A stretch of DNA of 64,000 nt from Glycera tridactyla (taxonomy: Eukaryota): NCBI GenBank assembly GCA_965644265.1, contig OZ286466.1, positions 19,902,001 through 19,966,000 on the forward strand. Direction: 5' to 3'. The position numbers and the translations under genes are program-made. Each line of letters begins with the position of its first letter. The stretch's first letter is position 1. The notes beneath the pieces were generated by a model. The model did no database searches. It saw nothing but the letters and a program-made list of their open reading frames with translations, and was not told where the DNA came from. This document shows positions 1 to 64,000 of this stretch, piece by piece.

Positions 1-300
1 CACCACCATCGCCACCACCACCACCACCACCCACCATCACCAACACCACCACCACCCCTCCTCATCACCACCACCCTCACCACCACCACCCCACCACCAC
101 AACCACCCCCTCACCACCACTGCCACTGCCACCATCACCACAACCCTCACCACCACCACCCTCACCACCACCACCATCACCACCCTCACAACCACCACCA
201 CCACCACATTCCCCCCCACCCCACCACCACTACTCCCAACCTCACCCCCGCCACCACCACCATCCTTATCATCATCATCACCACCACCACCACCACCCCT
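1..300. repeat. Degenerate (CAC)n/(CAT)n trinucleotide microsatellite
   Basis: Continuous caccaccat/caccac runs; the 37..219 poly-Val ORF is an artefact of this tract. Confidence 0.95.
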
Positions 301-779
301 TTGATTATCATTGCCAAGCGTATCTCTGTTATTGTCTCGATTACAGCCTCTAAGAGATGGGTTGGCGATGATGACGACGACGACGGCGACGACGACGACA
401 GTCTGTCTCCACAGTTTTAAGGTTCCTGCACTCGTCCCCTCCCTTTTCCTCTCCCCGCTCCCGACATAGCGACGCCTGCCATTGTTACGTCATGATTGCG
501 GGTCCTGACAATCACTTGATGACGTCACAGTACCCGGAGCCTCCACAAAGAAGTTCAGAGATCATTGGCTTAATTATTCAAAATGGCGGACGTCGGACCA
601 AAAATCCCACGCAAATCAGCATTTTCCGCAGAAATTGAGGCACTTCCTCAGTTTTCAATATTTCAACAAAAACTACGTATATAGTGGGTTAGATCGATAC
701 CAGGATCGGCCAGATCGGTGTAGAAATGAATGAGGAGTTGCGAGGACATCACCGGCATTTTCCGGTATTATATACATTG

Positions 780-910
780 ATAGTAGTAATAATAATGATG
801 ATAATCATAATAATCATGATGATAGAAAAGATAATAATAGAAATGATGATAATGATAATCATAATAGTAATAATAAAATAATAATAATGATAATTATAAC
901 AATAATAATA
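780..910. repeat. (AAT/GAT)n microsatellite adjoining the 3' tail of the LINE
   Basis: taataataatgatgataat runs ending in cttacttact at 911-920. Confidence 0.9.
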
Positions 911-2785
911 CTTACTTACTTGTGATACTTGTGATGGTTTTCGGGATCAGTCCCGCGGTGGCCATGGGTGGCCGCCTCTCATGGAAGATGCTTCGATATC
1001 TTCCTCCCATCTGGCATGAGATGGGGCTGCACGTAGACTTGCCATATCCACAAGACTGTTTGTCTCTGCTCTCCTTTGGGCAGTGTAGCCTTGTAGTTGT
1101 GGTTCATCTGGTACAGTTTTTAGATAACTATCCAGTGCTGCCTTCATCTGGTCTACCGTACAGTTGGTCAGATTTCGGATTCCAGCAGGTAGGATGTTGA
1201 ATAGCCTTGGGCCATGGACAGCAAGGCTGGCATGTCTCTGATTGTATATGTAGGCTGGGGCATTTCGGCTGATGTGAGGGACAATACATGTGCGACCTCG
1301 TCTGATGTGCTGGGTGGGCTGGATCCCTCCTTCAGTGTCACCACTGAAATTTGGTACCTGTCCTTCCAGGATTCGCCATGTGTATATTATGCGATACCTC
1401 TCTTGCCGTCGCTGTAGAGAGTACAAGCCAAGTTTCTGTAGCTGTTCCCAGTAGTCTAAGTGCTGGATTCCGTCGATCTTCCTGATGAATGATTTCTGGA
1501 CTTGCTCCAGAGCTTGGATATCACCCTTTGCGGCAGGTGACCACAGTTGACTGCAATAGTCCAGCTTCGAGAGCACTAGCGATTTCCAGAGTGTCAACAT
1601 GAGGCTGGCCTTTCGGGATTTGAAAGTTCTCAATATCCATCCACACAGATTCCTCGCAGTTTCCACTAAATTAGTTATATGAGTCTTGAAGTTAACATCA
1701 CAGTCTAGTATAACTCCAAGGTCTCTGATACAGTTCTTAACTATGATTTTACTGCCTGTGTTAGATGTGTAAGACGTGCTATTCTGCAGAGCTTTGTTTT
1801 GGCCATATCTTATGCATTCAAATTTGTCACAGTTGAATTGCATATTGTTTTCAACTGCCCACTGGTATATAGCACAAAGATCAGCCTGGAGTTCTGCTGA
1901 GTCACTTTCACTGGAGATACTCCGTCCAATTCTTGTGTCATCAGCGAAGCTTGACACAAATGAAGAGGTGACATCTTGGTCAATGCCACCAATCAACACC
2001 AGGAACAGAAGGGGTCCTAGAACTGATCCCTGAGGGACCCCAGATTTCACCTCAGTTTTCACAGATCTCAACCCATTCACCACAACTGATTGAGTCCGGC
2101 CAGTCAGGAAACAGTGTATCCATTGTCCCAGCTTGCCTGAGATGCCTAGATCCTTCAGTTTTCTCATTGTGATGAGGAAATCAACCTTATCAAACGCTTT
2201 GGCAAAATCGAGATATAAAACATCTACATTCTTTCCTGCTTCCAAGTACTGTAGGATTTTGTCGAAGTGGGCAATAAGTTGGCTGAGGCATGACCTTCCA
2301 CCACGAAATCCATGTTGGCTTGGGTTAAGGAGATTTTTTTCTTCAAGATAGCATACTAGATACTTTCTTATGACTTTCTCAAACACTTTGATGATATGTG
2401 ATGTCAGGGCCACAGGTCTGTATTGCTTAGCGAGTCCATGGCTGCCTCCTTTATGTATTGGTACGATATCTGCTGCTTTCATAATGTCCGGGATAGTACC
2501 ATTATCTAGGGATTTCTGCCATATCATATACAATGGCCGTGACAGCGCTTCACAGCAGTTCTTTAGGAGAATCGCTGGGAAGGTGTCAGGTCCAGCAGCT
2601 GCATTTGGGCGGAGCTCTCTAATAGCATTTTGTATATCCTCTTCATCAAAAGGGATAATGTGGAGATGTGGTTCGCTTAATCCTTCATCATCTGGAAAAA
2701 CCACTCGCGCCTCCTTCATGGGCTCACTAGGGTCACTGAAAACAGATGTGTACTGGGAAACAAGAATGTCTGCCATCTGTGTCAT
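911..2785 (-). mobile_element. 5'-truncated non-LTR retrotransposon (CR1-like), uninterrupted 612-aa reverse transcriptase ORF (947-2785)
   Basis: RT motifs AAGPDT, YRPVALTS, QHGFRGGRSC, YLDFAKAFDKV, GVPQGSVLGPLLF, FADD. C-terminal LDYCSQLWSP and LGLYSLQRRQERY are typical of CR1-group ORF2. No endonuclease domain; short (AAGT)n/(TTA)n tail. Clade assignment is from motif recall. Confidence 0.93.
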
Positions 2786-3319
2786 CTAATAATGATGATA
2801 ATAATGATAATAATAATGATAATGATAAAAACAACATCCATGATAATGTATGGCATTCATATAGCGCCATGGTATCAGAGGCAACCCCTTCTCAAAGGCG
2901 CTTGATACAGATTTTTGACTTCTATGTGATTTTATCTAATTTCCTCATGTCGAATATAGTGATGATCCACTTTATGAAATACATTCAGTCAGTGGATGAG
3001 TTTTCAATCCTCCGATCAGAGGTGAAGACTGAGGCAGTTGCCCGGAAAGAACCTGCTCTGACCCTTCTTATTCAGAATCATTATCAGCTAATCTAGCACA
3101 AGGAGTCATATTTCCGGTCCTGTCATTACCATTTTGACCCTCATTCTCATTCTCACCTTCATCTCCAATATCATTGTAACATTTGTCCTTACTGTGAATC
3201 TCATCATGTCATTGTCTCAACACCATTTTTTTTGAGTTTGTTGAGATGTGTGTATTTGTATAATCGTCCGCCACTCTGTTTCGGCGGTATTTATATCTTT
3301 GTATAGCTAGCTTGGCCTT

Positions 3320-4100
3320 TTCCTTTATTCCATCCATCAATCCATCTATTCATTCATCTATCCATTTGTTCATCCATCCATCCATCTATCCATCGATCAA
3401 TCCATCAAGTCAGCTAGCCAGCCTTATCAATCCATCGANNNNNNNNNNNNNNNNNNNNNNNNNNNNNNNNNNNNNNNNNNNNNNNNNNNNNNNNNNNNNN
3501 NNNNNNNNNNNNNNNNNNNNNNNNNNNNNNNNNNNNNNNNNNNNNNNNNNNNNNNNNNNNNNNNNNNNNNNNNNNNNNNNNNNNNNNNNNNNNNNNNNNN
3601 NNNNNNNNNNNNNNNNNNNCAGTCATTCATCCATCCATCCATCCCACCAGTCATCGATCCGTCGAACCATCCTTCGATCCATCTATNNNNNNNNNNNNNN
3701 NNNNNNNNNNNNNNNNNNNNNNNNNNNNNNNNNNNNNNNNNNNNNNNNNNNNNNNNNNNNNNNNNNNNNNNNNNNNNNNNNNNNNNNNNNNNNNNNNNNN
3801 NNNNNNNNNNNNNNNNNNNNNNNNNNNNNNNNNNNNACCCATCCATTCATCAATCCAACCACCCAACCACTCATTTATCCACCCATCAGTCCATCCATGC
3901 ACCTATCTGTCCCCCCATACATCANNNNNNNNNNNNNNNNNNNNNNNNNNNNNNNNNNNNNNNNNNNNNNNNNNNNNNNNNNNNNNNNNNNNNNNNNNNN
4001 NNNNNNNNNNNNNNNNNNNNNNNNNNNNNNNNNNNNNNNNNNNNNNNNNNNNNNNNNNNNNNNNNNCGCCCACTCATCTACCCATCCATCCATCCACCAG
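3320..4100. repeat. Degenerate (CCAT)n microsatellite region, partly N-masked
   Basis: catccatccatc runs interleaved with N blocks. Confidence 0.9.
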
Positions 4101-5211
4101 CGCCATCATTGGGTATATTGTCAAATACGCATCAGGGGCACGATTCTATTACGACACATACATGCCCCCCCCCCTCCAAGTCAAGCATTGTATGTTGAAG
4201 ATTGAGAAATATATTTCTCACAGTCCTATTGCTGCCCTGCAGCATCAGTCCTAGTCAAGTCTATTTACCGTTGAATGCCATAAGTTTTCTACAGAGTTCT
4301 ATAGCATTTGTCGTCGTGGGCCTAGCTGCCTCTCATGGATTATCTATACCATGCTGGTATTAAGACTGCAACCCGGTGTAGTTTGTTCGTGAGAGATTTT
4401 ATTCTAGGAAGCAATAGACAAGGTCATATCACATGCTATCTTCAAGATTGAAGAATGGTCAACAAAAGACTCTTAATTAAACGAGCAAAAGCAATATTTG
4501 TAGCCCTTTTCACATCAAATAAATAGCTGACATTCGGCTCGAATGTTCATTGTGTTCACCAATCGGGGAGAAGGAGGGAATGCCTAGTAAATACACCTCA
4601 ATGCAGTGACAACATTTTGGAAGCTCCTATTTGAAGCCTCTTGAATATGGTGAGCATAACGGACGTGTACTAGAAGAGGCATTAGCTGAACAACCAAACA
4701 TCCATTAAAAGGCGTGAGATAATCCCCATCACTGCAGACCCGGCTGCGTGCATTGTAATGACGTCACTACTGAGGCAGCTGTGGACTGAATGATTGAGGC
4801 CACTGAGTGATTGTGGGGGTCACATGTCTGAAGGATACTAGAGTGCTTGCGTGTCAGGCAAGCGAATTGCTCGGGTGGCGAACTAGACTCTAACTACTGA
4901 CTAGCGGACAGACAGATGCGTACACCCACGGGAATGCCGCGTACACCCACGGAATGCTGCCCATACTATACCGCGGGCAATGCTGCGTATTTGATACGGC
5001 CGAATTGTCCGTATCGTGTTTCTTGCTCTGAATAAAAACCTTGATACGGTTGAGGTAGCCGAAGATTGAAGCTAGGCAACAATTTATCGTAACGTGTTCA
5101 ATGCATTTTGCGTGACGTATTCTATAGTTCATGCCATCAAAAATGAACAGCTATTTCTCTTGCAAATATTTTGGTTAATCTGATGTCAGAAATCATTAGG
5201 TTTCATTACAT

Positions 5212-5861
5212 AGAACGAGCCCCTATCGTGCATGCACAGTGCCCTAGGTGTGCCCTATAAGGAGCCACTCTCAAAACCCTGGGAGTATGAGACCCTTTCC
5301 GGCTGGGGGTCAATTTTCATTTTGGGTGCATTTCTGGCATATAACGGTTTGGCCCCCCTTTGCTCAAAAAGTGTTGCATAGAACCAGCCCCTATCGTGCA
5401 TGCACTGTGCGCTAGGTGTGCCCTATAAGGCACCACTCTCAAAACCCTGGGAGTATGAGACCCTTTCCAGCTGGGGGTTAATTTTCATTTCTGGTGCATT
5501 TCTGGCATATAAGGGTTTGGCCCCCCTTTGCTCGAAAGGCGTTGCATTGAACGAGCCCCTATCGTGCATGCACAGTGCCCTAGGTGTGCCCTATAAGGAA
5601 CCACTCTCAAAACCCTGGGAGTATGACACCCTATCCGGCTGGGGGTCAATGTTCATTTTGGGTGCATTTCTGGCATATAAGGGTTTGGCCCCCCCTTTGC
5701 TCAAAAAGTGTTGCATAGAACCAGCCCCTATCGTGCATTCACAGTGCCCTAGGTGTGCCCTATAAGGAACCACTCTCAAAACCCTGGGAGTATGGGACCC
5801 TCTCCGGCTGGGGGTCAATTTTCATTTTTGTTGCATTTCTGGCATATAAGGGTTTGGCCCC
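5212..5861. repeat. Tandem satellite, ~168-bp unit, ~3.9 copies
   Basis: Unit gaac(g/c)agcccctatcgtgcatgcacagtgccctaggtgtgccctataagg...gtgttgcat recurs at about 5212, 5380, 5548 and 5717. Confidence 0.95.
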
Positions 5862-6214
5862 TGGAATACGCCAGAGCCGGATGTGAACCGGATCGTTGTT
5901 CGTGTTGTGTCTGGCAACAAAATGTTTGAATGCAACTTTATGCTGAAACCGAACGACAGGGACCCTCCAAATAGTGTCACTGCTCTTACAAACTGTCCCC
6001 TTCTTGTGAAGTTCTGAGCAGCTAGGCACCTAAATGATCTCATGATGTGCAAAACAGTGTTCATTCTTCAGGTTTTCATTTGCATTTCAGGTTCCAACTT
6101 GAAGGAGGTTGAGTAGTAACCTTTAGCTTGGTACAGGCATTGACAGGTGAGACCAGTAGGTCATGCAAATACACTTTTCTACAGGGACAACAAACTCAAT
6201 CGTCATCTTAGTCA

Positions 6215-6620
6215 CCATTCAGGTTTGTTTGTTTGTGTGTTTGAGGTAGGACAGCATGTATCAAACTAGAAGGTTATGTATGTCGTGTGTTCCTGGTCAA
6301 TGAATGCTAGCCGTTCTCTACCCTGAAGATATAACTCTCTCAATTCAGAACACAAGATGATGGGGAACCTCAAGCGTTTTCAAGTTGGAGTAGCTGACAG
6401 TTCAGACACACCTCTAACTCCTGATAATGAACACAGTAAACCCAAAGATGGCATACCCAACTATGTAACTAACTGGAAGCTGACACTGAAGCCTGATAGC
6501 TATGCTTTTATTTTGCAATGCACTGCTGAAAACAAGGAAAAGCATTCGATTCGGAAAATACTCAATAATGTGTCTAATTACGAACTGTCAACCAAACAAA
6601 AAGCGAGTACCACTCATTCA
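6215..6620. mobile_element. Interspersed repeat family F1 with (GTTT)n/(CAAA)n terminus, probably a retroelement 3' end
   Basis: Shared gtgttcctggtcaatgaa...gaacacaagatgatggggaacct...gtagctgacagttcagacacacctcta. Same orientation at 48380-48800 and, degenerate, 53130-53290; reverse-complement copies at 61560-61885 and 63700-64000. Confidence 0.75.
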
Positions 6621-8312
6621 CCCGGATTATGAATGCTCCTAATGTTAGCTATCTTTAGAATCATCCCAGTCATCCCAAGTTAAAGTTTAGTGAAGAGTCC
6701 CGGATGAATCAAACTCTTCAAAGGCTCCATAACCTTCATTCCTATATAGTGTATCCATGAGACATCGCTCTGGAGAGGATGACAGCAAGTAGATATACAT
6801 TTCATGGCAATTACATCATGACGCAGATAATATGAGAACATATCCGTATGCTGATCAACATCAGCAATATCAAAATGTACATATTAAAATACATTATGGG
6901 TGTATATAACTGGTCTCAAACACAAGGATATGGTACATGAAAGTCTGATCTCAGAGTAGAACTGTTGAGATTTTCCGCTGATCAGACATGCATGCAGTCA
7001 CAATCGATTGATTTCGACTCTAAGGACAATGCACAGTGGATCCTGTGTCAGGCAATCAATCACCTGTATCGAGCAACCCCATCGGAGGACAGAATTTCAT
7101 TAAAATCACAGATTCTCGAGATGTCATCTCTGGTATTGACAGTGTTGACCACAGTGCCATCCTGTGAGATAAGATAGGTCCACATGGCTTTCACTGAGCC
7201 TATATATGTGTACGTGCGCGCGTGTGTGTATGTGTGCGTCATGCTTGTGCCTATGCGTGTGCGTATGAACGCTTACTGATCTGTGATACAATGACACTCG
7301 TCTGAATTAGTATGCAGAATACACCTGAATAAATATACACTCTCATACGATGACTCGCACTCATTTAAATCACCGGCATCTGTAGTGTGAAGACCGTTGT
7401 AGCCTACAAATGTCAACTCATTCATTGCTTGTGCCATATATCAATCCTCGTGTATGCTATATGCTGGATAAAGCTCAAACTTTCATGTTTGTCGATGGTG
7501 CTTTATGAGATTGCATAGACTTCATCTATTCATTTCATTATGTTTCATATGTTAACCTCGTGTATGCTATATGCTGGATAAAGCCAAGCCTGTGAATTTC
7601 ATGTCTGTGGATGGTGTTTTATGAGAATGCATAGACTTCATCTATTCATTTCATTATCTAAGTGGAAAGCACGGGACCCTCTCCTCCTCGAGTGGTTGAT
7701 GTGTGTGGGGGATGACACTATCGACACAGATAACCCAGTGTCACTAGATGGCTCTGGTGCGACACTAGTGGCTCCGATACAATTTGCTCGCTTTTTGGCT
7801 AGTTAGTAACTAATCTGAGGTACATAGTCCGCACCATTCACCTCAAACTGAGCATGTCTCTCGGGTACTTGTACTCACAGATGATGGTTGCCATCCCATC
7901 CTATCCCAACGATTTGTATTCTAGAGTTCCGTCAAGAAGGTTCAACAAAATAATTTTAACAGTTCGAGGTCCCAATCGTAGTGAACAATGTGTGTTCAGC
8001 ATTCCCCGGACCGGTAGACCTACATACGACTAATTGTATTGCTCTCAAATACCACAAAACAATAAACTGAAATTAGCTTTCTTGATCATCGCCAGTTCGT
8101 GCATCCTTGAATAGGTGGTTCTAGGAATGGAGTCTTCAACGCTGATCAGCAATCCAACAATTGTAACATGTTGTTTGATTATTGACACGGGTGATTTACT
8201 GACAATTATGTTCAAACTAAATTGAAAGGGGTGCCTTCATTTGCTATGGATGGTATGACCCCGATTCCCACTCCATATCCTGATGTGTACTAGCATTGCC
8301 CGATGACGTACG

Positions 8313-8775
8313 TCAGGGTCTTACATCGGCAGTATCCCTTAACTGGATGGGCTGCCAACATAAAGCCAACTGCCAACATAAGACTCTGACAAGCCAGGGT
8401 CTTATATGGGCAGCGATGATTAACTGGAATGACTGCCAAACCCTGGCTTGTCAAGGTCTTATATCGGCAGTTGGCCTTATATTGGACACACCTATTTGAT
8501 GGAATCTACCTGCCCGTGGCCCAATTTCACTGCTAGGTCAAGCCGATCACTCCTACTGCCAACATGAGGCCACCAGTCAAGGTCTTGTATCGGCAGTTGG
8601 CCTTATATGGGACATACCTATTTCCAGGCCAGGAAATCAACTTCTAACCATAAAAACCAGCCTGCCAGCTTAATCTGATGAAATCCACCTGCCCATGACC
8701 CAATCGCACTGCTAGGTCAAGCCGATCACCCCTACTGCCAACATAAGGCCACCATATGGGCAGTTGTTCTTATAT
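8313..8775. repeat. Interspersed repeat family F4 with internal tgccaacataag / gggtcttatat subrepeats
   Basis: Near-identical segments at 12200-12555 and 12830-12925, and inverted at 12970-13180. Confidence 0.85.
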
Positions 8776-10090
8776 GGGAATTGATAACCATTGTGGCAAT
8801 TCTGAAGGTCATTTTTTGTTGCCACTATGTGCCGACGGCTGTGCACTTCTTGACATTTAGCTGGCAGGAGGCAAGGGAGAGCTGGTGGCATATCCGATTA
8901 CAAGCCAGTCTGATAGATCCTGACCCATGGCCACATATCTCCCCTCTTCACACATGCAAGCCATTAATGAATTGAATTGATCAGACAATATCACAGCAAG
9001 ATCCCTTGAAATTATTGTAAGCAGTAAGCAAGAATCCCACTTCTTACATATATAAATTTATCTCTGCGGATCATATCTGTATGTTTTATATATTGGGGCA
9101 ATCTCAATACTCTTTATCTATTCCAGAGGCTGGAGGTAGCGCTAATTAGCCTATATTAAATGAAATATTCGGGACAGGTAGGTGCAAGATGATTGGCTAT
9201 TTTTTCAGTAGATGCTGGCAATCTTCATTGTGAGATGGGACACAAATATGCTGAGGTAATTTGTTCCCATTGATGGTATTGGAAACTGAACATTTGATTG
9301 CGAATGAAGCTTATGAGAGTGTGCTTCGATCCTGGCCACTCCTGTCAGAATACATGCATGCATGCATTCTAACTACATATACACACCTACATATCTAACC
9401 AACCTACTGACCACCCGACAAGCCATTCTGCCACCCAACCAATCAACCAACCAATCACCCACCTACTCAACTATCTATACGCGGACATGCTTGCATGCAT
9501 GCATGCACACATATACTTACACACTTATATGTACATGCTGGCAGGCAGCCAGGCAGGCAGCCAGGCAGGATGGATGGATGGATGAAAGGATGGAAGATCA
9601 ATAGACGGATAGATGGAACACACACTCGAACACACACACACACACACACAAACTCACACACATACTTGAACATACTNNNNNNNNNNNNNNNNNNNNNNNN
9701 NNNNNNNNNNNNNNNNNNNNNNNNNNNNNNNNNNNNNNNNNNNNNNNNNNNNNNNNNNNNNNNNNNNNNNNNNNNNNNNNNNNNNNNNNNNNNNNNNNNN
9801 NNNNNNNNNNNNNNNNNNNNNNNNNNNNNNNNNNNNNNNNNNNNNNNNNNNNNNNNNNNNNNNNNNNNNNNNNNNNNNNNNNNNNNNNNNNNNNNNNNNN
9901 NNNNNNNNNNNNNNNNNNNNNNNNNNNNNNNNNNNNNNNNNNNNNNNNNNNNNNNNNNNNNNNNNNNNNNNNNNNNNNNNNNNNNNNNNNNNNNNNNNNN
10001 NNNNNNNNNNNNNNNNNNNNNNNNNNNNNNNNNNNNNNNNNNAGAGAGGGATAGACAGTGAGAGATAGAGAGAAATAGAGAGAGATAGAA

Positions 10091-10125
<35 letters not shown>

Positions 10126-10764
10126 TAGNNNNNNNNNNNNNNNNNNNNNNNNNNNNNNNNNNNNNNNNNNNNNNNNNNNNNNNNNNNNNNNNNNNNNNNN
10201 NNNNNNNNNNNNNNNNNNNNNNNNNNNNNNNNNNNNNNNNNNNNNNNNNNNNNNNNNNNNNNNNNNNNNNNNNNNNNNNNNNNNNNNNNNNNNNNNNNNN
10301 NNNNNNNNNNNNNTTTTTTTGCTTGGTGCACATATTCACAATGTATCTTGGAGGGTGTTTGATAGGGATGTGGTATTGGTGGGGGTGCTGGGGGGGGGGA
10401 GGCGGTGGCAATATTTCATTATGTACGCCACACAATCAAAATCCAAGAGATCCAATGGCTGATTCATTTCGCCTTGCATTCCTCTGGTGTTTTTTACTGA
10501 AAGCTACAATTTTGAACCTGGTAAAACGGCTGCCAAATGTTGGTCTGATTCAAATCTTGTCGTCCATGGTTATCCTCAAACTTGCCAGGTCGGCTGGTTG
10601 GCTCCGATTTCACGTCACGTCGGCGCCATATTTGCTATATAGATATAGACATCTCCAGCTCAAGTTGAAGCGAATCAATAAAATTTGGAGGCCCATCCTA
10701 TTGATAGTAAATGCAAAGTTTCCACAATGTACCAGGGGAAGGGGATAGCGTCGATACATGTGTG

Positions 10765-10831
<67 letters not shown>

Positions 10832-12560
10832 TGTGCTACGTATCCATCATCCATCCATCCATCCCTCAAACCATTCATCTATCTGACAACAAGGTGTTAC
10901 TGACAGCCAGCTTCATGTAGCGTATTGATCACCATAGACATCTCATGACCATGTGCCTGAACCTGAACGATAGATGTCGGTCATGGCATGTACTGTTAGA
11001 ATGTAGAAATCCAAGGGCAATTTTGTGAAACTTCCAAAATCTCGGTCCTACTTTTGTTTATCCATATCCACTTTCTTCAGCTGTAGTGGTAAGCTACATT
11101 TGTATTTGCCTGTGTTCAATGATATGTTTTCTTGATATGTGCAGGATTTGGGTCCTGTCAAAGTGAGTTTACTTAGCATTTTGACCCATGAAGTCTGTAA
11201 TAGTTCGTTCAGAATGAATGCCAAGATGACCACTGGATGGTTTTCCATAACACAAAAAGTAGCTCCACTTCCTCTGTCGAAAATATGTGATTTTGTTTGA
11301 GGACAGATAGAAGAACACGTATGAGGAATTGTATTCATGTGGCATGGATTTGAGGAAAGTGGATGAAGCTCCATCAATCTGGATGAAGCTAATCTCTTCT
11401 TGTGTCTCAGAACGGGCCTCGTCCTATAGCTGATTCCCGTCATAGCACACAAGGAGTGCACTTTGTACTCTTCTCACAATTGGCAGTTTGACTTTGAGCT
11501 ATATTGGTCTGCCTTACATCCAGGATGTTCAGCTACATATACTCATCAGTGTCACATGCTAATCCCATTCAAGTGCCTGAAATCCTATGAGGCCAGGACG
11601 ATTATCATCTCACCTTCTCAGATTAGAATGGCTCATCCATCATTCAATGGTATCTCAAAAAATAAAGATACCAATGCCCCCCTTTCTGTCTGCATGCCCG
11701 TCCGCCTGCCTGCCTGCCCACCTTATCAGCATTGGATAGTTGGCCATTGGTGAAGTGCTGGCTGGATGCTGACAAATGTCTGGCTGTGTAAAGCTACGTT
11801 CAACATGGCCAGATATGGTTTACAGGTCAGGTGCAAACGAGGAGGGTAGTCGCATCATAGCCACTATGGGACATCTCAGGACGGGACTGTTGCAGTCAGA
11901 CCAGGGGCGATTTAGAGCCCGAGATCAATTCTCAGTGGTGGCTATACTGTTGAACCTACTTGAGAGACCACCTCTGTACAAAGGCCACCTGCCTCAAGGA
12001 CCATCCTGTATGTTGTCATGATTGTATTTTACATGTCTATGAAGACCACCTATTGATGAGACCAAGAATGGTCTTTGAAGACAGCCCTGATTCACGATTC
12101 ATGGCATCTGCTACATTTTGACCAAGAAAGGAATATGTGTGTGTGTGGGGGGGGGGGGTTGATATGCCAGGTAGTCCTCCCTCCCCGCACATCTGTCAGG
12201 ATCTTATATCGGCAGTATCCCTTAACTGGATGCACTGCCAACATAAAGCCAACTGCCAACATAAGACCCTGACAAGCCAGGGTCTTATATGGGCAGCGAT
12301 AATTAACTGGAATAACTGCCAACATAAGGATTGCTGCCCATATACGACCCTGGCTTGTCAAGGTCTTATATGGGACACACCTATTTTCCGGCCAGAGAAT
12401 CAACTTTCAACACTACAAACCCACCTGCCTGCTCACTTTGATGGAATCTACCTGCCCATGGCCCAATCGCACAGCTAGGTCAAGCCGATCACCCCTACTG
12501 CCAAACATGAGGCCTATAGTCAAGGTCTTATATCGGCAGTGAGCTTATATGAGACATACC

Positions 12561-13273
12561 AGTTTGCTTCTATTTGAAGTAGTACTCAAATGGGACTACG
12601 ATCTAGATGATTTACACAATAGACAGCTTGCGAAGAGGAGGAGGGGGGGGGGGCAGACAGACAGACATACCGACAGACACTCCTAGCTGTGCAATCTAAC
12701 GCCTAACACTGGTAGCACCAGTAATATTCAGCAGAATTAGCTACAAGCTAATTATGTGGCAGTCACCGATGATGACGTAACACGGACATCGCGGCCAACT
12801 TGGACGCAATCTGACGTCAAAATTTGGTTACGTCAGGGTCTTATATCGGCAGTATCCCTTAACTGGGTGCGCTGCCAACATAAGGCCAACTGCCAACATA
12901 AGACCCTGATGGGCAGTTGTTCTTATATGATGGAATTTATCAAAGTGAGCTGGCAGGTGGGTTTGTAGGGTTCAAAGTTGATTCTCTGGCCGGGAAATAG
13001 GTGTGTCCCATATAAGGCCAACTGCTGATATAAGAACTTGACAAGCCAGGGTCTTATATGGGCAGCGATCGTAATGTTGGCAGTCATTCCAGTTGATCAT
13101 CGCTGCCCATATAAGACCCTGGCTTGTCAGGGTCTTATGTTGGCAGTTGGCCTTATGTTGGAGGCGCATCCAGTTAAGTGCCCCCCCCCCCTCCGCCTCT
13201 TCGCACGCTGTCTATTGTATGAATCATCTAGATCGTAGTCCCATTTGAGTACTACTTCAAATAGAAACAAACT
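12561..13273. mobile_element. Foldback/MITE-like element with ~94-bp terminal inverted repeats
   Basis: 12561-12654 (agtttgcttctatttgaagtagtactcaaatgggactacgatctagatga...gggggc) is the near-perfect reverse complement of 13180-13273. Confidence 0.8.
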
Positions 13274-15979
13274 AATTTGACCATTGTTCCACGCAGACAG
13301 AATGCATCCTGTACAGATGATGGTGTTGTTGAGGGCAGATGTCTGAGGAACATATTGAGGACAAGGGCAGCAGGCCTCCAGTGTGATGGTCCCAGTAGGA
13401 TATGCTGATCAGGTGGCCCCTGGCGATGTATCGGCTGAATCGGCCAGCCCAGACTAGAATTGATTCATTCTAATATGAGGAACGTTTCCATGGCAACCAA
13501 CGATCCGTTGCTAGGATGTGATATCGAATGATGACATGACTCTGTGTCCAGGCTGTGGTTCGCAATCGATCGTCCCCCGATTGGCCCCTTTCCCTCTAAA
13601 TTCGAGTTGAGTATTTGGAGATTAATTTGTTAGAATTTTCACGATACTTGACTGTGATATAGTGAGCCGAGGAGTCAATTCTTGAGTGGGCCCAATGAGA
13701 ACGCCATCTCATGAATGAGATATATTCGGCCCAGTTAGGCAAACACATGTTGGACTGTATGTTATTCGGCGAGGAGTGAGCTCATAGGAATTTTAACCAC
13801 AAGTATAAGTTGCAAACTTTTCTATCTCTAAATCTCCCTCCCCCCTCATTGAGCCAGCCTGGCGCATGCAAAGCCTTCTGCAAAATTCGCTTACTAATTC
13901 TCATTCGCCATCATCGTAAATTTTTCGTTGGTGAAAATGACTCCTCCTGAGCGCTGTCATGAAAATTACATTGATGTAAAATAATTTTTTTTGTACCTGT
14001 ATGTGGCCAAACAATTTCATTCATCAAGGAAATGGAGTAAATGGGCAATTGAAGCTAATCAATCCACTGATCATTTCGTTTTTGGAATAGTGTTGTTGCT
14101 TCTGCAAAATAATCCCTCATTTTTGCATGAGTTGAACCTCGTGAGTTCATATGACAGGCTTTCAGGTTGGATATGATTCACGTGTCAGCGATAACCATCG
14201 TGACCAGCCCGTCCGAACCTGTCGGAAGGGAGCTTCACACAGCTCGTCAATAGTTACCTAGCCATATGTATGCGTTATTGAGGGACTAGCAACGAATCTC
14301 TTTTCGTGGTCAGACAAGAAGTGATGATTCCTGTAGATACAACCAACAATCACTTCTCCTGGTGAATATGATGTTTATTTCCCGTAGGATACAGCAATGT
14401 GCAGTAAAATCGTAAGGCGGCTACAACGAATAGGTCTTGAAATATTGCAAAAACGGGTGAACTCACATTTTGCCGTCGATATTCCTTTGTTACTGTTACT
14501 ATACACATCAGTGACTCTCAAATCACAGAAAGCCTGTCACATCATGCACCAACTGCACCCACCAAGACACCATACTGAGTAGAGAACCACTCACATGAAC
14601 AAAACATGTTTGAAATATTGTCCGAGTATATAGAGAGTACGTTCATAGAATCTCTCCTAAATCTTTGGAGGACAAATTTGTCAAGTCTTACTGTTTCTCC
14701 ATATGTGTTGCAATTTCCATGCACACTCAGGCTGAAAAATCCATCTCTGATATATACATTGGTATTCGTCTAGTGTTGGGAAAAATCATTAATTCAGATA
14801 AACATGTACAAGTATAAATGATGAACATAATAGTGATCATACGATAAACATTGTGTTTAGTGAATATATTTAAAGTAGCTGTTTCGTGTAAATTGATAGG
14901 AATGTTCGAAGTCACTGGTTCTATAGAGAACGTTGAAATGGAGAACAACTCAGTAAGTAGACTGCATCAGCGGCTTGGCGTGAGCGGCAGGGGAATCTTC
15001 CGGATTATATCATGCTATCAAGCTGAATAATGTGAATATAAACTTAGATATTCACATTATTGCTCAGAGACGACTCTGTCCAATGGAGAAAACCAGAGAT
15101 ACTTTCGTTAGAAAATATCTCCTTCGCAGCGACTATACAGTGTCCTGGCGGTGCAATCTCAACGAATTTCGATGCGCTGCTCAGTTTTGTTGCAGTCCTA
15201 TTTGCATATCGTCCTAGGTAGTATCCAATAGGACGGACGGACACCATCTTATGAATATGCAATAGGCTGCTGAAGCGCTGCGGCTGTTTTCTTTACGAAA
15301 GCCGGACTATAGTCTGTTCGTTCACATTTGTGAGTCACTTGACTACACGAAATATACACAACGTCTAGCCGATGAGCACCACCTAGACACTTCGTTTTTA
15401 CAGTTTTCGGGGAAGGCCAGGGGACTTCGAACCATACGTCTACACGAAGTCCCAACCGTCACCACAAATATATATCCATTGTTATCTTTGGTTATCAAGC
15501 AAGTTACCAATCAAATCACCAATGTGCACTTTACACCACATCACAATACTCAACTTGGTCGGGACATGCGTCGTTTCCAATCACTCAAACAGCGCAATAC
15601 AGCATTGTTTGCAGGAAGGCTTAGAGAAAGTTATTGGAAACTGAGTCGAAATGGGGAGACATTCAAATATAGAATCCCCGGTTCAATTAGAGGCAGAACT
15701 TGCGTAATATGTCAAGCAGAAATCGTTCAACATTGTTACCCAACTGTAGCGATGAGATCCATCAATCTTATCTTAGTCATTCCAATTAAGTATATGTACG
15801 TATTTTGTTCACGCCTTCCCACTTTTTCAAGCACGTATATTCAATTGCCTTGGGTGCAGTTTCAGACTATAATCCGGACCTGATATGTCTTCAATCCTGT
15901 TCTGTTGGAATCAGGTGTAGGAGAGTAACCATACGGAAAAAGTCTATCAGCAGGCGAAGTAAGGAGTTCAGGATCGAGA

Positions 15980-16111
15980 ATGACGTCTATGTATCGCCCG
16001 TTTGCCTGGAGGGTTTTCCTGCTAGTGGCCAGTGTGATCGTCATCTGCTATCTGTTCACCCTCATCACCTCTACCCCTCTGGCTCGCATGGTGCCTAATC
16101 TCTATGAAAAG
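15980..16111 (+). CDS. METTL24: METTL24-like gene 1, first coding exon (signal anchor) [44 protein letters not shown]
   Basis: 44 codons, hydrophobic stretch, strong phase-0 donor AAG|gtaagc; clearly homologous to the exon at 60499-60627. Confidence 0.85.
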
Positions 16112-19100
16112 GTAAGCTGATAATTGAGAATCACAACACAGGAAATCCATCACAACCCTAGGCCGGTAGAAATTTAGCCTGGTAGCAGCCAACGACGCTA
16201 GGTGGCGCAACTCAACTCCACCTGACGTCGTTGGCGGGTACCAGGCTAGTGGGAATTGCCCGGGAACTTGCCCAACATCACATTGGGGGAAGGCAACGCT
16301 TTTCATCACATTCATCATGTCCAATATCAGTCAACTCCAGTAAAAAATGTGGTCTTGTGATTGCCTCATCCGAGATGTCTAGTATGGGGAGATAAATGAT
16401 GAGGTGGTATTGTTCCATCACATCATTGATATCACTAGCGAAGTCATTTACATGGGCACTTTCTGAAGATGTTATGTTGATCACGGCATTTATGACTTGA
16501 TTTGGTTTGGTTTGTTGGTTGTTTGACGTCCTATAGTCAACATGTTGACTATATTGAGCACCCATACAGTGCAATTGGGTAGGACTATTCAAGATTCCTG
16601 CCTCTAGACCTTGACGGGAGGTGGAGATTTAAGGAATTTCAGATGCCAATCGACATGGTTTGTCGGGGTAACAACTTCTTGGGGGCTACGTACTTGAGCA
16701 TGTAGACATAGGAATTACAGTATTTTATCACATGCCAGTTAATGCATTCATTAACATGTCATTATTGTGAATTTATTATGACCTCTAGTCAGTTATATGT
16801 GTATTCTTTTCGACAGAACGGAGTTCCATCACCACAACCAGTCTCAAAGGTCGAGGTAAATTACTGTTTCATCCGTGTGCACTAACCTAATATACCTTGG
16901 TGGCTGAAGTGGATGTGATATGGAAACTTGTACTCATATATAGGTGATTCTCTCTGACATCCTGGCGAAGGTGGCTCGACCCTGGAAAGCCCAGGTCGAC
17001 CTGAACCGATGGCAGAGAATCCTTCAAGAGTTTTCTAACCTTCTATTTGTCGAGATGTCTCTGTAGCACGAACGCCACTGGCGAGATTCCGGGGAAATAT
17101 ATTTTTCAAAAATAAGTTACTGCGAAACTATGCAGATTTCAAAGAATCTGTTATATCGTTTGACTTGACAGGTACTCATTCTGCCCTCCCTTTCCCACAA
17201 TACGGGGATGCCTATTTACTTTCTTAGTCTCTCTCTCGCCCATTCTCTCTCTTTTCTTCTTCGCCCTATTACGTGACACTGAGGTGTAAGGTTGAATTCT
17301 GTCACGTCTTTATAGTTCCTCTGTCTTTCTGCCAGTCTGCCTATCTGATTGTCTGTCAGTTCTTCTCACACAAAGGTCACATCGATACCATCATGCGCTC
17401 ACGTTGTCTATGCATGGGGTAACATCTATTGCTTAGGTTGACATTTGTTCAAGAGAGGGAAAGAGAGAGCATGCGCGCGTGTGTGCGTGTGCATGAGCAG
17501 GTGCAGTATGTGANNNNNNNNNNNNNNNNNNNNNNNNNNNNNNNNNNNNNNNNNNNNNNNNNNNNNNNNNNNNNNNNNNNNNNNNNNNNNNNNNNNNNNN
17601 NNNNNNNNNNNNNNNNNNNNNNNNNNNNNNNNNNNNNNNNNNNNNNNNNNNNNNNNNNNNNNNNNNNNNNNNNNNNNNNNNNNNNNNNNNNNNNNNNNNN
17701 NNNNNNNNNNNNNNNNNNNNNNAGAAACAGTCATTCTTATGTCTTTCGACTGGTTTGTGTTGGAATTTGAATAAATTAAATACTAATAATAACAATGAAT
17801 ACTAACAGCCACTGAAGTACACAAAATTTGGTAGCAGCTGATTTAGTATGCTGCACAACACAATGTGCTACTACGATGGCAATTTACTATACATTCGACT
17901 AGAAACATTTTCTGGTGGTCTGACGTTGGATGCTATGATTATCTTGCATCGCCATGAAGTCTTGCCGTAATCTTCCCATATTCTGGGTAACTATTGTCAT
18001 TTTCTAATTGGACTGGAATATATGATAGATGCGTCATCCATCTTCTATTGTTTGTCAATATCTCATTCTGTTCTGCCAACGGACGTTCCTTATGACATTT
18101 TCATGTATAATCGGACATGTTCAAAGTTATTTTCATAACAATGGATAACATAAAAGATGGCATATAAAGAAAATATATAGAGAATATTGCCACCACAACA
18201 GCTGCAATTGTTTTGTTTCTTTGTGTCAACATTGAATCGCTCCATTTCTATTGAGTTCTTCTCTGCTATTTCAGAATCAAATAATTCTGATTTTGTGACA
18301 TTAGAATTATGGGAGCTTTCAGTGACCACATGTCAATGTCCATGTTTATGAGTCTATAAACGCATCATCAGATTACATTCTGCTTGAAATCCAGCAATTC
18401 TCCATCTTCGGCCATGTTGTCGTCGTCATCTGTGATCCATTCTTTTTCTGAAATACCCATACTGTGGTGATCTGTTCTCCATGTTCTGTTCAGGGAAAAG
18501 GAAAATGTGAAGTGTTATGTGAGATGTGAATATTTGTCTTTATTGGAACAGAGTGAAGTGCCGAAGATCATGCCAGTCGAAAAGGAGCAGGTAAATCGCT
18601 GAGTGAATATCCCTATATTGTGTGCATTATTGAAGTCTGTCAATTTCAATCGTGGCGGGTACCTTTTTACGCCCTAGCATCGCGAATTGGCGCCGAATTG
18701 AAACGAAACACGCTGACAAACATTGTTGCAATCTCCGGCGACTTGAATTGCAATCTCGGCGAGGTTCCTGTGTATATTTCGCCTCAAGCTCCAAAAATGT
18801 CTATTTCGTGCTAGTATCGCGGCAAGTGCGGCGGCCGCATCTCTCATGTTTTACATACAAATGATCGCCAATGATGCCGGAGGATTCGCCAAATAAATGC
18901 AATGAGATGATGGCGCATCATCTTCAAAAGCACACGGACTACCTGAAACCGGGTTCGATAATCGCCGGAAGACCTATACAACACACTCGTGCCATTAGAG
19001 CTCAGATCAGACGAAATACAGTCGAACCTGTCTACTCGATTTCACCCGCCTCCCTGGAAAGACAACATGTCCGCACACGAATGTCACCTGTATTGAGGAA

Positions 19101-22100
19101 ACACTTGTATATAAGTCCAATTCTCCGTAGAGAATGCATGCAAACGTGACAAATTCATTCATGAGATCGGCTTCCACATGGTTCCGAAAGCTGCACATAG
19201 TTTCGAAAATCGTCTTCTGCACACATTTTGACATCTGGCGACCGCCATGAGCCCCGTGGAAGCAGGTCGCTGATTGGTTGATTTCGCGGGGATTCGGGAT
19301 TCAGCCAATCTGGGATCGCGACATATATCTGTCGATTCTTCCTCATCTCCAGCTTCAAAGATGGTGATTGAACTAGCGAAACTGACAAAACTCTTCGTCA
19401 AATTTGACAATTATAATTTGTTTCCGCACCTTTAAGACTCAATCCGACACGAATATGTGCACATCAGCCCGCCCGAAAAAGATGTTTAACTTTGAGATTC
19501 ACCCGCCCGGGACGCTCGGGGGGCAATCTCTTCGCGCCCTGAATAGTGGTCTTCATAGGTGGGTGGTCTTTATAGAAAGGTCATTTTCTGTTAGAAATTC
19601 TATTACGGTCGCACTTCAGGGTGGTCTTCATTGAGAGGTTGTCTCTATAGATAGGTGGTCTTTAGAGCAGGTTCGACTGTATAGCAAATCATCGCATGAA
19701 ACGTACCCGCCACGTTTGGATTTGACAGAGTATACGGCTTATTCTTCTACCTTTGAGGCACACCTGGTGCTATGAGTGCTTCTCTTTGGTGGATATACAT
19801 ATTACAATACTGGGTACTAACACTAACTTTAGGTGGTGACGAATATATGACAGCTTCAGCAGTGAAACTTCAATCATAATTCATAAGTCATACAATTGGT
19901 AATAGTCCTATCAGTGTGATGTCACAGACAGAGCTGACTTCTTTAGTTAATGGCGTTTCAGTTCATCTGCCTACTCAGCCCTTACCGAGTAGAAGACTGT
20001 TGTCCCTACAGCCATCAACTATCATCCTCAATGGTATGTTTTGTAGTCAATGATAAATGTAACGAAAGTGAATGAAAAATTATTGCACTGTGATTTTACA
20101 GTAATTTGTAAGCATGACTTGGCAGTAAGTACTGATCGAGAGCAATTTCCTCACAAATATATTCTTCAAGTGGTGATATTGAATTCAGTGCATCCTTCTG
20201 ATGAAGGAGTGCTTAGCATGGGTCATCACTAACATCCGATCCTTCTAATATGATACTGATTAGAGTATGAAAGAAACAATACAGACAGTGATAAGGATGA
20301 AAACGTGGCATACTTTGTACCGGAAACATGAGAATACTGAATGTTGTGAAATCTGTATTTTTGTCTTGACTGACACATATTATATGCCAATGACCAAGCC
20401 AGTAGGAGAGGTGATGGTAACTCACATAGTGAAACAACCATATGCTTTGTACATGGTTTGGCTTATGCTGCTGTTCTTTGGGCATACATTGGGCTTGAAG
20501 CGCTTCTCCAGGGTGGATAGGGATATCTAGATACTAGGCACTGTGAGGGGATGAAGAATATTCACAACTTCGAAATGTTTCATGTCATGTTTGGAATTGA
20601 TTAGTCACAGTTAGAAATAGTCATCATGGTATGCCCTAACCAACACAACCTGTCGCAGAAGTTAGTTGATTTTCCAATCTACTTGATCTTTATCAAGAAG
20701 AAAGCTATTATCCATCATTTATTTACTCAGTCATCCTATAATATATGATTTGTAGTCTTCAAAAGGACCACCGAAAGTGGATTTTGATTTAACTACAATA
20801 TATTAGCATGACTCTAGATATTACAGATTAATAGATTCTAAACAATACCACAATACAGTACATTTTATGAGTATGGATATTGAATTATAAGCATTCATTC
20901 GGTGAAGAAGTACAGAGGGGGTGTCATGAATAGTATCCGATACTGCTGATATTATACTGATAGAAGTGGCAACACCAATCATGTCAGAATACTATCAAAT
21001 GAGAATCATCCTGAGTGTCATGTGAAATTTGTATTTTTGTCTTGATTGTAACAGAATGAAGTACCAAAGGCCAAGCCAGTCGATGAGGTAATAGTGAATC
21101 ATCACTCGGTGTGTCACCCAATATTGTGTACACAGTTTTGGCTTATACTCCTATCCCTATTGCATACACTGGGCTTGAAGTGCTTCTCCGTGGTGAATAT
21201 AGATCATTAGGCGGTCGGCACCAACGCTAGCTGTGGTAATGAAGCATACATGTATTTGACAACTTTATGGCGAATTGCAATCAAAATCCATGTGGTTTTC
21301 GACAGGTGAAGATACTCATTATATTATGCTGTTACTGACAGAGCCTATTGCATGAATTAATTGCTCATCAAAATAGAAGGCTGTGGTCCATCCATCCATC
21401 CATCCATCCACCCTTCCATTCATCCATCGATCAATCAATCAATCAATCAACTTCAATTACATTTCCGTAATCTTTATCAAGAGTGGCAAAACTGGATGAA
21501 CCATCAGTTCACTTTGATGTGGCCAGTTCGACAATAATTCATGAGTCAGTGATGATCCGACACGATGCCCTCATGTTGATATTCGTCTTGTATCATGGGA
21601 GCTGTCGCCGAGGTCAGGCATGTAGATGTTTGTACCGAAGAAAATAATGTGAAATCAAATTAAATCAAAGCCTAGGTTGTGAAACTCTATCTCATCTATC
21701 TCAAAATGTCCGCCAGACCTAGAATTATCGCGTTCCAAATTATCACTGAATAATGCTCAAGCTAAGCATTACTTCCACGTATCACAGTCAAACCTTTATT
21801 TCTCGACACTAGAAGACTTCCCGAATCAGAGTGAAACCTTGCAATGTGCAATATATGACACAACTTTCCACGGAGGTTTGATTATTTGCACAAATTAAGA
21901 TTATTCAGACAAATATGAGTCATATGCACGATAAGGTATCGAATGCCGATCGTGTGTATGGGATTCCTGTATGCACATGAAAGAACAGGAAATTTCCATG
22001 GGGACGGTTTCATCAAAGAGCTATAGAAGGTGGACTGGGGTGCAACATTGCAGTCGAATGATGTCGAAACTGCGGTCAATACTCTCCCCTATCCATTTAC

Positions 22101-25100
22101 TGGTGTCAGGAATAAAAATGCTAGACTCTGTCAAAGCCATATGGGGCGGGTACGTTTCAGGCGCTAACTTTGCCATTTCATGTCCGATTTCAGTTTTAAT
22201 GGCACGAACGAAATGTAAAGGTCTTCCGGCGATCATCGAATCTGTGTTCGGCTAGACTGCATGCTTCAGAAGACGGTTACACCATAATTTTATTGCATTT
22301 TTATGACGAATCTGTCGGCATTATCGTTTGTTCTTCCCTATCTGAAACAACGGAGATGCACCAGCCGCACCTGCCGCAAAACCAGCGTGAAATCGACATA
22401 TTTTGCGTTCTGATGTGAAATAAACAAGTGAACCTGGTCGTGATTACATTTCTAGTCGTCGGAGATGTGAGTAACGTCTGTGTGCAAGTGTCATTTCAAT
22501 CTGAAGCGAAGTCACGATGCTAGGGCGAAAAACGTACCCGCCATGATTAAGCTTGACAGACTCTACAATATGATCACCAGCCGTAGGTGACACTGAAATA
22601 TTCATCAGTTATTGATCACTGCGAATATTGATCCGATTGGAATAATATAGCCAATAATTAGGCAATGAAAACTGGAGCTCCGCTAGCTTAGGAAATCAAC
22701 GAACGAAGTGCTAGACGGTTGCACCAACCATGGCAATTCGATTTGGACTTCGATTTAACCCCAGGATGTCCGAAAATGGATATCTGAAATGAGTGACTCC
22801 TCCGCTTCTGGTTCAGACGACATAAAAATCACATCTTCAAGCTTTCAGCTCAAATATTGCACATATCTTCAACCTATCTATTGAAAAGTCGGCTTTTCCC
22901 AAATCATGGAAACATGTAATTATAACCGTGATTCAAAAAGATGGCCCGACCAATGACTTACAGGATTCTCAGGCCCATTCCACTATCATCTGACCCAGGG
23001 AAACGTCTTGAGTGTGTCATACACAAGCAGATGTATGAATATGTTCACGGCCCCAGTACCATGAATGAGGCCCGATTCGGATTCAGGAAGGCTCATTCCT
23101 CGGGCACGTGAGTCCTTGGATATATTTATCAGAAGACCTACAGGGGACCTGTCGGTGGGACGTTCTTCCTGGACCTGGAAAAAGTATTTGATACCGTGGA
23201 CCATGAAGGGCTTACTCAACAGCTGGCCCGTATTGGCTCAAGTCAGAAAAGTGTGCAAGCACTACATTTTCATACAGCATATATTATCATTCTCATACAA
23301 AGCCCTTTCATGTGGATTTGTGTCAGCCAGGACCCAGTCATACCAAGATTGAAATTTATTTCATACTCTCCCATGATATCCCATTTCAAACAGTACCCAT
23401 CTTTCCTTCTGGGTGCAGTACCCCACTGCGTGAAATGGGATGTAGTGCTACCATCTCTCTTGTCTATTGTGAGCTCATCCTCATGCACATCTTGTATCGT
23501 GAGACAATTGCTGACTCTTTTCACTTGACACCATCACCTCTATGATGCATATATCAGGTATGGTTTTCACCCTCTATTTTTGTATATCAATATTATATTG
23601 TAGTTTTGAAATATATATATATTATGACGGGCTACCGGTCTGTTGTAGTGTATGCTGCGAGGGGCGGTCGAAGGTACGGATCACCAAATTCGTCGCGTTC
23701 TCCTACGTTTCCTCTTCTTCAATATGCTTCAATAAAGTGGTGTGGAGTCTACCTCTTGTCTTCGTGTTTTCACTATGAACTACTAGTGCTAGAGTGTCAC
23801 TATAATTCACAAGAGTTCCTGTATGTGGGGGTAGAGTGTATACAAAGTATAACACAACTCGCTCAAATAGTGATGTATCAAGCAGGCTGTTAAGCTCTAC
23901 TCAGTGAGGTACTGGATCTTTGTGGAGTCGATGTCGTAGCCGTCTGTCTGTGGTCCGACCCCTTCCTTGCCCCTGGGTATAACGTCTGGTAGTGCCCGAA
24001 TTGCAGTACCCCGACTTCCTGATTTTCTGGAGAATTTATAGTAAAGTGAGGTATGCCGTTTCTAAGCATACCTCGGCCAATTCTGACGTATGTGTGGCAT
24101 GAGTCGTATTGGGGACTAAAAAGGTGTCCGATATGATCGGGAGGTGCATTCCTCACCGTCTGGGACCATTTTTGGGTTCCTGGGACCCGGCGGTGCCGAG
24201 ATATTGACCTACAAAACCTACGTCACTTGACTACGATAAATAGGTCAATTTTGACGTAGGACCGGCAATTTGGCTTATTCGATGCATTATATAGAATGTT
24301 CTTGACCAATTTCCAAGAAATCAGGTGGTTCTGGCGCTTGTAGCTCGTATGATAGCCGCTACTGCGCTTCGAACCTGGTACCCCCTCTAGGAAGTATTGG
24401 TCTATTAATATTTGCAGCATCAGACTGGCCATGGGCTAAGCCGCGCTCAGTCTTTTGCCCGCTAGCTTTCGTTCTAATCGGACGTATGTATGCTAGCTCT
24501 GCAGGATTCATATATATCAAGTGAGTTACTCCATGATATATGCTCCTGTTTTTAAGGATTTTAGCCCTCTGAAATAAAAAACAAAATGATGAAAAAATGA
24601 TAAAAAAGGAATAAAGGTTATCCCCAAATTGGTAAAATTATTTTGCTATTTTTGAGATCCTTCTTTCTATTCTTTCTCCTTCTTTAAAGAAGACTGCCTC
24701 AGCTGTCTCCATGTCCAATCGTATGGTCAAAGTCTCTGTCTACATGTGTACCTCCTTTTCGAAGCCTCTCAACCCGAGTTATCTATTTTGACAATAATAC
24801 AATATATATATGAATAAATATCATAAGTGACAATAAGTAACAATAAGCAACGATTACCCCAATCTGTGTTTCTGCATGTGTGTTATTTGGCATGGTGAAA
24901 TGTGATATGTGTGGGTATAATCGTACTTGTATATTCGAGACTTCCCCCAGGCTTTGCTTCCGAACTGATCTGACTAATAGCCAGTCGTTCGTACTAATTG
25001 TCATTGAAACTATCATCGTTACGAGCGGCTCGTGCCAATGTCTGTATTATGGCCTGCATATCAGGTTCCACGCGTTACCAGTCAAGCATATAATTGTAGC

Positions 25101-25520
25101 CGCGCCAGACTTGCCTGGCTTTCTTGACCGTCCGTAACATGATCGTTTCACTCAACGCCGGTTCACTAGTCTCTAGGCGTTGCTGAGATATTGACCTACA
25201 AAACCTACGTCACTTGACTACGATAAATAGGTCAATTTTGACGTAGGACCGGCAATTTGGCTTATTCAATGCCTTATATAGAATGTTCTTGACCAATTTC
25301 CAAGAAATCAGGTGGTTCTGGTGCTTGTAGCTCGTATGATAGCCGCTACTGCGCTTCGAACCTGGTACCCCCACTAGGAAGTATTGGTCTATTAATATTT
25401 GCAGCATCAGACTGGCCATGGGCTAAGCCGCGCTCAGTCTTTTGCCCGCTAGCTTTCGTTCTAATCGGACGTATGTATGCTAGCTCTGCAGGATTCATAT
25501 ATATCAAGTAAGTTACTCCA

Positions 25521-25562
<42 letters not shown>

Positions 25563-26296
25563 TGGAGTCACTAGCGGCTATTCATACAAGCTACAGGCGC
25601 CAGAACCGCCGGATTTCTTGGAAACTGGTCAAGAACAATCCATATAAGACATGGAATCGGCCAAATCGCCGATCCTACGTCAGAATTGACCTAATTATCG
25701 TAGGCTGATGACGTAGGTTTGTAGGTCAATATCTCGGCACCGCTGGGTCCCAGGAACCCAAAAATGGTCCAAGACGGTGAGGAATGTACCTTCCGATCAT
25801 ATCGGACTCCTTTTAAGTCACCAATGTGGCTCACGCCACGCATACGTCAGAATTGGCCGAGGAATGCTTAGAAACGGCATACCTCACTTTACTATAAAAT
25901 CTCCAGAAAATCGAGAAATCGGGGCACTGCAATACGGGCACTACCGGACGTTATCCCAGGGGCAAGGAAGGGACTGGACTACCGAACGGAGGGCTACGAC
26001 ATCGACATCCCCAAGATCTAGTACCTCACTTAGTAGAGCTTAACAGCCTGCTTGTCACAGCATTATTCGAGCGAGTTGTGTTATACTTCGTAGACCCTCT
26101 ACCCCCACACTCTAGAGCTTGTGTACAATATAGTGACATTCTATGGCTAGTGGTTCATAGTGAAAATACGGAAACACGAAGTGGACTCAACATCACTTTA
26201 ATAAGGGAACTATTGGTCGCAGAAGAACGCGATGAAATTTGGTGGTCCATACCTTCCACTGCCCCTCGCAGATACAATATAACACCAGAAGCCGTC

Positions 26297-26350
<54 letters not shown>

Positions 26351-29300
26351 ATGTTCAGAACCATAAAGGACATGGGATATAGCACATATAACATGCTATT
26401 TGACACGTATATTCTCCCGGTGGCCAATTATGGCGCGGCAGTGTGGGGCATGAAGGATTACCCAGGGCCCCAGGTACTACATAATAGAATAATCAGGTTC
26501 TACCTGGGTATTCACAGGTTCGCTCCTCTGGCAGCCACCCATACAGAAATGGATGCTATACCCATGGCGTTTCACAGATGGGTTGATATCTTACGATTCC
26601 ATAACAGGATACATCTGATGAAAAATCACAGGATCCCTAAAAAGATCCACATGTGGAACCAGTCACTAGGACACACTGGATGGATGGCTGATGTGCTTGC
26701 AATACACCAAGAACTGGATATGCCCTACGACCCCGAAGCACAAATCTGTCTCAACAATTTATATACACGTCTTTACTCAAAAGCTAGAGCAGATAGAATA
26801 GAAGAAGCACACGAAAAACCCAAGCTCCGTACATACGTAAAAATAAAAGACTTTGATAAACCACTAACCCTTGTTAGATCCAACATCACACGAAATCAAA
26901 GATCGATCATGGCCAAGCTCCTTTGTGGCATTTTACCGCTGGAGATTGAAACCGGGAGGTATGTGGGCAAAAAGTCAGAGGAGCGAATCTGTACTTTGTG
27001 TGATAATATGGTGGTTGAAGATGAAGTGCACTTCGTGTTGAAGTGCACGAGATTCACTGCATTAGAATCAGACTCATGGAAGACATGATACTACCTGATG
27101 ATTACGAAACCAAAGACGACTTTCAGAAACTAAGAATATTTGGACAAGCGAACAACATAGTCAAATTTGGGCGTATATTAGAAGAAATGTTTATGGAGAG
27201 ACGTGCCATACTTTTCTCAACATCGGGAGTACAATATAAATGAGTCTGATCTGAGCAATGCCATACTATCTATATATACCATCATTGACTTACACAATGA
27301 CCACACCGTAGCATGATATACCACAAATATATATTTTTTACAATGTTTTAGTATCCCAGATATATATACCCAGAGAACCACTTATAAACGCCCTTTTGTC
27401 CCAAGATATACTGGTCTCTTTTACCTGACCCACCCACCCCCTCCCCCTCTCTCTCTCTCTTCCACCCCTACCATAGTACCAAACATTATTTCAACTTATA
27501 CTTCATACCAAACACTATTTCACTTTATACCTCATACAGTTGCACATAAGCGTTATCATTACTTGTCAATCATTTTATACCCTTATATGCCTCCTATATA
27601 CACACTCAAACTATACTCGGAATGTCATCCTAGCTGGCAATCGTACTTTGTCCGTAATGAAAAACCTATAACAACATTTAACAACTAATAGAGGCCGTCA
27701 ACCCCCTCGTTCCCCCGAAACGATGTTCAGACCCCCCGACAATTCTGAACGTGGTTGGGAATGACCGAAGTATATATGTCACTAACCACACAAAATAATA
27801 CTATTAACACTTCATGTAACCCAATTAGGGGTTGCCGAGTCTTGTGGGCCCGTCTGGGGCCGGGGGTCAATTGTACGTACCGATATTTAATACTGCTTTC
27901 TTTGTATTTGACCTATGANNNNNNNNNNNNNNNNNNNNNNNNNNNNNNNNNNNNNNNNNNNNNNNNNNNNNNNNNNNNNNNNNNNNNNNNNNNNNNNNNN
28001 NNNNNNNNNNNNNNNNNNNNNNNNNNNNNNNNNNNNNNNNNNNNNNNNNNNNNACAACTTAACGTAATACCCATACCCTCAGAATATGTATCTCTGTTAT
28101 CTATTCTGTGTTTGCATAAGAATACAATATGACCATCCAGGCTCTCATGTGATTGCATATGCCATGTAAATATGTTTCAAACTTATGCAACATCATTTAC
28201 TTCATCTTTATCTTCATCTGATGTAAGACTCACCATTTCTCAGCTGTATATAATTACCTATCTTCCATCACTTCCTATCTGTGTGAAGGCACCCATACTT
28301 GGAAAGATTATCTGCACTTGCACTTATGGTAGGCAATGCAGCTCAAGTTCATGTTTTCACACCATTTCCTCACGCTTATTACACTCTTTGAGGGTGCGTG
28401 TTACAGCGCACAGCAGTATTTTTCAGCCCGCACCCTCTTGCTTTCAACAGAAAAAAACAAATATATATTCCCAGTGCTATCAATGAATATCTATACCTCG
28501 ATCATGCACAAATCCAATGGGTTTTGAAATGTGAATCTGGGCTGGGATAGCTGTGAAGAGGGAAATATTCCCAATACTTTGTAGACGTATGAATGTTGAT
28601 GTGTGCCCAGAATGATCACTTTCCAGAGGATGAGTGATCGATAATGCATATTGACTGTACAAATTCCCAAATACCATTGGCTCTCTGCTTCCCCAAACTG
28701 ATGTGATGAATGAAGTCTGTCGAGGCCAATCCCACTGATATGTTTTATTACATGACATGTGTAGCTAGTGTGTAATGAAGAGACAATATGCCGTGATGTC
28801 GCCTGAAGCTATAAACAGCTAGTATCACCCATTTGGTGATATTGGTCATGATCAACCACTCGCCCCGTGATGCGAGTCGGACCAATTCGGTGAATGGAAA
28901 CCACTGCAACTCACATTCATGTAAGGACCTGCCAGAAAGCGCATCCCCACTCAAGTTCAAGCAACTCATGAGAACACTTCTACGGTTGCAATATAGATGC
29001 ATGCACTAACACGAATACCCTTCTCTGGCACCAATGAGAGACAAATACATGACGGCAGATCATATTATGATGGCAGGTCTCTTTCTCAGTGGCATTTGTA
29101 TGTCATCGGGAGCCATGTGGCATTGTGTCAAATTTACAGAAATGGTGTTTGTCAATCATCAAGCTCACTTTCATCACGATTGTGGTCAAAGCAGGTTGTT
29201 CTTGGCCCCCGACCCCCCTCCCGACCGTTTTTATTTCTGTGCTTTGTGCAACATAGGATAACGAATTGATATGTGACATATATCCAATATGCCAGTGAAA

Positions 29301-32300
29301 TGTCATGTTTTTTAATCCATAAGTTGCATTGATGACCTATTTATAGGTGTAGTCCATGTTCGAAATGCTCTTCTTCACTTAGCATTTTGTGATTAGGGCA
29401 ATATTCTATGAGGTATGGAAGGTGTGTGTCCCGATACATTCCTTCGATAGATACTCATGGAACCTGATGGAACTGTTTCTTGCTATAGTGATTTCAGTTT
29501 GAAAGGTGCTAACATTCCACCGGTGCTAACAATGACTGATAAAACTGTCTCTCAAATGTTTTCCAGTGAATTCGTTTCGGCAATTTCTGAGAGACTGACC
29601 TTGTGGTGTAGGATACATTTTGTAGGCTATAGAAAATACATTCGGCTTTTCGTGGATGATGCTATAGTTATTGGTTGCTATACTTATTGTGTGCTATGGT
29701 TGACATATATACCACGAATAGCGCGAGCTACGGTTGAATATAAGGGTGTTGAATATAACTTGTCAGGACCACTGGTGCACACGGCTACGTCACAATTCGG
29801 AGTCACGTGACTACCCATTGTCTTCTCTACTGCCGACGCATTCCATTCAGCGTGATCGGCAGGCGGCTAAACTATCCGTAAAGTGATTCAATCCACATTC
29901 AACTTCTGATTGAATGTCATGAATTTCGGTTCAACACACACAAAATATATATTGATGGATTTTGCATGATCTGCCCTGTTCAACGAGACTACTTTCAAAT
30001 CCCTAGCTAATTCTGAGTGAAATTCTGTTTATTTGTTCATGTTCGTTATATTTTGCATCTCCAATATGTTCCATACAAGGAGTTTATGATGGGATAAATG
30101 ACATCGACAAATGGACTGAATTCCATTCAGGTTAGCTCACAGCCATCGATTTGCATGATAATTCGTGGTATATGAGCAAGAAACCATGGAGTGTTGTCAT
30201 GACGAATCATACACCACTCGGAGTGTATTGTCAGTATAATTCACTCGGCCTTAGGCCTCGTGAATTATACTGACAATACACACCTCGTGGTGTATAACTT
30301 GTCAGGACAACACCCCATGATTTCTTGCTATAATACCTGCTGATGATGACATCCATGCTGGTGTTGCATCAGGGAATCCTACAGCTGGGGGTTGAAGTGC
30401 ATTCAGCTTCGGTAGTTGGTGGGTTGTGGCAGAATTAGAAAGGGTATAAGGTGGATTATCATTCGATTTGTCTCATAGTATGTGTGGTCTGTCAAAAGCT
30501 TTACCGCTTTATTATGGTGACATAGGGCACATACTACCGTAACGTAATANNNNNNNNNNNNNNNNNNNNNNNNNNNNNNNNNNNNNNNNNNNNNNNNNNN
30601 NNNNNNNNNNNNNNNNNNNNNNNNNNNNNNNNNNNNNNNNNNNNNNNNNNNNNNNNNNNNNNNNNNNNNNNNNNNNNNNNNNNNNNNNNNNNNNNNNNNN
30701 NNNNNNNNNNNNNNNNNNNNNNNNNNNNNNNNNNNNNNNNNNNNNNNNNNNNNNNNNNNNNNNNNNNNAGGTGATTGCCTGAGACAGGGAAGCAATAATT
30801 CAGTGATATTTGTCTTTGTCTTGATTGTAACAGAGTGAAGTAGCAAAGGCCGAGCCAGTCAAAAAGGTAAATGTGAATCACTCAGTGGATCACCCCGCAT
30901 CGTGTACGTGATAATGGCATATACTGCTGTTCATTGGGCTCACATCGTTCTTAAAGTGCCTCTTCATGGTGAATATAGATAGCAGGATTCTAGGCACTAA
31001 CAATGGTAAAAGGGTAAGAAATAATTGACAACTAATGAAGTTATGCTTAGAAATCATTAGCCACTACAGTCAGGAAGAGTCATAGTAAAATGATGTTATG
31101 GACAGAGCTTGCTCGATAGATCAGTTGCTATGTATGATTTGTAATCGCTCGCAGCAGTGACAAAGGTAAGACAAATGAGTGTATTAGCGTGAGTGGGAAA
31201 TTTTCACAGCAGTTCATTACCGTAAGATCGAATGGATAATTTTGTCAGTGGTTGTACTGAATTCTGTGTATTTGGGAGATGGAAGGATGACTAGAGCTGG
31301 TCATTGATAACATTTCATTGCTGATATCATGCCAATTAGAGTGACGACATCAATCTTATGGGAGAAGATGATAGAAACAATTGTATGGACAAAGTGTGTC
31401 ATGGTTTGTACCAAGAAAATGAGAATGCTGAGTGTTATGTGAAATTATGATTCATGTTTTGATTGGCAGAGTAAAGTACAAAAGGCCGTGCCAGTCAAAG
31501 CGAAGGTAAATCACCAAGTGGATCACCCAATATTTTGTATATGGTATTGGCTAATGCTGCTTTTCTTCGATCACACAGTGAGCGGGGAGAATTTCTCTAG
31601 GGTACTAAGTACTAATGTTAACTGTTGGGCGGATATTCCAATTCAGTCCAGAAGGTAAAGTATGCGATTTGGGCTTATACTACACATTAGGCTGGAATGC
31701 TCCTCCGTGGTTGATATGGATATCGAGATGCATCACTCTGAATCCGACTGTGGGAAGATGAAGGCCAGTTGACAAGTTGCCTTAAGTTATCAGATAAGTT
31801 TATCAGATAAAACAAGTCATGATAGCATGTCATTATGGACAGAACCTTTTACGTGGATCATTCACCCAACCACGTAGAATGCGGTTACCCATCAGTCAAC
31901 TATTGATATTATTTGAAATACTGTACAGAAGTGACAAGATATAATGAAAAAGACGTCACCAATTCGTTAGCGATTCACTGTGAGTGAAGATACGAAGCCT
32001 CTTCAAGTACTTTTTATCGTTGGGAGTATTGCATCTTGAGCATTCCTCTGATAAAAGACTAACTATGATGGGTCGTTGATCTTATTCTATACTGTCGGTA
32101 TGATATCACTGAGAGGGACGAGAGGTGATGTGTGCAGTTTAACATAACATAACATAACATAATATAACATAAATTTTATTTACAATGCTCGACACAACAG
32201 ATTGGGGTCTATATCTTCTGCACGCGAGCGACGATATAGCTGAAACGAAAAAAATATTGACAGGTACTCCCAGATTGCACTGATTGATGTGTGGTGAATC

Positions 32301-32896
32301 TTCGCCTGCAATATTACACAAGTAAACATTCAGGCGCGTTAAGATAATTGACTCAAGACAAACATTCAATACAAATATTTACAATTTCAATTTTCATACA
32401 GGCTACTATCACATGGGGAAATTCAACATTACACGGTTCAAGTATTTGTAGGGTACAGTTGATAGTGGAAAAATATTTACAATTTCAATTTCACACAGAC
32501 TACTATCATATGGGGAAATTCAACATTACACAGCTCAAGTATTTGTAGGGTACAGTTGATAGTAGACAAAAGACGGACAGGAGGCGAGGATAGTATTGTG
32601 AGCATCAAGTTTCCTGTTTGAAGTACATGATGTTCCATGCCAGTCTAGAAGGTGATACAGTAGATAATGGTACTACTCCCGCAGCTAACACCATGCTTGC
32701 CTTTACAGCTTACTTTCACGTATGAGCTGGCCATTCTTCTTGTCTTATTCCGGAGTTAACAGAATCACCATCTCCTCTCTTGGTGCCTTTCTTTGTGTTC
32801 TTCATCTTTTTAGGCTTCTTGGCTTTTTCAGTATAACCTTCAGATTAGTGCCTGGGATCGGCAGGAAGATGCGGAGAGAGGATGAGACAGAGAGAG

Positions 32897-32956
<60 letters not shown>

Positions 32957-33954
32957 GTGGGGAGATCTCTCTCCATCAACCGGGAGGCAATCAGGCTTGA
33001 CGTGCTTCTTCATGATGAATATCAGTATTAAGATGCAACACACCACGAGGTGTGTCTGTATTGGGCGAAAAATTAAGAACTTCAGTTAAGTTACGTTCAG
33101 AGTTTATCAGTCACTACAGTCAGAAATAGTCATGATATGATGTTACGGACACCGCCTGCTGCGAAGAATCAGTTGCCCATCCAAGTGGTTTGAAGGGTGT
33201 TATCTATCAATCAATCAATCATCTTCAATTATAGGCTTTGTCATCAGCTCATCACTGTGTTTTTGTCAGTGGGTATACCGAATTCTGTGTATTGAGCAGA
33301 TGAAAGAATGATAAGCGTGTGCCATCGATAGCATTCTCGACGGCTGATATGATGCCGAATAAGACTGATGACTGCATCCCATGGAATGAGATGATGAAAG
33401 AAGGGTATAGAAGTGTGTCTCAGCTGACATCAAGATGAAGAGAGTGCTGAGTGTTATGTGAAATGGGTATTTTTGATCTGGTTGGCAGAGTAAAGTGCCA
33501 AAGGCAGTCAAAAAGGTAAATGTGAATAACTTAGTGAATCACCGAATGGTGTGTACACAGTATTGGCTGTTATTGGCCACTGGGCACACATCAGGCTGAA
33601 AGTGCTTTTCTGGGGTGAGTATAAACATTTGGATGCTTGGCACTAACACTGACTGTGGTAGATGAAGGATATTTAGTACAAACAGTGAGGTAAATCACTC
33701 AGTGAATCACNNNNNNNNNNNNNNNNNNNNNNNNNNNNNNNNNNNNNNNNNNNNNNNNNNNNNNNNNNNNNNNNNNNNNNNNNNNNNNNNNNNNNNNNNN
33801 NNNNNNNNNNNNNNNNNNNNNNNNNNNNNNNNNNNNNNNNNNNNNNNNNNNNNNNNNNNNNNNNNNNNNAATCAATTGCAACAATAGCAGCAGGTATTCA
33901 GTAGAATATTGATCTGCACCTTCCGCTGTCCTACACACTGACCTCATGCTCTCA

Positions 33955-33986
<32 letters not shown>

Positions 33987-36900
33987 CATTCACATGCTCG
34001 CATATGAAAACATCCCCACGGACCGGTATTGAATATGGCAATTATACATAGTCAGAAATTGTAACAGTGCTAGCAGGCTGTTCCGTTTGGCTGACAGAGA
34101 AAACGTTAGCCAGATCTCCCAACAAGTATTCTTTATCTCGATGTACGACAAAAATGAATGGATACCCACTCTCCGACACGAATCGTTAGTGACCGTTATG
34201 GTGTGGTCACACCGAGGTCGCTGAGTACAAAGTCAAAATAAAATCGCAGCAAACATCTCGCATTTCATGGATGGAATGTTTGATCATGGCGTTGTCGCTG
34301 AATATATGTACCTGACGTTGATTGACTTTGACTGGTTTTGAGTGACTTAGAATGTGAGTCAAAGTCAAGCTTGACTTTTTGACATGCAAAAAGTCAAAAT
34401 GTGGGCATTCAATGTCGAATCCGACCACGTTCGATGAATGACGCTGAATGACTTTGATATTGTCAATGACTTTGACACTGAATTCCAGGTCTCGTATTCA
34501 GTGTCATTCAATGTATCTGCCAGCGACATTCTTGAAGGAGTCGCTGAATGCCGCTGACAAGTTGGTAACCAAGGAAATTAGACACCGATCACTTGCAAAT
34601 CCATCAACTTCCATGTCAGTCAGTCAGTCAGTCAGTTAGTCAGTCAGTCAGTCAGTGAAGTCTAAGTCAGCCAGCCAGCCAGCTAGCCAGCCAGAGTAAA
34701 ATGACTGCCGCATCACCGTATATGTCGGGAGTCCTAGCAGTTTATGTGAAGACGGTACGCTGATGTATTGAATACTTTTGCCGTGAGAAAAAAAATTAAC
34801 CTAAACCCAACCTTTCACATGTCTACCCCAGGCTTGACCTGTCTACCTCCGGGATTTTTGGCGGCAATAATCAGCGCCGAAATCTGCTTGACTTTGAATG
34901 GTAATGACTGCTGCTGACCAGTGCCGCTGACAACCCACTTTCCTGCCATTATCATCGCACTTTCAACGTCTGTTTAATCAAGTACGCTGATATACCAAAC
35001 CTTGTTGCTGACATTAGAAGTCAATGTCCAGCATCCGGTTCGCTGACAATCCACTTTCTCAACCAATTTATTCCACCTTCAATGTCGGTGCAATCAAGCA
35101 CGCTGACATACAATGACCCAGTCACCGCCCTTCCAAGTCAATGGTCGGCGCACATTTTGACAACTCATATTTGCGTCAACGACCTCGACATTCAGCGACT
35201 ATTTGCACATTTTCGCGTAGACATTTTCGACTTTGTACTCAGCGACCTCATGGACAACCTGCAAGTACTTGACTGATGCCCATTTCCAACCCATTTTCTC
35301 AGACTATCTGACGTGTATCTAGCACGTTGTAATATGCATTTTGCTTTCTGTAATCCAGCGGCTTGAGGTCCTAAAATTTGGAATTCTCTACCAGTCGATG
35401 TTCGTTCGATCAAATCTATATCTAATTTCAAAGGGGTTGTTGAGGGGTTTTGAATGACGAGTGATGGGCCCAAATGATACGGATTATCAGATACAGTCTG
35501 CTGGGGGTGCTTATACAGCGTCTTTCATGTATTCTCTTCACTATTTATCCACCCTACTTTCTCCAATCTTGAATAGTTGGCACTAGAGAAGTGCATTGTT
35601 TGAAGTGCATTGACATCCTTTCTATACTATGTACCACTGATAGCATTTCCTGGATTTCAGCTCGCCACCTTGTACATTTTTCCCATGTTTATTTATTCAA
35701 GTTCATTGTACCTGAGAACATTATGGTATTGGAGACATTATTTCAAAACTATCTGCCTCAAAATCGGGAAGGGGCGATGGACTGCCCGCTGAAATAGTCA
35801 ATATCCGTGCCAAAGAATTGTCCTTCATCTGCACACATAGTTTCACCACGGGAAATGTCCCGACTCCATAGAGAAGAGCTAACATTGTTCCCTTGTACGA
35901 GGATGCTAGCTGCCCCATAGAGTTGAACTATAGACCGATAAGTTCGCTGAGTGCCAAAAAAATCGTAACAGAACTTGCATTGCTTGGTTTTCCAGTTATT
36001 CAACAGATCGACGTTGTCAAGTCAATGTAAAGAGTGTGTTGTCAAATGGAAGGTTTGTTAAGTGTGGCAAACCTTTAGGATCGATACTGGGTGCTCTTCT
36101 ATTTACTATATACGTAGATGATGAGCCTCTACGCAGAGGGTACCGCCAATCCACCACTCTTGTGTTAGATAGAGATCCAATCCATCTAAAACTCTAATCA
36201 GGAGAATCACTTGAACAAGTAAGCATATGGTCACGGACAAATAAACTGAGTCTGAATTCGAAAAAAAAACATGACTTTAGTATTCGGGACACATGTTCAT
36301 CTTCAGCGTAATATTTTTACAATAAAATTTGAAAATCAGAAAATAGAACAGGTATTCTCGTTCAAGTATTCCAGGGTCATTATAGATTGTCTACTAAGCT
36401 GTCCAAGGCAAGTCAAATATATGCGATCAAAACACAGTTTGGCGTACTTGGTAGACTCAGGGGTTTGTTAGGTAAGACCACATCCCTGATGCTATGCAAG
36501 ACACTCATCCCTCCTAGCATTGTTCATTGTCATATTGTCTATGACAGTCTGGGAGTGGCCGATTCAGAACAAAGCGACACGAATCATCACAAACAGTGCT
36601 AGAGATACAAGTAGTTGACAGATACATGTGAATTTGAATCTGCCTTACTTGGACTCTCGTAGACGATATTGCTCTCTTGTTCATGTGAATATGATATCAG
36701 TCGGGGATAACCCCTCTCAGTACACTCAATTATGTAGACAACAAGTTGTTCGGTCGCATTGAGAAGTGGCTTCAGTAAGGTGCCTTTGTAGGGAGATTTT
36801 TACTGTTGAAAATACTTATCACGGTTATGGCTGAGGGTGGGCTCTCTCAGAAGGATTTCAAATCAAGGTTCCTGAGCAGATTTGACCGTACTATCTGTTA

Positions 36901-39900
36901 TTGTTATGGAGAACTCTAACATTGTCTTCATTGAGGATACTGCCATTTACCTCCATTCTTAGGTGTGTCGAAGCCAGTCTTCTCTCAATGTCTGATTTAC
37001 TCGGTTTTGTCAATGCCTTCTTAGATTGCTCATCCCGCACTCTCATGGTGAACGTTCACTGAATCATGCGTCATTATCTGTTTCAGCTTGGGCCGCATAT
37101 TAATAAAGGAAAAGGTTCTTTTGCTACCATTGCCATGCATCCACTACGGAACAGCAGCATCCATGCCGAGGATAGCTACGGTTGTGATCACGTTAACCTA
37201 CCCAACCTCACCTTCAGCTGTCATCGTGCTATTGCAGTGGACCTCACCATGTCACTGGCACAGAGGCGTGACAAACTATATGAGTAGGTCACGGATGGGC
37301 GAATCTATGCAAGGATGGATGAATGGATAAATAGATGGATGGATAAATGGATGAATGTGTGCAAGGATGGGTGGATGAATTTATGCAAGAATAGATGGAT
37401 TGTTGAATGGATGGGTGGATGGATGAATGGATGGATGGTGGGATGGAATGATGGATGGGTGGGTGGATGAATGTATGCAAGAATGGATGAATGAATGTAT
37501 GCAAGGATGAATGGATGGATAGTTGAATGGATGTATGAGTAGATAGATGGGTGGGTGGATAGATGGATGGATGGATGGATGGAGGGATGGATGGAGGGAG
37601 GGAGGGATGAATGGAGGGATGGATGGATGAATTGCTAGATAGATGAATGGATGTATGAGTGGAGGGATGGATGGATGGGAAAATGGATGCAAGGATGGAT
37701 GGATGGATGAGTGAATGGATGAATGGATGGATGGATGGGTGGATGGATGGGTCGAATGATGGGTCGATAGATTGATGGATGGATGGATGGATGGATGGAT
37801 GGATTGGTGGTTGGGTGAAATGCATCGATGTATTGATGGATTGGAGAGTTTGCATATCAGAATTTAGTGGTTGGATTGATGTATGAAAGGCCGAGGAGAT
37901 GCATGGATGCATGAATGAGAGATGGGTGAATGAATGGATATATAGGATTGGATGGATAAAGTGCGTTAGAAGCGGTGATTGCTGGGTGAATGGATGGGTC
38001 GATAGGCCGGTTGATGGTTGAATGCATGAAAGGGTCAACGAGTGGTTTGCTTCAAATAGTAATCATCAGAGCTATTTCAACATTAATTCGCGAGAAAAAT
38101 CCATACAAGGAAGTCTTCTCGCATTCATAGGTATCTCTCACTTATCATAAGATTTAGTGCAACACTCTTAGTGTTTACTTCAAAATTATCAGCACTGAAC
38201 GACCAAGTGCGCGGACGAAGGGCTCATTGATGGGTCACTCTCCTGAATAATCATCAATGTATGCGGAACTGACAACGAGATCGCGAGATCTTTCCGAATT
38301 CAAATTTTCTCGATTTCCATACCGCCATCCGGAATTTGTGAATGTCAAGTGGTGTTGAATAGATTCCCAACATTCATCCCATGTTTGTGAATGAAAGTAT
38401 TCTTTCAAGAGGTGTTAAATAAATTCCCAGCAGTTATCCAATGTTGGCAAATGAAGGTATTCTGTCAAGTGCTGTTGAATTGATTCGAACCAATTATCCT
38501 TTATTTGTAAGTGGTGTTGAATAGATTCCCAACATTCAGCCCATGTTCGCGAATGAAAGTATTCTTTGATTCCCATCATTTATCCAATGTTGATGAATGA
38601 AAGTATTCTGTCAAGTGCTGTTAAATTGATTCCCAGCATTTATCCCATGTTGGTGAATGAAGGTATTCGGTCAAGTGCTGTTGAATTGATTCGAAACAAT
38701 TATCCTATATTTGTGCGAGAACTTATTCTGTCAAGTGCTGTTGAATGAATTATCAACATTTATACTTTGTTTGTGAATGAAAGTATTCTGTCAAGTTGTG
38801 CTGAATTGATTCCCAGCATTTATCAAATGTTGCTAAATGAAAGTGTTCTGTCAAGTGCTGTCAAATGGGTTCCAAACAATTATCCCATATTTGTGAGTGG
38901 AATTTTTCTGTCAAGTGGTGTTGAATAGATTCCAAACATTGACACTATGTTTGTGAATGAAGGTATTTCTTCAAGTTGTGTTGAATTGCTTCTAAACACG
39001 TTGTTGTACTGTTCACATAATCACCACCACCACCACCACCACCACGCCACCACTATCGCCGCCGCCGCCGCCGCCGCTGCCACTACCGTCGTCTTCATCA
39101 CCATTATCGTCATCATCGTCATCACAGTCATCATCAGTCACCATCAGTCATCATCACCACTACCACCACGACCAACACCACCAACAACACAAGCACAAGC
39201 ACAACACCGCCACCAAACCGCCACCGCCGTTGTCCTTGTCGTCATCGTCATCACCCATCATAATTGCTGATACATGCATGTGCTTGACTATTGTTTCAGA
39301 CACACGCGGCGACAGCATGTAAAATGCCAAACCTCAGTTCTGGTTGGCCATGCTGGGGACGGGGGTTGGTGGGTATGCACATCTGGCACGTATGCATGGA
39401 AATCTGGCAGCTGTCTCATCTATTCCTTTGGGTATGTCAAATGTCTCGAGTGAATAATAATGATAATAATAATATTAATAATAATGATGATAATGATAAT
39501 AATGATAATATTAATAACGATAATAATGATGATGATGATAATACTAAACATAGTAATGATAATGTGTGGCATTTATATAGCGCAATTTTACCAGGGGCAG
39601 CTACTGCTCAAAGGCGCTCGCTCGTTCAGCCATATGACTGAAAAAGGTTCTCTGCTCACTCATATGATGGTTTCATACTGAACACATGTTCCATACAATA
39701 GATTCGAGGAGACCATCAATCGTTTTTATGTGATGGCAAAAACATCAATGGGGCTGGTAGATTGTGATCAGTAATGCATGGGATGTGTACTTTGCCAGGC
39801 TGTGAAAAGGGAAGGCTTAGAAATAGATGTCTTGTCGATATATGCAATCATTCACTGCAATCGGTTTGTTGGTTGTCCATTTCACATCCCGTGGACCCAT

Positions 39901-42900
39901 CTAGGCTATATTGAGAAGCCCGTGTAATGGATGTGAGTGGGGTCGTCCAATACTCCTTCTCCTCCACCTATGGAAGGTGAAAAATCAAAGTTCAAACACT
40001 TTCAGACACATTCTTCGGCATAGTTCTACTATCCTTAATTTTGAGTAGTCACAGGTTGATAAATGACAACACCCGAACTGTTTTCACCAGCTTGTGTCTT
40101 GGATATGCACTGTGTGAAATATGTGCAATAGTCTAGTCCTTTCAAGACGATGACTAAAACGAGCTAGATAATGAGAGTAATCCATTCCAAATGTGGACAG
40201 GATACTACATTCTGATATGGATGTTGCAGGATAAACAAGGATTGGAGTTTTGATGACACATCCTCTAAGAAATATGGCTGCCAAGTCAACTCGTTTGACC
40301 CAACGTAAGTGTCCAGTATCTTTTGAGGATCTCATTTCATTTTCATACTCAGATATTAGTAGTTGTACTTCTGTCAGTATTCATACACCGTCATACATTT
40401 ATTCGAGATGCCCAAGAAGGTTCGTCAGATAGAGTCTAACGGCTTGTATCAAACCCTGGGATATTGTTTTCCATGTATTTCGAATCTTGGAAACTATTGA
40501 ATCAGATGGGGCCTAACGGCTTGTATTAAACCATGGGATAATATTTTCCATGTATTTTGAATCTTGGGAACTATTGAATTTATGAGTTTAAAATTTCCAC
40601 ACAGCTTCGCTATGGTCTTTGGCTAAAGGTATTCCAAAAGACAAGGAGGGCATTCTGGGTGCTGTAGAGAATCGGTTTTGGAAGTACAACATCATCTCAC
40701 TTGTTAGTGAACTCAACCATGAAACTGAAATCAAGTGGATGACTCGATGTTAGCGAGCAGAGATATAGAATGGCAGTTCGTAGGAAATGTAATGGGCAGC
40801 TAAGAATGCTCTCAAGCAAAAGAAGCAATCGGTCTCTACTTTTATGGTTCCTGAAGATTATGGAGATCTGAATGAATTTGGAAGGGAATATAGAAATCAC
40901 ATCAGACACTCCTATAACAGTAGTTCCATAGCATTTTGATGCTATGCTCTCCTCCCTTATTCTGTTGCAGGATTGGCTTAGAGGATCACAAGCACAGTGA
41001 GCATGTCATGTTCTACAACACTGGTCTTGGTGCTAAGAATCAGGTTAATGAGCATGGATGGAAAATGCGATCGCTCTGTACGCTATTCAAAGAGCTCGGA
41101 CACAATAGTGTATGTACATATTCATATGGATTGAAATGTTGTGGATTTGTATTGCATACTCTTTCAGGGTGAATTTAAATGCCACTAAAGTCTCTCAGAT
41201 CAATCCTGATTTCACATTATATTATTGCATTTATTCATGGCCCTCATGTTGAAAGACCATCTTGGGAATTGTTGATTGATTGATTGATGTTTGACATCTC
41301 CTCAGACAAAGCAGAATTGTATGAAACTGAGAAATAACACTGGGAGAATCACAGCCTCCATGTTCTGACTGTGATACTAGGCTGAGAAGAGTCTAAACAA
41401 TCAAACAAACAAACTCACTGCTGGATGACATCAGTTGGCTAGAATACATACCCGTCATTGCCAGCCAGGTTTTGATTTGACTACTCTTTACATCTATCCA
41501 TCGTGAATCTGATTAGTTTTGCTCGTATCGATCATGAAAGTGCTGGCCATATAATAAAACTGGAATAAGCGATGGGACTGTAGTTTCATACTACTTGCCT
41601 ACTTGGTGGGTGGTCTTTTAGGCCGAAGGGCAGGGACCCCAACCCCGTGTTTGCTGAGAGCAAACCTGTGCACCGCTTAGACAATCAACGAGTAACCACT
41701 GACTACAGATTCAAATTTGGAACTAGCAATGGAAGCACTTGATGGAATAGAATAGGTGTGGTGAATAACTAATCCGCTGATAGATTAATTGTGGGAGGAA
41801 AAGCCTGGCGATATACAACAGCATTTCAAAGTATTGTTCTCATCGACAAAAATCTGTTGACATACTATATACATGCCGAATCGCGCCCTTTTGCAAAACC
41901 TCAGATTCCATGTTCACTGATTAGGGCCGTTTGAAGAGCTTAATTGATCGGTCAGAGAAGAGACCCAGAGCTTCATTCATCCTTCCAACGTAGATGTGCT
42001 TTCAACACATACGAATACATGAAGGCTGTGTTCTACCATATTCTTCGAAATTGTGAATCATTGAATGTGGAATGAACGAGGAAGAGTATTACCTCAATAG
42101 GCCTAGCATTTCCAGTCGTGCATTGGGGGACCCCAACTATATCCCTTCTTGTCATGATTGACAGCATATGAAATAAATAGAGGGGTCAGTACATAAGTCC
42201 TGAAGGAACCAGAGACGCATGCTGATCACTCAATGCTGCTCCATGTTGCCTGGTGAACATTTACTAGGGCTCAATATAGCTGAAGAGTATGCACTTACAG
42301 AATGACATCGATATTCATTGATATTGCTACTGTTCTCTTAGACCTTAGTTTTTGGAAGTACTCACGTCGGTTTTGTCAGATGACCTACGTTTCCACCTGA
42401 AGAGACCTCAATTTACCACCTCATAACGTTATATGCAAGGTCATCTCGAAGCGCTGGTTGAGGAAACTAAATGTCAAATCAGCCATGTATAAGTCCATCA
42501 GCAAATCAGTCAATCATATTCAAATACATCGAAATCATCCGGTGAATTTGAAATTCATTTATACACGAATATTCACCACCTCCCATTCAAAGCAGACAGG
42601 TCTATAACTACCCANNNNNNNNNNNNNNNNNNNNNNNNNNNNNNNNNNNNNNNNNNNNNNNNNNNNNNNNNNNNNNNNNNNNNNNNNNNNNNNNNNNNNN
42701 NNNNNNNNNNNNNNNNNNNNNNNNNNNNNNNNNNNNNNNNNNNNNNNNNNNNNNNNNNNNNNNNNNNNNNNNNCGGTCTGTATGTCCGTCTCTCTCTCTG
42801 CCCTGTTCATTTTTGTCTGCGTCAGAGGATCAGTAAGTCAAGTGATAGCCACTGGTACAGAACGCCACCTCTGTTCTCCATTTTGCAGTCGATAATTGAT

Positions 42901-43782
42901 TATGTGAAGTTCGATATAGAGTTTTCTGAGTGGCCTGCCATCGTGTCAATGCTACAGGAAGGATGCCTCTCTCAAGTGAAACAGATAGCTTTTGAGATTC
43001 ATGCGTGGGAGGTGAGTATGATATCCAACTTCCTGTAATTGTCATGACTGAAGAAGAGATTGGGGTACTGTCGCGAAATCTTCAAAGGCACTTCAAAGCT
43101 TGCAAGCTTACAGAGATCCAGCTTGTAATCATTCATTCATCAAGAATGGAGGTAGTGTGGTTTTGGTTTTCTTAATGGTGGTAATGGCGATAGTGATGGT
43201 GGTGATGGTGGAGGTGGCGGTGGTANNNNNNNNNNNNNNNNNNNNNNNNNNNNNNNNNNNNNNNNNNNNNNNNNNNNNNNNNNNNNNNNNNNNNNNNNNN
43301 NNNNNNNNNNNNNNNNNNNNNNNNNNNNNNNNNNNNNNNNNNNNNNNNNNNNNNNNNNNNNNNNNNNNNNNNNNNNNNNGCGGTGGTGGTGATGATGGTC
43401 GTCGACGTCGGCGTCGTCTTGGTACTATCATCAGTATAATCGCTAGAACGGATTTTTCACACTAGCCTTTGGCATGCTATATTCATCTACTGTTGAAGAA
43501 TCCACTTCAACCTTACCAACCACAGCAAACATTCCATGTGGGGGTGCCTTTCAAAAACCCAGAACTATAACAGTGTATCACAATTTATTCTTGCAGGACA
43601 CAGCCGAATACTACATGGTTTACTGGCAAGCACTGCAAGGGCTAGAAAATGAAGGTTTTCAACGCTGGTACCTCAAAACCAGAGACTGGAACTGCTTCAA
43701 ACCGACCGACAATCCCAACAAACGATATTGCCCACAAACTGATATGGCATATATCAATACCAGATTTCTGGAAAATCCATAG
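15980..43782 (+). CDS. METTL24: METTL24-like SAM-dependent methyltransferase, type II membrane protein; multi-exon gene of ~396 aa with all six microexons, 327 aa without
   Basis: Manually spliced model with GT-AG junctions and compatible phases (0,0,2,2,2,0,0). Family motifs [57 protein letters not shown] and YINTRF appear in the expected order. Family-level call; one-to-one orthology to METTL24 is not shown. Confidence 0.88.
16817..16855 (+). CDS. Microexon ME1, 39 nt, [13 protein letters not shown]
   Basis: tattcttttcgacag|AAC...GAG|gtaaat; phase 0-0; peptide resembles ME2-ME6, flanks more diverged. Confidence 0.7.
18552..18590 (+). CDS. Microexon ME2, 39 nt, [13 protein letters not shown]
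   Basis: tttgtctttattggaacag|AGT...CAG|gtaaat; phase 0-0. Confidence 0.75.
18633..19733. mobile_element. MITE family F2 (~30-bp imperfect TIRs) carrying a nested insertion
   Basis: Left agtctgtcaatttcaatcgtggcgggtac, right gtacccgccacgtttggatttgacagag. Related copies at 22122-22565, 51010-51345, 63344-63480 (partial) and 56640-56720 (fragment). Confidence 0.8.
19019..19679. mobile_element. Tc1/mariner (pogo-like) MITE family F3 with TA target-site duplication
   Basis: ta|cagtcgaacctg ... caggttcgactg|ta. ggtggtct/gaccacc-rich relatives at about 11945-12085, 44064-44228, 54060-54220 and 63065-63233. Confidence 0.85.
20378..20410 (+). pseudogene. Pseudo-microexon, 33 nt, would encode [11 protein letters not shown]; acceptor AG lost
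   Basis: Aligns with ME3 and its flanks, but gactgacaca replaces gattgtaacag and the donor is a weaker gtgatg. Confidence 0.65.
21055..21087 (+). CDS. Microexon ME3, 33 nt, [11 protein letters not shown]
   Basis: tttttgtcttgattgtaacag|AAT...GAG|gtaata; phase 0-0. Confidence 0.75.
22122..22565. mobile_element. MITE family F2 copy
   Basis: TIRs tagactctgtcaa...ggcgggtacg and cgtacccgcc...ttgacagactcta, with TA at both ends. Confidence 0.8.
22970..23260 (+). mobile_element. Degenerate non-LTR RT fragment
   Basis: Broken frames give [30 protein letters not shown] and [14 protein letters not shown], matching RT QxGFR and LDLxKAFDTVDH motifs. Confidence 0.75.
23622..26300. repeat. Three copies of a ~0.9-kb (TA)n-flanked repeat: E1 23622-24535 (+), E2 25180-25522 (+, truncated), E3 25561-26300 (-, internal deletion)
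   Basis: E2 is a direct repeat of the E1 3' part; E3 is the reverse complement of E1; ends ttatgacgg and actccatg abut TA runs. Confidence 0.9.
26345..27243 (+). mobile_element. 3' part of a non-LTR retrotransposon ORF2 (post-RT region and CCHC-type motif), one frameshift near 27070
   Basis: [23 protein letters not shown] and RICTLC...[10 protein letters not shown]; continues in the 27043..27243 frame; 5' end abuts (TA)n. Confidence 0.85.
30175..30329. repeat. ~155-bp near-perfect palindrome (hairpin, ~75-bp arms, tta loop)
   Basis: agcaagaaaccatgg...gtattgtcagtataattcactcggcc tta ggcctcgtgaattatactgacaatac...ccatgatttcttgct. Confidence 0.9.
30834..30866 (+). CDS. Microexon ME4, 33 nt, [11 protein letters not shown]
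   Basis: tctttgtcttgattgtaacag|AGT...AAG|gtaaat; phase 0-0. Confidence 0.78.
31470..31505 (+). CDS. Microexon ME5, 36 nt, [12 protein letters not shown]
   Basis: catgttttgattggcag|AGT...AAG|gtaaat; phase 0-0. Confidence 0.72.
33489..33515 (+). CDS. Microexon ME6, 27 nt, SKVPKAVKK
   Basis: tatttttgatctggttggcag|AGT...AAG|gtaaat; phase 0-0; in-frame 6-nt deletion relative to ME4. Confidence 0.72.
35770..36600 (+). mobile_element. Degenerate non-LTR (CR1/L2-type) RT fragment
   Basis: Broken frames give [41 protein letters not shown] and [18 protein letters not shown]. Confidence 0.75.
37087..37283 (+). CDS. METTL24: METTL24-like gene 1 exon (stem/pre-catalytic) LGPHINKG...[12 protein letters not shown]
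   Basis: ttatctgtttcag acceptor, GA|gtaggt donor; 197 nt, phase 0 to 2, matches the next exon's phase; open frame throughout. Confidence 0.72.
37290..38030. repeat. Degenerate (GGAT/GAAT)n microsatellite
   Basis: ggatggatggat runs; the H/P/S/I-rich minus-strand ORFs are artefacts. Confidence 0.95.
38345..38995. repeat. Intronic 60-bp minisatellite, ~11 units
   Basis: tcaagtg(c/g)tgttgaattgattccc..catttatcc.atgtt.gtgaatgaaagtattctg recurring at 60-bp spacing (38345, 38405, 38465...). Confidence 0.92.
39300..39431 (+). CDS. METTL24: METTL24-like gene 1 exon [44 protein letters not shown]
   Basis: ttgtttcag acceptor, GG|gtatgt donor; GDGGW and CLxYSFG family motifs. Confidence 0.92.
39720..40200. 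mobile_element. Degenerate interspersed repeat homologous, inverted, to about 47280-47650; possibly an old LINE remnant
   Basis: catctaggctatattgagaagccc...atggaaggtgaaa matches the reverse complement of tttcaccttccattgg...cacaatatagcccagatgg; both copies give FHLP..E..W.......ASQYS.DG in one frame. Confidence 0.55.
40230..40304 (+). CDS. METTL24: METTL24-like gene 1 exon [25 protein letters not shown]
   Basis: atgttgcag acceptor, AC|gtaagt donor; WSFDD and GCxVxSFDP motifs. Confidence 0.95.
40971..41109 (+). CDS. METTL24: METTL24-like gene 1 exon [20 protein letters not shown]...[16 protein letters not shown]
   Basis: ctcccttattctgttgcag acceptor, AGT|gtatgt donor; phase 2 to 0. Confidence 0.92.
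42889..43011 (+). CDS. METTL24: METTL24-like gene 1 exon [41 protein letters not shown]
   Basis: ttctccattttgcag acceptor, GAG|gtgagt donor; IDxxKxDIExxEW and VKQxxxEIH motifs. Confidence 0.95.
43597..43782 (+). CDS. METTL24: METTL24-like gene 1 terminal exon [21 protein letters not shown]...[13 protein letters not shown]
   Basis: tttattcttgcag acceptor; LxxLExxGF and YINTRF C-terminal motifs; TAG stop at 43780-43782. Confidence 0.92.
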   Translation, partial: DTAEYYMVYWQALQGLENEGFQRWYLKTRDWNCFKPTDNPNKRYCPQTDMAYINTRFLENP

Positions 43783-44774
43783 AAAACACATTGAGGCTCA
43801 ATCTACTAATGGATGTATGTGTATCTTTGAATGGGTATGGGTGTATGTGTGCGTGCAAATAGAAGCTCGGGATCAGTTCCTGCGGTGCTGGTTCTGTATG
43901 AGTTTTCAGAGACCCTTGCTTGGTGACATCGCCACTAAGTGCAAATTGACAGCATTCCATATGAGGGTGATATTTCATCATACTGGATTATTTCGGGAAT
44001 CGAACCACAGATTCCATTCAGATGTAATGATTCTACCTGACCACTACCACATCATACGTGAAGTAGAGTTGAACCTGTCTATGAATACCACCTTTGGTTG
44101 CATCGTAAAGTGACCTTAGGAGGCAGGTGACATGTATAGAGAGGTCATATAATGTTGAGAATACTCCCATGATCGGAGCTAACAGTGGCATTTGTGGAGA
44201 GGTGGTCTCACGAGCAGGTTCGGCTGTACTATGTCTTGTGGGGGGGGGGGGCTGAAGGATGCAGCGCCCATTATGCCGACAGCACGATGCTCTTGTCTCA
44301 GAAATAGTCGAGCATCAAACATTCCCTTCCGGATGGATGTGACTTTTCGATCCGGAACAAGGGAGATAAATACATCCTCTGTCCAGTTCACAGCATTACT
44401 TGATATTGCATGTGATTGAAGAGTATGTGATAGAATGCTTACATGCAGCATGGATACCGTGGCATTGTACCTACTTCGGATACATTCAAGAACCATACAT
44501 GAGGTTTTCGATGCAAATGTGAAATGTGATACTAGGTTATACTGTTCAGCAGGAGATTTGGGTTATTCATTAAGAAGGTTAACACTATGTTTTATTATGA
44601 ATATGTGATTGATTAATCCGCGGGAATATTATCATGAGGCAAAATGTGATACTGTTTCGAGCAGTTTTTTAGTCAAGAACTTTCAGCAGAAGAAGCATTG
44701 ATTGGGGGTATTGATTATAGAGGTCGGTATTACATAGGCTAATTGCATAATGTAAATATCACTTTGCTTGTTCA

Positions 44775-44780
44775 AATAAA
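44775..44780 (+). terminator. Candidate polyadenylation signal of gene 1
   Basis: AATAAA ~1 kb after the stop codon, followed by a (TTGTA)n GT-rich tract; not verified. Confidence 0.3.
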
Positions 44781-45429
44781 AGTTTATTGTATTGTATTGT
44801 ATTGTATAATATGTTTCATTATGACTTAGTGAGTTATACATTTCTGGAGATATAATCATAGAAAATATATATATGTGCGTGCGTGCATGCGTGCATGAGT
44901 GTGCGTGTATCATCCCAATGATTTGTTGAGTTCGCATTCAACTGTGTATGATGCTCGTGGGGAAGGAGGCATCCAGAAAGAGTAGAACGGGGAGGCCGAA
45001 GAAAGCGGACAACATGCGTGCGTGTCGAATCAGACCGGAACATCTTCGAAAGCCGATTCCGTCGGATCGACTCAGTCTGAAATAAGGCTTGGGGCGAACA
45101 CGGCATCTGTGAGTGCCGGTGAGACGCTGTCTGCGATTGTATACTTCAAGATTTAACTAGGCATGTATGCCGAAAAAAGGATGCCTGGTAACACACATCA
45201 CCTCTGCTGGTGATTGTGAGAGAAATTAATTCGAATTTCCCGCCATTCAAGTGGGCCCCACATTCATCCAGTCCACCTGCTGCTCACTGTGTCTAAATGG
45301 CCAGGATAGGGATATCTTACTCTCAAAACTTAATGTGAATTTCACTTATGGATCACTAAATTATACAATCAAATGCTTTATTGCCTCCCAAGATTAAAAT
45401 CCTTCAATGTATACCCATAATGTGCAATT

Positions 45430-45787
45430 GAACAGTTCAAAATGAAATAAAGTGGAATAAGATAAAAGGTAGAGAGTATTCATATCATTAGCAGTATCAA
45501 ACCTGATAGAGAGTCAACATCGATCATGAACTGGCAGGAAATTCCTAGAAGCAGGAGCCATTTTCATGAAAAGTAGACTCATAATGAGCTTTCCAAGTGA
45601 TCCATACAAAGCAGAGATGCCTTTACAACAACTATACAAGATTTCATGGAAATCAGAGCAGTTTATCACCTTCAATCAGCTACCCAAAAAAACTATCAAA
45701 ATTTGTGCCATTTTTTGTCATCTAAACTGCAGTCCCAAATGAGAGTGGTAAGAAGAAGGATGCCCGCAAGGCAGGCATCCTTAAAAA
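45430..45787. mobile_element. Repeat family F5 ending in a GC-rich hairpin (Helentron/HINE-like); second copy at about 55490-55835
   Basis: ~350-bp homology between the copies, ending gagtggtaagaagaa + GGATGCCYGC-AAG-GCAGGCATCC + ttaaaaa. Confidence 0.6.
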
Positions 45788-46424
45788 AGCAACTGACGAA
45801 ATCATAATAAAAATATGATATCAGTGTATACTGATTATCATGAGGGATGGAGATCCAATGGTAGACCATGTATAAACATGGTCGTCGGTACTCTACCGGA
45901 AATAATGGTACGAATCATGCATGAATAGATAGTCTATTCTTGAAATACAAGGATGGTTTTCAATGAGATCAAAAATCACACAAGCAGGGGGTGTCCAATG
46001 ACTTGTATTTCGACTACGCTGGCATTCTGTATCACCGACAAAAACAGGCCATGCTACTTGCCCAGCTGTTTCCAAGCTGTTCCTAAATGTATAGCTGATC
46101 TGAGTTCAACACCTTCGAAACCCAGTGCATGTCGACTGGAATATCGAAAGCAGGCTATGGGAATCATGTATGTGATGCACCACAAAAGCGTACCCACCCT
46201 TACTGCAATTGAAATAGCAACTAGTCTTACCACTGAAAATCTGCATCAAATGGAATGGAGTTGATGGTGGCGATGATAATGACGACGACAACAAAGATAA
46301 TGCTGCTGATGATGATGTCTGTATGTCTGCATATATAAATTCATAGATCTATCTTTGGTAGTGTGATACTGGGATGACATCATGGTCAACGATTCCATAG
46401 TCTATTATCACCACATCACAAGGA

Positions 46425-46632
46425 TCCCCAGTGCATGCCGACTGGGATATCAAAGGCCGGCCGTGTAATTAGGACCCTTTTCTTTTACGCACGTTAAAGA
46501 TCCACTGCTGTTTTTCGCAGAGAGTAGGGACGGCCCCCGGCAGGCAGTGACTCTTTTCTTCATCATTTTCAGGTTTTTCAGTCCGATATAACCCAAGCGG
46601 GTTTAAGTGACGTCAAACACAAACAAACAAAC
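46425..46632 (+). mobile_element. SINE-like element with (CAAA)n tail
   Basis: cagtgcatgccgactgggatatcaaa...gcacgttaaagatcca...gagtaggg...gacgtcaaacacaaacaaac; partial relatives at about 46120 and 61010-61105. Confidence 0.55.
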
Positions 46633-49144
46633 CCCATAAGCAATCAGGATGAAACGAAACATAGATTTCGAGGACACATAGCAACACATAGATTTTAACG
46701 ACTGAAGCAACATTTCATGTCAATGCAGTTGATATTTTGCAATAAGGGTAGGTGTCAGTTGTCATCTCCAATGCACCTCAATAGACAACGTGACTGACTG
46801 AAAAGACCTGACTATTTTCTGATAATTGATAGTAGTAATATTGAGATAAAGCCCAGCAAAAATCAATTTACATAAACCCCCTTGCCAGAATCTTCCAGGT
46901 GCAGGTCAGTTGATTGATTGGCGCATAGTTTTACATCCAATGAGCGTCATCTGGGCTATACCGAGACGCTCACGCAATTGGCATGGATAGTATCATTCAA
47001 TACTTCTCCTTCCAGGGCTCCATCCTAACAGAAGGTGTACATGTATTAGATTCATGGACATTCAAATGTAATTTCTGGTGAAATCAGCTCATACTGAGAT
47101 GTACTTAATGAGATGAGATAGTAGTCGTTGATAATCAACCACCAAACCTGGGATGGTATGATATTCATGTAGCTTGATGGTAGATTCGAGCTGATCGGTT
47201 CCCTGTAGTGTAAAAGTTCTCCCAACCGATCGATAGATGAGCCCTGACCAGACCACACCTTGGCTGCTTTGTGCACCGAGGAGAGTATTTGAATACCTGT
47301 CCAAATTGACTGATTACCGTTTTTATACTTTCGCCCACGTGATATCTCTCACGTTTGGACACCATCTGCTACCATACACAATGCATATACACTCATCCTA
47401 CACTCGGTTAACCCTTTACTTCCCAAGAGAGATATTTCAGGATCCAGTCAATATCTTATGGACAATCTTCGTGGAGAGACATGTCAGATAGGACGTCTTG
47501 AGCGTCTGTGAACTTCATGATTTTTCACCCTCCGTTCAGTTGCTGAAATGGCACCTTATGTGTCTGTGAATTTCATATCATTTCACCTTCCATTGGGGAC
47601 CCAGAAGGAGGAGTCTTGGAAGATCCCACCCATGCCCATTGCATGGGCGTCACAATATAGCCCAGATGGTGCTGAGGTGACGTTAAACCAGAACCAACCA
47701 ACCAACCAACCCTCCGTTCAGGGCCAAAAAAGACGTCTAGAATGATCTGATTCATGCTCATTGTATGGCAACCTCAATGAAGCTCAGATGGTGCTCATGG
47801 GAGGAGCCATCCAACTCCGTGAATAGCGGATGCTCTCAAGAATTGCGACTGCATAATTTCATATACCCTTTCTAAAGAATATCTACCACTGACCCAGTCA
47901 GTGTGAAGATCTCTTGAAATAACAAGAAAAAGACTAAGATAACCTGAATCTGGCGATGAGCCTTTCTTTTCTTCACAAAACGAATTTGCGATATCGCATC
48001 AATGTTCTCTCATCCATCTATCCAAGAACTGATTATTTTTTCCATTTTTCCATTGATCGATTCACCTATCCATCCATCCATCCATCCATCTACCCATTCC
48101 ATTAATTTATCAATTCTTCCTCACATCTAGCCGTTCACGTGTTCATCCACAATTCATTCATTCAATCGGACAATTGTCTCATGGGCCAGCAGGGCAATGT
48201 CGCAAATCATGATACAATGATGAATTTTTAAGAGTGCAAAGAAACCATGAGAGACCTCACAAACATGGGACTGGGGAATTCCTCACAAGGAAACAAGATC
48301 ACGCAGAACTTGCATAAACAACAAGTGGATTCGCTGGTGTATTTTTGTATCCAAACTGAACAGCCATACCTCGTATCAAATGTTTGTTTGTTTGTTTGTT
48401 TGAGGTTTAACGGCATGTATCAACCCACAGGATTATGTATGCCGTGTGTTCCTGGTCAATGAAAGCTAGATGTTCTCTCCCCTGCAGACATCACTCTCAC
48501 AAACCTTGAACACAAGATGATGGGGAACCTGAGAGGTTGTCAAGTGGAAGTAGCTGACAGTTCAGACACACCTCTACCTACTCTTCATGAACAAAGTGAA
48601 TCTAATGATGGCATATCTAACTATGTAACTGGCTGGAAGCTAACACTCAAGCCTGATAGCAATGCTTTTTTTTTTTGCAAAGCGCAGCACTTGACACTTG
48701 GAAAAGCATTAGATTCGGAGAATACTCCACCGATGTGTTCAATTACAAACTGTCAACTTCAAACCAGCTTTACAATAAGTCACGTCAAATATGAGTTGAC
48801 CACGATATCTGCGATGAGGCAGGCAGCCAGTGAAAACCATATTTGTGATATTTGAGTCTATCCAGAATGCAGTTCTATATAGTGCAGCAAATCACTAGGA
48901 GGGAGACAGCTATCACAATGGAGAGATTTCCAGGTGTCTACCATGTCAAAATAAAGCAACAGCTGGTCACAGATACCAATCGCATCCATTGCCACTTATT
49001 TGTCGATAAGCCTCATACAGAAAAGAGCACGCCAACCACCGATTCAGGGGGAGCCCCTCGCTACAATGCTGAAGAATTGACTCACTGTTGCATTGGCTGA
49101 CATACGAAGCCGCTGCATTAGCTTTCCTCGTGTATCATCCTATT

Positions 49145-49348
49145 CACTGATAACTAGCCCCCTGATTGTCTAGTCCCTGGGGTGCACCACCTGATTGTCT
49201 AGTCACTGATCGCTAACCCCCCGATTGTCTAGTCACTGATCACTAGCCCCCTGATTGTCTAGTCACTGATCACTAGCCCTCTAATTGTTCTAGTAACTGA
49301 TCACTAGCCCTCTGATTGTCTAATCACGGATCACTAGCCCCTGATTGC
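49145..49348. repeat. 30-bp minisatellite, ~7 units
   Basis: ctgattgtctagtcactgatcactagcccc repeated. Confidence 0.93.
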
Positions 49349-49689
49349 ATCGGAGACTCCCTCTCTAGGGTCCCACGGGGAAAGCAAAAATCTATGAAAT
49401 TCATAGACAATCGGGGTGTTGTAATAAAGGACACAGGTTGCAACAGCATACCAGACATAGGTCTGATCTTTTGCTATTTTCTATACGTTCGCTTTGATTT
49501 TAATATCTGCTGCCCCACGTCTGTCTAAGTTGAGATTTTCGTCTACTGTCTCTATTGTTTATTTTCATTTCTGGGATCAGGCAAGATGTCTACTGACGCA
49601 TGAAAAAATGCTGGATGGCAGGCACTCCGTTCTCCGTTTTTAATGCTCCTTCCTGTGCATGAAAATGTTGGTACATGTGGGACAGTGTG

Positions 49690-49738
<49 letters not shown>

Positions 49739-51989
49739 TGCGCCATGTCCCCCGGCCCTCCTTGAAAAGGGCATTATTAAGTTTGGTCGTCCGGAATTGG
49801 TCGTCCAGAATAAGTCATCTCGTCCAATGACCGAAAAGATATGCATGTCCTAAGTTGAAAAATCGATTATGATAACACAATCACTGACCTTTGAGGATAT
49901 GAGATATCATGAATACCGTCTTTTTCACATCATAATTCTGAACCTGATATATATTCCACGAAATCATCTCATATGCATTAATTGTTCACCCAGAGAACCA
50001 CAGAAAAAATGAGCTTTTTTGGGGGGGCGGGCATTATCTGTCATGTTTTGAGGTATATAATTCAACTATGAAGCAATTTTGCTCTTATGCAGTGGCCAAA
50101 AATATCTGACCTAGTAAAGGCCATGTATATCAATCTCAAGATCACAAGGGTAGTGCTGTGGTAAACATCTTGAGTGCTTTTTTAATTTTACAAATTTTCA
50201 CTGCTCATTGCATGGGCGTCTCATTAAGATGGTGTCCATGGGGCTCAAAACAACCAACCGATTCTATTTGGGATGCCTGATATTTACATGCTATCGGCTA
50301 AGAGTAGCGTGTCACAAGTGATCTATTGCAGTGAATATCCAAAGAGCAAGTAAAACCAGGTATATATCAACCACTTTGCTTCTCATCAACAGCCTAATGT
50401 GTGCTAAGCAATAGTTGGTGATTAAAAACGTTGGTTGAGTGTTCGTGATCCTAGTACATTTCCCTTTTTCAAGTACTTCGCTTGGTTGGAAAGCGTCCTT
50501 TTTATCATGTGCCTGGTATGGATAGCAGGCGACACCTGGTGTTTATAACATGATCATCTGCTCTGTTAAAGTGAGGTCAAGTTCAGCAAGGAATGAATGA
50601 ACACAAAACATGGTTATGTACTGTATGTGCATCACAATATAGCTTAGTGAAACACACCACGATGAGCACATTTTCTCGCCTGTCTCACGTCACTGCGGAT
50701 CCAGGGAAGGAGGATATAAAAGCGAGTTGGTAGTTGAGCACATCCGCATTGAGGAGAGTTGAACCTCAAGTTGCGTCCAGCTGTGTCCAGGATGCGNNNN
50801 NNNNNNNNNNNNNNNNNNNNNNNNNNNNNNNNNNNNNNNNNNNNNNNNNNNNNNNNNNNNNNNNNNNNNNNNNNNNNNNNNNNNNNNNNNNNNNNNNNNN
50901 NNNNNNNNNNNNNNNNNNNNNNNNNNNNNNNNNNNNNNNNNNNNNNNNNNNNNNNNNNNNNNNNNNNNNNNNNNNNNNNNNNNNNNNNNNNNNNNNNNNN
51001 NAGTACTAAAGTATGTCAAGTCAAATCGTGGCGGGTACGTTTTTCGCCCTAGCATCGCGAATTCGCATCAGATCGAAATGAAACTTGCAGGCAGACATTG
51101 TGGGCATCGACGATTAGAAATGTGATGACGGCGGAGTTCCCTTGTTTATTTCACCTTAGAACGCCGAGAAAATGCAATGAAATGATAGTGTAATCTTCTT
51201 CTAAAGCATACAGACCACCCGAGACTAGTCTCAATAACCGCCGGAAGACCTGTATAATCCATCCGTGCCATTAAAAGTCAAATCAGACGAAAATTGGCGA
51301 CTTAGCGTGTGAAACCTACCCACCACATTTGGAGTTTAGGATATACCACCTGGAGTGGGCTGTTTACACGCCTCGAGATTGCCAAACTGTATAGATGACC
51401 TTGCGTTCCATCGATCCTTGATCATTCTTGTGGCAGCTAATTTCATCAAATGAAGTAATGTGAACAAGTTCATCTTCGACTGCCCCCGTCATCATACTCC
51501 AAGTCGGATTGGCTTAGAGTCAAACTAGGCCTGTAGGCCAAAAAAGGATGCCAGATAAAGGAGAAATCAACTAAAGTGCGAAAAACCATCTTTCAATCGA
51601 GAAATTCAGGCTTGATGTTACTGATTTATATTTAGGACCAAAATCCAGCCTCAAATACAACATAAGTTATATTGATACTCAGCTAACATTTAGGAATTCA
51701 GCAATTCAGGTGGAATCCCTGGGTAAGATATGTGAGGAGAAAAAATGCCAGCAAAATCCAACTAGAGAGCAAAATTCGATTCTGTGTATTCAATTTTATC
51801 ACCAGGTAGGAATTGTATTGTTTTCGGTGATTTTTGGGCTAGGTTCAGCACAGTGATTTTCAATATTTTTATTAATAAACTGCTTGAAACCCACTTAAAA
51901 TGGGATGAATCAAATAATGCTTTGATACGTAGCGAGCATGAATTACCAGCGAGTGCACCAAGAAACTGGATGCACTCAGTGAGTGCGAA

Positions 51990-52570
51990 TGCACTTAGTG
52001 ACCTTGAAATTCAATTGAAATCCAGAATCATTAGGTGTCTCACTAGACCCTAGGGGAGTCTGTACACCAAATTTGAGAAGGATAGCCCTGAACCTTTTTG
52101 AGTTATAGTTTGGAAACCGTTTTGACCTTTTTGCACTTAGTGACCTTGAAATTCAAGATGGCTGCCCCGATATCAATAAGTGTTCTACCAAACCCTAGGG
52201 GAGTCTGTACACCAAATTTGAGAAGGCTGGCCCTGAAACTTTTCAAGTTATTGGTCGGAAACCGTTTTGACTTTTTTGCACTCAGTGACCTTGAAATTCA
52301 AGATAGCCACCCCACTATCAAAAGGTTTCTTGTTAGACCCTAGGGGAGTCTGTATACCAAGTTTGAGAAGGTTCACCCTGAAACTTTTCAAGTTATTGAT
52401 CAGAAACCATTATGAACTTTTTGCACTTAGTGACCTTGAAATTGGAGATTGCCGCCCAAAATCGATAGGTGTCTTGCTAGACCCTTGGGGAGTCTGTACA
52501 CCAAGTTTTAGAAGGCTCACCTTGGGACTTTTCAAGTTATTGGTCAGAAACCATTTTGACCTTTTTGAAC
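51990..52570. repeat. Tandem repeat, ~145-bp unit, 4 copies
   Basis: gcacttagtgaccttgaaatt...gaccctaggggagtctgtacaccaaatttgagaagg...ttttgaccttttt at about 51991, 52133, 52278 and 52423. Confidence 0.93.
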
Positions 52571-55500
52571 CCAGTCACATGTGTGAAAATGGTGGAGATT
52601 GGCCAACCTTTGATTTGAGGTGGAATTTCATGTCTTCAGACCCTTGAAGGCTCATATTTTTCTTGCCATGAGAACCAATTCAAGGCATTTCTGTCAAAAC
52701 AGGGTCCAGATCCATGATGCACACTTTACCCTGCTATCATATATGTGAAAACAGTGTATATTGGCCTACCTACATTTTTTGTGTGAAATATCAGGTTTTG
52801 CACCTTGAGGAGCTCATGTTGGGGTTGCCATGAGAGCCAATCAATGGCAGTTCAGTCAAAATGCGCACCAGATCCATGATACACACCTACCCTGCTATCA
52901 TATGTGTGAAAACAGTGTTGGCCAAGCTTAATTTTTAGGTGAAATTTCAGGCTTCTTGACACCTGGAATCTCATGCCACACACAGTCACATGCACACACA
53001 CTCACACACACACACACACACACACACAACATCACACAAATAGATACATGATATCATGCATATTAGTACCAACATATTTTTGCCCCCGAATTCAAAATAA
53101 TGTGGAATGTTCTCTAGGGTTCAGTATTGTTGAAGTTAGCATTTATCAACCTGGAGAATTGTGTATGCTGTGCGTTTCTGGCCTATGAAAGATAAATGTT
53201 CACTACTTATAGGCATCACTTTCACAATCCCTGAACAAGATGATTGGATCCAGAAAATTGTGTGGTGGAAGCAGCTGACGATTCAGACATTTAAAAACCA
53301 ATACAGATAGGATGGATGGTCAACATGAATGCATGCAGCCCCCCCCCCCTGCCCCGACACACACGAAGACACGAACACACACACGAACACACACACACAC
53401 ACACACACATGCCTTATCATTCCTCATCCTTTGCATAAACGTGTCAGTCTACCAGTCTGTGGGTACTGCGTGTCAGTCTGCAGGTAGTAACCCCCCCCCC
53501 CCCCTCACCATTACTGCCAGGCAGCAAGTAGCCCTACTCCACAGAGTTACATGTGGTTGGCATGTGGTAGGGGGTGGGGCGACACACCCCTCCCCCACCT
53601 GCCGCCATCTCGCTCTGTGACCTACTCCAAACTGGTGTGCACGCCGGTGCACACACACTCACACACACAACCTAACAACCTACAACTTGCCATGTACGTC
53701 AAATTACACAAAACAGAAGTTTACAAAGAGTACTCGCATGGAAGACATGGGGAACTACTGGCATAAATTGCCACCGAGATGATAAATTCCTTGTTGCCAT
53801 GGTCAAACCATCATAAAGCCTGCCCAGTCCTAGCCTGACCTCATCACAGTCATGGCAGAGATACTAGGGCTGACTGAGACCATACCTCGTATGTGTGCAT
53901 TTGTGTTTGTATGTATGTGTGTGTTTGTATGTATGTGTGAGTGTTTCTGTCTGTCTGTGTATGTATTGAGAGAAAGAGACGAGTGGGGCGGAGTGAGAGA
54001 GAGGGATGGAAACAGAGGAGGGAGAGAGGTGGACAGAGTAAGTTTCAGCCGAAGCTCATCTGAAGACCGCCTCACTATAATGACCATCTATCTATAAAGA
54101 CCACCACGAGCAGTGACCTTGGTATCTTTCACAGGAAATGATCTCTCTATGACAACCACATCCCTATAAAGATCACTTTTATGCACCGGAAGGTGGTCTT
54201 TAAATAGAGGTTCGACTGTACATGAGTAACAGACAGACAGTTGGATGGACGAACAGAGAGATGGATGGTTGGATAAATGAATGGGTGGATGGATTGACAG
54301 AGAGACAGATGGATGAACAGACTGACGGTTGGACAGACAGAGAGACGGGTGGATAGGCAAATGGATAGGCAGACAGACAGCAGATGGATGAAAGGAATCC
54401 GTCACATCATGTCCGTCTCTGCTCAGACTGACATGTCAGCACACGGCAGAAAATTGCTGCTGAGCAATAACCTAGCCCCGGTTTAAAGTTGCCGATGATC
54501 TCCGTACGTCTTCCACCCAGACTGGGATATGACTCCTCTCGCTGGTGGATTTACCAGCAAATCGCCCCCGAACAAACTCGCCACGAACAAGGATGCCCCT
54601 GGCAGCGGCTACTGTACCCGCTCGGCGATCGACGGCTCGGCGATTCACTGGGAGGCTGATTGTCACCTTGCGGTCTCTATAGGCTGTACTCAGAACGCCA
54701 AATTATTGAGCTCCATTTAACCAATGTTCCCAGTGATGAAATTCGCCATGTCCCCGACTATACAGACCATGTCTACCCAGTGTATGTTGACAGGGCAAAG
54801 ATCGGAATTGAAACCGCGTAGATGTGAACGTTGCTTTACAAGACACGCCTCTCCTCGACCTGTCAGCCACCGCGATCTCGCGACAAGTGACTGTGACTGC
54901 TGCAGTGCGATCAGCTGTCACTCGAGCTTGGGATCAAGACAACCTAGACCGCTTGTACCCAGGAAACAAGACAGGTCGTACCCCGTACGCGGAACCACTT
55001 GTACCCTCGGCGACGCTGGTTCATGGGGAGGCTGATTGTAACCTTGCGGTCTCGTGATTCCCGTATAGCGGTCTCGGTTACGAGATGTCCGTCATTCCTC
55101 GAGCTCAGTATCAGTCGGCATAGAAAGACGTAGAAAGCGACAGTTTCGGGGCTGAATAAGCATTTGCATGAACTCACAGTTGGAGCGATCGTATGATTGG
55201 ATTCCTAGTCATTCGATCATGTGATATCCATACATAAATCTCAAAAATACGTCGTATATTCGCCAGAAACAGTGGAAATTTAAACAGCTGATCAAGTGGC
55301 ATCTTCTTCCGTGAGCGCTGCCATGTTGGATCTGGCCTCATTCACTCGGCCTATGGGCTGCTTCTTACTCTCAAAGATAACCATTAAATATCAATAGTTC
55401 ACTTATCAATCAAAAAATCATGCGATCAAACATTTGATTGACTTTAACAATCAAAATCTTATAACTTATATCCATAATATCCATCAAAACTTCAGTTTGA

Positions 55501-56744
55501 AATGAACAAGAAAAAGTAGAGTTTATTCATATCATTATCAGTATATAACCATATATAGAGCCAACATCGATCATGAACTGGTCAGAAATCTCTTGAAGTT
55601 GGAGCCATTTTTATGAAAAGTAGACTCAAAAAGTGCTATCCAAGTGATACATACAAAGCAGACGGGCCTTTACAACAACCCTAGCAGTTTTCATAAGATT
55701 CAAAGCAGTATATCACCATCAATTGGCTGCCTGAAAAAAAACTGTTAAAATATGTTCAAATTTTTGACATCTAAACTGCAGTCCCAATGGGAGTGGTAAG
55801 AAGAAGGCTGCCTGCAAGGCAGGCATCCTTAAAAATGGTGGTATTGTTGCTCACATGAGATACTCGGTGCACGGAAGGCGAGAGAGATGACTACTTCAGC
55901 ATCATGATGATTTGTGAAGTGAATATCACCATGTACGTCCTGTTTTTCCCTGGGCAATTGTACAAGGACAGATATTTGATCTTTTGACGTAAGCCATGCT
56001 CACTTTCCGGCCTTGATCGTATGCAGCAGTGTATGCAATATATATAGCCAGTAGATTGAAAATACATCAGTGATAGAAAAGCTGTCTCCGCCTCGCACTA
56101 TTCGCTATTCACACTGCACTCCCCCCCCCCCCCATTTCCTTCCTTCCTTCCTTCACACCCTCACTCTCCCTTTCTTTCACTCCCTATCTAATTATCTCTC
56201 ACTCCCTCTCACTGTCTCTTTCTCACACTCCCCCGTCTCTCTCTCTCTCTCTTTCCTCTCTCTATCTCTCTCTATTAGGCAGCTCGAATATGTATAGTAA
56301 CTTGAGGGCGTGTCCAAGGCAGCGCATGAATAGAGACTAATTAGGTCATGGTGAAAGAGCATCGGCGGGCAGACCCGTCACACTCCACTGCATTCACACA
56401 CGTTCGTGCTAGCAGTAGGAACGCTCGCCACCATCGACTTCAATNNNNNNNNNNNNNNNNNNNNNNNNNNNNNNNNNNNNNNNNNNNNNNNNNNNNNNNN
56501 NNNNNNNNNNNNNNNNNNNNNNNNNNNNNNNNNNNNNNNNNNNNNNNNNNNNNNNNNNNNNNNNNNNNNNNNNNNNNNNNNNNNNNNNNNNNNNNNNNNN
56601 NNNNNNNNNNNNNNNNNNAGGAGAATAGACATGAAAGTAACAATGGATGTGTGTATGCAACAAAATACACGCTGGTCTCGCGGCAAGTGTGGCGGCCATA
56701 TCCCCACTTTTTCACATACAAATATTCTCCGACAACGTTCATTG

Positions 56745-57322
56745 GGACGTCGGCCTTACACCGTTAAATAACCTTTGGATGCTGGCGTTACACTGCTATA
56801 TAACCATTAGACGTCAGCGTTACACCATTATATAACCATTGGACGTCGGCCTTACACCGTTAAATAACCTTTGGATGTTGGCGTTACACTGCTATATAAC
56901 CATTAGACGTCAGCGTCACACCATTAAATAACCATTGGACGTCGGCGTTACACCGTTGAATAACCATCGGACGTTGGCGTTACACCGTTACATAACCATC
57001 GATCGTCGCTGTTACACCATTATATGACCATCAGACGTTGGCGTTACACCATTATATGACCATTGGACGTCGTTGTTACGCCAATATATAACCATTGGAC
57101 GTCGGCGTTACACCGTTAGATAACCATCGGACGTCCGTCTTACACCGTTATATAACCATCAGACGTCGGCGTGACACCGTTAGATAACCATCGGACGTCA
57201 GTCTTACACCGTTATATAACCATCGGATGTCGGCATTACACCGTTATATAACCATCGGATGTCGGCGTTACACCGTTGGATAACCATCGGACGTCAGAGT
57301 TACACCGTTAGATAACCATTGG
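56745..57322. repeat. 32-bp minisatellite, ~18 units
   Basis: gacgtcggcgttacaccgttatataaccatcg repeated head to tail with no unique spacers. Confidence 0.95.
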
Positions 57323-58799
57323 ACAGCCACTTCTAGTCCGATGGATGTCCAGTGGACATCAAAAAGTAGACGGTTGATATCAGTCAGGCTGTTGAAATCA
57401 TCTGGTCGTCCGTTAGACAACAGATAGACATCAACTTTCTGACGTCTAATGGATATCCATATTTGGACCTCCGATAAATCGAATGGCTGGGGACCTTCCT
57501 CGGGTGAGTGAGACATAACTCGGATAAGTGTGGAACAGTATTCATCACAGAACATATACTATATATGAGAAATGAATGAAATATTGCCAAAATGATCTCT
57601 GGATTGACATATATTCCGGGATTCATCAGAGAATAAAATGCACATCCTTACACATGCTACATATTTCAGCCTCGGATATAGGATTTCGTTCTTAAGCTAA
57701 TTGATCAGTTCAAGAAAAACTGTAAACTTTTTGCTAATATTTATAGATCTAAGGAACACTATGTACTTCATGAAATAGTTCTTATATAAATCGAAATTGT
57801 ATGATTTTATAGAAATGTCCCTGAAATAAAGTTGAGAGTCTTTCAGAAAGTATCAGTCATTGGTATGACATTCATAACCCTGACATTATGTTGCTGCTGC
57901 TAACCAAACAACGAAATACTGGATGCAATTATCTGTATTATTCTTTAGAAAATAAAGTTTATTCCAATTACAATTATTTCAATTACATGGAGTCATCTCT
58001 ACAAGTGAATTATCCCGAGATATCACTTCAAGTGCAGATTCCAATGATATCAAATATCAAAATATAGGCCTTTGACTTGTGTTCCCGGCAATGGGATATT
58101 GTTCTGCATATGGGTTGATGGAATTGTTATGCCATGCTTTGTGCAAGCGTATTCCCTGTTACTCTGCTGATTGTATCCGAAAAACACGAAGCATTGTATG
58201 TGATACAAAATATACAGCTACCTTTTGTGAAGAGTAAACAAGAGATTTGCAAAACATAAATCGATACAAAATTCTTCAATAAAGGCTTAGTTACTTCATG
58301 TCAGAAGTACATCCATGCGCGCGTTAATCCCACGATACACTTCACCAATATCCAATCAAGAGATACCCCGTTGTAAGCACAGACACCCAGCTGAATACAC
58401 TTCATGAATATTTTATGCGGAGAAGGCTGGTATCATACTAATTGGGGCTCGCGCTAAAATACATCTGATCCAAATGTCGGGAGTATTCTCCTCACGCCAG
58501 CGTCGCTGCTATGTACATATAGGTTCCGATCATCTTCCCCTCTTCAACCAACTTTCCATCCCTACCCTATTTCTACGTTGAATTGAATGTCCTCTTCAAT
58601 ATTCATCCAAATCTTACCCTATATCTTTTCTGGCCCCAGACTATCTGAAACGTAACTTCGAGTGCGATCAAATTTTGGTTATGTGAACAAGTGTGCCAAG
58701 TTTGGCACTTGTTTCCAAAAGTGCAAAAACATGCCCTTTTTTGGGCTTATCCACTGGACTATTATATCGTTATAGATCTTCGGGATAGTGGGGAATAGC

Positions 58800-59035
58800 C
58801 AGTAGCCACTGAAACCACCACGCCGATCAGCATCTCTATGTAGATGGCGCTGTTAAAAGGCCGATCCATTAGGCGCTCTCGTGACCTAATTGCGTGCGGC
58901 GCGCGACAGATCAAATAACGTCACCATCTGACGTCATGACGTTCAGCATTCACAGACGTCCTTTCCGTCAGACATCACAAAACCACGAAGCCTCAACGCC
59001 AGTATCATTTTGAAAGTGAGCTGATACCGGTAAGG
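58800..59035 (+). promoter_or_regulatory. CpG-rich candidate promoter / 5' UTR exon of paralog 2
   Basis: Local CpG cluster, agatggcgc and tgacgtca motifs, donor-like ccg|gtaagg at 59029/59030, 1.5 kb upstream of the paralog ATG. Confidence 0.35.
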
Positions 59036-59469
59036 AATCGAACTGATGCGAATTCACACGTTAACACACTTATTTATGTTACCTGCTGTTGATGGTTTTT
59101 TGGTGCCTCGAATACCAACAGTATATTTTTTTCAAAACTGTCTCTGCACGGTGGATTTCAATGGGTCCCGGGGGATCCGTGCTATTGTGTTGTTATATCG
59201 GCGACTTTTCTTGATTTTCCACGGAAAAAAAGAATGAAACTCGAAGCAAAAAGTCTTCATCTTCATCCGGCAATTCTATTTGTTCATCGGCACCCGGACA
59301 GATGCAGAGAATGCGGATGGGAGAATGAATCACGCCGACCGTTTTCAGGACGTTTCTCGCAGCGGATGCCAGTCATCGCCATCCTTTGATGTCTGCGTAG
59401 CGGGAGCATCGAGATCTTCTGTATCCTGCGACACCGTGGCGGGAGGGGCAGGCGTGGTGGACACATGTT

Positions 59470-59515
59470 TCTATGTTCGTCTGTCTGTCCGTCCGTCCGT
59501 CAGTCCGTTCTTCCT

Positions 59516-59569
<54 letters not shown>

Positions 59570-59870
59570 GGTCTGTCTGTCTGTCGGTCTGTCGGTCTGT
59601 CGGTCTGTATGTCGGTCTGTATGTCGGTCTGTTTGTCTGTCCATCTTGACTTTCTGGTTATCCCTCTGTCGATTTGTTTGTTTGCCCGCCTGTCTATCGG
59701 CCTGCTCGCCTGTCTGTCCATCCACCCCCGTCTTTCCGTATGTCTATTTGGTCTTATTGTGTCCATCAGTCAGTATGTCCGCGCGTCCGTCCGTGCGTCC
59801 GTCCGTCTGTCCGTCCGTCTGTCCGTCCATTTGTCTATCTTCCATCAATTCGTCTGTCGTTCTGCTTCCG
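59470..59870. repeat. (GTCT)n/(GTCC)n microsatellite region
   Basis: ctgtctgtctgt and gtccgtcc runs; overlapping ORFs are artefacts. Confidence 0.95.
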
Positions 59871-60498
59871 TCTGTTCTGCAAGTATACAAGGGATGTGAC
59901 GGCACTCCCTAATATCGACCACAATGTTATGATTATGGCATTTTGGCATATGACTCGATGGACTCACAAAAAAGCTATTCGCACGAAAAATGCACTGGTA
60001 TGAGTGGTATACTCAACAAAGTATAGTGTGAATGTGCAATTCGAAGACGACTCGCGGCGCATGGCCATAATTCCCGCACAATCTGACATGCGATATCTCC
60101 CAGAAAGACGCATGTAAATTCACATCCTGGCTGCATGCGGACCCTTCTGACTCCATCGAACACATCATAAACTCATTAAACACATGCACTCCATGCTATC
60201 CTTAATCATTTCACAAAATATTGAGAACTGTCATCTCATCAATATGAAACACATTATGTTTATGTTAGCATGGGGTGATTATCAGATGAGAGGATCGTCA
60301 CAGTTCTAAAGAGAACTTGTGAGTTGTGTATGATTGTTCCCAATGTAGTTGACATTTATATGTTTCGCTTGATCTAGCACCGTTTGTTTCTATGAGGAAA
60401 TAGCGTTGGGGGCAGTGTTTGGGAGTGGTGAACCAACGTGGCAGACTCCGAAAAGACGTCGGTACAACTCAAACGTTGGAGCATCCGAAACTATCAAG

Positions 60499-60627
60499 AT
60501 GACGTCCATATTTCGCCCATTGGCGTGGAAAGTTCCCCTGCTGGTGTCGGTCATAATCATCATCTGCTGCTTCCTCACCTATATTACGCCAACTTCACTG
60601 GATGACATCATGCCAAGAATCCACAAG
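60499..60627 (+). CDS. First coding exon (signal anchor) of a tandem METTL24-like paralog, MTSIFRPLAWKVPLLVSVIIIICCFLTYITPTSLDDIMPRIHK; the gene probably continues beyond the window
   Basis: Colinear homology to 15980-16111 (MTSxxRPxAWxVxLLV...IC) and the same phase-0 donor AAG|gtgagt. Confidence 0.82.
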
Positions 60628-63600
60628 GTGAGTTCTAGGTCACATAACCAGTGATGCATTTTCACCAGAATGATGATGCATCCTTGGGACCTCAACTGAC
60701 TGTTCAGATTGGGTCCTGTGATGCATCATGTGAGTCCTGATATGGATAAAAGGGCACCAGAAATGCATCCCATACCATATGACCATTTCTTTCACAAAAA
60801 CATGTTCATGAAGTAATGCTCCTGAACGTAATCATCGGTTTTAACATCACAGATCATCAATGTGCATGAGAACTGCCTCATCCTTTGGCATCTCAGGGAC
60901 TCATCAGTGACTTGACTGGTGAGTCCTCCTTCATTTAGAGTGCATGAAATGAGCAGGATGCGCCGAAAATGCATCACTGCATAATATGAGCACATCAATG
61001 GAGTCTCCAATCCAGTGCATGTCGACTGGGATATCAAAACTCGGACGTGTGTGTGTGTGTGTGTGTGTGTGAGAACCTGTGCCTGCATGCACGTAAAAGA
61101 TCCAGTATATGACACTTCCAGGACTAGAACTTGTCGATTCCTTTAGAGGCCATCGAATCGCTCTTTATATTTCAACAATTGTTCTCGAGGAACCAATGAA
61201 GGAGATTAGATGAAGTAGGCATAAGATTCGGCAAGTCTGTATTTCATGAGATGCATCAAAATTTAAGATTAGAGGATGTCATACTGAGCGATGCATTTTC
61301 TGACGCATCCTGCGTACTATGCGTTAGATCTAAATGAAAGGAGGGGGGTACTTTCAGTTAAGCTACTGATAAATCCCTGTAATTCAGGGGAAACTAGTAG
61401 GTTCCATGCACTCATGCGACCTGTAATGATAGAACTGGAGGATATTTTCTTGGACTTACGCTGAACAGTCCCAAGGGTGCATCATCATACTGGTCAACAT
61501 ACATCGCTGTACAGTATATCGCTTTTTCATAATAACTCAATCACACACCGATCTACATCACCAAATGCTTGCCCTTGTTTCAAGCACTGCACTTTGCGAA
61601 GAAAAAGCATAGCTATCGGACTTGGGGGTCAGCTTGCAGTCGTTGGCATATGCCATCTTTAGGTTCATTACGTTCATGTTGTGTAGTTTGGAGTTGTGTC
61701 TGAACTGTCAGCTACTTCCACTTGACAACCTTTCAGGCTAAATCATCTTGCGTTCGAGTTTGTGAGAGTGATGTCTCAATGAGGGAGAACTTCCACCTTT
61801 CATTGACCAGGAACACACGGCGTACGTGATGTTCTAGGTCCATACATGCCTATAAACCTCAAACAAACAAACAAACAAATCACTAAGTGGAGCGATTGAA
61901 ATATTAGTTCCCCACCTGGGTCAATATCGGAGGTTATCTTTGACAGGCAGAGGTACCTGTGACTTAGCCTTGTTATCAACAATGTGCTTACAATCATTAG
62001 GTGTCGGGATGCATCAGGTAATTCGTCAAACAGCTTTCGGTGAAAGTATACATGTACATATCACAATGGCTGCTATCGTGTGTTTTCATGCGAGCTTTTT
62101 TGACGGACTATGTTATTGTTGACTGGCATGTAAAATTGGCAATAATTGCATCTTTTTTTGTCTGCATAGGAACAAAAAGATGTGAAAACAGTGACGCCAG
62201 CGAGGATTGTTGAGGTTTGTGCAGTCAATTCCACTTTTTTTGATGGCACGTCTGATCATTTTTGTTATTTTCTATTCAGTTATGTACAAGTTTTCAGAAA
62301 ATTTTCTGAATTCTTGGAATTTGTCACAAAATTCAAAGTCAAAAAGTTTCTGCAATCAGGCTGAAAGTTTAAAATCGGTTAAAAAGTGCTTTGGGGAGTA
62401 TTGTGGGGGTAGTTTCAGGAAATTCTGTTCCAGCGCTGCGCACTTGCATCCCTATTACTTGATATCCTGAGGGAAGATGTGCTGAAGAGCATGATCCTCA
62501 CATTATGGCCACAGTACAGTCCCAGATCACAGTGTGATAACACTTTCCATTGATGACGAGATTGTAAATAGTTGCTCTCATCAAGCCCCCATCACTGTCG
62601 ACACTGCGGATTGTTTGAAGTCGTGCATCGACGCTGTTCTACGTCCTGGTCGGCAGTCACACGCCCGATGGCTCCACGCTTCTTAGAAGGTTACGTCGCC
62701 TCAATAAATGGGCATGAGCTGCATTCTCACAGATTTCTGATGACAACCGAGTCGTATATATCAGCTGTGATCATACCAACTGTGGTACAAATGTGAGAAC
62801 TGTGAGAAGTAGGCCCCGCTCTTGTTCTTCCTGATAAAATCCCGAAAACGAGGGCAATGGAAGAAGTGGAATTGATTGTAGTTTATGCTCGCATATACAT
62901 CATTCATATCATATACTCACATGTTTAATCACAAGTCCTGAAGGTTGAATTTCATTCTTTTGAAGGAATGATACTGTGGGCTTTGATTGTGGTTCCTGTT
63001 ATTCATTCTACTAATCAGTTTATGATACAATCACTAAGCAGCCAAAAAATATCATGTACCTTATATAGTTGGACCCCTCTTTGAAGACCACCTTCGGTTT
63101 CATAAAAAGTGGTCTTTATAGGGAGATGGTTTAATAGAGGGGTCGTTTACTGTCGAATATGCTTCAGCTCAGGGTGGTCTTCATAGGGAGTGGTCTTTAT
63201 ATAGAGGTGGTATTTAGAGGAGGTTCGACTGTATATTCACTCGCATGCTATAACGTATCCACTGCATTTGGGTCAATTGGGTTAGGACACAGACCATGGT
63301 CAGTGCTATCAACCGGAACCTTGGCAACAGCACCGGCAAATAAACTATGTCAAATCCAAATGTGGCGAGTACATTTCAGTCGCTAATTTCGCCATTTCTC
63401 GTCCGGTTTTAGTTTTAATGGCACGAATGCAGCGTATAGATCTTCCGACGATCAATGACCCGGTTTGAGGTAATCTGCATGCGTTTGAAGAGGATAAGCA
63501 TTTTTCGGCGAATCCGCTGGCCTTATCGGCGACTATTTGTATGTGAAACAGATAAAGTTGTGAAATGGCACATCAAACCATATATCTTGTGCCCAGCAGG

Positions 63601-64000
63601 CACAACGAATTCTCCATACTTTGATATGATTACATGGTTCGAAGCACACACAAATCCGAAATGGCACATGAAATCTGCATCAATGTGCCCGAAAGACCTA
63701 TACATATTCCGGAGCAAGAAAATCGCAGTGCAGCAGACAGAGTTCCACAATTTTGGTACAATGCTTGAGTGTCAGCTTCCAATCAGTTGCATAGATAAAT
63801 ATGCCATCTTCAGGTCAGCTGTGTTCATTTCCAGGAGTGAGAGTCAGAGGTGTGTCTGAACCGACATCCAATTCCAATTGACAACCTTTCTGGTTCTCCC
63901 TCAACTTGTGTTCAGGGTTTGTGAGAGTGATGTCTACAGGGGAGAGAATATCAAGCTTTCATTGGCCAGGGACACGCGGTATACATAATTGTCTAGGTTG

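Follow-up and report, generated by a model that had tools for sequence, protein, structure and literature searches.

A tandem array of frame-symmetric microexons that probably encodes a PEVK-like stalk in a METTL24-like gene of Glycera tridactyla

Six segments of 27 to 39 nucleotides lie between an exon for a membrane anchor and the exons of a methyltransferase domain in the stretch of DNA analyzed here (64 kb, referred to as the window). The locus raises the question of whether these segments are exons of one gene, how they came to stand in a row, and whether they are used in varying combinations. We consider it likely that they are coding microexons, that the gene to which they belong has 13 exons and encodes a METTL24-like protein with a type II membrane anchor, and that their array grew by tandem duplication of a unit.

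Reading splice sites and open reading frames across the 64-kb window gave an uninterrupted reading frame of 1188 nt (395 aa) on the plus strand, composed of exon 1 (E1), six microexons (m1 to m6) and exons 8 to 13 (E8 to E13), with canonical AG and GT dinucleotides at all introns. The encoded protein runs from a type II signal anchor through a 69-residue PEVK-like stalk and a Cys-containing stem to a Methyltransf_22 (METTL24-like) domain. E1 (15980-16111, plus strand), recognized by its open frame and its donor AAG/GTAAGC, contains the start codon, a short cytosolic tail and a signal anchor of 19-22 residues. The highest 19-residue Kyte-Doolittle window covers residues 12-30 with a mean of 2.73 and is preceded by Arg6 and Arg11, and a type II topology of the METTL24-like protein is predicted from this strong N-terminal anchor. 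E8 (37087-37283, plus strand) encodes a stem without repeats that carries Cys residues and an N-X-S site; similarity to relatives begins only near its 3' end. Exons 9-13 (39300-39431, 40230-40304, 40971-41109, 42889-43011 and, with the stop codon, 43597-43779, all on the plus strand) encode the catalytic domain and were delimited by tblastn with proteins P0001 and P0005, by splice sites and by the open frame; tblastn matched them in collinear order.

The piece encoded by exon 9 alone scores 26.7 bits against Pfam PF13383, for which the gathering cut-off is 22.4 bits, and all relatives that we found carry this domain. The catalytic part is 51% identical to P0001 over 249 aa and 55% identical to P0128 over 214 aa. 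The PF13383 match, the collinear homology and the N-terminal anchor together place the predicted protein among METTL24-like (Methyltransf_22) proteins, and the domain predicts methyltransferase activity for the gene product. The first-pass annotation had put the stalk between a signal anchor and a METTL24-like catalytic domain, a placement upheld by the hydropathy value, the Pfam match and the 51-55% identity to relatives.

METTL24 / Methyltransf_22 proteins of molluscs, annelids, crustaceans and tunicates have in common an N-terminal anchor, a variable stem and the motifs GDGGW-C and YSFGI-x-DWSFD. In METTL24-like relatives the DGGW motif stands 70-160 residues from the N-terminus, behind a non-repetitive stem, whereas in the present gene it stands at about 200 residues and is preceded by an array of K/P/V repeats. 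The relative from Solemya velum (P0032) has its own, unrelated stem repeat of 3 x 19 residues; therefore, stem repeats arise independently in the METTL24-like family. Searches brought up no orthologue carrying the array, and P0001 and P0128 come from transcripts of other species, whose products have an anchor and a stem free of repeats. A phmmer search of 1.8 billion representatives with the last exon returned no annotated protein of the present gene (top match 53% identity), a word-indexed search with P0001 nothing closer to it, and a profile built from P0001 and the exons of the window gave P0128 and P0129 as best matches, at 50-62% identity, and none from the present genome. The open frame of E1 (15929-16111) had no match in protein collections, exact searches of JGI metagenome contigs for the tail of E1 and for the head of E8 gave zero matches, and a search of the ESM Atlas with the last exon gave only noise. 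Rfam at gathering thresholds reported no family between 15 and 45 kb, and we found nothing in the literature on microexon stalks in METTL24.

The six microexons are all on the plus strand: m1 at 16817-16855 and m2 at 18552-18590 (39 nt and 13 residues each), m3 at 21055-21087 and m4 at 30834-30866 (33 nt and 11 residues each), m5 at 31470-31505 (36 nt, 12 residues) and m6 at 33489-33515 (27 nt, SKVPKAVKK). Each is preceded by a pyrimidine-rich stretch ending in CAG and followed by a donor of the form AG/GTAA(A/T), is of phase 0-0 and divisible by three, is free of stops and begins with A. Thus, the acceptors, GTAA donors and phase claimed for the six segments in the first-pass annotation all hold at these positions, and the six peptides translate from the plus strand. 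Downstream of m3, m4 and m6 there is a second in-frame donor at a distance of 6 nt. The microexons make up 207 of the 1188 coding nucleotides (17% of the coding sequence). A common pattern, S/N-x-V-P-K-A-x-P-V-x-K, is found in m2, m4, m5 and m6 with AG, GT and frame all kept, and the valine codon at position 3 varies synonymously between copies (GTG, GTA, GTT). Pro, Glu, Val and Lys account for a share of 0.62-0.78 of each microexon and 0.70 of the whole 69-residue stalk. In exon order the net charge rises monotonically from 0/-1 near the membrane to +4 at the distal end. Such a stalk would be a disordered, extended spacer keeping a lumenal or extracellular catalytic domain off the membrane.

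The microexons are paralogous, as had been proposed before. An nhmmer profile matched m2 to m6 at E-values of 1e-45 to 2e-57 and m1 weakly (E 0.006), and the homology reaches into the introns, where whole units of 600-840 nt align at 60-65% identity. A mere chance pattern of splice-like letters was rejected, since the paralogy runs through whole units. These alignments show an origin of the array by tandem duplication of whole exon-plus-intron units of about 0.65-0.7 kb. A seventh unit (20322-20515, plus strand; nhmmer E 2e-33) was recognized from its sequence and alignment, with the equivalent of the exon at about 20377-20411; its acceptor has changed from AG to AT, 1 nt has been lost and a TGA stands in frame, so this copy is dead. 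A partial copy of the donor-side flank (33688-33710, plus strand; E 0.016) ends at an assembly gap (33711-33869) and may mark where another unit begins. The earlier count of six overlooked the dead and the partial copy; since gaps adjoin repeat units, it is to be taken as a lower bound or as uncertain. A transposon with 31-nt terminal inverted repeats (18631-19835) has inserted into the unit that separates m2 from the dead copy, which explains the wider spacing there.

The history read from these comparisons begins with a single exon of phase 0-0, about 33 nt long, that was copied in tandem with its intron (about 0.65-0.7 kb) at least six times, m1 being the oldest and most diverged of the copies. 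Later transposon insertions lengthened some introns, and one copy died. Length changes remained in frame: m6 lost 6 nt, a codon indel occurred in m5, and in m2 and m5 the donor probably shifted by 6 nt between two tandem GT sites. The six exons, when included, add 69 residues (70% Pro, Glu, Val or Lys) as a putatively disordered spacer.

RNA-derived contigs from four RNA-like runs (X1, X3, X5 and X7, bearing two organism labels) were compared with positions 15500-21400 of the window, a comparison in which holes in depth prove nothing and contigs drop variants. Contigs of all four runs cover E1, from 15908 or 15953 to 16107 or 16111. Elsewhere in this region, depth in the four runs is restricted to the m1 bin, the m3 bin and repeats, with zero in the other intron bins; the dead copy has zero depth in all four. 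The m1 bin has depth in X3 and X5 and none in X1 and X7. The m3 bin (21016-21212) has depths of 0.56 in X1 and 0.71 in X3, zero in the adjoining bins, and none in X5 and X7. One contig of X5, 198 nt long, matches E1 over 157 nt; its other 41 letters fall outside E1, and it ends at the m1 donor. The depth of 2.29 in the m1 bin of this run equals 11 x 41 / 197, which places the 41 letters on 16815-16855, that is, on m1 and two ambiguous AG letters. The joint between E1 and m1 is thus deduced from bin-depth arithmetic; the table of joints, swamped by the transposon, did not list it. The transposon itself has very high contig depth at 90-95% likeness, and because it starts at 18631, next to m2, the depth of m2 is unreadable. 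The 3' end of the gene is covered by RNA runs, and E1 and the 3' exon are present in the same runs. Therefore, m1 and m3 are present in RNA and the introns around them are silent. The transcript presumably includes m2 and m4 to m6 as well.

The case for exons rests on paralogy and RNA rather than on the motif pattern, which is common by itself: the same 21 kb contain 49 stop-free AG...GT(A/G)A segments of 21-45 nt. It could be argued that only some copies, such as m1 and m3, are exons, and that the others are intronic relics of the tandem repeat which are still open by recent common descent. RNA support is limited to m1 and m3, one copy is demonstrably dead, so that decay does occur, and five of the six microexons are open in frame +1 as well. 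In a simulation of neutral retention of open frame and splice sites, p was about 0.003 when a star tree was assumed and 0.04-0.14 for three or four independent lineages; neutral retention is thus only modestly unlikely, with p from 0.003 to 0.14 by the independence assumed, and cannot be neglected for copies with a common history. However, the RNA comparison spanned 15500-21400, and m4 to m6, like E8, lie outside that region. The flanks are about 35% diverged, so the duplicates are old, and still m2, m4, m5 and m6 keep AG, GT, frame and residue pattern. Identity between live copies is 0.67-0.91 in the exons versus 0.45-0.77 in the flanks, while in the dead copy conservation of the exon does not exceed that of the flanks, and exon indels are all multiples of three, compared with about one third of 32 flank indels. 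We regard the reading of the remaining copies as relics as distinctly unlikely. Another concern is the assembly. Tandem repeats are a common cause of assembly gaps, and four gaps fall within the array or next to it (17514-17722, 27919-28053, 30550-30768 and 33711-33869), one ending 65 nt upstream of m4 and one cutting the partial unit at 33711, so the number or order of units could be wrong if a tandem repeat was collapsed, expanded or mis-scaffolded around them. All four gaps are intronic and no exon touches one, and the reading frame is therefore independent of gap length, but the gaps may hide extra copies or errors of scaffold order. An artefact of this kind seems quite improbable: the copies differ by 30-40%, too much for an assembler to confuse them, all have the same orientation, their order yields the monotonic charge gradient, and E1 and m1 are contiguous in RNA by the deduced joint.

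If the six segments are coding microexons, they could also be cassette exons, skipped in varying combinations to give stalks that differ in length and charge. This is the tuning model of the first-pass annotation, under which independent skipping would allow up to 64 isoforms. Every microexon is symmetric, so skipping any of them, or any subset, preserves the frame. Contigs of a de Bruijn graph end at branch points, and the contigs here end at exon ends: that of X3 at the last base of E1 and that of X5 at the last base of m1. The contig of X7 ends at E1 plus one unplaced letter; this should not be the G of the intron, which the aligner would have placed, and the microexons all begin with A. 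Depth at m1 in X3 and X5 only, and at m3 in X1 and X3 only, among four runs, as well as the tandem in-frame donors after m3, m4 and m6, point in the same direction. However, no skipping joint was seen in the RNA contigs, depth is just 3-11, so that contigs may end where coverage breaks off or where pre-mRNA branches, and the limits of the contig comparison stated above apply to the holes as well. Some alternative use of the microexons is plausible but unproven, and we hold the cassette reading to be possible though doubtful. The further proposal that combinatorial use, possibly with the tandem donors, produces graded stalks of 0-69 residues or more, acidic near the membrane and basic distally, and that these would determine how far a lumenal or ecto-methyltransferase reaches or how it is sorted, we consider unlikely.

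The array had been likened to titin PEVK exons and schistosome micro-exon genes, which is apt as an analogy but not as family membership, given the methyltransferase host and microexons of 207 out of 1188 nt. In the PEVK region of titin one short repeat is encoded per symmetric exon, exons have been duplicated in tandem, and alternative splicing is heavy. The present gene resembles it in that every repeat has an in-frame exon to itself, growth was by tandem duplication, mobile elements lie in the introns and the product is a presumed disordered spacer. Unlike titin, with about 100 such exons of mostly about 28 residues, it has 6 exons of 9-13 residues, its host is a membrane-anchored methyltransferase and not a sarcomeric spring, and there is no sequence homology to titin. 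All six microexons, at 0.62-0.78, lie above the Pro, Glu, Val and Lys ratio of 0.54 per exon used by PEVK_Finder (PMC6469411). Schistosome micro-exon genes have longer flanking exons, with a signal sequence in the 5' exon, around symmetric microexons of up to 36 nt, so that exon skipping is frame-safe (PMC4671649). Here too a 5' exon with a signal anchor and longer exons flank a run of symmetric microexons (six of six). In contrast, the coding region of micro-exon genes is mostly microexons and their products are small and secreted (about 7-10 kDa), whereas here microexons form 17% of the coding sequence of a 395-aa enzyme with six ordinary exons downstream; two of the present microexons are 39 nt long, and the exons are clear paralogues of one another. 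Neuronal SRRM4/eMIC microexons are likewise very short and frame-preserving, but they are single conserved inserts in folded interfaces and not tandem paralogues encoding a low-complexity linker. Membership of this type was rejected: the UGC motif (TGC) is missing from the last 25 nt upstream of all six acceptors.

The locus is a new instance of the principle known from titin PEVK exons and schistosome micro-exon genes. It shows, cleanly and in a form that can be dated, how a disordered spacer is built, with a unit copied in tandem, the copies frame-neutral, one of them dead and the others drifted from acidic to basic. Exons this short are usually missed by automatic gene finders, and therefore gene models of the METTL24-like family and of the present genome probably under-report such stalks. 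If the alternative use is true, splicing would determine how long the stem of a type II membrane enzyme is, which is unusual, and the role of stem length would become directly testable.

The six microexon peptides proposed by the first-pass annotation translate exactly from plus-strand positions 16817-16855, 18552-18590, 21055-21087, 30834-30866, 31470-31505 and 33489-33515 (m1 to m6; 39, 39, 33, 33, 36 and 27 nt), and each microexon carries the splice signals ascribed to it, a pyrimidine-rich tract with a terminal CAG upstream and an AG/GTAA donor downstream (AG/GTAAAT, except in m3, where it is GTAATA). When the 13-exon ORF was rebuilt, all six proved to be phase 0-0 in the frame set by exon 1, and therefore omission of any one of them preserves the frame. 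Exon 1 (15980-16111, plus strand) contains the ATG start, a strongly hydrophobic stretch at residues 12-30 (best 19-residue Kyte-Doolittle window mean 2.73) and the donor AAG/GTAAGC. Exons 8 to 13 (37087-37283, 39300-39431, 40230-40304, 40971-41109, 42889-43011 and 43597-43779, all plus strand) were rebuilt with the aid of two relatives from the representative protein search. AG/GT is present at the boundaries of all 13 exons, and the spliced ORF has 1188 nt (395 aa). A (GGAT)n microsatellite of ~130 copies (37313-37841) starts 30 nt past the exon 8 donor.

The splice-motif pattern by itself is unremarkable: across the same 21 kb, there are 49 stop-free AG...GT(A/G)A segments with lengths of 21-45 nt, and frame +1 is also open in 5 of the 6 microexons. 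Paralogy is what stands out. The homology claimed among the microexons holds, with a profile of the repeated unit (microexon plus its intron) matching m2-m6 at E-values of 1e-45 to 2e-57 and m1 at 0.006, and the likeness begins ~60 nt before each microexon and continues for ~110 nt after it. Whole units align (19878-20677 with 20595-21372, and 30950-31552 with 32996-33568; identity 60-65%); therefore the array is a tandem repeat of exon plus intron with a period of ~0.65-0.7 kb. Longer spacings between units come from insertions, for example a 1.2 kb element at 18631-19835. Tandem GT hexamers (GTAAAT GTGAAT) are present in m3, m4 and m6; in m2 and m5 the first hexamer would have turned coding and the second would now serve as the donor, keeping the flank in register. 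Such a donor shift is a plausible but not unique account of the length change in m2 and m5: it fits the unit alignment, and other readings are possible.

A seventh copy at 20322-20515 (profile E-value 2e-33), overlooked by the first-pass annotation, is dead, with an AT acceptor instead of AG, a 1-nt deletion and an in-frame TGA. Its exon (~20377-20411) is conserved no better than its own flanks, and it is a useful internal control for the live microexons, where identity is 0.67-0.91 in exons versus 0.45-0.77 in flanks. All exon length changes are indeed multiples of three, compared with about one third of 32 flank indels. The identity contrast and the indel lengths suggest that the live copies are under constraint. 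In a neutral-retention simulation at flank-level divergence (p-distance 0.35), the chance of a neutral copy staying intact was 0.23; one failed copy or fewer has p of 0.003 with six independent lineages and 0.04-0.14 with three or four. These statistics are modest, and sequence alone gives no proof of exons.

Among RNA-like sequencing runs, X1, X3 and X4 (organism label A) and X5 and X7 (organism label B) contain sequence words from exon 1 as well as from the 3' exon; X15 and X16 (label B) were listed in the exon 1 search only. RNA contigs of X1, X3, X5 and X7 were aligned to 15500-21400, with m4-m6 and exon 8 outside this range. All four runs have coverage of exon 1 but zero depth before the start of the gene, in every repeat-free intron bin and in the dead copy, and therefore the data behave as spliced RNA, not DNA. 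One X5 contig (198 nt, depth 11) aligns with 157 letters to 15953-16109, and its other 41 letters fall elsewhere. The mean depth of the m1 bin in X5 is 2.29, which equals 11 x 41 / 197; hence these 41 letters comprise the 39 nt of m1 and two ambiguous AG letters. The GT-AG joint implied in X5 connects 16111 with 16817; it is a deduction from bin depth rather than a listed row because transposon joints filled the joint table. The m1 bin also has depth in X3 (0.44). For the m3 bin, depth is 0.56 in X1 and 0.71 in X3, with adjoining bins at zero. Cross-mapping from m4 was excluded as a source of the m3 depth, as ~7 of 33 positions differ and the threshold was 90%. The m2 bin depth is dominated by the transposon starting at 18631. 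As exons, m1 and m3 are supported by RNA, and the other four are probable exons based on paralogy and preserved structure. The individual in the window differs from both organism labels at 15941 (A in the window, G in X1, X3 and X7) and at 16003 (T in the window, C in all four runs; synonymous).

Four assembly gaps (17514-17722, 27919-28053, 30550-30768 and 33711-33869) are all intronic and adjoin no exon. Each microexon is whole on contiguous sequence, and therefore the reading frame is independent of gap length. One gap (30550-30768) ends 65 nt upstream of m4, and a donor-side flank fragment at 33688-33710 runs directly into the gap at 33711; further units may lie within gaps, or the scaffold order may be wrong. 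RNA confirms contiguity only for the step from exon 1 to m1, which spans no gap.

Contig ends bear on alternative use of the microexons. An X3 contig ends on the final base of exon 1, the X5 contig on that of m1, and an X7 contig one unplaced letter past exon 1; this letter is probably not intronic, because the aligner would have placed an intron G, and the first base of all six microexons is A. It is plausible that these ends are branch points from alternative splicing, as they match exon boundaries in three independent runs and de Bruijn assemblers stop so at branches. However, depths are only 3-11, pre-mRNA branches or coverage loss could also end contigs, and the alignment method itself cautions that holes in coverage are no proof. 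No skipping joints were seen in the aligned contigs of X1, X3, X5 and X7 across 15500-21400. Some alternative use of the microexons is plausible, and tuning of the stalk through 64 isoforms by skipping may serve as a candidate model.

The host enzyme is, as proposed, a member of the METTL24-like/Methyltransf_22 family: the product of exons 9-13 shares 51-55% identity with METTL24-like proteins of marine metatranscriptomes and ~35-45% with family members from molluscs, annelids, crustaceans and tunicates, and the Methyltransf_22 match of exon 9 by itself exceeds the Pfam gathering score. Relatives likewise consist of an anchor, a variable stem and the domain; the stem in them is shorter and lacks repeats, and therefore the microexon array is lineage-specific. 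The six microexons encode 69 residues, 70% of them P/E/V/K, with net charges from the membrane outward of 0, -1, -1, +1, +4 and +4. Between the anchor and a stem with Cys and an N-glycosylation site, these residues would form a disordered, extended spacer, and the stalk interpretation is reasonable. The stem of a Solemya velum METTL24-like protein (P0032, residues ~15-75) has a 19-residue repeat in three copies (VPYNPVPPNETLAAM...) unrelated to the K/P/V repeat of the array; stem repeats seem to have independent origins within the family. In a JGI metatranscriptome contig (L001:3-1129, with protein P0128), anchor and stem (gene 3-461) and catalytic domain (gene 488-1129) lie in different frames, an apparent frameshift or assembly error splitting one METTL24-like transcript.

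Several other elements were observed in the window. Intron 1 contains a near-perfect hairpin (16174-16249, plus strand; arms 16177-16197 and 16226-16246; MFE -60.3 kcal/mol and z -5.8 for 16155-16265), with RNA-contig depth of 12-48 in its bin versus 3-11 for the host exon. It has no Rfam family at gathering score; a miRNA precursor and a foldback element are both candidate identities. The ~1.2 kb element at 18631-19835 has 31-nt terminal inverted repeats and partial copies at 22122-22562 (minus strand), 51009-51292 and 63169-63495; its RNA-contig depth reaches ~29,000 at 90-95% likeness, and therefore it represents a transcribed family of DNA transposons or MITEs that is very abundant. Reverse-transcriptase-like ORF fragments (35716-36200, NYRPISSLS motif) between m6 and exon 8 are probably a decayed retroelement. 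A tandem paralogue has its exon 1 (MTSIFRPLAWKV..., donor AAG/GTGAGT) at 60497-60625, ~17 kb past the stop of the gene, and a candidate 21-nt AG...GT microexon (EQKDVKT) at 62170-62190, 1.5 kb within intron 1; the remainder of this paralogue lies beyond the end of the window.

The array works like the titin PEVK region, where each symmetric exon encodes a single PEVK-rich repeat, growth is by tandem duplication and introns contain mobile elements (PMC6469411), and like schistosome micro-exon genes, in which symmetric microexons lie between long flanking exons and skipping is frame-safe (PMC4671649); this METTL24-like gene is a member of neither family. An eMIC-type neuronal microexon was rejected, as the UGC motif is absent. 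A literature search found no paper on such a microexon array in the METTL24-like/Methyltransf_22 family. The original observation is confirmed and extended, and the array adds a neat new example of an evolutionary mechanism that is already known.
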